A DNA stretch of 63,867 nucleotides, counting the filler, from Asterionella formosa (taxonomy: Eukaryota): NCBI GenBank assembly GCA_002256025.1. It is 5 parts of 5 records of this genome, joined end to end, with 100 filler letters (N's around TTAATTAATTAA, not from the genome) between each part and the next. Parts side by side here need not be neighbours in the genome. Positions count along the whole stretch, not along the records: positions 1 to 29,163 come from NKIB01001063.1; 4 more parts are not named here. The stretch is one strand, 5' to 3'. Shown here piece by piece: positions 1 to 63,867 of the stretch. A model generated the notes under the pieces. That model was not told where the DNA came from, did not search any database, and worked only from the letters and a program-made list of their open reading frames with translations. How positions within the stretch are numbered: the first letter of the stretch is position 1; every line of letters starts with the position of its first letter. The position numbers and the translations under genes were made by a program.

Positions 1-8
1 TTGTACAT

Positions 9-740
9 ATGGTATGGCGAGACGCAAACTTGGATTTTGATGGCGAGGGTGTTGTTGCAGGCGAAGTGGTGTCCTTAGATCGATCAGGACGAGTTACGAT
101 GTGGGATTCTGAAGCATTCCAGCCCGTACGAACACAAACCGTTTCTTTGGAGAATCAAATGACACCTCCTAGACTAGCTTGGGATCCACATGGAGCTCAT
201 GGCACAGCAGTCACAGTCGGTAGTAACGTGAAAATCTTGGACTGGCGCGCTGGCTCCAACACGGAATCAGGAATGATCGAATCCTTCAGAGCTCATCGAT
301 TTGGCGTCGCCGACATTGACTACAATCCAAATAAACCTTTTGTCTTGGCCACCGCTGGTTTGGATGGCCTGATCAAGTTTTGGGACCTACGCAAGGCGAA
401 AGCCCCACTCTTAACTGCTAGAGGGGGCCACACTCACTATGCTTGGAATGTAAAGTACAATCCTTTTCATGATCAGCTTGTTCTATCGACTGGAACCGAT
501 TCGATTGTAAACCTTTGGAGAGTCAGTACTATATCAAGTGCACCACTATTGGTTGACGCAGATGATGCATCAGAAACTTCAGCTCCTAATGTTCGCATTT
601 TCCGGTATGAACACACCGAGTCAGTTTATGGAATGGCTTGGGGTGTGGCAGATGCATGGCTATATGCAAGCGTTGCTTACGATGGGAAGATTTTAGTCAA
701 CCACGTGCCCTCCAAAGAAAAGTACAAGATATTATTATAG
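9..740 (+). CDS. EIPR1: WD40 protein, EARP/GARP-interacting protein EIPR1/TSSC1 (5' part lies outside the window)
   Basis: WD40 repeats (DIDYNPNKPFVLATAGLDGLIKFWDLR; GHTHYAWNVKYNPFHDQLVLSTGTD) and the family C-terminus YDGKILVNHVPSKEKYKILL. Confidence 0.85.
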   Translation: MVWRDANLDFDGEGVVAGEVVSLDRSGRVTMWDSEAFQPVRTQTVSLENQMTPPRLAWDPHGAHGTAVTVGSNVKILDWRAGSNTESGMIESFRAHRFGVADIDYNPNKPFVLATAGLDGLIKFWDLRKAKAPLLTARGGHTHYAWNVKYNPFHDQLVLSTGTDSIVNLWRVSTISSAPLLVDADDASETSAPNVRIFRYEHTESVYGMAWGVADAWLYASVAYDGKILVNHVPSKEKYKILL

Positions 741-903
741 TCGAAAAACATGCTGATCAACTCTAATTGAAAAAATTCGTAATTCTCTTTTTTCTTGCAA
801 TTATACCCAAGCAAATGCACATGTTGAAAGAGATACAAACTACATCGGAAAATTTTTCATAACCATAGGTTCTGTGGCTTAGACAAGGCATCAGTCAATG
901 AGA

Positions 904-1266
904 ACAAAGTTAGTATGTTTTATAGCCCAGTCGTACTCCCCTATTTCTAGGCAAGTCTGTCATGGTGCTACCTGCCAACCAGACCTGTGCTTCCCTAGTT
1001 TTGTTAGCGTAGGTGAGTCCACAACCAACTTTCGCGAAATGTGATTGTCTTAGCCGCAGCGTTAGGGGAAACTCCGACCGCCTAGGATGGTGGCACAAGC
1101 TGCTTGTAGGGGGGCAACCCACTATTTCTTGCACACCAGGCAAGACTGTGCGGGACAGTAAGGAGTGTGGGAGTCGAACCCAAAAATTGCTTCTCAATAA
1201 ATTGCGGGAATCGAACCTCACAACCTCAGATCGAAGGCAACGTGCTAAACCACTAAGCCATTCCCT
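904..1266 (-). mobile_element. tRNA-derived SINE candidate (363 bp) with 15-bp target-site duplication
   Basis: On the minus strand: Pol III A box TGGCTTAGTGG (1250-1260), B box GGTTCGATTCC (1207-1217) and a second B box GGTTCGACTCC (1170-1180). Flanked by direct repeats CATCAGTCAATGAGA (889-903) and CATCAGTCTATGAGA (1267-1281). Confidence 0.7.
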
Positions 1267-2380
1267 CATCAGTCTATGAGAGCGCTCTGGATCTACTGTA
1301 GATTTATCATCACAAAGCAAGTCACAAAACTGGAGCAAAACTAGTAATCTATAACTTATTGCTAATATGCTTTGAATTATTGTGCAAAGCCAGACAAGCA
1401 GGAGGATTATAAGGCCAGGTATTACGGTATATGCATTTGAACTACTACTAGGCAAAAATTAAAATATTGCTTAGGATTGCCGAAATTCCCTGGACAAACT
1501 GGGAACATTTATGAGGTGATTATTAATAACAAGCAATTTTTCTGATTGAGATATTTAGATCAGTGGAATTTTGCGGAAATGTACATAAATTCCTTCTCAA
1601 ATTCGCTAAATATATACATTCATTCTCCATAGCTCAATGTATATATACTCTATACTCTGATCCTGAGTCTGATGCACATGTTGGGGTGAGAAGAAACGAT
1701 GGCTAACTGATATGCTGTTATTGAGATCTATTTGTGTATGGTATCTCTGTTAAGATTCAATTTAAAAAAATGCTTTTTAAAAGACAGAAAAATTTTATCT
1801 GTTAAGATCGCCCCTTTAAGACAGTCTAGCTCGATTAAATAGCATCATGAGATGTAGATCCTAGCTGAGTTTTAGGTGACAATAAGATGGATAGTTTGGC
1901 ACAGTTCTGTAGTCCCTTTAGTCACATGTTTCATGTTCATCAAGAAAGCTCCTGAACCTGAGATGCTCAATTGACAAGTAATATCATATTGCGGAATTTT
2001 TCTGTAAGTTGGCCTGCTTATCTCTGGTCATTGAGCACAATGATAAAAATGTGATGATGGAAAGTAATCTATTGCTATGTCGTGTTCAGATACTTTGAGT
2101 GCGCACTTTTTAGGAGAAACAAGAATTCGAGGATTGATGATTAAAAGCTATCACAGCATATCTTCGATCCTTATATTCAGGAAGGTCTGGTAATCAGCGA
2201 ATTGCGCGCACTATCTACTAAAAATTCCATGTAGCGGTTTCAACCTACTTCATTGGAAGTCTGTCAGGCTTACCAATTCCGAAATGATGAAAACCTCAAA
2301 TTATTTCAATTTATTTAGATTACCTGTAACCGTTATAAACTTTCAAACGGAAAAGCGCTGCCACCTTACACCGCAGAATC

Positions 2381-2946
2381 GCTGACTACCAACTTCAACT
2401 TGCTGACTGCGGACTTCTTGTTGCTAACTGCTGACTTGATTTGCTGAAAATTTGAAATATTAGCTGACTGCTGACTTCGTTTGCTGACTGCTAACTTCAA
2501 CATGCTGACGTCAAACAGGCTACTTTGTACATAGGAAGAGACTGACTACCGTTACCGGTGTACGAATCGTGTCTACTTTTCATATTAGAATAACGATGGA
2601 AACGCATCATCTTTTTGTTGTTGGGATACTAAAAGCGATGCCTTCTTCGTTCATACTATACTATCGGGAGTAACATAGACGTACCTGGTACCTGGTACTC
2701 CGTACATGATAATAAACTGTGAAATTGACATGGATGCCTAAAAAAATTCATTGCTATCTACTTCGTGATATTGCTACCACCATGTACCGATACTATCGTA
2801 AAAATGCTGACTTCAACTTGTTAACTACTGACTGCTGACTTGATTCGCTGAAAATTTGAAAAAATCGCTGACTGCTGACTTCTTTTGCTGACTGCTGACA
2901 TGAAATCGCAGACTACTGACTTCAACTTACTGACTGCTGACTTCAA
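2381..2946. repeat. Two blocks of degenerate GCTGACT heptamer repeats
   Basis: Many GCTGACT(GCTGACT)TC units at ~2381-2512 and ~2806-2946; both blocks share CTGACTTGATT.GCTGAAAATTTGAAA. Confidence 0.8.
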
Positions 2947-3970
2947 GTTCATTTTGACAATAAAACGAGTAACGGCTTAACGTCTATGTAAACGACTATT
3001 TAAAGAATATCGGAGTGGCGCAAAATTTAGGGGTTCGACAATTTTTGGGGTATACCCCTTCCTTTTTTCGTACGTGAATCGATGAACAGAAAACGAGCAA
3101 CCTGCACGCTATGTGCGCTGATTACCGGACCTTCCAGGTCCAGGAGATTTTATTGTCAACTTACAGTCCCAAAGATTATTTTAATATGTCAAACCATACA
3201 TCATGACCTGACATCGTGTTATGATACATATTTTCTACATGAAAATATGGTAGTCTCTTTCATTTGTTTATTGATTGTAATTATAATGAATATCATCAAC
3301 ATTCAACATTGCCAGTTTCGCACGTAGGGTGAAGAAGAAATATCGAGATATGGCTGAAGTGTATTTTCGAATTCTGGATGATGACCTTGAGGATGATTTG
3401 TGTGCTGGTGGTAGAAACTGCAAATCACAAATCTGATGTGCGTGCACGAGCCTACAGGGAAAAGTCGAGCATGACAGGAGATACCTTATGGATAAATTAG
3501 CAGGAGATTAGAAGCAAGCTTTGCAACACTATCATGATGTCAAGTCCATATATCACCCAAGATCCACACAAACTTCCTAGTCGAGAAGGTTTGAAGGGTG
3601 CATTCTTTAAATTCGTGTGCATCATTTACAAGCAAAGTTTCCAGAAGAAGAATCCAAGCTGTCAAATCATGTTTGATGGAGTAAATTTACCTGGTCAATC
3701 AACCAGTCGAGTCACTATCATGGTTGTTCCAAGTCCTTTCATTCAATTGCAATACAATGACCCAACTGTGTGCTGTTTGGTGAGTTGAAGAAAGATTTTT
3801 TGGAAGAACATACAATTGGTACCAGATGTTCATATTATTCGACATAAGATACATGCAGCCGGTAGATTAAGAAGGGAAGAGACAGAAGGAGCAGCAAAGA
3901 ACAAACAAAGCATGAACGAAAACACTATGATTACAACAACTATTCATCTCCAGGAAAAAAAGAAACATAT

Positions 3971-4105
3971 ACCATGATGGATATGTCAATGCTCAATTTC
4001 TATGTGAAAAGAAACCCCCTACCATGATGGATATGTCAGTGCTCAATTTCCAAGCGAAAAGAAACCACCTACCATGATGGATACATCAATGCTCAATTAC
4101 CAAGC
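3971..4105. repeat. 50-bp tandem repeat, ~2.7 copies
   Basis: ACCATGATGGATA.. restarts at 3971, 4021 and 4071. Confidence 0.9.
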
Positions 4106-6194
4106 AGCACAAACTTGAAGGGGGAAACTGATGAGATTTTTTGCTCATCTTGATCTATATGAGAGGTTCAAACATAAACTACCTGATGACAGATGTCATG
4201 AAACTGTATTTTATTGTTTTGATAATTTAGCTTCCATAGAAAAGTATGATGTTGAGTGTACAAGTGATATGACTGACAAAAGTGTCATCAGTGTAACAAC
4301 TGTTCTGGGAAATGAGGTGTCGCCTACAGAGGCTGTTTTCCTCACTCCAACAAATACAACACCAACTCCCTCTTTTGTTCCTAATGATAAACAACATGAC
4401 TCTTAAGAACTTGGTGAAATTTGCAATGACTGCCAAGTCATCAACAGTGAACAACTTTGCATTTATTGCAGTAAAGTTTTTTGTTTCATTTGCTGTGATG
4501 GGATTTGAAATCGTCAGAACATTTGGTGTTGTGATGCATCATGCTTTTCCTGGCACACTTTCTTCCACCAGCATGACTCTTCCTTAGAAGCTTGAGGCTG
4601 CTTCTTTCTCCTTTGCTTAGCCTTTGCTGCTGGATGATGATCACTGAATTGGTTCTGATTGTAGATCATCCACTCATTTACTTTTGTGCTTATCTCAGAT
4701 TGCACAATGAACTGGCGGGATACCAGCTCATTGTGCAATGCAGCTGGTAAGGTGGCAGGTAGTTGCCATGACAACCACTGCTGTTTTCCAAGATTGGCCC
4801 ATGATTGGACACATAATTGACATTGTGCAAGGAATGTCAACAGCAATGTTGGTGGAGTACATGTGTTGCAATTATAGTGAAGCATAATAATCATTATTAC
4901 TGGTATATATTAACAACAGACCACAGTACCAGGTAGTATGTAATTACCGGTATGCTGATAATTCTTTTAATCCGGGTGTTATTATCTACATTTGAGAGAT
5001 TCTGATTGGTGGAACAATCCTTGTTTTTCAATCCTCCACCATACATACATACATACGTATGTAATATCTATAATACCACCAGGATAAATTATATATCAAA
5101 AGACGAGGGTGCATTGGGTCCACATCGGGAACAATGATCCCCTACAGCAGCATAAGAGTCAGTATACTGGTCATTTGTGTACTAGTAGCTAGCTACTAGG
5201 AGCAATGCCGGTGTATTACCAACAGTAGTGGTAAATCGCTTCTGCCCTGTCAATGATGGCAGCACCATACTACTGGAGCAGCACTTTACTACCAGGTACT
5301 ACTGGTTTACATACCGGCTGCCGACAGGAATTTAGTGATGCTTAGCAGTACCAGGCTGTGTATCTGGTAATACCTATTACCAGCCATCAGAGGGTTCTGT
5401 GGTACCAGGTACCAGGTACCATGATGATACTTCCGGCGGGAATTTAGTGATGCTACCAGACTGTGTACCAGGTTTTATGCATAATAGTAGCTACTGGTAT
5501 AACAGCACCAGCACAATGCTGCTGGTACTAAGCAGGCAGGTCTATGGTACCAGGCTGTACATTCATACACAGCTTACTGCCAGCACCTCTGATCTTGCTT
5601 GCTACTGGCATTTCTCTATCTTTCCCTTAGGAGTCTGTAGATTCACTACTCAGTCCATGGTGCCAGCACTTCATTAGTTGCTTCTGGCACTTCCTCACCT
5701 TCCTCATTCTGCCAACAGAATTAAGCTCATATGATTGAAAACATCAGTTTTGTCAACCAAATCTACATTCATTCCTTTCTTTCAACCTTGGATCCCTACA
5801 AGATCCACTCTTCTTGACCTTCCCACACAGTTTGTCACTTAAGTTCTACACAACCTTGGATCCTTCTACATCTGTAATCTTCTGGACCTTTCTAGTATTC
5901 ATCTACCTTTATTACCTTCCATTTAAGACTCAATCTCTTTTATAAAAATCACTACATCATCAAGTGATATACTGACTATAAGTATGCATATCTTCCTCAC
6001 TCGGGCAAAGAACAACGATTTATCTTCGGAATCGGGAGGATTTGCGATTTAATTAGCCCGCAAACTAAGCAAAAGATTGCGAGGCCCAACGCACAGCCAT
6101 GTCTCCGTGCGTGTGAATGTGTCAATCTTCGGCCGTATTCGGTGCAGAGTAAGTCTCCGCCTACATAAGCCCCGTCCGTTGGACGTGATCATTT

Positions 6195-6665
6195 TACCGG
6201 TATATACCGGTACCAGGTACTGGAATGCACAACCAGTTAGTTGGCTGCTGCCTAGATTATTTTTTTATGGCACCAGGTACCGTTAACCTGGTACTCCAAA
6301 CTGGTACCAGGTACGTACCAGTACCGATGTACAGGTGGTCGTATATTTACTCCCAATGACATGCATTGAAATTCCAGTAAAGCAATGGTTCGTGTATGCG
6401 GTATGCTTTGACCCTATTTATCATACCGGTGGTGTTTGTATGATGCTGCATCAAATGATGCTTATCCGGAACATGAGTAGGTACAGTACCAGGTACCAGG
6501 TACCAGGTACGACATACCGGTATGTAGTAAATAAGTACCGGTACCTTGTACCTGATGGTTACAGGTACCGGTTCCAGGTACCAGGTACCATGGTACCTTA
6601 CAATATTGCAGGAACCATCTACAGTAGTAGGCAGAATGAGGTTTTGTTACACGAATACCGGTAAG
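6195..6665. repeat. GGTACC(A)/TACCGGTA palindromic motif cluster
   Basis: Runs such as GTACCAGGTACCAGGTACCAGGTAC (~6486-6510) and many TACCGGTA. Confidence 0.8.
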
Positions 6666-7460
6666 TAAATATAGTTACTATATTCATCACTGAACATAAA
6701 ATTAGTTTTTGAGCCTAGCTCCTCCTTCCAACGGTATTGCCCTCTTTATTTGCGTTTATGTCTATCCACATATATTCATACTGCTATGATTGTATCGAAA
6801 AATGTGTTCTGTCCCAACCAGTGGCGGAAGGTGCACTTATGACAGTCGACCCATCATTATACAGGTGCAACGGTACCAGGTACCAGTTAGCAGTCGTATG
6901 TGTGAATGTATGCATTTATTTATTTGTCTACCGGCATGTGTGTATATTTATGCATGTATTTTGGTTTCTCGATAGTGGATTGCTGACATAAAGCAGCGAC
7001 GACGAGATGAGTCCCCCTCTTGGGCCTCGATGCTCCATGGACTGGTAATTCGCTAAATAAAAACTCATATATTCTCTATTTATTCATACATAAAAATTAT
7101 ATTCAAGAATGATTTACCGGTATTTATCATTCGCTCACATTTATTACGAAGGATCACCTCCACTGGCGCGAGTGTTAGTTATAATTTTTGAGCTAGCGCG
7201 CAATTCCATTTCTATGACCGACATTTCTATATAAAGTGTACATACATATTATGTATACAAATAAAACAACACCGCTTTCGTCCGTGAATGCCGCTATTTA
7301 TACGCGATCTCGGTTACGGCTTCAGCGACCATTATTGCTTTGCTTGTATCCACTTGAAAGACCTGTTCCAAGCGGCGCACGGCACTCAGTCGACAAGGAA
7401 TAACTTGAACGATACAGCTTTCTGTCAACCTTGCGACTCCTTTGAAAGCGCCGAAACACC

Positions 7461-10400
7461 ATGAAGAACAAGAGCCCTTTCCAAGGCAAACGGCGGGGCA
7501 TGACAAGTGGGTCATCCGACAAGTACGCTGATTTGACAGGTGCTTCCCCGCCACGACCCTACGGTGAAGAGGATGGTGGAACTTTCATGAACATGGGTCT
7601 GAAGCGGCAGCCAGCTTCTGAACCAGAAACGCTTAACGACCAGAAGTACAATGTTCCTACTTCCAAGCTCCCTGCATGGATGCAAACACCAAATGGCAGT
7701 TCGAGCGGCGGTCTATTGACTCCCAAGACGCCCAAGAAGTCCTCTGTTGGTGGGCTTTCGCGGGTTCTGGGTAGAGGGAAGGCACCTCATAATTTGGTTC
7801 ACGGTTCCTCTACTAGAAATTTGTTGGACGATCAGTCGGTTGCCTCTAATTCCTACCACAACGAATTGTTGACTGGTTTAGATTCTATTGAGGTGAACTT
7901 GATCCTACCTGGACTTGGTGTGATTCCGACTCAAGGTATGAACCCTTCCAAGGCAACAAAACGTAGAAGTAACTTTGAAAGTTTTAAAGACATCTCGGGC
8001 AACTTCCCGGATTCATCCATCGAGGCGGCAGTAGAAGATGAAAGTAAATCCGATCCTCCGGAAAATGACGAGGGTGACAAGTCGTCGAATCCTACAGTTG
8101 TGGCGAAAGGCAAGGAAACATATGACGCTATCGCTAAAGAGAAGCCTACCAAGCTGGAAAAGATCCATGAGCTCCTTGTTGCCAACAAAGAGCTGAAGAA
8201 AGTCGTCCAGGGGCACCAGAGGGAACTTGTTGAGAAGGACAAGCGTTTAAGAGAGCTGGAGAAAGTGCAATCAAGAACAGGGCAAAGAAGCGGGGAAGAA
8301 CCCACAAACAACGAGAAGCAAGTAGAAGCTCTTCAAGCTCTCTCTTCGGTATCACAAAAGCAGCATGACAGTTTACTATTAGCTGAGATAGAAAACAAGC
8401 GGATGCAAAAAGAAATCGATAGGAACCAAAAGGAAAGTAAGCAGCTGAAGAAAGAGCTCGCTGCTAAGAAGAAAGAATCCATCGGTTTGGAAAAAGAGAT
8501 CAACGCAAACCTGACTGAGATTCTCGGTCTGCGAAAGGAGCTTTCACAAACTCTTCAGCAGCTCGATACCCTCGAAGAAGAACAAGATGAGGATCGGTCC
8601 AAGATTATTTTTCTGACCAAAGAAATATCTCAATTGCGCTCAGGAAATCCATTTGAACCCGCTGACGTTATTGCAATGAAGGAGCAGTTAGAATTATCGG
8701 AAAGAAACCTGAAAAAGAAGGACCGTCTTATAGAAAACCAACGAAAGGAAGTCGTAAATCAAGTTGGGCAAATCATGCAACTCAAGACTGAACTGGAACA
8801 AGCTGAAAAAAAGCTTGAAAAGTCACAGGATGAGTGCGAACGCCTGAAGGAGCTTTCGCAGGACAACCCGAAGGTTCAAAATCAACTCGAGGATTTGAAT
8901 CTCCTCAAGCTCGAGCTTGAAGAAGTTGAAGCCAAGTTACAGCATTCGCAGGAGCAGTGCAATCTTTTAAACAACCTAGCCAGGGCGAATACGGCCCGTC
9001 GAGGTCAATTAAAGGGATCGACGATAGCGTTCGAAGAATCAGAAGAAATGAACCATGCGATAATAAACGAGGAAGCGATGAATCACTTGCAGGTTTACAA
9101 AGCTCGAAATCTCATTAGTAGTGGGAAGCAGGAGCTTTGCGACAACGAGTCAACAGCTGTTGACCATGATCAACTAGAACGAGACATAGAACTATTGCAA
9201 GCTGCTCTTAACGAAGCGAATTACAAGAACAGGGAACTTATGGAGAAGAACGAATTACTGGAGGGGGAAAACTTGTCGCTCGTCGCCCTTCGCCACGCCT
9301 TCAAAAATGCAGAGGACGGGAAAGAGGAAGCTGAGGAGAAGGCCCGAAAAGTCGTGTCTGAATTAAATACTGATGTAATTAAGTTGCAAATGTCTTTGAG
9401 CCAGTCAACAGAGAAATGCGCTAGGCTCGAGACAGAAATTGGTGATTTGCGCGAAGAGTTAAATCGTTTGCATGCTGGACAGGAAAAATGGCAGAGGAGC
9501 ACAGAAACAGCAGAATCTCATACGCAGTCCGTCAGCGAGCCTGTTGCAGAAATCCAATCAGCACAGCGAGAAATATTCGTCTTTCAAGTGGAGATTGAAG
9601 ATCTGCGCAGCAAAAATTCTGAGTTAGAAGAGCAGTTGAATGCTGTCATTGATGATAGAAATGATTGGCGAAAGGCAGCAGAAATGGCCGAAATGAGGGT
9701 AGACGAGTTGCGTCCATTAGTTGTTACTTTGCAGAATTCCAAGGCCGAGGTCATTCTTTTGCGAGAAGAAGTCGACGAACTTCGCAACGAGAAGGAAAAT
9801 CTCGAAGAACAGGCGAGAGAACTTTCTGAAGAAAGAGATACATGGAAGGCATCGACAGAGGATGCCGGTTTAGGCGATGCAAAATCACAAGCCAAAGCCT
9901 CGCTCGTGGAGGAAGTACAAAAAGAGCTTGCTACATTGCAGTCGCAATCAATAAATCGTTGTCAGAGCAACCACGACGCTGATCGTCATATCGAAGAGTT
10001 GACTTCCGAGCGAGATGATTGGAGGGAAGCTGCCGAACAAGCTCAGTTAGACTTAGAGGACGCACGTGAAGAACTAAACAATATGCTACCTTTATATGCG
10101 GACGCTGAGGAACTGCGAAGGGCTATGAGGCAACAAGAAGCAGACAGCGACGAATCGAAGAAGGTCATCGAACATTGGAGAGCTGTTTCCGAAACGATGC
10201 AGACTCAACTTGTCGAGGCGAAAAGTAGTCTTGTTCGGCTCGAACAGCAACGGTCCACTGAAACAACAACAACAAAGTTAGAGCTCGCAGAGACTAGAAC
10301 TGCTATAAGTTCATTGAAAGTATTAGTAGAGGAGTACGAGACTGATTTGCTTGACATGAAAGTTAAGATATCTGAACTGGAATCCGAGCTGCAAGATACA

Positions 10401-13400
10401 TCACGCCAGCGAGATGAATGGAAGGACATCGCGAATGTGAAAGATTTGGGTGTATCCGAAGGTAACAGAATGTTTGGAATGCTCCAACTCGAGTGTTCAG
10501 AACTGCGTGCTGAAGCAGATACGTTGCGTGAGCAAAATGCTGATTTTGAAAATGAAATCGAAGTGATTGTCCTTGAGCGAGTCGAGCTTCAGCAAAAGTT
10601 AGATGGAACGGTTACCGAACTGCTGGGTTCAAAAAGTGCGCTTGAACTAATCGAGAAGGAGCTATACCAGATAGTCCAAGAAAGCAGTGAGTCGCGACTG
10701 CTGATTGAGAATCTTGAGACTCAACTTTCCAATGTTACAACTGAACGTGACATTTTTGAGGAAAACCACAAGCGAGCAATAGCAGATGTCCTGACTGTTA
10801 CATTTACAGCTCAGGCTAGATATAGCGAACACCAAGATACTATTTCTAGGACGCAACAATCGCTTGAGGAGTTACTGACTCAGAAGGCAGACCTTGAAGG
10901 TGACCTGGAAGTTGTCGTAAAGGAGCGGGACGGTTGGAAGGAGCTTGCAGAAACCGCCGAAACTGATGCCAATGAAGCCCACGACTTGATCGCTTCCTTG
11001 GAGGAGAAATTTAACGAATTTTCCGTTGTGGAAAATGAAGCCGTAGAGCTACGACAAGATCGAATCACTCTCTGTAGTAAAATCGACGATTTGAGGGACG
11101 AGAGAGACGCTCTTAAAGCATCACTTGCAAGAACTCAGTCGAACTTATCCGAGAACGAGCAACAACTGAATTCCAAACTTAGCAGCCTTGACGACGACCT
11201 GCGCTTGCAAAGGAAGAAAATAAAGTCGCTCGAGTCAATTGTCGGAGAACTTCGAGAGCAGACTTCCGGCGATGCTTCTGTGATTATGGCGCTCGAGATC
11301 ATGCTTGAGAAAATCCAAGCCGAAAATGTAGAGTATAAAGCGCAGATCACAGTCCAAGAAGAATCGATATCGGAGAAGTCAAACCTAAAGAGTGCAGTTG
11401 CGGAACTCGAGGAACAAATATCTAATAATGCCATCGTTATCAAAGGCCTTCGGTCAATGCAGGATGATTTCAAGTCTACTATCGAGGAGCTTCAAAATGA
11501 TAACACAGAATACCGGACTCAAATCGAATCAATGAACAGATCAATTGAACTTGCCCAATCCACCTTTTCTGAGAACGAAAAACTTATAGCTGCTCAACTG
11601 AGCAGTCTTGAAGTGGATATTCTGACAGAGAAAACTAAGGCAGTTATTCTGCAAAATAGCATCGAGGAACTAGAGGGGCAGCGTGAAACGTTAACGAATA
11701 CTGAATTAGATATGAGAAAGGAACTCTCATCCTTCAAGGAAGAGGGAGGAGAACTACGTCGTCAAATCTCTATGGGCACCTCTACAATCGCCACTCTTGA
11801 CTCCAAGAATAATGAACTTGAGGCCATGACAGTGAAACTTAAAAACGAGAACAATGAGTATAAGACTCGTATCGAAGAATTAACTGCTTTTCTTCAAATT
11901 GCTCGTTCGAACTTGTCAGAAAACGAGAAAAAGTTATCTGACCAACTGAGTGCTCTTGCTAGCGAACTTCAAACAGAAAAGAACAAGGCTCAAGTTATTC
12001 AAAGCCACGTTGAAGAACTGGAGTCTCAATGTGAAGTGCTTCAAAGCGTTGAACAAGAATGGCGAGACGAGATATCAACACTCAACGTTGAAGTTGCGGA
12101 ATTACGCGATCAGATCTCTTGCGACGCTACTTTGATCTCTGAGCTTCAAGCGAGTGAAGAGTACTTGCAGACCTCGATCAATGCACTCAGAATTGAGAAT
12201 ACTGAGTGCATGGGCCATATCGAAGCATCAAAAAGTTATGAACATAACATGAAGCTTGAACTTTTAGCTCTCAGGCAAGAGGTAACGGAGTTACACAGTC
12301 AAATCTTCGATGACGCCGCATTGATCTCTGATTTTCGCTCAAAACAAGATGATTTCGAGGGCATGGTCGCGAAACTCCAAAATGAAAACATTGAGTGCAA
12401 GGTTCAAATCGACGAGTTGAAAGGATCTCTTGACACTGCTCATTCTAATTTGTCTCGGAATGAACGCACACTATCTACCCAGGTTAATAACCTTGAAAGC
12501 GCACTTCAAACAGAAAGGAACAATGTTGCAGTCCTTCAAAAGCACAACGATGAACTAGAGGCTGAGATTGTCATTCTTCGAATCGCTGAACAAGGCAGTA
12601 GAGGTGAGATTTTAACGCTCAAGGGAGAGGTAACCAAATTGCACGAGAAAATCATCAGTGAAACCACGTTTATCTCTCACCTTAAAGCACAAAACGAGAT
12701 CACTGAGACTATGCTTGAAGAGCGTCAGACTGAGGTTTCGGAATTGGGAGTTCAACTGGAAAAGCAAAGGTCTGAGACCAATGAATGGAAATCAAAGGTG
12801 GATACTTCAACGGTGGCAGCATTGTCAACTAGTGCATTCCTTGCAAACACAAAGGAGGAACTTGCCCAAAGTCTGGCGAAGATCAACGTGCTCCAAAAGG
12901 AAGTTAATCACATATCGAAGGAAAGGGATGACTGGAAACATCGCTCCATTTCAGAATCAGAATCAGCTGCGAAATCAGTTGCTCTCTTAGAGGATTTGGA
13001 ACAAGCCTTTAAAGAGGAATGCAGTCAGAGTTTCCTAGTGCAAGTAGGTGAACTTTACCAAACGATTGCCGACTTGGCCGCGCAAATCGAAGAACTTGAG
13101 AAGGAAAACGAGGACTTGCGTCAAAGAAACGAGGGATGCATTTCGCAAATTCAGAGTTTCGCCAGAGATTTGGACGAGAGGAATTCTGACTTGGACTCGC
13201 CAAAGGCAGAATTTCAAGCGCCATCCGTACAATTGACGTCTACAATTGCTGTGGAATTGAATTTGATCAAAAAGGAAGTGATCAGTCTTCGCCACAGGAA
13301 TAGCACATATGCATCTCAAATTGAAAAGTTGACGAAAGAACGAGATGAGTGGATGATTTCAGCGCGCCTCTCCAAGGAAGCCGTGATACAACTCGAGAAT

Positions 13401-15017
13401 ACTCAAAAAGGAATGGAAGACCAACTCGCAGAGAGAGAGAGACTTGAGCATGTGAACGCAGAGTTATTTGAAACTATAACGCGCGTGTCAACGGAACTAG
13501 AGGAATCGAAAACAGCACCGAGCGATGACCTACTGCGAGCTTTAGAGGAGCTTGACAAAGAGAACGAAGAGATTTCAAGAGAGGCCGATTGTCTTCGAAA
13601 GAGAAATGCTGAATTGGAGACCTCACTTGAAAGATTCTCTGTTGAGAAATCCATGCCTAATCAGTCATTGTCCGACATCTCCTCCGAAAAATTTCAAAAT
13701 GGTCTCGCTAGTCTTAAGCAAGAAAATATTGAGTTACGTATCGAGGTCAATGAGTTGCTTTCTGAGAGGGATCATTTGAGGACACTAGCTGATGTTGAGA
13801 TTGTCTCGATACAAGCCATCCTTGAGAAGCAAAAACAAGAATTGATAAGGGACGTTGATGCAGACTTTGTCAATTGCCTCAAAACATGGAACTCCGAGCT
13901 CCAGAAGCAGATTGAAAAGATGGCCAAACAAAGCTGCGAAATCAAGTCTTCTTCTGGCCATTCAAGCCCCGAAACCTTTCCAATTGCCTATACAACACGA
14001 TCATGTCCGACATCACAAGAAGAGCACGTCAGAGTTGCAGCCGAAACTAAAAAGTCCACGGCCACATCCCGATGGAATTTTCTATCCAGCAACGATAAAG
14101 AGCGAGGTGTTGAATCAGACTATCGGGCTGATGCGACGAACTTAATGAGCCAGAAGGAAATTGAAGATTATTGTAAGGAAATAAAGGACCTTAAAGAGTC
14201 AATCAGGAGACTCACGAGCGAGAATCTAAAAATTGTCTCTACGATGAAGGATGAAATGTATGTTAGCAAGAAGAAAGTCGAAACGCTCGAATCCGAAAAC
14301 TCTGCTTACTTATTGAAGATACAGATGCTGGAGTTTGACAGGCAGAACATGATTTCAAAGTTGACGGATATCGAAGCCGCATCGGCATTAAAGCTTAACA
14401 AGATCTATTTTGGTACTGGTAAAAAAACAATCAAAGAATTGGAAGATGCTTTGGTGATATTAGAGCGGCAAAAGAAATTTGCTCAGTCGGAGTGCGAGGC
14501 CTTGCAAAACGATTTCGACAACATGGCAACCGCCTCGAATTTAGCCACTGACAGATTCACAAAGGAGATTGAACATAGGAAGAAGATTCAAGGAGACTAT
14601 GATGACAAGATCAGTGCCCTCGAAAAGATGGTGCTTGCAGTGAATCAAGAAAACGCCAGTCTCCGCGAAATGGCAGCTCAGAGAGCCGATGTTGTCAGTA
14701 CCGGTGGGTATACTGCTGCCAACTTTGCACAAGACGAAAAAGATGTCAAGATCGCACAATTGCATTACGAGCTTGTAAACCTTCGCATGAGACTTGATAC
14801 CATTCGCCACGAAGACTTGAAGCAAGAAGTCATCCAGCTTGAAAAAGAAAAACTTCAACTCAAGGGTATGTGGCAGGAAAAACTCGAAAAAACCATCCTG
14901 GATCACGAAGATATTGTGGAATCCTTGCAATTCCGTTTGCGATCACGAGAGGAGACCATCGTGTTGCTCGAAGAATCTCTCGATCTGCAGCTTCAGAAGA
15001 CTGCCATGGCGTCATAG
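7461..15017 (+). CDS. Giant intronless coiled-coil protein (2518 aa), function unknown
   Basis: Uninterrupted 7.5-kb ORF; disordered N-terminus, then E/L/K/Q-rich heptads with recurrent ERDxW[KR] and SNLSENE motifs. Confidence 0.85.
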   Translation: MKNKSPFQGKRRGMTSGSSDKYADLTGASPPRPYGEEDGGTFMNMGLKRQPASEPETLNDQKYNVPTSKLPAWMQTPNGSSSGGLLTPKTPKKSSVGGLSRVLGRGKAPHNLVHGSSTRNLLDDQSVASNSYHNELLTGLDSIEVNLILPGLGVIPTQGMNPSKATKRRSNFESFKDISGNFPDSSIEAAVEDESKSDPPENDEGDKSSNPTVVAKGKETYDAIAKEKPTKLEKIHELLVANKELKKVVQGHQRELVEKDKRLRELEKVQSRTGQRSGEEPTNNEKQVEALQALSSVSQKQHDSLLLAEIENKRMQKEIDRNQKESKQLKKELAAKKKESIGLEKEINANLTEILGLRKELSQTLQQLDTLEEEQDEDRSKIIFLTKEISQLRSGNPFEPADVIAMKEQLELSERNLKKKDRLIENQRKEVVNQVGQIMQLKTELEQAEKKLEKSQDECERLKELSQDNPKVQNQLEDLNLLKLELEEVEAKLQHSQEQCNLLNNLARANTARRGQLKGSTIAFEESEEMNHAIINEEAMNHLQVYKARNLISSGKQELCDNESTAVDHDQLERDIELLQAALNEANYKNRELMEKNELLEGENLSLVALRHAFKNAEDGKEEAEEKARKVVSELNTDVIKLQMSLSQSTEKCARLETEIGDLREELNRLHAGQEKWQRSTETAESHTQSVSEPVAEIQSAQREIFVFQVEIEDLRSKNSELEEQLNAVIDDRNDWRKAAEMAEMRVDELRPLVVTLQNSKAEVILLREEVDELRNEKENLEEQARELSEERDTWKASTEDAGLGDAKSQAKASLVEEVQKELATLQSQSINRCQSNHDADRHIEELTSERDDWREAAEQAQLDLEDAREELNNMLPLYADAEELRRAMRQQEADSDESKKVIEHWRAVSETMQTQLVEAKSSLVRLEQQRSTETTTTKLELAETRTAISSLKVLVEEYETDLLDMKVKISELESELQDTSRQRDEWKDIANVKDLGVSEGNRMFGMLQLECSELRAEADTLREQNADFENEIEVIVLERVELQQKLDGTVTELLGSKSALELIEKELYQIVQESSESRLLIENLETQLSNVTTERDIFEENHKRAIADVLTVTFTAQARYSEHQDTISRTQQSLEELLTQKADLEGDLEVVVKERDGWKELAETAETDANEAHDLIASLEEKFNEFSVVENEAVELRQDRITLCSKIDDLRDERDALKASLARTQSNLSENEQQLNSKLSSLDDDLRLQRKKIKSLESIVGELREQTSGDASVIMALEIMLEKIQAENVEYKAQITVQEESISEKSNLKSAVAELEEQISNNAIVIKGLRSMQDDFKSTIEELQNDNTEYRTQIESMNRSIELAQSTFSENEKLIAAQLSSLEVDILTEKTKAVILQNSIEELEGQRETLTNTELDMRKELSSFKEEGGELRRQISMGTSTIATLDSKNNELEAMTVKLKNENNEYKTRIEELTAFLQIARSNLSENEKKLSDQLSALASELQTEKNKAQVIQSHVEELESQCEVLQSVEQEWRDEISTLNVEVAELRDQISCDATLISELQASEEYLQTSINALRIENTECMGHIEASKSYEHNMKLELLALRQEVTELHSQIFDDAALISDFRSKQDDFEGMVAKLQNENIECKVQIDELKGSLDTAHSNLSRNERTLSTQVNNLESALQTERNNVAVLQKHNDELEAEIVILRIAEQGSRGEILTLKGEVTKLHEKIISETTFISHLKAQNEITETMLEERQTEVSELGVQLEKQRSETNEWKSKVDTSTVAALSTSAFLANTKEELAQSLAKINVLQKEVNHISKERDDWKHRSISESESAAKSVALLEDLEQAFKEECSQSFLVQVGELYQTIADLAAQIEELEKENEDLRQRNEGCISQIQSFARDLDERNSDLDSPKAEFQAPSVQLTSTIAVELNLIKKEVISLRHRNSTYASQIEKLTKERDEWMISARLSKEAVIQLENTQKGMEDQLAERERLEHVNAELFETITRVSTELEESKTAPSDDLLRALEELDKENEEISREADCLRKRNAELETSLERFSVEKSMPNQSLSDISSEKFQNGLASLKQENIELRIEVNELLSERDHLRTLADVEIVSIQAILEKQKQELIRDVDADFVNCLKTWNSELQKQIEKMAKQSCEIKSSSGHSSPETFPIAYTTRSCPTSQEEHVRVAAETKKSTATSRWNFLSSNDKERGVESDYRADATNLMSQKEIEDYCKEIKDLKESIRRLTSENLKIVSTMKDEMYVSKKKVETLESENSAYLLKIQMLEFDRQNMISKLTDIEAASALKLNKIYFGTGKKTIKELEDALVILERQKKFAQSECEALQNDFDNMATASNLATDRFTKEIEHRKKIQGDYDDKISALEKMVLAVNQENASLREMAAQRADVVSTGGYTAANFAQDEKDVKIAQLHYELVNLRMRLDTIRHEDLKQEVIQLEKEKLQLKGMWQEKLEKTILDHEDIVESLQFRLRSREETIVLLEESLDLQLQKTAMAS

Positions 15018-15245
15018 CCTATGAGTTAATGTGTAAAGTAGTTGTGCTTATCTAATATAAGCATTCATATAGGGACCACGACGTGATTCCCCGGCGCGCC
15101 CATGACTATAAGATCGTAGAAAAGTTGAGGTGATAATGAGGCATCTGAACTGTGTAGACTGAATTCACAGATGGAAAGGGATTAATTGATTTCATATGTG
15201 AATGATGCCATCTATAGTAAACAAAAGGCCCTGCATCGTTTGATG

Positions 15246-16643
15246 TCATATTCTTTCTTCTTTACCGTGACCATTGTCGGTCCGTTTCAGTGATCCATTG
15301 TAATTCATGTTGCTGGGTTCGCTATCATGATAATTTTCATCATCACTATCAAGAAAATTTCCATGATTCTTTCCATATCCCTCAACAAAAGGTACTGCAC
15401 CATTCGTGTCAACAGAAAAAATGTCAGTGTCTATAGATCGTCCTTCCCCGCCAATGTCTAAGGAGTGAAGTCCAACAGAGAACGGCAATGATGAAAGGGA
15501 ACGAGGTCGCGGATCTTGGGGAAATTTCAGAAATACTGAATCAATGTCGCTTTCGTTATCTTCCCGTTTGTGGTGCTCTTCGAGTTCTTCTACAAGCAAT
15601 TTTAGCATCTTATTTTGACGTCTAAGTTTTTTGATTTCATCTTGCGAATCCTTTATATCTTTCTCGGACACGTGCGTAGTTTGTCGAATCATGGCATCAA
15701 AACCATCGTGTGCGTTGCCTTTTCTAAGATCGAGTTCATATTCGAGCTGAATGATTCTTTCAACCTTACTCTGCAGTAGGTTTAATGTCACTTCGAGCTC
15801 CTGATTTTGTTTTTGAACGACTTCCTCGAGAGAATTGATTTGCTTCTCTTGGCCTGATTCTCGGGCAACTAGTTGTTTAAGACGATGCGCAGCCTCCCCC
15901 AATTGCTTCCCAAGCTTTGCTAGTTGAGATTTGTCTTGAATTCTATCTTTGTGAAGCTGGTCAAGATCGTTCAAGGAGCGATTGAGTTCTCTCTGAAGAC
16001 CTTCAATTTCCGCTGAATGAGTTTCGACACTTTTTTGCAACTGCATGCATCTTATCTTTTCTTCCCTTCGTTTCGCCTTAAGCGATTGAATCTTTCCCTT
16101 TAGCCTCTTGGAGCTAAGCGGCTCGTCTTCGTTGATCTCTGTGGTACCGATGATGGCATTCTCTGTCCTCGCAATTTCTGCCAGCTGCCGCTCATATTCT
16201 AAGACGAGTTTTTGCAAGCGTTCGTTCTCTTTTTCCAGATTTTTCTCGTACCCAGAAAAACCCGCGAGAGGAACGACTCCTTGCTCGTCATCAAACCGAA
16301 ATGGAGCATCATCAACATCAGAGTTAGAAGTTGAGGAGTATAAAGTGATACTTGAGTCTTCCTTTTTGGGAGCTTCATTTAGATGTGTTTTAGGAGCCAC
16401 GCCATTTTTAGTAACTGCAGGCATGCTTCCCCTTCTGCTCCCGTGAGCTTTCTTGCCATCCCTTCGAGCATCATGAAGGGTAGAACTGTCTGCTTTGATA
16501 ATAGATGTACTGGCTCTCCGAGAAGCTTGTTCGGACTTCGCAGCAGGCTCCTTTCTTGTGTCGTATTTGTTGAACGCATCTAGTATTTTTGAGTACTCAT
16601 CAGGGTCCGCCACAGAACTGACCCCAACGCTTCTTTTGGGCAT
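15246..16643 (-). CDS. Coiled-coil protein (~465 aa), function unknown
   Basis: Long ORF; first ATG at 16643 (MPKRSVG); central heptad region between disordered ends. Confidence 0.75.
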   Translation of the reverse strand: MPKRSVGVSSVADPDEYSKILDAFNKYDTRKEPAAKSEQASRRASTSIIKADSSTLHDARRDGKKAHGSRRGSMPAVTKNGVAPKTHLNEAPKKEDSSITLYSSTSNSDVDDAPFRFDDEQGVVPLAGFSGYEKNLEKENERLQKLVLEYERQLAEIARTENAIIGTTEINEDEPLSSKRLKGKIQSLKAKRREEKIRCMQLQKSVETHSAEIEGLQRELNRSLNDLDQLHKDRIQDKSQLAKLGKQLGEAAHRLKQLVARESGQEKQINSLEEVVQKQNQELEVTLNLLQSKVERIIQLEYELDLRKGNAHDGFDAMIRQTTHVSEKDIKDSQDEIKKLRRQNKMLKLLVEELEEHHKREDNESDIDSVFLKFPQDPRPRSLSSLPFSVGLHSLDIGGEGRSIDTDIFSVDTNGAVPFVEGYGKNHGNFLDSDDENYHDSEPSNMNYNGSLKRTDNGHGKEERI

Positions 16644-17682
16644 GGTGAGTTCAGGAAGGGACGACGCAAGCAAGGAAGGGCGTCGTGTTATTCTCCACAG
16701 GCTTTCCTTGATATGCTAATGGGCTCCCTCCTTGATAGTTACTCTTCCCGCGTATCACTGCACCTCTTATTTTTACTTAAACTAGAAAAAGGTTGAAATT
16801 ACTTGATTGTCTGTCACCTAGCTACGTTCGTCCTCTTATAATATACCGGTAGTGGGTAATATGAGAACTATTCATGTACCGGTACTGGCCTGCTTATCGG
16901 CTGTGTTTGGTGTCCACCTTCTCAGTTAGAAGCAAGTCACACATGCTCAACAATTTCTAGCGGTAGTTGTACGGTCTATCATGAGTAAAATAGTTAGGGC
17001 GTGGTCGGCCCACCTCGTACATTATTGACCGCTATTTCGGTATGCAACAGCATTTATGTAGCTATCACAATACAAACGCTTGCTTACCGGTAGCCATGCT
17101 GGGTGTGAAATACCGGTACCTGGTACCAGGGCACTGTGATGGGGAGTGTTGTACATAACGGTAAAGTATGCATGATACGAGTGATTGATGACAAAGCATG
17201 TTTATGGTGCAGTCCCGGATACTGAAAGGTCCTTCCTTTGTTTAGCGTCGGCTTCCTGATCCATAGATTCCGGTACTCAGAGTAAATGGTACCAGGTACC
17301 TGGTACCGGAAATTACCGGTACTGGTATCACTGTTGAATTGCGGTACCTGGTAACTGGTACCTGGTACTTGGTAGTGGAGTAGTAAAAAGCAACAGCTTT
17401 TTTACAGAACCTTCCCGTGGTGGCATATACCGGTACCAGGTACTCTATGTATACTACCTGTATGTAGAATTCAAAATTGATGTATAACCGGTACTGGCTA
17501 AATAAATCTAAGACTAGTACCCCGGAGTGCCGGTATATCGATAGCGAAAAGAGCAATCATTGGGTGGAACAAAGCTTTCATTCATACATAGGATTAGGTA
17601 ATCATGTTGCCTGTGTCCGTCAGATATAAATTTACTACATATCTGCCAATCTACCGGTACCAGGTCCCGGTAATAATTTTAA

Positions 17683-19617
17683 GGTTCCCGTATTTCAACC
17701 CTAGCTTATAGATAGGGTTTAAAAAATAATATTTAGTCAGAGTAATCAAACACATACTTTTCACGTCTAAACTAAATATGTATATCGCTACTTGAAGCTT
17801 TCACCATTAGAAACCCTTTTCATATGCTTAGATACAGTCATTGATCGATGTATGGTTACAGGTCAACTCTATTTATCGTCAGTATATAGGATCTGGTGAG
17901 AAACTGCAGAAAGGAACTTTGGTTTTTTAACCATGCTGAAAATAGTGGATTTTACCAGGCCAAATTCGTTTATTTGGCCTAGTAAAAAACCGAAGTTCCT
18001 TTCTGCAGTTTCTCGCCGAAAGTTAACTTCTTGGGCTATATGAAGATTACCTATGTACTTAACTCTTCTTCAAACCCTGCCAACGTTGAGCTATCATCAT
18101 TCAAAAATTCGACAAAATCGGCCTTTTCAACGGTCTCCAAACTGTCGGAATCAGAATCACTAATCGCTGAAACGTCATCATCGGAATGGTAGTCTTGTGC
18201 TAAAATATCTAGTCGTAAAATCTCCTGTAAAAAATTCCATTGTAAGTGCCCACTTCCACTTATATAAAAAGATTGGGCAACATGAATTGCTTACTTACCT
18301 CCATTTGATTGGCCTGGTTTGATGCACATGTATCATTTTTCAGGGTGCTTGCAGGTTCTGTTTCCACTACCGGTATCTGATCATCATTGATCGTACGTGT
18401 ACCAGTACTAGAATGCCGTTTGCCTTCAAAGAATGGACAGAGTGTGCTGCTTTTCCTTCGATGATCATTTCGACCTCAATGTCGTCTACATTTACCAATT
18501 ATCGTGTTGACTTTTCTTGCTGTCTCATGACTTTCTGTGAGTGCCACACCAGAGCCATAAGTCTTACCTGATTTGTTGTCTTGCCTTTCTTGTTGGACTG
18601 TTTCAAATCGTGCGTTATGTATTTTTTCGTTTCGTTTCGTTTCGTTTCCTTTCCTTTCCTTTCCTTTCCTTTTCCTTTTCCGTTTGAATTGGGCTTGTTT
18701 GTAGGCTGCATCATCGTTCCGTCGCTTTTCCTTTTGTCTCCAGACGGATTCTTGGAGTTGTGACATCTCCATTCCACATTGCTTGTACACATCCTTTGTG
18801 TATTGTGTAGCTCCTTGTGTGTGCTGCCCAGAAACCAAAGCAACTCGATATTGCAGGCCACCGGATCCAGCAAACACCTTGTTTTTAGGACATCGTCATG
18901 ACACTGCATTGTTGATTGCCTCATTAATCTTATTGTCAAAGGGATGATGCAAAGATAGCATCTTTTCGCCATCGACTTTCGTTGCAACATGCAACATCAA
19001 CCATTGATATAATTTCGTTTCTTTTACCTTGTCATGATATTTTCCGTTGCTAACATTTTTTCCTGCTTTTGAGGGGGAAACATGTCTCAGAGCAGTAGTC
19101 ATGGCAGCCAAACAAGTGGTTGATTGGTGCCTTGGAGGATTCTGTGAATTTGGTCAGAGCAAGGTTGCGATTTTTCTTGATCCAGGCCCCATAGTAAATC
19201 TTTAGTCGGAGGCAATCTGCTTTTGAAGGACTTTCAAGGGAGACTGGGCAATTGGCTTTCAGAAATGCAGGGCGGAGTAGGACCCGTATTCTGTGGGATG
19301 GGTCAGACAAAAATTTAGGTTCGGGTATATTCAGCGAAAGGCGTCCTTTGTCGGATTTTTAATCCTTTCGATGTTCTTGGCCATTGGAAGGATGGCTGTA
19401 TTTTCAATAACTCCTTATAGGACCATTTGGAAACAGCTCTAATAGTAGAATCATCATCACAGATGATTGTAGAGTAGATAACATTGTACTTAGCAACTGC
19501 ATCAATCATCATTTCCACACCAGCGTCTGGTTCCATTTCCTTTGAGCTACCAGTTACGTGATTCTTGGGGTAAACATGTTCTTTGATTGGTTTCTTGTAC
19601 TGGATAGCCCTGTCGCG
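17683..19617 (-). mobile_element. Decayed Kolobok/'Mutator-like' (PF20700-type) DNA transposon, 3' half only
   Basis: Frameshifted motifs EHVYPKNHVTGSSKEMEP, IICDDDST, DPSHRIRV, NHLFGCHDYC and NEAINNAVS*RCPKNK..SGGLQYRVA; candidate terminus TTAA|GGTTCCCG at 17679-17690. Confidence 0.65.
17895..18017. repeat. Nested inverted repeat (about 35-bp outer arms plus inner hairpin)
   Basis: GAGAAACTGCAGAAAGGAACTTTGGTTTTTTA pairs with TAAAAAACCGAAGTTCCTTTCTGCAGTTTCTC (1 mismatch); inner TACCAGGCCAAAT/ATTTGGCCTAGTA. Confidence 0.9.
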
Positions 19618-22176
19618 GTTAATATATTCGGTCTTGTTGTTGGAACTGGTGAATCACCTTCTCGTTTGAACCAAAGGATCAATGTCTTCAGCTCAGCACA
19701 GTTATAATTGTTGACAACCTTTCCAGTTCCTCTCAATTGTTGAACCTTGGCTTCCATTGCAACGAATCTTTCATTCGCTTTTCCTCCTTTTGGTTCCGAA
19801 CAATTTGCTGTCTCTGATGAGTCTCCCGCATGTGTGCAAGTAAAGTTGGACCCAGACTTGTATTCCCAACAACCAAGTGCAGCCCTACAATCATCCTTTT
19901 GTGCTGGTAAATTGTGGCTTGTACTGTTTCCCTCCTTTTCCTTGCATTCTCATATGCATTTGTTCCATTTCTTGCATCTTCTCTCGTGATAAACTCCACA
20001 ATTTGGGTTGTCAATGTTCCGGAAACTCCTTCTGTCAGATTGAGCTCAGCAGGCGTCATGGTGCTATGGTGAGCTTCGTTTCTTTATATGCCTCCTCCAT
20101 TTTGGGTCATCTGTATTTCTGGATGAAGCAGTGCATTATAATTAAGTGGTCCGCATCCCCAATCCAAAATTGCTTTTTGATTTGTTAGCTCTCTTGCAAA
20201 ACTCTGGTCCCATGCATGCGAAACAATTCCAACAACAGCTGTCTTTTCAATTGCATACTAAGGCAAATTGTAAAGAGTCTTCTTGGTAAGTAGATCCCTC
20301 TTTGCATGTGTCAAATACATTTTGAAGCATCCGTTTTGTTCGGTACGGTCTCCGACCTGCCAGTAACTTATTCCATAGGGGAGACCAATGCAAAAATTCC
20401 AAGCATTCCAAGGGTTGATTGGGGAATGGATATACTCCAAGAATGTAAGTTCGAAGCGACTCCCATGGCCATCAAGAATGAGAAAAGGATAAACACCATC
20501 ACTCCGGTCGAACACACCAGATAAGTCCATTTGTTGGAGCATTGCAACTAATAGTTCCGCCGTGATTGAGCCAGATTCGGAGCAGCAGCAAATAGTTGGC
20601 AAGGTGATTCCATTCAGCATACACACTGGTCCCTGGGGATAGTGTTTACCAGTTCCAGAATTCGAAATCAGGTCATTTGCTCTCCATTCCATTCATCAAA
20701 GGGTTTAAGGCCCTGCACCCACCCTGGTTCCAATTGTTTTGCTGCAAAAATTATCGCACACATCACAGGTTTGCCATCAGATGTTGTAAATCCTAAAACA
20801 GTGAAATGAGCATCCTTCTGGGCACTTCGTGTTTGCAGCCTTAACTCTGACCCCACAGTAAGCAACGTCTCCCCTCTGATTTGACCATCCTTTGCTTGAG
20901 ATGTATTGCTACCAACTTCTTCAACAAACAGTAACTTCCCTGGATGCTTCAACATGTATTTGGTCTTCATTCCAAATGACTCCTCTTCAGTGGCGACTAT
21001 GTGACCTTCTTTATTGAGCCACACCTCCTCATCTAACTCTTCTGCAATTCCTCCCTTTACCATTTCCTTGTATGTCTCGATATACATCAGTTCGAAGTTT
21101 GGATATGTACACCAGTTGGCCCGCTTATAATCGAATTTCACTCCCTTCTTTGCCTTGACTTTGTGACCATTCCTTTTCATGAAACAACTCCAGTAACCCA
21201 TTTCCAGTCCCTTTGCGTCTTCCACTCCATCATCTTGGTCTCTGAATGAAATTCAATATCTCTTTCACCATTGTTCAACTGATTTCAAAACGGACTTCCC
21301 AGAAATAAGTGAGTTTGCAAGTTGAAGTCCCTTACAACATGTGATTGGTGACCTGATTTTCGACAGCTGAACAATTAGCTCTTCAATATATGGTTCGACT
21401 TCCAACATTGGTGAGGTGACTGCTTCTTTCAGCCCTCTGGGGTTGAATCTTTTCGCCCTTGTTCTAACTTTTTCTTTCTTAACATCAACAGCAGGAGGAA
21501 TACCAAGCGCCTCCTTCCACCTCTCAATTATGCAGATCAGTGTGTTTTTGCCTGCTCGTTTGTATTTCTTTCTTTCTTCCTCTCTCACACTTATAGATTC
21601 TTCTGCTGAAATCACAATGCATTGCTTGGTCAATTTCGCCATGTCAGTGCGAAGGGCAGCTGTAGTTCCCTTTGGACGACCTCCAAATGAATTTGTGCTA
21701 CTAGTAGTGACAATTGTAGAGGGAGCTGTAGTTAAGTCGTCCATAGTAGAACTATTTTCTTCGTATTTTTCCAACACTACACCAGATAGAGAGTCTTCAT
21801 CAATGTATGAGAAACTCTCAAATTTATTAGACAGCTTTACATTTATTTCATCCATTGACATATCAGATATTGCACTTGTTTGTGATTCATTATGCTGGTG
21901 GCTGTTGGGATTAGGTGAAGAAACAACATCTGGCCTTGGAACCGCATTTTTGTTGATCTTGGTGAGGTAGTACTTGACTTTAACAACCGTCAACCATGGT
22001 AGTATACCCTTCATTTCATTGACTGCTTTGGTGAGTGCACCATATAGAAGTTTACCTCTGTTGATGGCTTTCAACAATTCCATTTCAGTTATAGTAGCAA
22101 TGCCAAGTAAACATCTATCTATCATCTCATTAATGAGATCAGGCTTGCGCCTGGTGACTTTTCTTGTCTTCGGCAT
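19618..22176 (-). pseudogene. pogo/Tc1-mariner (DDE_1-type) transposase pseudogene
   Basis: Fragments in several frames: GGRPKGTT, LFVEEVGSNTSQAKDG (first catalytic D apparently replaced by E), HFTVLGFT..GKPVMCAIIF, FLILDGHGSRF, CIGLPYGISYWQVGD..QNGCFK; broken by stops and frameshifts. Confidence 0.8.
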
Positions 22177-25118
22177 GATGCTCAAGATTGTGAGTGGTAA
22201 TGTAAGCAAAGCGTAAAATACATCAAACATACCCATCAGGGTAATTTTGCTTTTCTGGTACATCTACAATGCCGATTACTGGTACAGCCGCCAGAAAAAA
22301 AACGCTAGTCAAATATGATCACCCAAATTAATTATTTGGGTGGCCCAATATGACGAATTTAGTTACGTACATAATTTATGGGTATGACATCACATAAAAA
22401 ATATGATGCATCATACAATATATATGAACGGAGTGAACTAAAATAGTTTCGACAACTTCCATAATTATTTTAGAAACCCACTTAATTTTTGGGGCCAACT
22501 GACAATATTTTCTGGCGACACGAAGAAAAATTTGTTCAGTAATAATCTCTATAATGCACTACTTTTCTCGACAATTCGCAACATTTCCGTTCACAAATAT
22601 TCTTCACTCTAACTACCATTTATTCTGTTTGTTCGCTCCCATTTTATCTTTACTTTGATCACATTAATATCTCAAGGTGAAACAAATATATATGCTAGTC
22701 AAAAAAATAATTATGTGTAACCAATTCATTTTTTCAATTTCATTCTACAATCACAAAATCAATCAAATTAATCGCTTCGCTATATAGTTTATATTGATAC
22801 TTTCTATAGAACGTGATTCTCAAACCAATACGACAAGCAATGGATGTTCATTCTTGCAGCTGGATGCTGTAACTAATCGCAAGATTGCTTGGCTACTCAT
22901 AGTACTTGCAGGAATCCCTGTTATTACTACTACCGGTAGATCAATTCATAGCAAATGAGCCGGCTGCTCATTATCATTGCTCGGATTGATTGTCTGTTGT
23001 AGAAAGAGGGAAACATTTGCAGAGTGAGTTGATGAGAAAAACAAAAGTTGCGAATCCATGATTTCGGTTCTGCTGTGCTCCTTACCATGTTCCCAATGGC
23101 CAACCCAGCCCTCGTCAAATTGATTGTCTGCGATCAGTGAACAACAATCGCAGAGTGAGTTCATGAACAAACAATCATTACAAAGGCATCATTTTCGTTA
23201 TGCTTACCATGCCGCCTGATTCCCAACAAATCTCTCGCTCAACAGATTGATTGTCTGTAGACAAAGAACAGTGTTTCCAGAGTATTTTCGTGATCAACAA
23301 GCAAGTAACAAACACATAATCAAGCCCTTTTTCAAAATCATTACAAATAGCAATTCATGCGCTCTCAATTCCAAACAAAGACGAAGGAGAATAGGAGAGG
23401 AGATCTGCCCACAACAAGCAACAGCAAACAATATCAGCAGAAGGCAAGAAAACATTGCACTTGCTTACCATGTATATAATATTCCCCTTTGCACCAGAGG
23501 AATCGTTTCGACAATGCGAAAAACAAATGATTGATAGCCTGTCTGACACAGAGCATGACACATTTCATTCTTCCCAAGGTTCAACCCTGCCCTGCCAAAA
23601 ACAGTTTGAATGTCTGGAGGAAAGCAAAGAACAAGGTTCGCAGAGTAAGTTCATGACTGACCACTGTTCCAATTCCAAACAGAACAAGCAAGAGGAAGAA
23701 CGAAATGGAGGTAGCGGAACTACAACAACAATCAAACATAGTTCCGAACACAAGTCGAAGAACACGATGGTGTAGAGCAACAAGAGGAAGAACAGCAACA
23801 ATGTAACACAGGACCTGTCTCCATTTTCCAAAAATATTAACTGCTTACCATATATTTCTCGAATTTTCAGATGCAATCTTTCTGTATTACTGACAAGGAA
23901 TAACAAAACCATTGCCTGTCTGTTTCTTCCAGAACCGGCCCGCAACAGAGTCCTCGTCGCTTTTCTGGAAGCGAAGAACATATTCACAGAGTAAGATCAG
24001 GGCTGGTTAAACTCACACAAGACCTTTTTCCATTTCAAAACAAACAATGCATGTTCAGTTCAAACGGAGGGCAAAGAACACGCAAGAGAAGGGTATACAG
24101 CCACAGTAACCACAATGCACCACCAGCCAGCTCCTTGTTTCCAACAATAAGATCCAAAGGGATAACAGCAGAAGCAATAGCAACAACGTCAACGACAACA
24201 ATAACAACAACCACAACGCATAATGAATTTTAACACGAAAGTGATATTTTGTCCCTTTACTGCGTTCTAGTCAGCAGCTACTTTCCAGCTTTCCATTAAA
24301 ATAAACCTGGCGCGGACGGGTTTTCCTCCTACACCTTCGCTTTGTACTAGCCATGTGTACATTCTACTTAACAAAAAGCTGGCGCGCAGTCTATGCTTTG
24401 TCAGTATACTTTTTGGCGAGCAATGCAGACCTCACGAAATTCTGACGAACATGGTGAATCGTCAGGATTTTCTATGTTGTGATTTGCAATTGATGAGTAA
24501 TGCTATATGGCACTGAAAAGGATGTCTGAATTATCTCAACTATTTTTCCCACCTTTTCAGAGCGTCTACAAGGAAAACTACCCCTACAATAATGACTCTA
24601 ACAAGGAAAATATCTAGCTGTAGCAGATCTCCTATCGAATATGCGAATTTTGTTACATAGAAGTAGTCAGTAGAAAATAAGAGCTCCAACAAAAGCTACT
24701 ATTTTCTTTTCGGAAAGGCTATACTTTGTCTACAATGATAATATTATCAAATAAAATTCGGTTAACAAAGAAAAGGATCAGAAACTTTGGTAGATATTTT
24801 TTATTTACCAGTACCTGTAGTTCTATAGGAAAAGTAGTCACATACCTGTACATTATTAGTGTTCATCGAATCTCGTTGTAGTCAGTCGAAAATGAGAGGT
24901 AGCTATTTCCTAGATACTTCAAATAGTCAACAGTGATAACTCTAGCAAGTGGCTGGCATTAGGGAAAGTAGCAATGGCTGTATAGCGGTGTTATATCGAA
25001 TTGAATGAGATAATCTATTTTGTGCTTTTACAAATGATGGATCAAATATCTATATTGTTTTCTCATTCCATAAAACAAATACCGGTACATAATCACTTTT
25101 TAATCGTTTTTTATTACC

Positions 25119-26589
25119 GTGAACGACAACGATTGCTGTTTGATATGTGGTAAGGGTCCATTTGTTTTCCTTTACCGTCATTACGCACATAGCCCCGAAT
25201 GCGAAACAGCTGCTGAGCTGTTTTGTAAACCAGCAACTGGTCCAGACGACGGTCAGGAAGAATATGATGGATTTCATCAATCTCCACCATCACCAGCTGA
25301 TGACTTTTCGTCGTCATTAAAGAAAAGAGCCAAAATTTGTCATGTTCAAACGCTACACTTTGGCGATGAAACAGGCCGTATTGAATGATGGAAAACTGAT
25401 TGATGTTGTATGTTTTGATTTCATGGCTCAGGTTAAGAATCTCTTGACAAATGAGACACTAATGTCACCAGCACAGAATGTGTCATTTGATTTCGACAAT
25501 CCGTGTAAAGCAACACAACCCACCAGTATCAGATCCGAATTTCACACTGGCAGCTGGTGGATTAATGCCCCTGAATACTCATGTACTCAGCCAAATGACT
25601 TCGTTGTTCAATTCATGTTCTTTATTGACAAGACACACACGGTCGAAAAAGAAAAGTACACAATGGAGCCTGTCCTAATGTCACTTGGTACATTTTCCAC
25701 CAATGTAAGAAATAAGGTCAACGCATGGCGGCCAATTGGATTTATCCCAAAGCTGACCTCATCAAATCTATCTGAAATCCAGTCCCTAACCCCTGATCAA
25801 AAGGAATCCGATTATCACGCTGTCCTTGGTGTGATTCTTGAGGGGGTCAAGAATGTCCAACAAGCTGGTGGATTCAAACACATTTTCAATTTCGGAGGCA
25901 ATCAATTTATACTTAATGTGAAAGTTCCGGTCGGTCTAATTCTTGGTGATGCTGAAGGCTTAGATGGACAATACGGGCGAAAGAAAACATATCTGAAGAC
26001 TCCCAGAATGAGTCGTGAATGTGATTGTCCATTTGATGAAACAGACAATCCATATCATGAATGCAGTCCTGTAGGTCAGATTGATTACGAGGAACTAATA
26101 ATCCGGGGCATAAAAGATTTATTGGATAATGTGAGCCAAAGATTCATCTATCCCTTTTGGTATCAGTTGTGTTTTGGTGGCGATCCTCTTGGTGTTAATG
26201 GGCACGTTCCTCCTGAAAAACTCCATTTCATTCAAGAAGGAATAATCGATCACCTCACGGAGCTAGTATATTCTTATATGATCGGGCGCCCCAAAGCAGT
26301 GAAGGGTAATTCCAATCTAAAACTGTTTGACCAGTTGTTCAACAAAATATCTAAACTCTTCCTTCACCAGAGTGACCGAGACCTTCCTTGTTGTTCCTTC
26401 AATTTCGGCTTCCATGGTTGCAAAACGAAAATAACTGCTAACGAGAGAATCGGAGTGATGCTTATTGCCTGTGTTGTCAAGGCATGTGATGCTGGAATCA
26501 AAATCTGCCCAGAAGAAAGTGGTACGACCAATCAAGAAATTCGAAACTTTCAAGGTCTATTCGAAGGGATGCTCTGCTACAATGCCTAG
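25119..26589 (+). pseudogene. Plavaka-like transposase, truncated
   Basis: FDFMAQVKNLL, EFHTGSWW, FFIDKTH, EPVLMSL, AWRPIGFIP, YHAVLGVIL, ILGDAEGLD..GR, RECDCP. An N-terminal CxxC..H..C segment sits in another frame (25119-25388). Premature TAG at 26587 and C-terminal part missing. Confidence 0.7.
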
Positions 26590-26639
26590 TTTAGTAAAGA
26601 GAGCTAGGAAGAGACAAGCATAGGACCCGAAATATTGAT

Positions 26640-28173
26640 CAATGGGTCAAACTTGAACTTTTTTCAAAAGTCAAGTTTATCACACCAGGTGATATTGACC
26701 TTGTTGATGAAAGGGGACCAACTAGTCTGGCACTCTCATTTCGTGTTCACTTCCCAAGCCTATTCATGGGAACTGATAAGGACTTCGAGTCAATTTGGCA
26801 GAAATATAAGAATGATATTAATAAAGTGATGTCTGAAAAAAGAAATGCCGTTGTTATCACTCTCAACTAGTAAGTAAACAACTTGTCTTGGTATGCCTGA
26901 TTTCTTCTTGACTTGTTAAACATACTCATTGTTCACTACCAACAAATCATTCCATTCCGATCTACAAAACTTCAGGACTTTTTCGTGGTGGTATGCACAT
27001 TCATCTGAATAAGCATACCATCTCCACAGCCGTTCTGTTTCTATTCAGGAGACAGCTGATGGAGAAAGAGCCAAGAATCATCCTTTCTTCCTTCTAGTTG
27101 AGTACTTTTATTCTAGGGTCGGGTGAAAGCTGTCTTGGAAACGACAGTGTGCTAAGAAGCATGTCAGTGACATTGTAAGCGTTTCTGACGAGGTTTTTTC
27201 CTTGTTGGTCTTGGAGAATTGTTGGGATGTCTGGTTGTATAAGGCAATGATGAAAGGTCATGAAGACGATACTCCTGCAACAAAATACGTTTATACCGGT
27301 GCTGGAGGACAGGGAAAGAGATATGGAGGCTGGGACGCAAAGGGATATGCCAAGTTCAACACCCTGTATGACAAAGTTGTTCATCAAAGGACAACTGCCA
27401 TGAGCAGGCAGTTGCAGATCAGCTTTAAGTCCAATCATCTTGTTTTGGCTGGAGTTCCACAAGGTCAGTCACTTCGGGGAATGGAACAAAGTGGAATTGT
27501 TGAACTGATATTCATGGAAAATATTGACGAACTGATGGACAACTTCATTGAAGCTACGCCAGGGAACAACATTGTGCCTGCCATTAGAGTTCGTAATGAT
27601 CTAGTGGCCATTTCTCTTCCAGTAAGCACAACTCCGGCATCTTCCATAAGTGGATTGACTCCACAAGTTATTTCAGGAAGAACTTCAATGATAACAACTG
27701 CTGGTAGTACTAAGAGTGCAAAGAGTTTGAACGTGATTATTCACTTTCCCCCAGACAAAGTCAAGGGTGCCACAGATTGGTGCTTCCAAGAGATGAAGAA
27801 AAAGATGTATGTGGAGCTTCGGATGAAGAAAAAGAGTGAAATTTATAAGGCTTGTATTGATCAGAACATTGCACCCCCAGACCTTTTTGGAGATGAAATT
27901 AAAGAAGGGATGATGAATGATGAGAGCTACATTAAAAAAATTCGAGGAGGTTGCAGCAAAGGTCGAGGCAGAGGAAATACAAAGTGGCTAAGAAGAAGAT
28001 CTACGCAAAGTTGCACATGGACTTTTACAGCTACTACGTGTGCTGAATTCTACAGTGTGAATCTTCCTCTTGCATGTGTTATTCTTTGCCAGTTCAGATC
28101 AAAGAAATATGTCGGAGCGGAAAAAATAATAAGTGAATCGGAATTGGAAACTCTTTCGTTCATTATATGGTGA
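26640..28173 (+). pseudogene. Transposon accessory gene of an unnamed family (degenerate, spliced)
   Basis: WVKLELFSKVKFI, KVMSEKRNAV, GTAAGT donor near 26870, IVSVSDEVFSLLVLENCW, KY..GKRYGGWDAKGYAKFNTLYDKV. Confidence 0.5.
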
Positions 28174-28494
28174 AAGCAGCATAATATTGCGGCGGAGCAG
28201 CATAATTTCGCTTTTATACTGTCGCGAGGGCTAGTTGGACAACATATATTGTCATGAACACACATAATTATTGGTGTGATCACATAATTATTCGATAAGT
28301 GAAATAAATTTTTGTTCAACCCGAATAAATTACGGGAAAAGTAACGTAATATTTTAGAAAAGTAGCATAATATTTTAGAAAAGTACCAAAAGTTTTTAGA
28401 AAAGTAGCATAAAGACGTCACTTTAGACATAAATTCGAAAAAGTGCCGTAAACGGCATCTTAGATGTATCTATTCTGCCTCATGCATATATTTA

Positions 28495-29163
28495 CGTCTG
28501 TAAATAAAAAGTATCATGCATATATGATCAAGGGTATCGTACGCTAAGTGGCACAGGATTTTCATATATATGATAATTTTTGGATCAAAACTATGATCAA
28601 GGTATCCTGTAACTATGATGATTTATTAATATTTTACCGAACTTGAAGTATGATGATACCATTGCATCATATAATTAGTTAAACATGGGCCTATGATGTG
28701 TATAATTTTGTCATACATCAATCTGAACATGATCGTAATTCTCATCGATATCACTGTCTAAAATAGGATCAAATGGATCGAAATTTAGAACTATATTTAA
28801 GAATGGTTCTATGTTTCTATATCTTGAGTGGCTATGGAATGTTCTACAATGATCTCATCGCAATGATTGTTGGTGCCGCTTTCACTTCCACCTTCCACCC
28901 AATCCAATTCTGAATGTTGTTGTAATGGTTGCCTTGCCCTTGTTCCCCTGCCTTCCTTTTACTCCTGACGGATCTGAGTTTGCATTCACGCATTTTCCCA
29001 TTACTATTTAATCCGTTTCGTTGTCCCAATCATACTAACAAAGAGAAGCAATTCATTGTTAGCTGTTCATGTTTTGCTCACACAACAACATGCATTTCGC
29101 TTCTATCTTCACTTACCACAAATTGAGGAAGTAACTGATGCATATTTCTGTAAAATAATGTGT
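28495..29163. repeat. Dispersed repeat 'X', copy 1 (cut by contig end)
   Basis: Colinear and highly similar to ~56511-57195 (e.g. AAGGGTATCGTAC..AAGTGGCACAGGATTTT; CTTCACTTACCACAAATTGAGGAAGTAACTGATGCAT). Confidence 0.9.
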
Positions 29164-29263
29164 NNNNNNNNNNNNNNNNNNNNNNNNNNNNNNNNNNNNN
29201 NNNNNNNTTAATTAATTAANNNNNNNNNNNNNNNNNNNNNNNNNNNNNNNNNNNNNNNNNNNN
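29164..29263. other. Artificial contig spacer N44-TTAATTAATTAA-N44
   Basis: The identical 100-bp spacer with a six-frame stop linker occurs four times. Confidence 0.97.
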
Positions 29264-29474
29264 GCAGAGTATCTACGATGCCAGTATACTGCGAGCCTGC
29301 AAAAGTATTTTTTAGGCCTGCAGTTATATACCAGTATACTGCAGCCAATGGCTGAACAGTATGGTTTTTCGAAACCACCGAAACAGTATACTGGTATACT
29401 GATCCAGCAAATCCCGGGGAGTTCTTATTCAATACTGCAGTATACTGCCAACCCAGTAAGTAATCACCGACCTA
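29264..29474. repeat. CAGTATACTG palindrome cluster, probable DNA-transposon subterminal region
   Basis: Several CAGTATACTG copies and variants within ~200 bp at a contig start, ending at ...CACCGACCTA. Confidence 0.5.
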
Positions 29475-30276
29475 TGGTGTGCACCGCTTGAGCTTTCTAT
29501 GTACAGGGTACATACCTACCGGTACCGCTATAGCACCCTAGCTTGTTGTTCATGCATTTCGAGTCGCACCCAATTTGTAACAAAGGTCGTACATACGCAC
29601 CCGTATGAGACACGACAGCCGGCAAACAAAATAGACCATGGTACCAGTACCAATGATACAAAGAATTTTCTGTACAGACAATTCAAGTACCGGTATCTGG
29701 TACTGCTCCCTCCGAATCATTAATTAATTAATAACGCAAGACATTCACATGAAATTTCACAACGAAGAAAACTGATATCGCTGGTTCCCACAACACAGCA
29801 AAAGGGCAGGCACTTAAAAAAAATAAGTGTGAATGTACATGTTGTACATGATACATATGTAATACAAACAGTTCACATGTATGTAGTGCGATATATAAAA
29901 TAGATTTTTAAGTCTCAGAACCAGCGAACAAGAAAGAAAGTTTAGTCGTCTACAGTAAAAGCGATAAGTTTACGACCTCGCACTTCCGTCAAAGAAAAAA
30001 ACAGAGTTTCAATAGCAACGCACAAGAACTGTAAAATGATTTGAAGGATTTAATCGTCTACCGGTGTGTACCCGGTTTACTAGGTTAACGTTGGATACGT
30101 ATGTGCACTTTGTGCTAAACTGTTTCATGACTGCATGTGATGGTTTCTTTGCACCAAGTTGCTGTCATTTCCAGCCAAGGAACTGATCATATTCTTAAAT
30201 TAAATTAATAATCACCCCATTAGCGCCAAATTAAGTATTGCTTTTCCTTGAACTTGCTATTAGTGCTCCGTACAAA

Positions 30277-31525
30277 TCAAGCACTTCGATCGAGATTGAT
30301 CCCTTCCGTTCCGGTGACCTGAACCAACCTGAGCTTCCAAGCTCCTCCTTGTTGCAAGGCATAGTTGGGAATGGCCAAAGGATAATAAGTCCACCCCGAT
30401 AGCAACTGTTTCCCCTCCAGTGACGGCGGTGTGACGGCTCTAGATTGCTCGGCCGACATCCTTGCCAAACTGGTCTCGTGTTGCAAAAGTTGGTGATTTG
30501 AAGCCGTGAGCACTCCAAGTTGATCGTTTTGAGCAACAGAGTTGCTGGATGAATTCATGGCATGTTCTAGATCAAATCCTGGGCCCAGCTGGCCTCGAAC
30601 AATGCCTTCCATGTAGTCCTTGTTTACCCAGTCCTGCGAGGATCGTGCAGTTACCTCGTGAACGGCCTTCATTTTCTGCACCAGGACCTTGTTTCCATCT
30701 TTGTTACCGTTTCGTTTACGATGGCCCATCATGGCAAGGATGGATGAGGCACAAGTTTCATCTGTATTCCCAATCACTTCGTTGCGCTCGCTCGCCTGCG
30801 AAGCTGAGTCACTCTCGCTATCGGAAGAACGTTGGCTGCCTTCGGTCTTGAGTTGCTCCATTTCATGAGAACAGATCTCTCCGAGTTTCATGAGCGCCGA
30901 TGCGAACTCCAAGTTAGATTCTTTCGTGGTTCCGGCATTCTTCAAAGGCTTGGCCTTCTTGACAGCAGGCCCGTCATGGGAACATGTCGGTTTCTTGGCG
31001 ATTGCCACGTTGGCGCTGGAGACACTATGGACGCTGCTTCGCTCCTTGGCCTCATCCTTGAGGGCCTTCTGCCGTAATCTCATTTCATGCTGTTTTTTGT
31101 CTCCTGAGAGTTCGTGGGTAGAACGAGAGAAAGATGAGAAGACAAGAAGGTACTAAGGCGTTGATACTCGAATACAATACGATAGACGGGAGTGATGGCA
31201 GTCGTATATCTGATCATCGCGCCGACAATGACATTCCCATCGAAATGCTCCACTCACTCAATGCATGTCCAACCTTCTGCGTAGCTTCCGTATCAGAGAC
31301 TTCCTTCCAACCGATCCCATCTCGCTTTAGAAAGCGACCTTCGTACGACTTTACAATATTGAAAACATTATACACAATGCAGGACTTGTCGCGTCGGCAA
31401 GGCGCATGTTCATATTCTTCGGAGTGATTGCTGATAACCAGACGGAATCGGGCATTTCCCACATGATTAAAGCAGGTCTTATCGCGTCCGAACAGGACGT
31501 CCTTGACATTGATATCCAGGATCAT
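30277..31525 (-). CDS. DUF6824-domain protein; exons 31525-31258 and 31103-30277
   Basis: DVLFGR..NHVGNARFR..Y..RRDK..IV..GRFLK..W.EV..A..KVGHAL; splicing the GTGAGT..CTCTCAG intron (31257-31104) restores KVGHALRD in frame with the 268-aa ORF. Confidence 0.85.
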
Positions 31526-34350
31526 GGTTATTAATGCACACCAACTAAAATGATATCGGATTAATTTTCACCATGAAATATTTGTACAGAGAAAGCGCGT
31601 TGAAAATGACACTGATCTTCGCTCCAAAGGGCGAGATGCACAGTGATATGGTGCATTTGTTTGGTTTGTGGCTCAGAGAGAAATGTTGTCCCTCGTAGAA
31701 TCTACAGGATTCTGGTATGCTCTGAGCGAAGGTCTCGATGAAGTTCCTTTTTGCGCCAGCACTTGTTGATAGCGGTGCAGTAGATTGTACAGCAAGGTTG
31801 GTATGACAACCTGGTAATTCGAGCCTATAAAAAACTCACAACAGGCAGGGCATTGCATACCATGTGTGTCCGCCAGCCCAGGCGGAAATATTCTACGTAG
31901 TGGTGGTAAATGAATAAATATGAGCGAAAGTCTACAAGCGTCTTTGGATAGGCATACTGTTGCTTTGTAGGAGTATAGAACTTTTTTTAATTGCTTAGTA
32001 AATCTATCGAGAGGAGCGAAGCATTTTGCCGCCTCGTAACTGGTATCAGGTACCAAGCACATATGCCTGTTCTCACCAGGGACAACAACAATAACGAAAT
32101 TCACCATAGATCCTACACAGTAATTGCGTACTCCTACCAGACGATACAGGCAAGTTGCAATAATTTTGCGAAACGAAAGATTTAGCTATCTTTATCCAAG
32201 ATTGAATTGGTGGTAAAGCAAAATGACCGCATTTTACAGGCACCTCGCTGCCTGTTCCGTCCGACCAACGTAGCGTTTCCCAACATACTTGTTATAAATA
32301 ATTATGGTTCATGCCGGTGCCGCCGATAGTCTAATAGCTCGTTGGGATTTGCCGGTCTGCCATCATTATCAGCAGGAGAGAATAGATATGCTACCTGGTA
32401 CCTGATGATACATGGTTCACGGAACATTATTTATTACCGGTATCCACGTTGTCAAACGGGTTAACCGTTATATACCGGCTTTGATTGTTCGCATTCATTC
32501 TGGAAGTGTCGACATGAGTTCGTGGGTAGAGTCATGATCGGAAATCATCTTAAGACATCGGAAAAGAGTTAAGTAACCGAGATGGTCCCGACCGGTAAAA
32601 CAAGCTCGAAGGGCCCAATCTGTTTAGAGCCCAAGTCCTTACAGTCTATAGGGTACCAAGTACTTATATTTTAAATCTTTTTACATGGTACCAGGTACCA
32701 GGTTCCACCATACACACTTCGACTGTCAGCATCCAAAATCCCTCACTTGTGTTGCTTTTCACTAGGGGTACCTGGTACCCATTATTGCATAATAACGTAT
32801 CAATATTCGTACGTAAATACAGGAATAAGTGTCAACAATCTATCACCCCAAATTTACATGAAACGTCGAAAACAATGCCCTTTTCTACACATCCTGCATT
32901 GCGGTATCATTAACTTTTTCCCGAAAGCAGTCTACGACGATAGGACATTGCTACATCGTTTCTTAAAGACCATTATGTGGGCAGAGTACGGTACATGTGC
33001 ACATTATTGGACATAAATATAAAACCGTCCTATACACATAAAGCTGATACTTGTGGCTTTGTTCGTCATGAGCTAATCTTGTGACAGCGTCTTTTCCGGT
33101 TCGCATAGAAAAGCAGCGACCTGTATAGCAAATAGTATCAACCGATTGTGAGAGCCACGGAATTTTGAATCGTTTTCTGTTCGCAGAGGACATTAGTCTT
33201 TCGGTACCAGTAAAGATCTGCTTTGACCCACTGAGTTCTCCTATTCGCTTGATTAGTTCGACTAGATCTATTCCATGCGTTGCGAGAATCAAACTTTCAG
33301 GTCTTGTTAACCAAAGGAGTCAGCAGGTTGTGGATCTGTCGATATTCTCATTGAATGTCGAGGTACTGAGATACGAACCCTTTTTTGTGGACAAAATTTG
33401 CCGGTAATGGGTCACAGCCGTACTTAGGATTAGGGTTAGGGTCCTTATCTTTATAAAACCAACAGACAGGTGCGTAGATTCAATATTACGTATAAACACG
33501 AACCTTGAGCATAAATGTTGGAATACTCCTGATTTATATATGTGTTTTGGCGTTGAGCAAAATGATGTCTATAGTCAGCAATGAAGATATAGTATAAACG
33601 TTTAAATATCATTTTTGTTTGTTTCAAATGGAACTCTATCAATCTGGCACCGATTACTTTTTTATTCAAATATTCAAATAGACACTCGAATCATGGGAAT
33701 TCATAGTAGGGAACTCCCTGTTCCACGCCGTTTTTACAACCCTAGCGATATTTTCTCCAAACTAGGGTTAAGCCGGGGCCGCAACCTTAAGCAAATCAGG
33801 GGAAAGGGATAGCTTCATGACAAGAATCATCCGCAAAATAAATCGCATGCGATATTTTTGTATATAGTTGCGTATATCACACAACAATAAATCCTTAAAA
33901 CATGGGATAATCCGTGTTCTTGCAATATTTTCGTCAATTGCACTTTTCAACCAATATTTTAGGAGAGACAAATTGCTATAAACTTATTTCTAATGGCATA
34001 TCCATAAAGCGTATATGGTCAGGATTTGGGTCGAAGTTTTAAAATTTACATATTGGCATTTTGTGGGGTCAAACCGTGTTTTTCTCCTGTTCAGAGGGTC
34101 ACAGCGGTTCCAAATTTTTTAGTGGGTCACAGCAGTTTTTTATTGGTACCAGGTGCCTGGTACCATTCTAAAATACCCAAATTAATTTGTGCCAAAATTG
34201 TTATGTCACAAATGTTCTTTACTGATATAATATACATTGTTGTGCTCTGACACTCGAGATTACATGTCTGACAGTAAATATAAAATTAACTACAGGTATA
34301 TGATGATGATTATGATGATATGATCATCACATTACTACTGCTAGCAGGAT

Positions 34351-34690
34351 GTGATCTACATATCAATAAACAAGAGTGTTGATGAGGTAAGAAGAGGAAG
34401 AAGCAAAATCCAGCACCACATACTGCAGCATCCATTGTCAAGTCCATTCTGGACTTTGTTCAATAACAAGCAAGATGATGCCCTCATCACATTGTGTTGG
34501 TTCAATCATGTTTCCTTCAAGCTCCTACACCAGTTATGCAAGCCTTCTTTTGATTCATTTACTCCCTGTTGAAAAAGATGGATTTCATTGTCAGGAATTC
34601 AACAAACAACAAAATCCGGATGGCCCCGACTCTTGTGTTCCATCAGTTTTCTGGCTCTTGCACTGGCATGGACTGGAAGTCATGAATCCT
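34351..34690 (+). pseudogene. PIF/Harbinger nuclease N-terminal relic
   Basis: SPFWTLFNNKQDDALITLCWFNHVSF..F..FTP, then in another frame PRLLCSISFLALALAWT. Confidence 0.5.
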
Positions 34691-35057
34691 ATATGAAATC
34701 CCCAAAATGATGAAGAGGATAGTAGAATAAGCCATTTCCATCTTGTATCTAAAGATGCATGATCAATCCCCTGTGTCTAGTCATGAGACGCTAATTCTAC
34801 GGCTTCGTCTATTGTTGCTTTTGGTGTAGCGTTGTTAAGGTACGTGTGTGTACCGCTATGTGCGTGTACAGTCAGTACGGTGCTCTTCCGGCACAAGCAA
34901 ATGGCTGTGCATACCGGTATGCGTGTTCCCAGGTACTGGTACCAGGTGCAAGGTACCATCACCGCCAAGGTGGTTTGAATTACTGGATCAGTATATGGGT
35001 GCCGGTATTCCTCAGTGCATTTGACAGAAAAAGATGAAACACCCCATTTGAAGAAAT

Positions 35058-36080
35058 ATGAAGAATTACTGGTTGTTTTTCTCCTTTCTGAAGGTAGCTC
35101 TGATGCAGAGTCGCTCATCAGAAGCTCTTTCTCCAGCAAAACGATGCGAATCACATCAAGGCCATTCACGAGTCGCTAGCAGGCTCTGGGAACAGCCTGC
35201 TTTCTATTCTTCGACTGGGGAACGTTCGGTAGATATGAATCAATACAATTTGCCGATAAATCAGATTGTGTCAGAATGGACCGCTAACTTGATGGCGAAG
35301 ACAAGGGACAGAGAGGAAGGCGTCTACTTGGGGTCCAAGGATGGGCGAGAGATATTTGTGGATACCTTGCAAGTTTCGATCCCTCGACATCAAAATGTAG
35401 GCTTGGGGCTTGAACTTCAAGAAATCGCTGGCGGCAGACTTGATGGTTTGGGAATTACTGTCGTGTCTGGTGTGGTACCAGGAGGCTGTGCAGATGGAAG
35501 TATCATCATGATTGGTGACTCAATCGCAAGTATTAGCGTGGCAACACGGGTCAATCAAAAAGGCTCAAGCGGTGGGCTTATCGAAGCTCAGGTAATTACG
35601 ACAATTCGAACCGAATGTTTAGGCTACGATTCAACTCTTGATGCCATTTCGCGCTTGCCGCCAGTCTCAAGCAGGGAAGAAAGCTTTGTCTTGACCATCA
35701 AGCGACTTCGACGGAAACCAAGAGTCAACATTAAACTGCAATACCCTCCTTCTCAAGGCGAGCCCGATATGACAATTCAGCTGTTTGCAGGAGAAAATCT
35801 CAGAATGGGGATGCTGGTGCGTGGCGTAAAATTAAATGATTCTCTGGCGAAACGCTTCGATACAAAATCAGAAGGAAACTGCGGCGCCAGTGGCTTGTGT
35901 CGAACTTGCGCTGTTTGTGTTGTACGCGGAGTGGAATTGTTGAACCCGCAAAAAGTGAACGAAATGCAAATGCTGGACGATAATCCACGATGGAGGCTAG
36001 CTTGCAAAGCTTTTGTTGGATACGGAATGAGAGAAGGAGAAATGGTCATCAAAGTGAACCCAAACCAATGGAGAGAATAG
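35058..36080 (+). CDS. PDZ-like + 2Fe-2S ferredoxin domain protein, probably plastid-targeted
   Basis: Signal-like N-terminus ending SEA-L; GLGLELQE..GITVVSGVVPGGCA..IMIGDSI (PDZ-like); CGASGLCRTC..RLAC (four 2Fe-2S cysteines). Confidence 0.8.
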   Translation: MKNYWLFFSFLKVALMQSRSSEALSPAKRCESHQGHSRVASRLWEQPAFYSSTGERSVDMNQYNLPINQIVSEWTANLMAKTRDREEGVYLGSKDGREIFVDTLQVSIPRHQNVGLGLELQEIAGGRLDGLGITVVSGVVPGGCADGSIIMIGDSIASISVATRVNQKGSSGGLIEAQVITTIRTECLGYDSTLDAISRLPPVSSREESFVLTIKRLRRKPRVNIKLQYPPSQGEPDMTIQLFAGENLRMGMLVRGVKLNDSLAKRFDTKSEGNCGASGLCRTCAVCVVRGVELLNPQKVNEMQMLDDNPRWRLACKAFVGYGMREGEMVIKVNPNQWRE

Positions 36081-36266
36081 TTCAGTTGGATTATCATAGC
36101 TTCCAGATTCACCCTGACCAAGGAAGGTTACAACTTACATAGCTCTTTTTTTTATTTCTGAGCATCAAATTCTTGGATAGATCTAATAGAGTTACAGGGT
36201 ACCCCAGGTACTCCAGAAAGGTCCAGTAATGCATATTTTATGCACACATTGTCAGTTTCGACTCCA

Positions 36267-36271
36267 CCCCC

Positions 36272-36316
<45 letters not shown>

Positions 36317-36406
36317 CGGGGGGGGGTTGGGGGGGGGGGGGGAGGGGNNNNNNNNNNATATTATTCCCAACCTTGTTTTTTTTTTCCCCCCCCCCCCCCC
36401 CCCCCT
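36267..36406. other. Poly-G / N10 / poly-C stretch, probable sequencing or scaffolding artefact
   Basis: Long G homopolymer abutting an N gap, then a C homopolymer. Confidence 0.7.
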
Positions 36407-37055
36407 CCTGCTGGGTGAGATAGGCTGGCTTTCAATTCCAAACCTTCATTAGAAATATACTACTATGCCATTACATTGTCATTCACTGATTCCAAGTCGT
36501 AATCTGTCAAACCAAATCGTGTTCACCAGCTCCTAATGATATTCAGCCTTGGGAACATTGTTTGCTATATGGGTTCAGCAATCAGTAACTTCTATGTAGT
36601 TGTAGTCAGTAGCTTCTATTCATTGTCAGCAATTTCTATTCGTGATAATGATTATGACCATAAATATAGATATTGCCTTTGTTTTCTTCATAGTGCTGGA
36701 AAGGCTATCAGGGGTACCGGTTGTATATATGTTATGAAAATATGTAATTCATATACCGGTATGCAAAACGGTCCAAAAATCTAGTTGTATCTAGCAATCG
36801 ATGGTTTCCGTTGTTTCCTCAGCCACTTTGTAGCCGCATAGTGGACACCAGTTATAGATCCCCCAAATTTCCTTCCTTCAGATTATGTTTGTCTGAATTG
36901 ACATGAATAATAAAATAACATCATGATATATATTATAGATGGCAATTAAGTTCATATCTGGTGCTATACATGGCAATATTATGAAAGCATTGTGCACCAT
37001 TGTGGATCGATGGCTGCTTGTTTGTTCTACATAAGGTGGAATCAATTACTGGTTT

Positions 37056-37496
37056 ATTACTGTCAAAACATAGACATGCCCTACCAGCATTCCCGTATTC
37101 CTTTTGTTAGAATAACGTGAAGCGCTGCAGTACTGTCTAAACGTAGATTTGCCTAACCAGCATTCCTGCATTCCTTTTGTTAGAATAACATTTTCTCTAG
37201 CAGTGGTCGGTATGTAGTATATATACTAGACCACTTTGTACCTGGTACCGTACATACCACTATGCATCAGCAATATTCCAGTGCATACGGAGTATGTAGA
37301 TATGGCATCACTTACCGTTTCAGTACTGTCAAAACGTAGACTGGCCCTACCGGCATTCCCCTATTCATTTTATTAGAAAAACGTTTTCTCTAGCAGTGGT
37401 CGGAAGTGCATATACTAGACTACATATGCATCAGTAATAGTCAGGGAGTAAGAAGGTTTGGCATCGCTCACCGCATCAGTACTGTCAAAACGTAGG
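37056..37496. repeat. Nested tandem duplications (3-4 copies of a ~60-bp core)
   Basis: TACTGTCAAAACGTAGA..CCTACCAGCATTCC..ATTCCTTTTGTTAGAATAAC variants near 37056, 37128 and 37321; partial copy near 37477. Confidence 0.8.
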
Positions 37497-38615
37497 CAAT
37501 GACACAATCAAATTTTCAAAAAGATATAAAACTCATTTGAATTTGAAATGGCATGCAAGAAGTTACCGGTATACTTTGAAGGTAGTATGTATACGTACCA
37601 ATGATATCTCGTACCAGGGATATGATTACTTGAAGTAAATTCGAGTTCCTGTTAAGTCTTGAACAATTTATCTTATCATCCATCCTTGGAGGATACTAAA
37701 TGTTCCTTTGAAATTGGTTATAGACATACCGAGACGTAAATAAGTTTTGGAAATTTTGACATATGATTGCAAAATTGATTATACTCTCCTATTTCACACG
37801 AGCTGATGAGGGAATGAGGATTGATAGCCTCCAATCAAAACAACTTGAAAGCGGAGGTAAGTTGTGAAATTGTGTCGCTTCTCAACTGTGGCTACAAAAG
37901 GGCTTATGATTGGTGCTCAAACACTTGACCGTCCGAAAATGGAAGCAAACTGTAAAATCGTGTCACAGTTCAATTCCTCTTCTAACACTACAAGTTGCTA
38001 CAGTTTCCAAAGACAACAAAAACAATCACCCAAAGTACAAGAAAAGGAACCGCACTTGATATTTTCTTGTTCAAGGGAAACCCCAAGTGTAGCAAGGTTC
38101 GGAAACTGGATTTTTAGAAAATCATTCCTAAAAGCAGATTCTGATAAAATTCAAATTAAGGGGCCAGCGCGAAACAGTTAGAAGTTCCACTATGTGTCTA
38201 ATTAGTATATCCGGTGGAGTCGAATCTGAGTACCTGGTGTCTGCGCCAAATTTCAGTTTCGGCAAAGTGACAGCACCGTGCAGGTACTACTAGGGCACTC
38301 GTCCTACCAGCAAGCTGCAGTAATTTCGCTTCTTCGTATTGTTCATACTTAGACCCAACAGATATTTCCCAAATAAGAAGCGATTGAGAAATCAAAGTTT
38401 GAAACTTCTTAACGGTATGCGCCCACTGGCTGAAAAAACTCGACTTGACAAAATTCGGGGATGTTTTCAGATAATTAGGAAGAAACAGATTCCGAAAAAT
38501 TGTAATTCTTTGGATAAAAGTACTTAGAGAGCATTTAAATGGAAGTTTAAGAAAATGGACTCAACTCGGTTAAGCAAAACAAGGTGAAGAATAATTTTGC
38601 TTAAAATTGCTTGTA

Positions 38616-39323
38616 CTCCCTCTGTTCTGATAAAGTTGCAACCAAACTTTATGGCTTGGCTGGCAGTCATGAAGCGCAAGCTCCGATAATTCTCTGGATA
38701 ACAGCCCCTACTATGAAAGATTTATTTTGAATCTAATTTTGTAGAGTATATATGTCCGAAGTAGCTTGGAATTTGGTGAAACTGACCTCGATTTTTTTCG
38801 CGGTTTTTTTCATGGAATTGCGCCTTGATTGGAATGTTTGCTATGGACCCCCTTTCGTTGACCTTGTGTTAGTCAATTGACATAAGAAGAAGGATATACC
38901 ACCAGAAAAAGCGACAATACATTGCTGATTCCTTGTTTTGTATCCTCAAAAGAGAGGCTGATGAGACCATTGACATGCATGGCCAGCTCATCATAAATCA
39001 GGGCGTGCTCAAAACTTTAGCTATATTAGCTATTCAATGTCTGTAGAATGACAGATTTTTTCCACAAATGCATGTTCATTAGTTTATTTAGCTTTATCTC
39101 ATTGGTAGTAATTGCCGACATAACACACACATGTACTGGTCAGTAGTCTGGCCAACGAAAATCAAGAACCCTAAATGATCCACATGTTTGCTATTTCGTG
39201 TTATACTCGCCTAATTTTATTAACCTAACCGAAGCACATGATTCCACAGAGGGCTTCATTTAAGGGCGGGGATCAAGTAGGCGGATAAAAAGAATTGTTG
39301 CAACTATACTGGAGCAGAGGGAG
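38616..39323. mobile_element. Stowaway-like (Tc1/mariner) MITE, 708 bp, TA target duplication
   Basis: TA|CTCCCTCTGTTCTGATAAAGTTGCAA ... TTGCAACTATACTGGAGCAGAGGGAG|TA, imperfect 26-bp TIRs. Confidence 0.8.
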
Positions 39324-40110
39324 TACAAACATAATCCTTAATTCATATCATTTCAGAAGAAAAGTGAGCGACCGACATCTGTCTCCAGTGCTTCTTGCAG
39401 GTACTCCGAGTCGTACCTGGTAGCTAATTCTACCGTATTCTATGTAGCCACACACACCCACATAGCTAGACTCATTTGTTCAAATCATTTTACGTCATCA
39501 ACTGCATATAACGTCGTGATACCGCCTTTCTTAACGGACGAAATTTCGTCCTTCGTGGCTTCTATCCACTCTCTATGATATTCGAGCATATATTGTATTG
39601 ACTAAAATACTCGTGCTTGTTTTCTGACCGTTTCGCTCCTGACGAGTATCGCTTTGGGGCTCCGCTGGCTTGTGTAACGGTACATTCCGTTATTTCATTG
39701 TTATTGCATCATACGATAACATGGATGTGAATGTTAGCTGGGATTCACGATTGTTGTGCTGTCATTCAGTCATTACTGCTTATATTCTTTTATTACATAT
39801 CGTAAGTTAGTTTTGCTTCGAGTATAATCGTCAGAAGCAATCATCAGTCGTTCAAGCCGCAGGAAGAACGCCATGCCGTGTTGCTTCTGTAGTGATTAAC
39901 ACGCAAGATTGCATTGGAGAATAGCTGCTATCTGTCCATAAAGATCTTATCGTGCATCCACACCTCACCGAGCCTGGTTCTCGATGGCAAATTGTGATTA
40001 GAACCGATATATTACGACAGAATTTTTGAAGAACGTGGAATTGCGATTTGCTTCTGACCAGCTCACAAATAATGCTTATAAGTGACGAAAATATCGAAAT
40101 AAAGTTCACA

Positions 40111-41079
40111 ATGAGAAAACAAAAAGTCTCGCACATCCTCATACTATCAGATCCCTCTGATCCCCTCGCCAACACTGCGAAGGAAAAGCACTATCAAACG
40201 TCTAATTCCTGCTTGCCGACACTTCCACCCTGTCTCATTGCTGAAACGAAGGGAACGAACGGAACGAACGGCTGGTCCCATCCTCCTGTTGACATTTTTC
40301 ATGTAAGAGGACCGACGTATCTAGATGATAAAAAGAAGGTGGTGAGCGGGCCGTACTTGTTGACGGCACGAGGATGTGATTTATTTTTGACAAAGGATGC
40401 GCCTGCGAATATTGGAAGGTAAGGTTTCTATGATAGCATCTTTCTGTTGACTCTTTATCCCAAATTTATTTTCATTCGATTACTCACGCTTGTTTTCCAT
40501 TGTATTCCCAATAACAGCAATTCCAACATTCTGGGAGGTGAATTACGTAGAGTCCCAACGTTTATCATCAACTTTCGCTTTCCGTGGGGTGTCCTCGTGC
40601 TTTACTTTGAAATCCCCCAGAAGTATTGTCCCTTTCTGAACAGCAACGCGAACCCTCCTACGATGGATGGACTTTCTCCATCAGAAAAGTCTCTCTGTCG
40701 TTTCTTTATGGCTGACCAAGAGCAGAAGAACAATACTCTCAAGCTCGTTCCATATGTGGCTGAGGGTCCATGGATTGTCCGTAGTCTGGTGACGGGCACG
40801 CCCACAATAATTGGAAAAAAATTGCCAGTTTCATATCACTACGAACCAGCTGATAAAAACAGTGGCAATGCAGAATATTTGGAAGCAGATTTGGACGTTG
40901 GCAACTCGACGGCGACTGCCAAGCGAATTGTTAGTTTGTGTCGAAAATACATGAACACCTTGACATTGGACATTGGGTTTGTCATTCAAGGAAATACAGA
41001 TGATGAGCTGCCTGAACAAATGTTGTGCTCAATACGAGTGCACGGACCGGATGCACTCCAAGCTCCGAACTTGAATTGA
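40111..41079 (+). CDS. EDR2 C-terminal (DUF1336) domain protein; exons ~40111-40418 and 40518-41079
   Basis: NGWSHPP..FHVRGPTYLDDKKKV, LKLVPYVAEGPWIVR, P.IIGKK, YLEADLDVG, DIGFVIQG..ELPEQML; the GTAAGG..ACAG intron keeps frame; start may instead be 40072. Confidence 0.85.
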
Positions 41080-42050
41080 AATGAATGGTATAACGAGGGG
41101 GGAACTAATTCTGTGTGTTCGCTGTACCCTGTAAATTTGATTGTGCTGTGAAATAAACCATGATATTGAAAGTTACATTGGTCTCAAAAATGATAAAGAA
41201 TATAGTCTTCTCTGTAAAAAACTGTGCAAAGCTTCGACCTTGATTAGACTGATCAATCTTGCTATTGGCAACCCAACGCTTGCTTCCATAGAAATTCGTT
41301 CACACTCATTGTTTGTTCAGAGATTAATAGTCTCAACAACGATGAGAAACTCCCCCCATAACGATGAGAAACTTCATTTTCATTTCGAATACAATATTAA
41401 TTTAAGTGTGTGCTGAGGTCCCCAGCAAGCAAGATCTCCACCAACCACAAGGTCGGATGTATGATAATTAAGTAGATGACATCTATGGTGCATACAAAGG
41501 ATCAGAACATCACCCCTGTTCCAACACCAGTAATCGAATGTACTATCAATTTTGAGCAAGTCCTTTGATCGAGTGCTTTATTGGACATCCATTCGTTGTC
41601 AAGGCAACTATGGAAAACTATACATGACGCATACAAAGCATTAAGTCATTGCAATTATCAACAAGAGCAAGTCATTCTGCAGAGAGTACTTTATTAAGCC
41701 ACAATTCGTAGTCAAACTCCAGAGTCCCTCCGACCTCGCGTGGTACTAATTTGGTCGCGATCCTAAATTCTTACAATTTCGCAATGACATCGTCTCGTGA
41801 TCCAAAGTGTCGATACAGTTTACCTCTTGCTTTATAGTCGACCGACCATGAAAATGAAAGGTGCAATAAGTTCAAAAGTTTTACTTTGGATCATGTGATG
41901 AAAGCCGCAAACTCGTATGTATAAGTAATGAATACCGTACGCAACCATGGATCAGATTGGTAATCTTTCGATCAAATGGATCGAAAAAGAAATCTTGACT
42001 TGCGCATACAGAGAGTGTACGACAGGGTACCTGGTACCTGGTACCAGGTA

Positions 42051-42191
42051 GCGGCTTATGTAGTGGTTAGCACACCCTTCTGCGTTGGCGGGTTCGATTC
42101 CTGCATCATTCTTCACCTGTCTTTTTCATGAAGTCCCTACATAGGGTTCCGGGGGGTCCGGCTGACAAAAAGACAGGTCCTGTAACCAGTG
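42051..42191 (+). mobile_element. Short tRNA-like insertion (SINE-like or tRNA pseudogene)
   Basis: TAGTGGTTAGCAC D-arm-like segment, T arm GCGGG-TTCGATT-CCTGC, shortened anticodon region, 12-bp inverted repeat (42115-42126/42167-42178), flanked by identical 20-mers. Confidence 0.5.
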
Positions 42192-42827
42192 CTGGTACCT
42201 GGTACCAGGTACCCTGGTACTGTACGGATGAATAAAACCGCCATGCACGGAGGACCAGGTAATTATGTTTATTGGATACATACATACATGGGTAGCTTTA
42301 CAATGAAATTTAATTTACATTTTGCTTCGAGAGAGTGTATGTACGACATGACACGAATTTGGTTCTTGAGGCGAACAAGCAACTGTCCTTCGCCCGATAT
42401 TCCCACCACAGCCACCAATCGAAACGACATGGAACAAACATGGTTTGGGCCTGGTGCCAGGTAGACTACCGGTACCAGGTACCTGGTACCACAGTACTAA
42501 CAAAACAAAATGCAATCATACAACATGATCTGGTGTGTCACCACAGGTACATCCTGAATAGAAGAAGGCTTGTGGAATATTTACGCGGTGGTTTATGAAT
42601 GTATAAATAATTAATTAATTACCCGTATTCTTTATTTCTCGACGATCATGCATTCTTTGATCATGGCTGGCAGTGGTTTTGCATACGGTACCAATACCGG
42701 AATTTGGTTCGCTCGATAAACATCATTCACAATTCTGCCTCCTGAGCCTTGGCCACACATTTGGGTTTCCATCACAATCACTGCGCAACTCTACTGTCAA
42801 GGAAAGTAGACGAAAGAATCAACAAAA

Positions 42828-44378
42828 ATGGGAAAAACCAAGCCCTTTATCGATAAGAAGAATGCCAGCACTTACCATCTTTTACATCGATCGCAACGCG
42901 ATGTTGGACAAGGCCAAACCATTTTGTGGCCATCCACTGGAAACAACCATGCGACGGATGAAAAGGTACTGCACATGCCACCATCGTCCACCATGAGTGA
43001 CTGGAAGGCGAAAATGACTCAAGTTGGTTTGGTGGACGACTACGACTATGAAAAGCACATGAAACCAATTACAGGAAGTGGCGACTACTTTGGTGGCGAC
43101 GGCCGTCGACAGGATGCCATGAGAGACCCTCGAGCACACGTACTCGAAGAAGACGTTCAAGAAGTATCGCGACAACTTGAAAGCATCGTACTGACTCCCG
43201 AATGTATGGATGATGACATTGCCCTGGCGCTCTTTGGGGATTTTGACGAAGGAAGCTTTGAAGAGATTTTGGATGATTTTTGTTTGACTGCAGCGCAGGA
43301 ACCAGAGGGAGAAGAAGTGGAGCAGGGCTTTGATTTCGATGCTCACATACATGCTTTGATGGAAAAGGCAAGGTTGGCAGAAGTTGGAGAAAGAGGTGTC
43401 GGAGCAGATGCCCACGATTGGGGCCGAAACGATGCGGCCTTCTTCAAGAAAGGGAAGGCCCTCCGTGCTCGTCGCGACAGCGACGATGAAAGCGGCGAGT
43501 TTGACGAGGAATGCGACTTTGAAATCCACAGCGAAGAGGATTTAGGAGTGGTTGCCAAGTTAAATCCGGAAGAGGAACGAGCGCTGTGCGAAAAGTTTGA
43601 ATTAACACTGGCAGAGTATGATTCGGATGATTTGGGTGAATTGTACGATGAGATAGAGGGAATTCGAGGAGATCGAGAATTAGAAGGAGACAAGGCCCTG
43701 GAAGCAGCATTAGATGAATACTTGGAAGAGAAAGAAGATGATATTCTCTTCGCGGGAACGGTCCACTTGCCAGACTACAGGAGAGCATGCGGCTTTCACA
43801 CACTTGATGTTAAAGAACAACAACCCGACGACGTCAAGGCGGTTATTGAAGAAGCCAAGGATTTTCTCGCGTCTCCTCCACTCGACCTTCCACCAGAGGA
43901 GATTTTGATCGATGGTGTCTCATATTATTCACAAAAGAATCGAAATCCATGGGATTGCGAATCGATACTCTCCACTTACTCCAACTTGGACAACAACCCT
44001 GCAGTGATTGAAAATACTAGACGGCGCGGGAAAAAGATAAGCAAGGTTGTACCTCAAGATCCAATCAAAGAAGAGCCTGTGAAACAGATTCAATTGTCGA
44101 AGAAGACAGGGCTTCCTTTAGGAGTGCTTCCGTCACGGTACGGTGGTTCAGCTGACGACTTCGATACAATCGCCAGCGTAAACAAGGGCGAAAAACGCGG
44201 CAAGGACGAGTCAAAAGACGAGAAGAAGCTAAGAAAAGCAGTCGTGAAGCAAGAACGTCAGTTAGGAAGAATCCAAAAGAAGATGATGAAAATAGCTTTT
44301 CAGGAAGAGTTTGACAAACGAAATGGAGAAGGAATTGATAACGATGTTGCTGGAAAGTCAGTCTTTCGGTACTCTTAA
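42828..44378 (+). CDS. LTV1: 40S ribosome biogenesis factor LTV1
   Basis: MGKTKPFIDKKNASTYHLLHRSQRD, DYDYEKHMKPI, WDCESILSTYSNLDNNP and basic C-terminal helix. Confidence 0.92.
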   Translation: MGKTKPFIDKKNASTYHLLHRSQRDVGQGQTILWPSTGNNHATDEKVLHMPPSSTMSDWKAKMTQVGLVDDYDYEKHMKPITGSGDYFGGDGRRQDAMRDPRAHVLEEDVQEVSRQLESIVLTPECMDDDIALALFGDFDEGSFEEILDDFCLTAAQEPEGEEVEQGFDFDAHIHALMEKARLAEVGERGVGADAHDWGRNDAAFFKKGKALRARRDSDDESGEFDEECDFEIHSEEDLGVVAKLNPEEERALCEKFELTLAEYDSDDLGELYDEIEGIRGDRELEGDKALEAALDEYLEEKEDDILFAGTVHLPDYRRACGFHTLDVKEQQPDDVKAVIEEAKDFLASPPLDLPPEEILIDGVSYYSQKNRNPWDCESILSTYSNLDNNPAVIENTRRRGKKISKVVPQDPIKEEPVKQIQLSKKTGLPLGVLPSRYGGSADDFDTIASVNKGEKRGKDESKDEKKLRKAVVKQERQLGRIQKKMMKIAFQEEFDKRNGEGIDNDVAGKSVFRYS

Positions 44379-44493
44379 TGCTGAATGCCATCTATTGTGT
44401 GAATGTATTAGAATGCAATTTTTAAAATCTGATTTACATAGTTGTTTAAGCTGCTTTTCTGTAGATGAAGGGGTAGATCAGTGGTGCATCCCC

Positions 44494-45432
44494 TCATTCT
44501 TCCCCGGCTGTCGAAATTGTTGCTTGCCTTGCATGGGCGTTCCGGTCATGGATTTCTCGAACATCAGCAAGAATGTCGATCGACTTGCCCAGCTTTGGTC
44601 CGAACAAGTGATTTGCAATATCACAGTGATTTTCCTGCAACAGCTGAGTGATCTTTTCCTCTGGGGAATTGTAGGAAGACGTGGGATTCGTGCTCACGTC
44701 GAAGTGCAACGAAAAGAATGAACGGCAGATTCGTTGATGTAGACCTAAAAGATCAACTTGGTAACAAGCCATCTCCAATGCCATTGAAACTGCCTGACTC
44801 CTCCCAGAATCTCTACCAAAGAAATAAATGCGGTTTTTCAATCTCTCTTTAGCAACAATCAATGTCACCACCTGATCCACAGGTGCATAGAGGGAATGGT
44901 GACTTTCAAAACTGACCCTTTGGCGTCGACTCAGGATTTGTTTATCCTTATATTTTGTTACCAACGCCTTGACTGTGGCCTGATGAAACTTGAAGAGTAG
45001 AAAAGCTTGATCATATAGCTCCATTTCTCCAAAGGGGGCAGGCCAAGCTTCACTGGGGATATCTTGTTCCTGGCCAGATTTGTGGCGGAAGATCTCTCGA
45101 ACTCTTGGATCCTCGATTGGGTTGGCAGCTTGTTGCATCTTCAAAAAGTAATCTTGGACATCCCAACAGCAAGTGCGGTCACATATATTAGCAGTGGATC
45201 CGTCCCGCACCAATGGACGACAGCAATGATAGCACTCATGGAGTCTATTCTCCACATTGATCCAGTCCAAGATTTGCTTCCATGCTGAATTGTGCTTGAT
45301 CACGTTGTCAATGGCCGCATTCCAATCTTTGGAAACAACTTTGAATTCCACCAGATCATACCAGGGAACAAATTCACTTAAGGAAACGAGTTCAACGACC
45401 AGATAGTTTGGATATTCAATGATTTTATCCAT
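44494..45432 (-). CDS. Hypothetical protein with F-box-like N-terminus
   Basis: 312-aa ATG-initiated ORF; ELVSLSEFVPWYDLVEFKVVSKDW resembles an F-box motif. Confidence 0.55.
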   Translation of the reverse strand: MDKIIEYPNYLVVELVSLSEFVPWYDLVEFKVVSKDWNAAIDNVIKHNSAWKQILDWINVENRLHECYHCCRPLVRDGSTANICDRTCCWDVQDYFLKMQQAANPIEDPRVREIFRHKSGQEQDIPSEAWPAPFGEMELYDQAFLLFKFHQATVKALVTKYKDKQILSRRQRVSFESHHSLYAPVDQVVTLIVAKERLKNRIYFFGRDSGRSQAVSMALEMACYQVDLLGLHQRICRSFFSLHFDVSTNPTSSYNSPEEKITQLLQENHCDIANHLFGPKLGKSIDILADVREIHDRNAHARQATISTAGEE

Positions 45433-45524
45433 GACGGCGGTTGTTATCGGTAAGCTCTTTTTGTTCTTTGATTCCGTTCTGTTTAAGTTTATTTATAGAC
45501 GGTGGACCTTGTACAGTACCCTTT

Positions 45525-46162
45525 CTGACAATACCAGGTAAACTGGTAGACAACGGGATAATACCGTTACCATATTACCGGTACTCGCTCCTCGATTGGC
45601 TGATGAATAATTTTTGTGACAGTTTGTTTGTTGCAGAGGATGACTGCTACCAGGTACCCTGGTACCTGGTACCGTCCTGAGTATTCCACACCAGGTACCG
45701 TAGACTACCAGGTACTGTAATCAGCCAGGTACCAGGTACCACCGGTACCAGGTACCGAAAGGTACGTTACCTGGTTACCATAGTACCAGGTACCTACCTG
45801 GAAGGTAAAATGGAGAACAAAGCAACAAGACAACAACAAGCAAGACAACAAAGCGGCTCTACCGGTATTATTTTTCAAATTTTGATGCCGAGGCCGCTGG
45901 TGACGGTCGATTGACGGACGAGACGGCGCTTCTTCCTCCTGCCTTAATCGCTTTGTGAATGGAACTCGTTGACATGAAGATTCCTTATTCCGCAAATCAT
46001 CCCTCGCAACCACAATCGTCTGTCTTCGTTGCTTTGCCGAGGATGTTCAATGCTTTCCGCCGTGGTGATGATAAATGTTAGGTACCTGATACCCCTGGTA
46101 CCAGGTACCAGGGTACATAACAACATACCAGGTACGGCCAACCGTCCAGGCTACCAGGTACA
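45525..46162. repeat. GGTACC(A) motif clusters in a divergent intergenic region
   Basis: Dense CCAGGTACC/GGTACCTGG units at ~45645-45800 and ~46080-46160. Confidence 0.8.
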
Positions 46163-46278
46163 CTAGACCCTAGTATTTTTTTACATAGGTCTTTCAACGC
46201 GGCTGATAATTCAGATACAGCAGCAATAAACATTCAGAGTTGATACATATTACAGCAACGACCAACTCCTTGTTGAAC

Positions 46279-49200
46279 ATGTTGACAAAGTTCGAGTCCA
46301 AGTCGGCTCGCGTCAAGGGCCTGGCATTTCACCCTGTTCGACCCTGGGTTTGTAGTTCATTGCACAATGGTTGCATTCAACTGTAAGTTACAAAACATGG
46401 TGAGGGATTGAGTGCCTTCCGTGTCCTGACATTGGTGTACGAGTTGTACCAACATATCTATTCATTGGAATGACCAAAATGCCGATCATGAATGAAGGCC
46501 AAGAATGCAGGTGTTCGTCTGATTATGACCAATTTCTGACTTCGACTTCCTTACAGGTGGGATTATCGTGTAGGAACAGTTATCGATCGATTTGAAGAGC
46601 ACGAGGGACCAGTTCGAGGTGTTGATTTTCACCTTCACGAGCCCTTAATTGTTTCTGGAGGCGACGATTATAAGATCAAGGTGTGGGACTACAAGCTTCG
46701 AAGATGTCTGTTCACTCTCCTTGGGCATTTGGATTATATCCGTACTGTTCAATTTCACCCCAATGCAACACAATTCCCATGGATTTTGAGCGCGTCGGAT
46801 GATCAAACACTTCGCCTTTGGGATTTCCAAAAGCGAACATGCCTTTCAGTGTTGACAGGGCATAACCACTATGTCATGTGTGCTGCATTTCACCCCTCCG
46901 AGGACTTAATCGTTTCTGCATCCTTAGATCAAACTGTTCGTGTATGGGATACCACTGGTCTTCGAAAGAAACAAATGGGAGAACCTACTGGACCAAGCTT
47001 GGATTCAACCCAGACTCGCGCCGGAGCCGCTGCATTGACTGTCCAGGCAGAACTTTTCGGAACCAATGATGTTGTTGTCAAGTATGTCTTGGAAGGACAC
47101 GACCGTGGTGTCAACTGGGCTTCATTCCATCCTACTCTTCCCTTGTTGGCATCTGCTGCCGATGACCGTCAAGTGAAGCTTTGGAGAATGTCAGACACCA
47201 AAGCATGGGAAGTTGACACTCTTCGTGGACACGCCAATAATGTATCTTGCTGCTTGTTCCACCCTAAGCATGACTTGGTCGTGTCCAACTCGGAAGATCG
47301 CAGTATCCGTGTCTGGGATGTTAGCAAGCGTGTCGGTGTCCAAACCTTTCGCCGGGAAGGAGATCGATTTTGGATCTTGGCGGCCCACCGTAGCCAGAAC
47401 TTGCTTGCAGCCGGACACGACTCTGGTATGATTGTTTTCAAACTGGAGAGAGAACGACCGGCATCTTCCCATGGACCTGCCAACAAGTTGTATTATGTGC
47501 GAGGACGTGAGTTGTTCATGCACGACTATGCTCGTGCTACTGGTGGATCGTCGGGGGTCGATGTCCCTATCGCATCGCTTCGCAGAGTTGGTCAGCAAGC
47601 TCAGACAGACGGTATTGGATCCGCACCTCGTTACTTGTGCTACAACCAGCACAATCCTACCGAAGGAAATGTCCTTGTTTGCAGTGATGTTGACGGAGGC
47701 ACCTATGAGCTTGTGCAGTTTAGCCTCACGAATGCAGCTGGGTCTGTTACTGACGGCAAGCGCGGTACATGCATGGGACCTTGTGTATTTCTTGGAAAGA
47801 ACCGTTTCGCCACTTTGGATCGCCAGCAGCGCCAAATTGTTGTCAAGAATTTGAACAATGAGACCACCAAACGTGTGCAGCCCCCTGTCCCCAATGTAGA
47901 TGGACTTTTGGAAGGTGGTGCGTCCGGTCGTGTTCTTCTTCGCGTCGAAGACCGCGCTATTTTGTTCGAAGTCCAATCTCGCCGTGTTCTTGGCGAGATT
48001 TCCGCCCCCAAAATAAAAAGCGTTGTTTGGTCTCCTGACGGAAGCAAAGTCGCTATTATTTGCAAGTACGGTATCGTTATTGCTGACCGTCAACTCGAAC
48101 AACTTTGTAATATTTCAGACAATGTTCGTGTCAAGTCGGGAGCTTGGGATGTCTCTCCTACTGGAGGTACAGCCAACCAGATGTTTGTCTACACAACCTT
48201 GCACCACGTCAAGTACGTTTTGCCATCTGGGGACACCGGTACCATTCGTACTCTCGACAGTCCCTTGTATGCTCAGCGGGTTGTTAAGGATCAGCTCTTT
48301 TGTCTCGACCGTGAGGCTAGGGCTCGCGTTATCAGCATTGACACCACTGAGGCCAGATTCAAGCTTGCTCTTTCAACCAAACGTTACGGGCAAGTTATGC
48401 ACATGGTGCGCCATTCTCGACTTTGTGGTCGTGCTATTGTCGCTTACCTTCAGTCCAAAGGATTTCCCGAAGTTGCTCTGCACTTTGTGCGCGAGCCACG
48501 CACACGTTTTCGATTGGCGTTGGCGTGTGGCAACATTGAAGCTGCCATGGAGTCCGCGTTTGCACTAGAGCAACAGGCCGAAGCCGAAGGAAAAGAAGGC
48601 GGGTCACGAGATATTTGGGGTGAGCTCGGTAATGAAGCCCTTCGTCAGGGAAACTACCAAGTTGTTGAAATGAGTTACCAGCGCACCAAGGACTTTGATC
48701 GGCTTTCATTCCTCTACATGATCACCGGGGACACTGTTAAACTCCGCAAAATGCTCAAGATTTCTAATATGCGCAACGACATCATGGGGCGATATCACAA
48801 TGCACTTTTGCTGGGTGATGCCACTGAGCGTGTTCACGTTTTGGAACAATCCGGAAACTTGCCGCTAGCTTACATCAGTGCTGTCATGCACGGATTAACG
48901 GAAGATGCTGAGCGTATCCAGATTGCGATTGAGACAAATAATGGAAGCATTGAAGGTTTGATGGAGAAGGTTATGTCACCTGGCAAGTCTAGCGGATGTC
49001 TCCTTCAACCTCCTACTCCCATCTTCCGTGAAAACAACTGGCCACTTTTACTGGTGCAGAAGACTACTTTGGAAGATATTGCAAACGCCAACGCTGACCC
49101 AGAAGAAGAGGCTTACAGGGAAGAAGCAGCACCTGCTCCTATGGGAGCAGCAGATATGCACGAAGAATGGGATGACGGAGCCTTTGACGATACCAAGGAA

Positions 49201-50298
49201 GCTCCTGCAGAGGACATGGACTTTGGTGATGAAGGCGATTGGGGAGACGACCTCGACGATCTCGGTGATCTTGGAGAACCTGATACTCCAAAGGCTCCAG
49301 TCAATGAGATGGCCGAACTTCAAGGCGTTTCCGATGATGCCACCTTCCAGATGCCTGCTGCCGGACGACCAGCTCCTGGCTGCTGGGTTGCCAACAGTTC
49401 ACACGCCGCCGATCACATTGCTGCTGGAGGTGCAGCATCTGCCATGCAACTGTTGAATAGACAAATTGCTGTTGGCGATTTTGTGGTACTAAGAGAAACC
49501 ATGATTGGCTGTTACCTAGGCTCGATGCTCAGCGTCCCTGGTGTTCCTGGAAGTCCTGCAATGAGCATTCCGCTCCTTCGAAACGATCTTTCCGGAAGCC
49601 CTGGGGCTGATAGTCTTCCACGAACATCACTAAAGATGAAGCACTTAGTCGCTGGAATCAAAAATGGATACCGTTTTTTCCAAGGTGGTAAATTCAATGA
49701 TGCCAAAAGCTCATTCCATGACGTCCTCAACAAGATTCCAATGGTCATTACCGAGAACAAGGGCGAAGGCGCAGAGATGAAAGAAATGTTAGAAATTAGC
49801 CGAGAATACATCACTGCCATCCGCATCAAGTCTGCCATGGCCGAAGCCGGTTCGGACCCCGTCAGATCTACAGAACTCTCAGCTTACTTTACACACTGCA
49901 ATCTTCAACCTGTCCATCTGCTGTTGGCTCTCCGATCGGCCATGGGAACTGCCTTTAAGCACAAGGAATTTATTGCAGCTGCTGGATTTGCTCGTCGCCT
50001 TCTCGAACTACCTGATATGAGCAGTGAGCGTAATGCTGACCTTCGTGTCAAGGCTACCAAAGTCTTACAGAAGAGCGAACAGATGGCTCGCAACGAGCAT
50101 GAGCTGAACTACGACGAATCCACTAGTTTTGTCATCGATTGCAAGAACTTTGTTCCTGTCGTTGTTGGTTCTCCGTCGGTCAAGTGTTCTTACTGTGGTT
50201 CGACTTATGGTGACCTTGATATGAAAGGCAAGGCCTGTTTGACTTGTGAGTTCGGAACCGTTGGTGTCAACACGATTGGTCTCGTCACTGGATCGTAG
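46279..50298 (+). CDS. COPA: Coatomer subunit alpha (alpha-COP); exons 46279-46382 and 46557-50298
   Basis: Exon 1 [19 protein letters not shown]..; GTAAGT..ACAG intron gives QLWDYR; WD40 repeats, KLERERP, C-terminal [15 protein letters not shown] and zinc-binding end. Confidence 0.97.
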
Positions 50299-50442
50299 AG
50301 TTTTAGTAAAGAAATAGTTTTTCAAGTAATTCTATTTTAATAGTTGTTTCAATCAATTTATATTATGGTGGTTTCACCTAGTGCTACTAGTAGTCCTCCA
50401 GGCCAATTCAAACTGATTTCTCTGGAGACTTTCACGATTCCT

Positions 50443-51189
50443 TCACAGTTTATCTGATCCAATGGCGGATAACAATTCAACGCTCTCGTCATCCGAGGTG
50501 GCATCTTCATTTGGTGTCGTAGTTTTTTCCATGTTTGTCTTGTTTCGATCAAACGTCCAGCGGCGGCGGTTGGACTTGTTGCTATGAATTGGAGTCCTGT
50601 CCACATGGACAGGCGCAATAAAGTGTTGCTGCGGTAGCGGAGAGGGACTTGATCCGAAATCAAGATAAGCACCCTTTAATTTTTCGTTCGGCTCAAGAGG
50701 CTTTGGTTTGCCTCTTCTTAGCTGAGAGCGTTGTGGAAGGGTAGTTTTCGAAGATAACGTGCTCATCTCACTATTTTCAGAGGCTCTCGCAGCAATTCTG
50801 TGAATGTCCACGATTTGCGACTGCTGCTGCTGCAGTTTGCATGCGTCAAGTTCCACCATGAGTTTCTCGACAAGTGCTTTCGCTTTATTGGCCTCAAGTC
50901 TAGCCTCGGTAAGCTCGTGGTCCATCGTGACGAGATTTTGCCTGTACTTATCTTCATTTTGTTCGTTGACAAGAGTGTGTTTCGATTCCAAATCACTCAA
51001 TTGAAGCTGTAGTTCATTGATCCCAGGAAGGAGCGTCGTTCGTGTATCCAAAACTGCCATTTCTTCTTTGATCTCTTGAATGGCTTTTTGCTGATAAGTG
51101 TAGAGCGTCACTAGTTCCGGAACAATCTGAGCCAAAGCATTGGCATGCGAGACTTTTTGTTGCATCGACTTCTTTAATCCAAAAACCAT
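50443..51189 (-). CDS. Hypothetical coiled-coil protein (~248 aa)
   Basis: ORF from ATG 51189 (MVFGLKK), heptad pattern then disordered tail; convergent with COPA. Confidence 0.65.
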   Translation of the reverse strand: MVFGLKKSMQQKVSHANALAQIVPELVTLYTYQQKAIQEIKEEMAVLDTRTTLLPGINELQLQLSDLESKHTLVNEQNEDKYRQNLVTMDHELTEARLEANKAKALVEKLMVELDACKLQQQQSQIVDIHRIAARASENSEMSTLSSKTTLPQRSQLRRGKPKPLEPNEKLKGAYLDFGSSPSPLPQQHFIAPVHVDRTPIHSNKSNRRRWTFDRNKTNMEKTTTPNEDATSDDESVELLSAIGSDKL

Positions 51190-51579
51190 GACGTAATTGG
51201 GCACTTTTGACTTTTGACGTGGTCCGGTATTATTTATTATGAGTGCAATTGGATCGAAGCGCCAAGCAACAACGACGAGAAAGCAAATTGATATGGTTGT
51301 CTGATATTTGACGCCGTGTATGGTCACGGCATTTCCGGTATTGGAGTACTGGTACAAAGTACTCGGATACCTGTACATCCCAATAAATCAGTCGCAACAG
51401 CAAGGTGACAGAGTGTCACGTGATTGTCCTCGCGAGGTGGGCGGACGGATATTGGACATTGCTCGGGCACCATTGTATAATACCGGTACTCTAATACCGT
51501 ATACCGGTAATTCATTTTCCTGTCCCCCCCCAATGTACACTGCCATGAATGAATTTGACTGATTTTACTTACCAAGCAA

Positions 51580-52275
51580 GGGCCGTCCTTAACACTTTTT
51601 TCGTGTATCAGGAAATTTGAAATTTTTTTGAAAATGTATCAGCAATGGTAACTCAATTTGAACTGAATTTCATTCATTCCAAAAGTGACATTGTATCACT
51701 AATTTGTGCTCACATTGTATCATGGAGTAACATGGACCTTCAACAGCAACAGGCTGGCAAAGATCATGTGTACATCCCTACAGAATATATTGATGGTCTT
51801 GATATCAAGCAGCAGCAAAAAATAAAATTATATTATAGTATTATAAAAACACACCATTGCATGAATCATGCTGTTGCCTTTTGAGTTACTTGATGATAAT
51901 GTTGATGACAGCAGCAGTAATCTGGATTTCTTCTTGCTTGTTCCTCTATCATTTAGCTAAGAAAGCAGAGGAACAAGAGCACTCATGCATGCAAATGATG
52001 AAGGCAACACAGTAAATGGCACCATCACTCATCCAAACAACGATGACAATGAAGGCACAAGTGGCAGCACTACAAAAGAATCTCCTGGTTGCTTTCGAGA
52101 AGACATACAAAATGTCACACAGAGCATTTAAAAAACTCATCTCCATGATGCCTGGAAATTCAGATTGCAGGGAATTATTCCAAATGTGGCACTTCTGAAC
52201 CCATAATTCCCGAAATTGTGGAATCCATTGGTTTGCAACGGTTGGCTGGTGGCAGTTACATCTACGTTCGTCATG
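51580..52275 (+). mobile_element. PIF/Harbinger relic (left part)
   Basis: FEKTYKMSHRAFKKL and IIPEIVESIGLQRLAGGSYIYVRH resemble Harbinger F.R.YRM / LRWLAGGSY motifs; candidate terminus GGGCCGTCCTTAAC at 51580. Confidence 0.6.
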
Positions 52276-53462
52276 CAAACTCTATTCTATCATGTGAATT
52301 GTTTCATCGTATATCTATCTTCAACATGATCATAATTCTAATCACAAGCATTGTTCAAAAAGGATTGGAATAGATCGTAGTTTAACTATCAAATTTAGCA
52401 ATGCTATCTATGATTCTACAGGCCAGCAACCCAACGTTTCTCTCTCTACTCGGCTCAATGTATATTGTTCTTGTCTCACCCTTTTCTTCCTCTGTTTTGA
52501 ATCTTGTGCCAAGCAGTGCCTTACTAATGTTGCGTCTCTTTCCCTGCTCTTAGTGTCATTCTGAACCCACCGACTATTCCGTTGTTTGATCGGTTTTATT
52601 GTCCTATGCAGTTACAGTAACAATGAGAAGGAAAGACTTGTTAGCTAGTCATATTACACTGACACAACATCACGCCATTCCATCGTATCCTCTTGCTTGC
52701 TTCACTTACCACAAATCAAAGCAACTAATGCATAAGTCTGTAATAGGAAATTGTCAGTAAATTCTTGAATAAGTAAGTTTCAGGTTTCCAATGTTGTCAA
52801 ATAAAACTTAACGATTCATTTTCGTTAGCTTAACTTTGAGAGAAGGTAAATTTGGCATGTCCGTCAGTTATGCTCCATCAGAAGTGAATAGGTCCAACGA
52901 CAAGAGCACTTCTTACCAATTTTGTTTTTCTTTCACATTGGTGCTCCCGAACAAGCAAAACGAGCTGTTGAATCAACTGAGAAAAAAGGAAATGTGCGTT
53001 TAGTTTACATTTTGTTGTTGTCCTGCTGCCTCCCAACGATTGTCATCCAAGTACAACATTGATGGCTTCATTGCCCTAAGCATACTCCATCCTTCGAAGG
53101 CGCAATGTGTCGAAGCCACAATGTTTTTCGTTATTGCCTAAACTTTCCTTGTCATATGCTTTACTACGATTTTTCTTTTCATAAAGCAGGCATTGTTTGT
53201 TAACATGACAGAACGATTTCAAATATAATTGCCATGTATACTATAGTTATAAAATTTGTAAATATAGAAATATATCAAATGCCGTACATTTATAAAATTC
53301 AAAGGCACTCTCATTATGGCACGTCTGGTAGCTACTGTTAAGATGATCATACTTGCATATAGATAATTCGAAAATATTCAATGCACCATGTGTTCATTGT
53401 TTTCCACAACATGGTGTACCGGTACTGTTTCTGAAATTTGTTTGCATCAATTTTTTCTACTA
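52276..53462. repeat. Dispersed repeat 'X', diverged copy
   Basis: Patchy colinear similarity to 56730-58081 (CATGATCATAATTCT; CTTCACTTACCACAAAT; GATTTCAAAT..GCCATG; ATAATTC..CAATGC..CATG.GTTCAT). Confidence 0.65.
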
Positions 53463-53669
53463 CGTCCGTTGGAACTAATTATTTAGACCATTCAATTGGT
53501 GTAAGTCACACCCCATTTGTATCATTATTTTTACGCAAGGATTTTGGTAGCTAGCTAATTATTAAAGCCCCTTTTTTGGGCGGGAGTTCTTCATGTGTAC
53601 ATCATAGTATGAACACAACATTTTATCATATATACTGGTATACAGGCAGAGTACCGGTGGGATATACTG

Positions 53670-53910
53670 GGGGTAGCCGGAGTAGTAAGCAAGCAACAGA
53701 ACACCATATGTTCAGGACTGTTGCTACTGCAGCGGGACAGTAAATCATCATAGTTTTAGGATCGTATGATCGTATGATCGTAAAATTGAAAGAGGGTAGT
53801 CGGAGTAGTAAGCGAGCAATAGAGCATCAAATGTTCAGGACTGTTGCTTGTACAGTAGGACAGTTAAGCATCATAGTTTCAGAATTGTACGGCTGATCGT
53901 AAAATTGAAA
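53670..53910. repeat. ~120-bp tandem duplication
   Basis: GGGTAG.CGGAGTAGTAAGC..ATGTTCAGGACTGTTGCT..CATCATAGTTT..TGATCGTAAAATTGAAA occurs twice. Confidence 0.9.
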
Positions 53911-54110
53911 CAAGATATGCTATATCTCAAAATTGGTTCTGATTATGGATATTATAATGTATATAGCACTGTTGGTCTTATGGTGTCATACCTAAACAGT
54001 GTAAAATATTATATGTATTGGCTGATGATTCATTTAATTGTGGTAGCAACACCAGCTTTTAAGATCATCGAACTTAAGCAAGACAATGACACCAGTTAAC
54101 TAGTACTACG

Positions 54111-55935
54111 ATGTCTTCAAAAAACCATAAAGAGGTTCACAGAAGCAAGCGACATGTGGCAAATACTGCCGGTATGGAACAAAGAAGCAAGTACCAAAAT
54201 GAGTTAACAAAAGAAAAGGCGAGTCGGCGATTATCCAAAGGAAACCAATTGGCACCAACAGGGAGTTAGTGGGGGTACTTCCCCATTGTTAATGGGGAAA
54301 CCATCAGCTACTAGTACACAGGATCCCCTAATTGATACTGAAAGCAATGATAACATTTCTTCTTCAGTTGTTGATACAAGAAAAATAAATCATGTTGATG
54401 ATACCATTAATAACTCCCGGATGCAGATGGATGACATGGTACCATATCATAAATTTTCTAATCGCACGGACCAACAAGTGCATGAAAAACTGAGGGAAAA
54501 AAATTTTGCACTTGCCAAAGGATATTATCAATTGGTCAATGAACTCAATCAATACAAAGGTCGTAATTCGCTTAGCTAAAATTGAACCGAACTATCAATT
54601 GTAACAAAGGTTGTGAGTTTTATTTTCAAGACCAAGAAGTTTTGCTGTGAACATGTAAGTTTAATGTTATAGTTTGTGAATTGCAGGTACTGTAACACAG
54701 AATATCAATCAAATGTGCTTTTTTCTGGTCCCAAAAGAGAATCAAACATCCCGCCCTGCCTATCTGGTCCAAGTAGTATGAGCGGCATTTCCAATCACAA
54801 ACAGGATTGGTTTGCCCAATGTTGCCTAACTCGGCTATACACAGTGAAACCTGAATTTGGCAAAGAAGTGGAGGTTGACCCAGAGCTTGCCGAATTCATA
54901 TGGAATGGTTCTGATGCAATACTTCCAATGAATCAGACCATTGAACGTACCAACAAGGCACGTTTAGATTACATCAAATTAACACTTGGTAACATGTGCA
55001 TTAAAAAGTTGAGGGAATGTCAAAATGTATTAAATAATCAATTTAAAGGAATCTTAGGTAGGTTCTTGCAGGGAGATGCTCTGAAAGCATGATGTTTTGA
55101 GTCGGTGATTATATTCTTATCAAATATGTTTGAATTAAAAATGCTAACATAATTCATGACACGCCAGCTGGTCTAACAGAATATAACTTCCAGACTATGG
55201 ATATTGATGAGTTTATTAGGTGGGCGTTGACGCTTTATCGTTTTGCGCAGTCAAAGGACATTGACAGGAGGGGAAGCCAAGGATACCAAGTCTGGCGTGA
55301 TGTTCTTGCTCCAGTGTTTTTTATAGGCAGGAAAAACCGTGGAGAATCGTTTTTAAGAGGAGACAAATCTGGTGTGACCAAATTTCAAGTAAGTCTTCGG
55401 GCGCAGTGTGAATTGCAATCACGTTTTGTTGGTTCGCTGATCAATGCCAGTACAGAAGCATTTTGCTTCTTGGGGGTGCTGAAAGGAAAATTCCGATTGC
55501 AACAAAAATATTTGGGTTTCAATCCAGACACGCATGAAATTTCAGAGAACGATATTCGTAATTCTAATGATTTTGTCGACATTGGTGGGAAACCACTTAT
55601 CAAAAAAGTGTGAGGGAAGAAAGTTCAGTTTCAAATGGTTTCACTGATCAATGGACTGATGATAATGATTTACTCGTTTATTATAAGGAAATCTACACTG
55701 GACTTTCACAAAAGAATTGATCTGAATATGGAAGGAATCCTAGTAGAATTGCTACTTCCACCACAACTATCATCTACCCATACTCATGCTTCTCATTTCC
55801 CAACGTAAGTGAAGAAGATATGCATCAATATGTTGAACCACTTCAACCAAATGTTCCTGAGAAAGGTATTGACTACAATGACCGCATTAATCAATGGGAC
55901 ATTGATGACGACGTTGATTTTGAATGGATCTAGTA
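54111..55935 (+). pseudogene. Degenerate spliced gene resembling the accessory gene at 26640-28173
   Basis: VVSFIFKTKKF, KKLRECQNVLNNQFK, LINASTEAF, DQWTDD..YYKEIY in the same order; stops and frameshifts. Confidence 0.4.
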
Positions 55936-56510
55936 GAATCCAATGCATACTTAGTAGTTACATAATAAATATAGTTAGTGTGAGACTTCTACAATGCAAA
56001 CCACATCATAAATGTTAAGAAACGATTGACGCTGCTCTATATTAGTAGTAGTGCCGCCTGTAGTACATGAGTGGTATATACCTCTATTTTTACTACTATG
56101 GTGGCGGAGTGATAATTTCACGACTCTGTATTGTCCAGCAGAGCATGTTCGGAGTGATGCCAAATTTTTTTTTATTAATTCATTTTCATTCTATCCTGTT
56201 TATATCCTGAATTGGTCCTCATTTGAATTTTGGAATGTCTTCGCGGACATTGCAATGGTGTTATCTGTGTAACTACAAATTTCGGAAGAACAAATCCCCA
56301 TCTGAGTCTCACAATCGAAATTGTAGCAACCGTGTTTTTATGCATATGGTCACTGTCGAAATTGCATGAATACATAATGAAACTATGTATTGCGGTAGTG
56401 CATCGAGTCATTCAAGGAAAGAAGTTAATGTCAGTTTAACTGCTGCAGCATTTAGGGAGAACAGACAAAAAGAAGAGATAATGTGTCCTATCCTTGAATC
56501 AAGTGGCCAT

Positions 56511-58081
56511 GTCTGCAAATAAAACTATCATGAATATAGGATCATCAAGGGTATCGTACAATAAGTGGCACAGGATTTTTACATAGCATGTGATAGTTTT
56601 TGGATCAAAAAGATGATCAATGTATCATGATATAATTATGATAATGCTGTAAAATTTACCGAGCTTGAAGTATGATGATACTATCATAGTTACAATACCA
56701 TTGCATCATTTATTTAGTTAAACATGGTCTATCTTAGCATGATCATAATTCTCATCAATATCACTTTCTAAAATAAGATGAAATGGATCGAAACTTAGTA
56801 GAACTATTTTAGAATGGTTTGATGTTGGTTTCTATATCTTGAGTGGTTACAGAATGTTCTACAATTCTCTCATCGCAATGATTGGTGCTTCAGCTTTCAC
56901 TTCCACCTTCCCCCCAATCCAATTCTGAAGGTTGTTGTAGTAGTACTGGTTGCCTTGCCTTTGTTCCCCTGCTTTGTTCCATTTACTCCTGACGGATCGA
57001 AGTTTGGATTCACGCATTTTCCCATTACTATTGAATCCGTTTCGTTGTTCCAATCAGCTATACTAACAAAGATAAGCAATTCCTGATTGTTAGCTGTTCA
57101 TGTTTTGCTTACACAACAACATGCATTTCGCTTCTATCTTCACTTACCACAAATTGAGGAAGTAACTGATGCATGTGTTCTGTAAGATAATGTGTCAGTT
57201 GAAGATTGAATGAGAAGCAAAGTATTGATCAAGAAATGGGCTCCAACACTGCTGTTTGTAACTCACAAATACTGTTTGTCTATCATTATCCTGAAAGAAG
57301 CAACACATATGTGTCAGTTTTTCTGACAGTTGTGGATTGATCCAAAGATGGCTGATAGCACTTACCGATTTATTTTGTCCACATTGATGGTTGGCCAGTC
57401 ACCAAATCGAAAAGGAGCTATTGAATCACTGAAAGGGGACAAGTCATTCGGTATTTGTAATCCCAACAATTGATCATCCTGTCATCTGCTCTTGATTTGG
57501 CGGTACCATGCACAACTTGTTGATTCCGCCCTTCTTCACCATATTCACTCCTTCTTAGCCGCATGGTCTATCATCGTGTTGTATTGTCACTTCAGCTTTT
57601 CGTATCATGATGTGTTGCTTGAGATCCTTCATTTCAGGAAGTGTATGCATGACAACGAACATGAAAGGCATTTGCTCTTGACTTACCATCAATTGATTCC
57701 GCCCTTCCTCTCTGTAGTAGTCACTCCTTCTAAGCCGAAAGAATCATTGTGTTGTATTATCACTTTCGTTTTCCGCGTCATCATGTGTGATGATCCTTCA
57801 CTTCAGGAGCAAAGTGTATGCATGACAAGGAACATGAAAACATGATTTCAAATGTTCAGCCATGAATACATATATAGAAAGATTTGTAAGGAGTTTAAAT
57901 GTATATATAGTTGAACATTTGCATAGTTTTAAACACGGTCATTATACGGCACTTCCTGTGTATACTAATATCAATTTTGATTATACATAATTCAAATATA
58001 CACAATGCCTCATGGGTTCATAGTAGTTTTCCATGACCTGTTGAATTTTATCAATTTGTTTTGTGTCAATTCTTGTACCTA
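56511..58081. repeat. Dispersed repeat 'X', longest copy, with internal ~170-bp duplication
   Basis: Matches 28495-29163 and 52276-53462; TTGATTCCGCCCTTC..GATCCTTCA.TTCAGGA..GTGTATGCATGACAA occurs twice (~57520 and ~57692). Confidence 0.85.
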
Positions 58082-58378
58082 CATCTACAACGCCGATTAT
58101 TGGTACAGCCACCACAAAAAAAACGCTAGTCAAATATGATCACCCAAATTAAAATTTTGGGTGGCCCACTATGACAAATTGGGCTATATACATAATTTAA
58201 GGGTATGATATAAAATATAAAATGTGATGCATCATAGAATATATATGATAGGAGTGAACTAAGATATTTTCGACAACTTCCTAAATTTTTTATAAACCCA
58301 CATAAATTTTGGGGCAAACTAACAATATTTTTTTATGGCCGATCATATAATTTCTGTATCGACAACCGCAATTATTGT
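58082..58378 (+). mobile_element. Second left end of the CATCTA-terminated element (cut by contig end)
   Basis: ~260 bp similar to 22261-22520; similarity starts exactly at TA|CATCTACAA. Confidence 0.8.
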
Positions 58379-58478
58379 NNNNNNNNNNNNNNNNNNNNNN
58401 NNNNNNNNNNNNNNNNNNNNNNTTAATTAATTAANNNNNNNNNNNNNNNNNNNNNNNNNNNNNNNNNNNNNNNNNNNN
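58379..58478. other. Artificial contig spacer
   Basis: N44-TTAATTAATTAA-N44. Confidence 0.97.
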
Positions 58479-58566
58479 ATGATCAAAGAAATTGTTCCTT
58501 TGGAGGTACGTTTGTTGTTATTTTTGCTGTCTAGCATTTTATTCATGTACTCATCTGTTGCTTCAA

Positions 58567-59230
58567 TCAATGCATTTTGCATCTGGGGTTTGTTGCTAAT
58601 GGTGGCAGCAATGGTGGCACCTTTGGGCCGTCCACCAACAGTTGTATAGTTGTACTACTCATGTCCTCCTTGTTTGTTTTTGTTGTGTTTGTATTTGCCT
58701 CCAAACTTCCCCAGGTAAGCACACCATTGTTTCCAGTTTCATATGCCAAAGTGCCCATCATTGTAAACTGACTATCATAATGCTCACTCACACCTTCATT
58801 GTTGTCATCTTCTTCCTCCTCGACAATTTTATATGAATTATGAATGAGATTACTGGGAAATAACAAGGCAAAGCTGCCATCAGCATTCAAGAGTTGGGGT
58901 TTAGTATGGCCACAATGGTCAGGTGTCAATGTAGACACCATGGTTGCAGTTGATGGCTGAAAGAGGGACGAACCAGAAGTAGTATACATATTAGTAGTAC
59001 TAGACTTAACTTCTAGTTTAGCACTTTGTTTTAGTTCATTCTTCACTTGGTTAACAGATATCCAAGAAAAAATGCATTGCTTAGCTGATACTGTCCTAGA
59101 AATAGCACCATAAGGCACTTTTCCACCATTCTTAGCCTTCTTAGCTTATAGCTCCCTAATCACATTGTTAAGACAAATCTGAACACTGACCAACTCTTCA
59201 GGAGACAATTTCTTTCGAGGCAAGCCTGGT
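58567..59230 (-). pseudogene. Relic homologous to the N-terminal domain of the pogo-type transposase
   Basis: KNGGKVPYGAISRTVSAKQCIFSWISVNQVK versus INRGKLLYGALTKAVNEMKGILPWLTVVKVK at ~22050; in-frame stop upstream. Confidence 0.45.
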
Positions 59231-59451
59231 TTCCAGGTAACATACCTGTACTCCGGTACCTGGTAAAAGGGGTACTCACCTGGTACCAGGGTACCGTGCA
59301 GGAGGTAGAGGCATGTACGGGTGTTATGTACTGTAGTCACCACTGTAAATTCTTGTTCTGACTCCTTCATCACTCATACAAATAGGAAAGTCACAATCAC
59401 CATACCACAACAACTTATTCTTCACAACAACTTGTGCTTTTGACAACAAGA

Positions 59452-60309
59452 ATGCCTGGAGGCCGTAGACATCCTGCATTTTGTTCTAAAGGGAGGACAG
59501 ATGAACCTGTTGTAGTAATTGGAGGCAATATTGATGTCCATGATGAGCACTTGGGTCAAATTCAAGAGACAGAAGATAACAGGCGAAAGCTGAAAACAAA
59601 ACAGGAGCACCGCAACAGATTGAAGGTAATAATTCAATGGTTGAAAGATCAATACCCTCAGTATACTGCAGCAGGTGGAGTTATTTCAATTTCTCAAGAG
59701 CATGCAAGAAACCCAAATTTTTTCCGACACACAAACACAGAAGACTTAAAGTACAATGGGATCAATGTCACTCTCATCAAAGCATTTCTTAGCTCTGCGA
59801 AGCGAAAATCAAATGGAAAAATATGCTCATTTTCAAATATTCGAAAGTTTCATGATTCCATTTTATTTGGTGCAGAGCAGGCATCAGAAGTTCTACCTCA
59901 AATCTACCATCAAGAAATACAAACGTTTTTAGAATCATTCAAAAAAGAGTCAGTTAAAGCAAAGCGACAAGGCAATGTTGATGAGCATGATGCAGATCAA
60001 ATACCACTTCCACTATACAGTCACATTTGTGAGTGGGCAGTGGATGCTGGCAATATATTTGCATGGACATTTACAGTGTGCCAATGGAACTGCATGGGTC
60101 GAAGTGCATCCATAGATCCATTGGGAATTCACAATTTTACAATTGGTGTTGATTCATTCAAGATAACATATGATGACTCAAAGGCTGACAGTGCTGGTGA
60201 TCATGTTAGCCCTAAGAATTTATATTCCAATCCCTTTAAGCCACACATTTGCCCTGCAACTGCACTTGGAATCTGGTTGTCACTTCGTAATGAAGCTTTT
60301 ACTAAGGAT
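59452..60309 (+). mobile_element. Crypton-type (CryptonS-like) tyrosine recombinase, 3' truncated by contig end
   Basis: QWNCMGRS (catalytic R), DSFKITYDDSKADSAG (K), PKNLYSNPFKPHICPATALGIWL; ORF open to the contig end. Confidence 0.75.
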
Positions 60310-60409
60310 NNNNNNNNNNNNNNNNNNNNNNNNNNNNNNNNNNNNNNNNNNNNTTAATTAATTAANNNNNNNNNNNNNNNNNNNNNNNNNNNNNNNNNNN
60401 NNNNNNNNN
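60310..60409. other. Artificial contig spacer
   Basis: N44-TTAATTAATTAA-N44. Confidence 0.97.
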
Positions 60410-61267
60410 ATCCTTAGTAAAAGCTTCATTACGAAGTGACAACCAGATTCCAAGTGCAGTTGCAGGGCAAATGTGTGGCTTAAAGGGATTGGAATATAAA
60501 TTCTTAGGGCTAACATGATCACCAGCACTGTCAGCCTTTGAGTCATCATATGTTATCTTGAATGAATCAACACCAATTGTAAAATTGTGAATTCCCAATG
60601 GATCTATGGATGCACTTCGACCCATGCAGTTCCATTGGCACACTGTAAATGTCCATGCAAATATATTGCCAGCATCCACTGCCCACTCACAAATGTGACT
60701 GTATAGTGGAAGTGGTATTTGATCTGCATCATGCTCATCAACATTGCCTTGTCGCTTTGCTTTAACTGACTCTTTTTTGAATGATTCTAAAAACGTTTGT
60801 ATTTCTTGATGGTAGATTTGAGGTAGAACTTCTGATGCCTGCTCTGCACCAAATAAAATGGAATCATGAAACTTTCGAATATTTGAAAATGAGCATATTT
60901 TTCCATTTGATTTTCGCTTGGCAGAGCTAAGAAATGCTTTTATGAGAGTGACATTGATCCCATTGTACTTTAAGTCTTCTGTGTTTGTGTGTCGAAAAAA
61001 ATTTGGGTTTCTTGCATGCTCTTGAGAAATTGAAATAACTCCACCTGCTGCAGTATACTGAGGGTATTGATCTTTCAACCATTGAATTATTACCTTCAAT
61101 CTGTTGCGGTGCTCCTGTTTTGTTTTCAGCTTTCGCCTGTTATCTTCTGTCTCTTGAATTTGACCCAAGTGCTCATCATGGACATCAATATTGCCTCCAA
61201 TTACTACAACAGGTTCATCTGTCCTCCCTTTAGAACAAAATGCAGGATGTCTACGGCCTCCAGGCAT
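60410..61267 (-). mobile_element. Second copy (allele or paralogue) of the Crypton-type recombinase
   Basis: Reverse complement of 59452-60309 with the same translation. Confidence 0.75.
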
Positions 61268-62240
61268 TCTTGTTGTCAAAAGCACAAGTTGTTGTGAAGA
61301 ATAAGTTGTTGTGGTATGGTGATTGTGACTTTCCTATTTGTATGAGTGATGAAGGAGTCAGAACAAGAATTTACAGTGGTGACTACAGTACATAACACCC
61401 GTACATGCCTCTACCTCCTGCACGGTACCCTGGTACCAGGTGAGTACCCCTTTTACCAGGTACCGGAGTACAGGTATGTTACCTGGAAACCAGGCTTGCC
61501 TCGAAAGAAATTGTCTCCTGAAGAGTTGGTCAGTGTTCAGATTTGTCTTAACAATGTGATTAGGGAGCTATAAGCTAAGAAGGCTAAGAATGGTGGAAAA
61601 ATGCCTTATGGTGCTATTTCTAGGACAGTATCAGCTAAGCAATGCATTTTCCCTTGGATATCTGTTAACCAAGTGAAGAATGAACTAAAACAAAGTGCTA
61701 AACTAGAAGTTAAGTCTAGTACTACTAGTATGTATACTACTTCTGGTTCGTCCCTCTTTCAGCCATCAACTGCAACCATGGTGTCTACATTGACACCTGA
61801 CCATTGTGGCCCTACTAAACCCCAACTCTTGAATGCTGATGGCAGCTTTGCCTTGTTATTTCCCAGTAATCTCATTCATAATTCATATAAAATTGTTGAG
61901 GAGGAAGAAGATGACAACAATGAAGGTGTGAGTGAGCATTATGATAGTCAGTTTACAATGATGGGCACTTTGGCATATGAAACTGGAAACAATGGTGTGC
62001 TTACCTGGGGAAGTTTGGAGGCAAATACAAAAACAACGAAAACAAACAAGGAGGACATGAGTAGTACAACTATACAACTGTTGGTGGACGGCCCAAAGGT
62101 GCCACCATTGCTACCACCATTAGCAACAAACCCCAGATGCAAAATGCATTGATTGAAGCAACAGATGAGTACATGAATAAAATGCTAGACAGCAAAAATA
62201 ACAACAAACGTACCTCCAAAGGAACAATTTCTTTGATCAT

Positions 62241-62340
62241 NNNNNNNNNNNNNNNNNNNNNNNNNNNNNNNNNNNNNNNNNNNNTTAATTAATTAANNNN
62301 NNNNNNNNNNNNNNNNNNNNNNNNNNNNNNNNNNNNNNNN
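62241..62340. other. Artificial contig spacer
   Basis: N44-TTAATTAATTAA-N44. Confidence 0.97.
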
Positions 62341-63866
62341 TGCAATTGACAGCCCACGTCAGCAAATGGTGCAGATTATTGCTCTCCTTGTTGAGACAGC
62401 AAGTCATTATGATATCGGATGAATTGATGTATCATAGTTTATCTATAGATCAGAACCTTTTTCTTGAGCAGACAAAGCAAGCCAAATATTTTAACTGTCA
62501 TATAGTGTAGTCAGGCTGTTGCTAACTGTGGACTTGAACCCAAATCCATTTATTTGGAGTGTTTTGTTCCTTTTTTCATTTGTCCGAACTACTATGTTCG
62601 ACAATGTAACCACAGAACACTCCTTAGCGTGTTCTATTATTAAGACATCATCAGATGCTACACGAAGGATGCAAGTTTACCTCTTTGCTCCTACATAACA
62701 ACACTAGTCCCAACAAAAAAGATGACAAAATAACACTATCACGCCGACCATGTCATACTTGAAACCGAAAAAGTATTTTCACCACATAATTTTCCGACAC
62801 AAGCAAGGCTCGTAGTTTGGCCTGGCCATCTATTTATGCACCTGTCAACTGGCATTATACCCAAAACTCCCGTAAACATCATGCTTTATCACAAGACATG
62901 ATAGATTTGTTTTAGAAATAACCCATCTCAATGTCACAATCAAAAAACATGTTTGTCGAAAAATTAGGGCGATTTGACGCCGAAAACCATCCCATGATGA
63001 CCCATGCGAATGCAGATGCAATGGCGAATGCGATTTCAAATCAGACTCCTGTTTCTTTGGTTTCAGCACAGAGTATGAATAGGGGCGATGCATTGACGCT
63101 TTGCCCAACCCATTGTCTGGCCTGTGAGTGAAGACATAAAGTATAGAAGATATTATAGAGTGGAAAGGACATGTACCATCCATTTGTTACATGTCACCAG
63201 TAGATGCAGAAAGCTCGATTTTCGGAAGAGATGCTTGCGGTTGAATAGACAGCATCCTAGTTTGTTCTCCACCATGTACGACACAACTAAACATAAAATG
63301 ATATACCAGTACTCGTCCTGCTTATCAAATTCAAATCAAAGTGCATACCGGTATGTTTGGTAAGACTGGCTTGATCATTCTGAGTGATGGTTTCCGACAT
63401 GGAAGGGATTACAAGTACCGGTAGAGGCTCCGACATAAATTAAATGAGGAATGTTCCGTGGATAATTGATAACTATATGCCCTGATCTTTGGTCACAAGT
63501 CTATTATAGACCGTTGATCTATTGGATTGTATTGTATTGAATTGGATCATCAATTCACTGGATGGCTTGGCTCATTGCTGACATTTTTTAAAATCTAATT
63601 TCAGATTTCAGATTGCAGATCAGAACCTTCATCAGTCGAACCGTCAACCGGACAGGCAGTCGGCAGTCGGCAGAGAAGGGTGTGTCGAACAGTCATCGAT
63701 CGCCAGGTCTTCCGTCGACTCATACCCTCGTATTTGATTCAATTCTGATACCGGTGAACTATTGATAAACTATGATACATCAATTCATCCGATATCATAA
63801 TGACTTGCTGTCTCAACAAGGAGAGCAATAATCTGCACCATTTGCTGACGTGGGCTGTCAATTGCA
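62341..63866. repeat. Contig bounded by ~103-bp perfect inverted repeats
   Basis: 62341-62443 is the reverse complement of 63764-63866. Confidence 0.92.
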
Positions 63867-63867
63867 T

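Follow-up and report, generated by a model that had tools for sequence, protein, structure and literature searches.

An element with CATCTA termini sits between two TA dinucleotides in the window, by which we mean the whole 63,867-nucleotide stretch of Asterionella formosa DNA analysed here. The question it raises is whether it represents a Plavaka lineage with its own end structure and TA targeting, as an earlier note proposed in singling out these ends as an under-described system. We find that it is very probably a deletion derivative, itself non-autonomous, of a Plavaka-group (CMCT) cut-and-paste transposon that has PlavakaB-like ends and was recently amplified. The ends and target-site duplication (TSD) are ordinary for PlavakaB and the feature originally flagged is not new; the under-described side of the family is instead in the parts this dead copy has lost, a cargo gene and a C-terminal domain.

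The element spans 22261-28466, with CATCTA at the left terminus, TAGATG at the right terminus, and flanking TA at 22259-60 and 28467-68. The delimitation proposed earlier holds, and both ends belong to one family. The terminal inverted repeats (TIRs) are imperfect and slightly shorter than the ~24 bp first suggested, at 19-21 bp (16 of the first 19 bases pair, or 17 of 21), with no pairing further in. The features are as follows, in window positions unless a contig is given.

20668-22258, minus strand: host repeat, hit in its 5' region; broken ORFs, 11 genome copies at 75-100%
22259-22260: left TSD copy (TA); a host-repeat paralog (L260, 93% identical) has a single TA there
22261-22281, plus strand: left TIR, starting CATCTA; 17/21 bases pair with the right end
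22282-22520: subterminal region at the left, with a weak period of 21-23 bp; common to the sister subfamily
22521-25118, plus strand: leader, gene-free as far as recognisable, with degenerate internal repeats; ~90% to contigs L204 and L205
25119-25373, plus strand: transposase residues 1-85, zinc-finger-like N-terminus; 92% to the full-length transposase P0002, start codon changed to Val
25367-25368: deletion 1, ~343 bp plus frameshift (L204 3273 jumps to 3617)
25368-26603, plus strand: transposase residues ~199-608, with the PF18759 match; 87% to P0002
26603-26607: deletion 2, ~5.9 kb (L204 4847 jumps to 10750)
26607-28030, plus strand: gene 2 remnant, 93% to L204 10750-12192
28030-28031: deletion 3, gene 2 end and a 194-bp tandem array absent
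28170-28445: right subterminal array, 21-bp period (lag-21 shuffle test)
28446-28466, minus strand: right TIR, found as 140 exact 22-mers in the genome
28467-28468: right TSD copy (TA); flank read directly, empty paralog
58080-58378, plus strand: TA and left end of a sister subfamily, ~250 bp common at 84-88%; cut by an assembly gap
L204 8658-9893, minus strand: cargo gene of the full-length form; first exon a 412-codon open frame

The subterminal repeats of about 21 bp that had been described are clear at the right end, where lag 21 is the top lag, was reached by none of 300 shuffles, and is represented by three 21-nt copies at 28336-28398. At the left end they are weak, with lag 21 ranking second and reached by 33/300 shuffles. 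A minus-strand ORF in the host repeat has its ATG at 22176, and the element inserted 83-84 bp upstream of it, in agreement with the ~85 bp first given. The name 'pogo' attached to that ORF rests on a motif; the ORF had no match in Pfam.

Genome-wide, the TSD is 2 bp long and variable in sequence, with TA preferred, not required. Exact 22-mers identified 142 left and 140 right ends (reversed control, 0), and TA flanked 59/142 and 61/140 of these (~42%) compared with a background of 5.9% in the window, a roughly sevenfold enrichment that bears out the predicted TA bias. These pattern counts replaced early BLAST-type tallies (TA at 16/29 left and 24/31 right ends), which we discarded for bias because the queries contained TA. 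Pairing of ends through empty sites drew on 70 left and 59 right flanks; all 14 pairable left ends had a partner at a 2-bp overlap, most pairs linking, by inference, ends on separate contigs. The duplicated dinucleotides were TA (7), TT (2), TG (2), GA, AA and CA (1 each), and in 3 of the 14 pairs the empty paralog was off by one TSD base. Four extra rows for already paired ends had offsets of -2, -2, 3 and 6. Whole copies on single contigs showed matching flanks in four cases (AA/AA, AA/AA, TG/TG and TA/TA) and differed at one base in two of six (TC/TT in L177, AA/TA in L061). In general, T/A-edged steps, TA among them, are favoured but not required as targets. Separately, a flank logo hinted at W at -5/+5 and C/G beside the TSD, in a set that is partly biased.

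A lineage that strictly targets TA, like ESTA or Tc1/mariner, and has its own end structure could account for TA at both ends in the window and for the enrichment, and ESTA is a TA-only lineage within the clade according to the available part of PMC12730594. However, TA is absent at 83/142 left and 79/140 right ends, so that over half of the insertions carry other dinucleotides, and GA, TT, TG, AA and CA duplications occur at empty sites as well as among whole copies. The non-TA duplications in young copies (ends 97-98% identical) refute strict targeting, and ESTA termini begin CAC where those of PlavakaB begin CATC (PMC12730594, same part). Because CATC- ends with 2-3 bp TSDs, one family starting CATCT, are already published for PlavakaB, the claimed new end structure also fails, and we regard this explanation as highly improbable. 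Could the TA instead belong to the TIR, or could this family, like plant CACTA elements, have a 3-bp TSD or none? The two whole copies with unequal flanking dinucleotides and the one alternative row at offset 3 would fit, but the paralog in that row has a one-base indel and a 2-bp alternative with zero mismatches exists. Furthermore, CATCTA is fixed while the neighbouring dinucleotide varies from copy to copy, the overlap is exactly 2 bp in 14/14 empty sites, and the empty paralogous site of this insertion has a single TA, which shows that the dinucleotide was duplicated and lies outside the TIR, as the earlier note had supposed. We give this possibility very little weight, and retain a variable 2-bp TSD.

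Judged by its sequence, the copy in the window is dead, internally deleted and non-autonomous, because the three deletions have taken out its catalytic Glu together with 5.9 kb of the interior and the gene 2 end. The zinc-finger-like N-terminal piece (CxxC..H) that had been noticed is indeed found at 25119-25373, in a different frame from the rest of the transposase. The segment that follows, 25368-26603, keeps the first two catalytic Asp, the C(2)C site and the first His, and has a premature stop at 26587-26589. Deletion 2 removes transposase H647, H651, E671 and the BAH-like C-terminus, together with the entire GNAT-like cargo gene and the 5' part of gene 2; the missing block exists elsewhere in the genome at 95-99%. 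The long leader, two of whose short ORFs were scanned with no Pfam match, is retained in non-autonomous copies. The copy in the window could transpose only in trans.

The full-length form, of ~13.5 kb on contig L204, has three genes: a transposase, gene 2 and, on the opposite strand, a cargo gene. In relatives the transposase is intact at 950 aa, and the proposed Plavaka-like assignment was upheld by PF18759, which matches 25321-26586 in the window (E=3e-12, 46.8 bits) and P0002 at 52.5 bits (cut-off 26.3). P0002 contains the Plavaka triad of D, D and E, in which the second D and the E enclose C(2)C and H(3-4)H (D284, D391, C412/C415, H647/H651, E671); these residues are kept in 46-55 of 55 homologs, with the catalytic motif invariant in 55/55 and H651 present in 53/55. 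The zinc-finger-like C7, C10 and H21 are present in 40-45/55, and the N-terminal piece gave weak C2H2-finger matches only against the PDB. The AlphaFold model (pLDDT 84.8) shows a predicted RAG1/Transib fold, matching RAG1 with a Foldseek E of 7e-11 and a Z of 19.2 (rmsd 4.7, 478 residues) and HzTransib with a Z of 14.4. This part comprises residues 131-725 (Z 14-19, identity 10-13%; PDB 6dbx, 3jbx, 6pqx).

Beyond it, the transposase likely terminates in a BAH-like fold. When residues 735-940 of the full-length model were compared with 48,161 chains, the top matches were all BAH (Z 7.0-8.4, rmsd 2.5-4.6, 93-120 residues), although a Z of 7-8 is a level that the comparison tool rates common. 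ORC1 (8.3), TNRC18 (7.7), MET1 (7.7), DNMT1 (7.5) and AIPP3 (7.4) were among them, while chromo, Tudor and PWWP domains scored 4.6 or below. The domain is present in 55/55 homologs and includes conserved aromatics (Y814, W820, W823, W828, F846, W944); the Pfam BAH profile matched none of 8 family members. A literature search for BAH and transposase found no such case. The Plavaka-defining study by Iyer et al. in 2014 may already contain a description of this domain.

The cargo protein has a long basic, low-complexity tail and a core that we think is quite probably GNAT-like. Its best ESM Atlas matches are GNAT at 0.95, with 10/10 in the same family or clan, at 147/256 shared features where true family members mostly have 170 or more. 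A 96-aa piece matched Pfam Acetyltransf_7 (PF13508) at E=0.0036 and 18.1 bits, under the cut-off of 27, in 2 of 3 trial lengths after trimming. By eye we see a GxG stretch that looks motif-A-like and a second stretch that looks motif-B-like. The gene has 105 matches in the genome. A single-sequence AlphaFold model of the core reached a pLDDT of 32.5, and PDB sequences gave no match. Among the titles listed in a literature search for GNAT or acetyltransferase and transposon, there was no eukaryotic transposon-encoded GNAT. Gene 2, the second gene suspected earlier, is real, with 124 matches in the genome and 44% and 56% identity to its counterpart in the L207 sister family. It is probably spliced; Pfam, PHROGs and NCBIfam gave no match above cut-off, and the ESM Atlas no informative one.

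The left end at 58082, previously regarded as an independent copy, does begin at the same base beside a TA, but belongs to a sister subfamily with only ~250 bp in common. Through the empty site L039 it pairs, with a 2-bp TA overlap, with the right end L108, which is 75% identical to that of the window element. We ruled it out as a terminus of the second transposase family (L207, 57% identical), which has a different left end; that left end also begins CATCTA (three examples, two of them intact and flanked by TA and AA), and a genome search for its right end found none. The L207 family has other interior genes, including an oxygenase-like ORF (HxD..H by eye; no informative match in Pfam, PHROGs, NCBIfam or the PDB), and an apparent host gene fragment. 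No close relative turned up in viral and prokaryote collections, where the one exception was a distant contig from a bacterial MAG. Three RNA runs, searched across all contigs, gave no splice joint or clear transcription: contigs of two metatranscriptomes cross the predicted introns and leader unspliced, as DNA would, and the polyA run covers the termini only. These runs speak neither for nor against expression.

By analogy with RAG1/Transib and CACTA chemistry, the transposase would bind the TIRs and the 21-bp subterminal sites, spaced by two helical turns, excise the element and attach its termini to the two target strands with a two-base stagger, which repair would then copy. We hypothesize, tentatively, that the BAH-like domain and GNAT-like cargo have a role at chromatin, whether in countering silencing or in choosing targets. 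Algal Plavaka might then carry a chromatin kit in which a BAH-like reader on a RAG1-type transposase steers binding or targets, and an enzyme slot with swappable contents accompanies it; the acetyltransferase here would keep chromatin open, and the slot might hold an oxygenase-like enzyme in the sister family and, in a more distant relative, a glycosylase of endonuclease III-like type. All of this is possible and rather doubtful. It would make the cargo a transposon-borne histone or protein acetyltransferase, of which literature searches found no description.

The same element could instead carry interior genes that are drifting captured DNA (Pack-type), with the GNAT signal arising by chance and the C-terminal beta-domain binding DNA or protein and not histone marks. 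This has a serious chance of being right, if somewhat short of even. The RNA results, the weak profile scores, homolog searches with the cargo that returned its own family or nothing, and the different interior genes and host fragment of the sister family are all consistent with it. However, the 412-codon open frame in L204 and a motif region that is almost unchanged in several genome copies, and also covered by contigs of other samples, argue against drift. The C-terminal domain is retained throughout the homologs, with W820, D822, W823, F846 and W944 near-invariant, and in a distant relative the cargo position is occupied, in the same orientation, by an endonuclease III-like gene. Enzyme cargo is also published for fungal and red-algal Plavaka (available parts of PMC12730594 and bioRxiv 10.1101/2025.02.11.637652).

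Whatever the cargo does, ~140 insertions, many 97-99% alike, allow the target preference of a Plavaka element to be measured, and they supply intact natural transposases from a group of which the PDB matches include no solved structure. Plant CACTA/EnSpm elements have CACTA/G ends and a 3-bp TSD, and RAG1/Transib generate 5 bp. CATCT ends and a 2-bp TSD exclude the plant type here; the element shares the fold of residues 131-725 with RAG1/Transib (6dbx, 3jbx, 6pqx) and differs in its 2-bp TSD and in a BAH-like C-terminal domain absent from those matches. The following comparisons refer to the available part of Kojima 2025 (PMC12730594), in which CMCT-clade Plavaka have CA..TG termini and a 2-5 bp TSD, as found here (2 bp), and plant-type elements CAC..GTG ends with 3 bp. 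PlavakaA, with TGT..ACA ends, is excluded by CATCT..AGATG. ESTA, EnSpm-like with TA-only TSDs and a CAC start, resembles our element in clade, 2-bp TSD and TA among its targets; it is excluded by TA at just 59/142 and 61/140 ends, the many dinucleotides duplicated, the PF18759 match and the CATC start. PlavakaB of Agaricomycotina, with CATCA..TGATG ends and 2 or 3 bp TSDs, shares the PF18759 domain with its motifs, CATC.. termini, short TIRs, a variable-sequence 2-bp TSD and a length of several kb with extra genes, and it is by termini and TSD that we call the element PlavakaB-like. The element departs from that consensus at position 5, where PlavakaB-1_GyCo starts CATCT and PlavakaB-1_AuCo CATCG, and also in having only 2-bp TSDs (TA in ~42%), ends that are asymmetric and bear a 21-bp subterminal array, GNAT-like in place of TET/JBP cargo, and a host that, going by the habitats of the runs, is probably not a fungus.

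The affinity to CACTA proposed earlier is borne out as CMCT/EnSpm-related, and Plavaka, once thought mainly fungal, is now reported, in the parts of the sources available, from red algae, chlorophytes and streptophytes; none of the matches listed in a search for Plavaka and diatom was on diatoms by title. In a stramenopile, the brown alga Ectocarpus, giant EnSpm elements of up to 15.2 kb similarly have extra genes and are mobilised in trans, whereas neither 'Plavaka' nor acetyltransferase occurs in the available text of that paper (PMC12477816). Giant red-algal Plavaka (17-19 kb, accessory PAG1-3) are likewise large, with most copies decayed, and have accessory genes proposed to be chromatin or DNA modifiers, there an adenine methylase-SET and a ParB-2OG oxygenase as opposed to the GNAT-like cargo here (bioRxiv 10.1101/2025.02.11.637652, available part). 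If the BAH-like domain and GNAT-like cargo hold, the range of chromatin enzymes carried by transposons, which includes TET/JBP in fungi and methylase-SET plus oxygenase in red algae (same parts of PMC12730594 and bioRxiv 10.1101/2025.02.11.637652), would widen to acetylation and a transposase-fused reader.

Inspection of the window sequence places the borders of the element at 22261, where it starts with CATCTA, and at 28466, where it ends with TAGATG, with TA flanking both borders as the earlier note had described. The terminal inverted repeats (TIRs), put there at ~24 bp, are indeed imperfect and prove shorter: end-to-end comparison paired 16/19 and 17/21 bases and none deeper inside, which gives TIRs of 19–21 bp. 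The subterminal period of ~21 bp is firm at the right end, where 0/300 shuffles reached it, and weak at the left (33/300). The exact terminal 22-mers occur 142 (left) and 140 (right) times in the genome assembly G000 (68.4 Mb, 15,436 contigs), counts that take in sister subfamily ends too; the same pattern count found no reversed-control 22-mers in G000, and the element is thus a member of a repeat family. The best 40 left ends in G000 are 96–100% alike, and many left ends break off at contig ends, the pattern of collapsed young repeats. The left end at 58082, thought to be an independent copy, does share the terminal 22-mers with the element, and belongs to a sister subfamily with ~250 bp in common. 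A second transposase family (57% identical) likewise begins with CATCTA; its left end (L270:2728, L272:2486) is closer to the right end of the element than to its left end.

The TA beside the element lies outside the TIR and is a target-site duplication (TSD), since one paralog, 93% identical to the host repeat, shows a single TA where the window carries two. Across all exact ends in G000, TA flanks 59/142 left and 61/140 right ends, against a background of 5.9% that is the window frequency, not a genome-wide one. This tabulation bears out the TA bias that had been proposed, but not TA targeting as a rule, as 83/142 left and 79/140 right ends have other flanks: TA is preferred, not obligatory. 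In contig order, the first 30 left flanks are TA 11, CA 6, AA 3, TG 3, GA 2 and five singles, and the first right flanks are TA 10, TG 7, AA 3, GG 2, TT 2 and five singles, with one further right end lacking a flank. Among the distinct flanks examined (70 left, 59 right), an empty site allowed 14 of the left ones to be matched to a right flank, most pairs linking ends on different contigs by inference, and 14/14 have a partner with a 2-bp overlap (TA 7, TT 2, TG 2, GA, AA, CA). Four further rows gave other offsets for ends already paired, at targets that are tandem or indel-bearing. Following 20 stretches onward from their left ends led to a scored right end in 4 cases (AA/AA, AA/AA, TG/TG and TC/TT); with the whole copies at L061 (AA/TA) and in the window (TA/TA), 4/6 have perfect flanks and 2/6 mismatch at one base.

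Several copies sit inside the subterminal array of the element itself or inside the second-family body (L075/L056, L103/L003, L038/L060, L004/L095), and one tandem repeat was struck twice, at points separated by 4 bp (L018/L102, L063/L104). A separate repeat family begins 30 bp beyond the right border of the element (28496-29163) and returns as an 82% match near the 58082 end (56511-57195, also 52585-52743); it is itself targeted by the element's family (L067).

The window copy is dead. A metagenome contig, L204, covers 12.8 kb with the left end, a 950-aa transposase that is intact (P0002) and gene 2, and together with the right end observed in G000 loci it gives a full-length element of ~13.5 kb. 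The window copy is 90–95% identical to L204, and alignment to it reveals three deletions:

25367, deletion of ~343 bp, causing a frameshift
26603-26607, deletion of ~5.9 kb
28030, deletion of the end of gene 2 and a 194-bp array

The start codon of the window transposase is altered as well, and its frame is stopped at 26587; the middle deletion takes out H647 and H651 together with the catalytic E671. Every deleted part is found elsewhere in G000 at 95–99% identity.

That the element encodes a Plavaka-like transposase was confirmed by a Pfam profile search, in which the ORF at 25321-26586 matched PF18759 above cut-off. A search of 50% clusters gave 3,167 relatives of P0002 at E<=0.001, and D284, D391, C415, H483, H647 and E671 are invariant among 55 aligned proteins, the set described as the CMCT signature in PMC12730594. 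In its structure model (pLDDT 84.8), residues 131-725 match RAG1 (Z 19.2) and Transib (Z 14.4). From this match we infer that the transposase would bind the element ends, excise the element from the donor site and join the ends to the target with a 2-base stagger. More distant PF18759 families also occur in G000 (C12973:9942-10637 (L183), C14504, C6778, C13776); of these, L183 shares 27% identity with P0002 and has the top score against the Pfam model.

The C-terminal part of P0002 appears to be a separate domain, present in 55/55 aligned rows:

P0002 735-940 (L204:5227-5844), C-terminal BAH-like domain, deleted from the window copy

When 48,161 chains were searched without bias, BAH domains came out as the best structural matches, with Z values of 7–8.4 in the middling range: ORC1 BAH (Z 8.3, rmsd 4.0, 120 residues), TNRC18 (Z 7.7), MET1 (Z 7.7), DNMT1 (Z 7.5) and AIPP3 (Z 7.4, rmsd 2.5, 93 residues). 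Tudor, chromo and PWWP domains scored Z <=4.6, and the BAH profile had no Pfam match in the C-terminus. Because more than ten BAH entries agree, a fold like that of BAH histone-reader domains is a good lead in the model; a shared fold would not by itself establish a function for these residues.

The deleted ~5.9-kb block carries an opposite-strand cargo gene (L204:8658-9893, minus), tail to tail with the transposase. It opens with an exon of 412 codons, probably has a GT-AG intron and includes a long stretch that is basic and of low complexity. Its reading frame is shifted in L204 and restored in contigs from two other runs. GNAT clusters are its top matches in the ESM Atlas at 0.95, though with 147/256 shared features, and a trimmed piece matched Pfam Acetyltransf_7 at E=0.0036, under the cut-off; neither PDB nor homolog searches gave further support, and nor did a single-sequence fold. 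The second gene noted earlier is real: gene 2 is conserved across both transposase families, with no name assignable. By analogy of position, it could act like CACTA TnpA in binding the subterminal array. A distant Plavaka relative, L274, comes from a contig assigned to a bacterial MAG, into which eukaryotic DNA has probably been binned. At the position of the cargo gene it has one that matches endonuclease III/NTHL1 (E=3e-5) and scores under the Pfam HhH-GPD cut-off, a single case on a contig from which the element ends are absent:

L274:3605-5719, minus strand, tail-to-tail gene whose C-terminus is endonuclease III/HhH-GPD-like, with Lys/Pro-rich repeats

In contigs of the three RNA runs examined, no splice joint or clear transcription was seen. 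Adjoining the second transposase family is a 488-codon ORF (L207:3724-5187, +) with, by eye, an HxD..H motif as in 2OG-Fe(II) oxygenases and no match in family libraries. Downstream of the second-family gene 2, many copies carry a 127-codon piece (L234:902-1285 minus, L207:8277-8479) whose motif we take to resemble the photosynthetic protein PGRL1; a Pfam search gave no match, and it is possibly a captured host gene fragment.

Elsewhere in the window, 58379-62340 holds a perfect inverted duplication of 1,981 bp around gap linkers (N runs, TTAATTAA spacer) and 62341-63866 one of 112 bp; both are most likely scaffolding artefacts. Short tandem motifs of GGTACC/CCAGGTA type are numerous between genes window-wide (e.g. 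5399, 6483, 17286, 32685, 42024, 45719). Other genes are:

7446-15017, plus strand, coiled-coil ORF of 2,523 codons, no family
35052-36080, plus strand, gene with a 2Fe-2S ferredoxin domain behind a long N-terminal part
46540-50298, plus strand, coatomer alpha

The element occurs in runs that come for the most part from freshwater, riverine and lake samples, with some marine ones and an algal culture. A literature search at index level found no report of a diatom Plavaka, of GNAT cargo in transposons of this kind or of a BAH domain in Plavaka-type transposases. Plavaka has been reported from red algae with three accessory genes (bioRxiv 10.1101/2025.02.11.637652) and from chlorophytes and streptophytes (PMC13519894), and Ectocarpus has giant EnSpm elements with extra genes (PMC12477816). 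In PMC12730594, PlavakaB has CATCA..TGATG ends and a TSD of 2 or 3 bp, PlavakaA has TGT..ACA ends and a 2-bp TSD, and ESTA has a TSD of TA only; dinucleotide TSDs vary (Figure S2) and one family begins with CATCT (Table S1). Since the CATCT start and variable 2-bp TSD of the element fall within this published range for PlavakaB, its ends and TSD are of a known kind. The novelty first claimed, an end structure of its own and TA targeting, therefore fails, while the observation itself is confirmed and its interpretation supported in part. By the features checked the element behaves as a PlavakaB-type transposon and is a candidate member of that clade, and what may be new is a host-side variant with the GNAT-like cargo and BAH-like transposase domain as leads.
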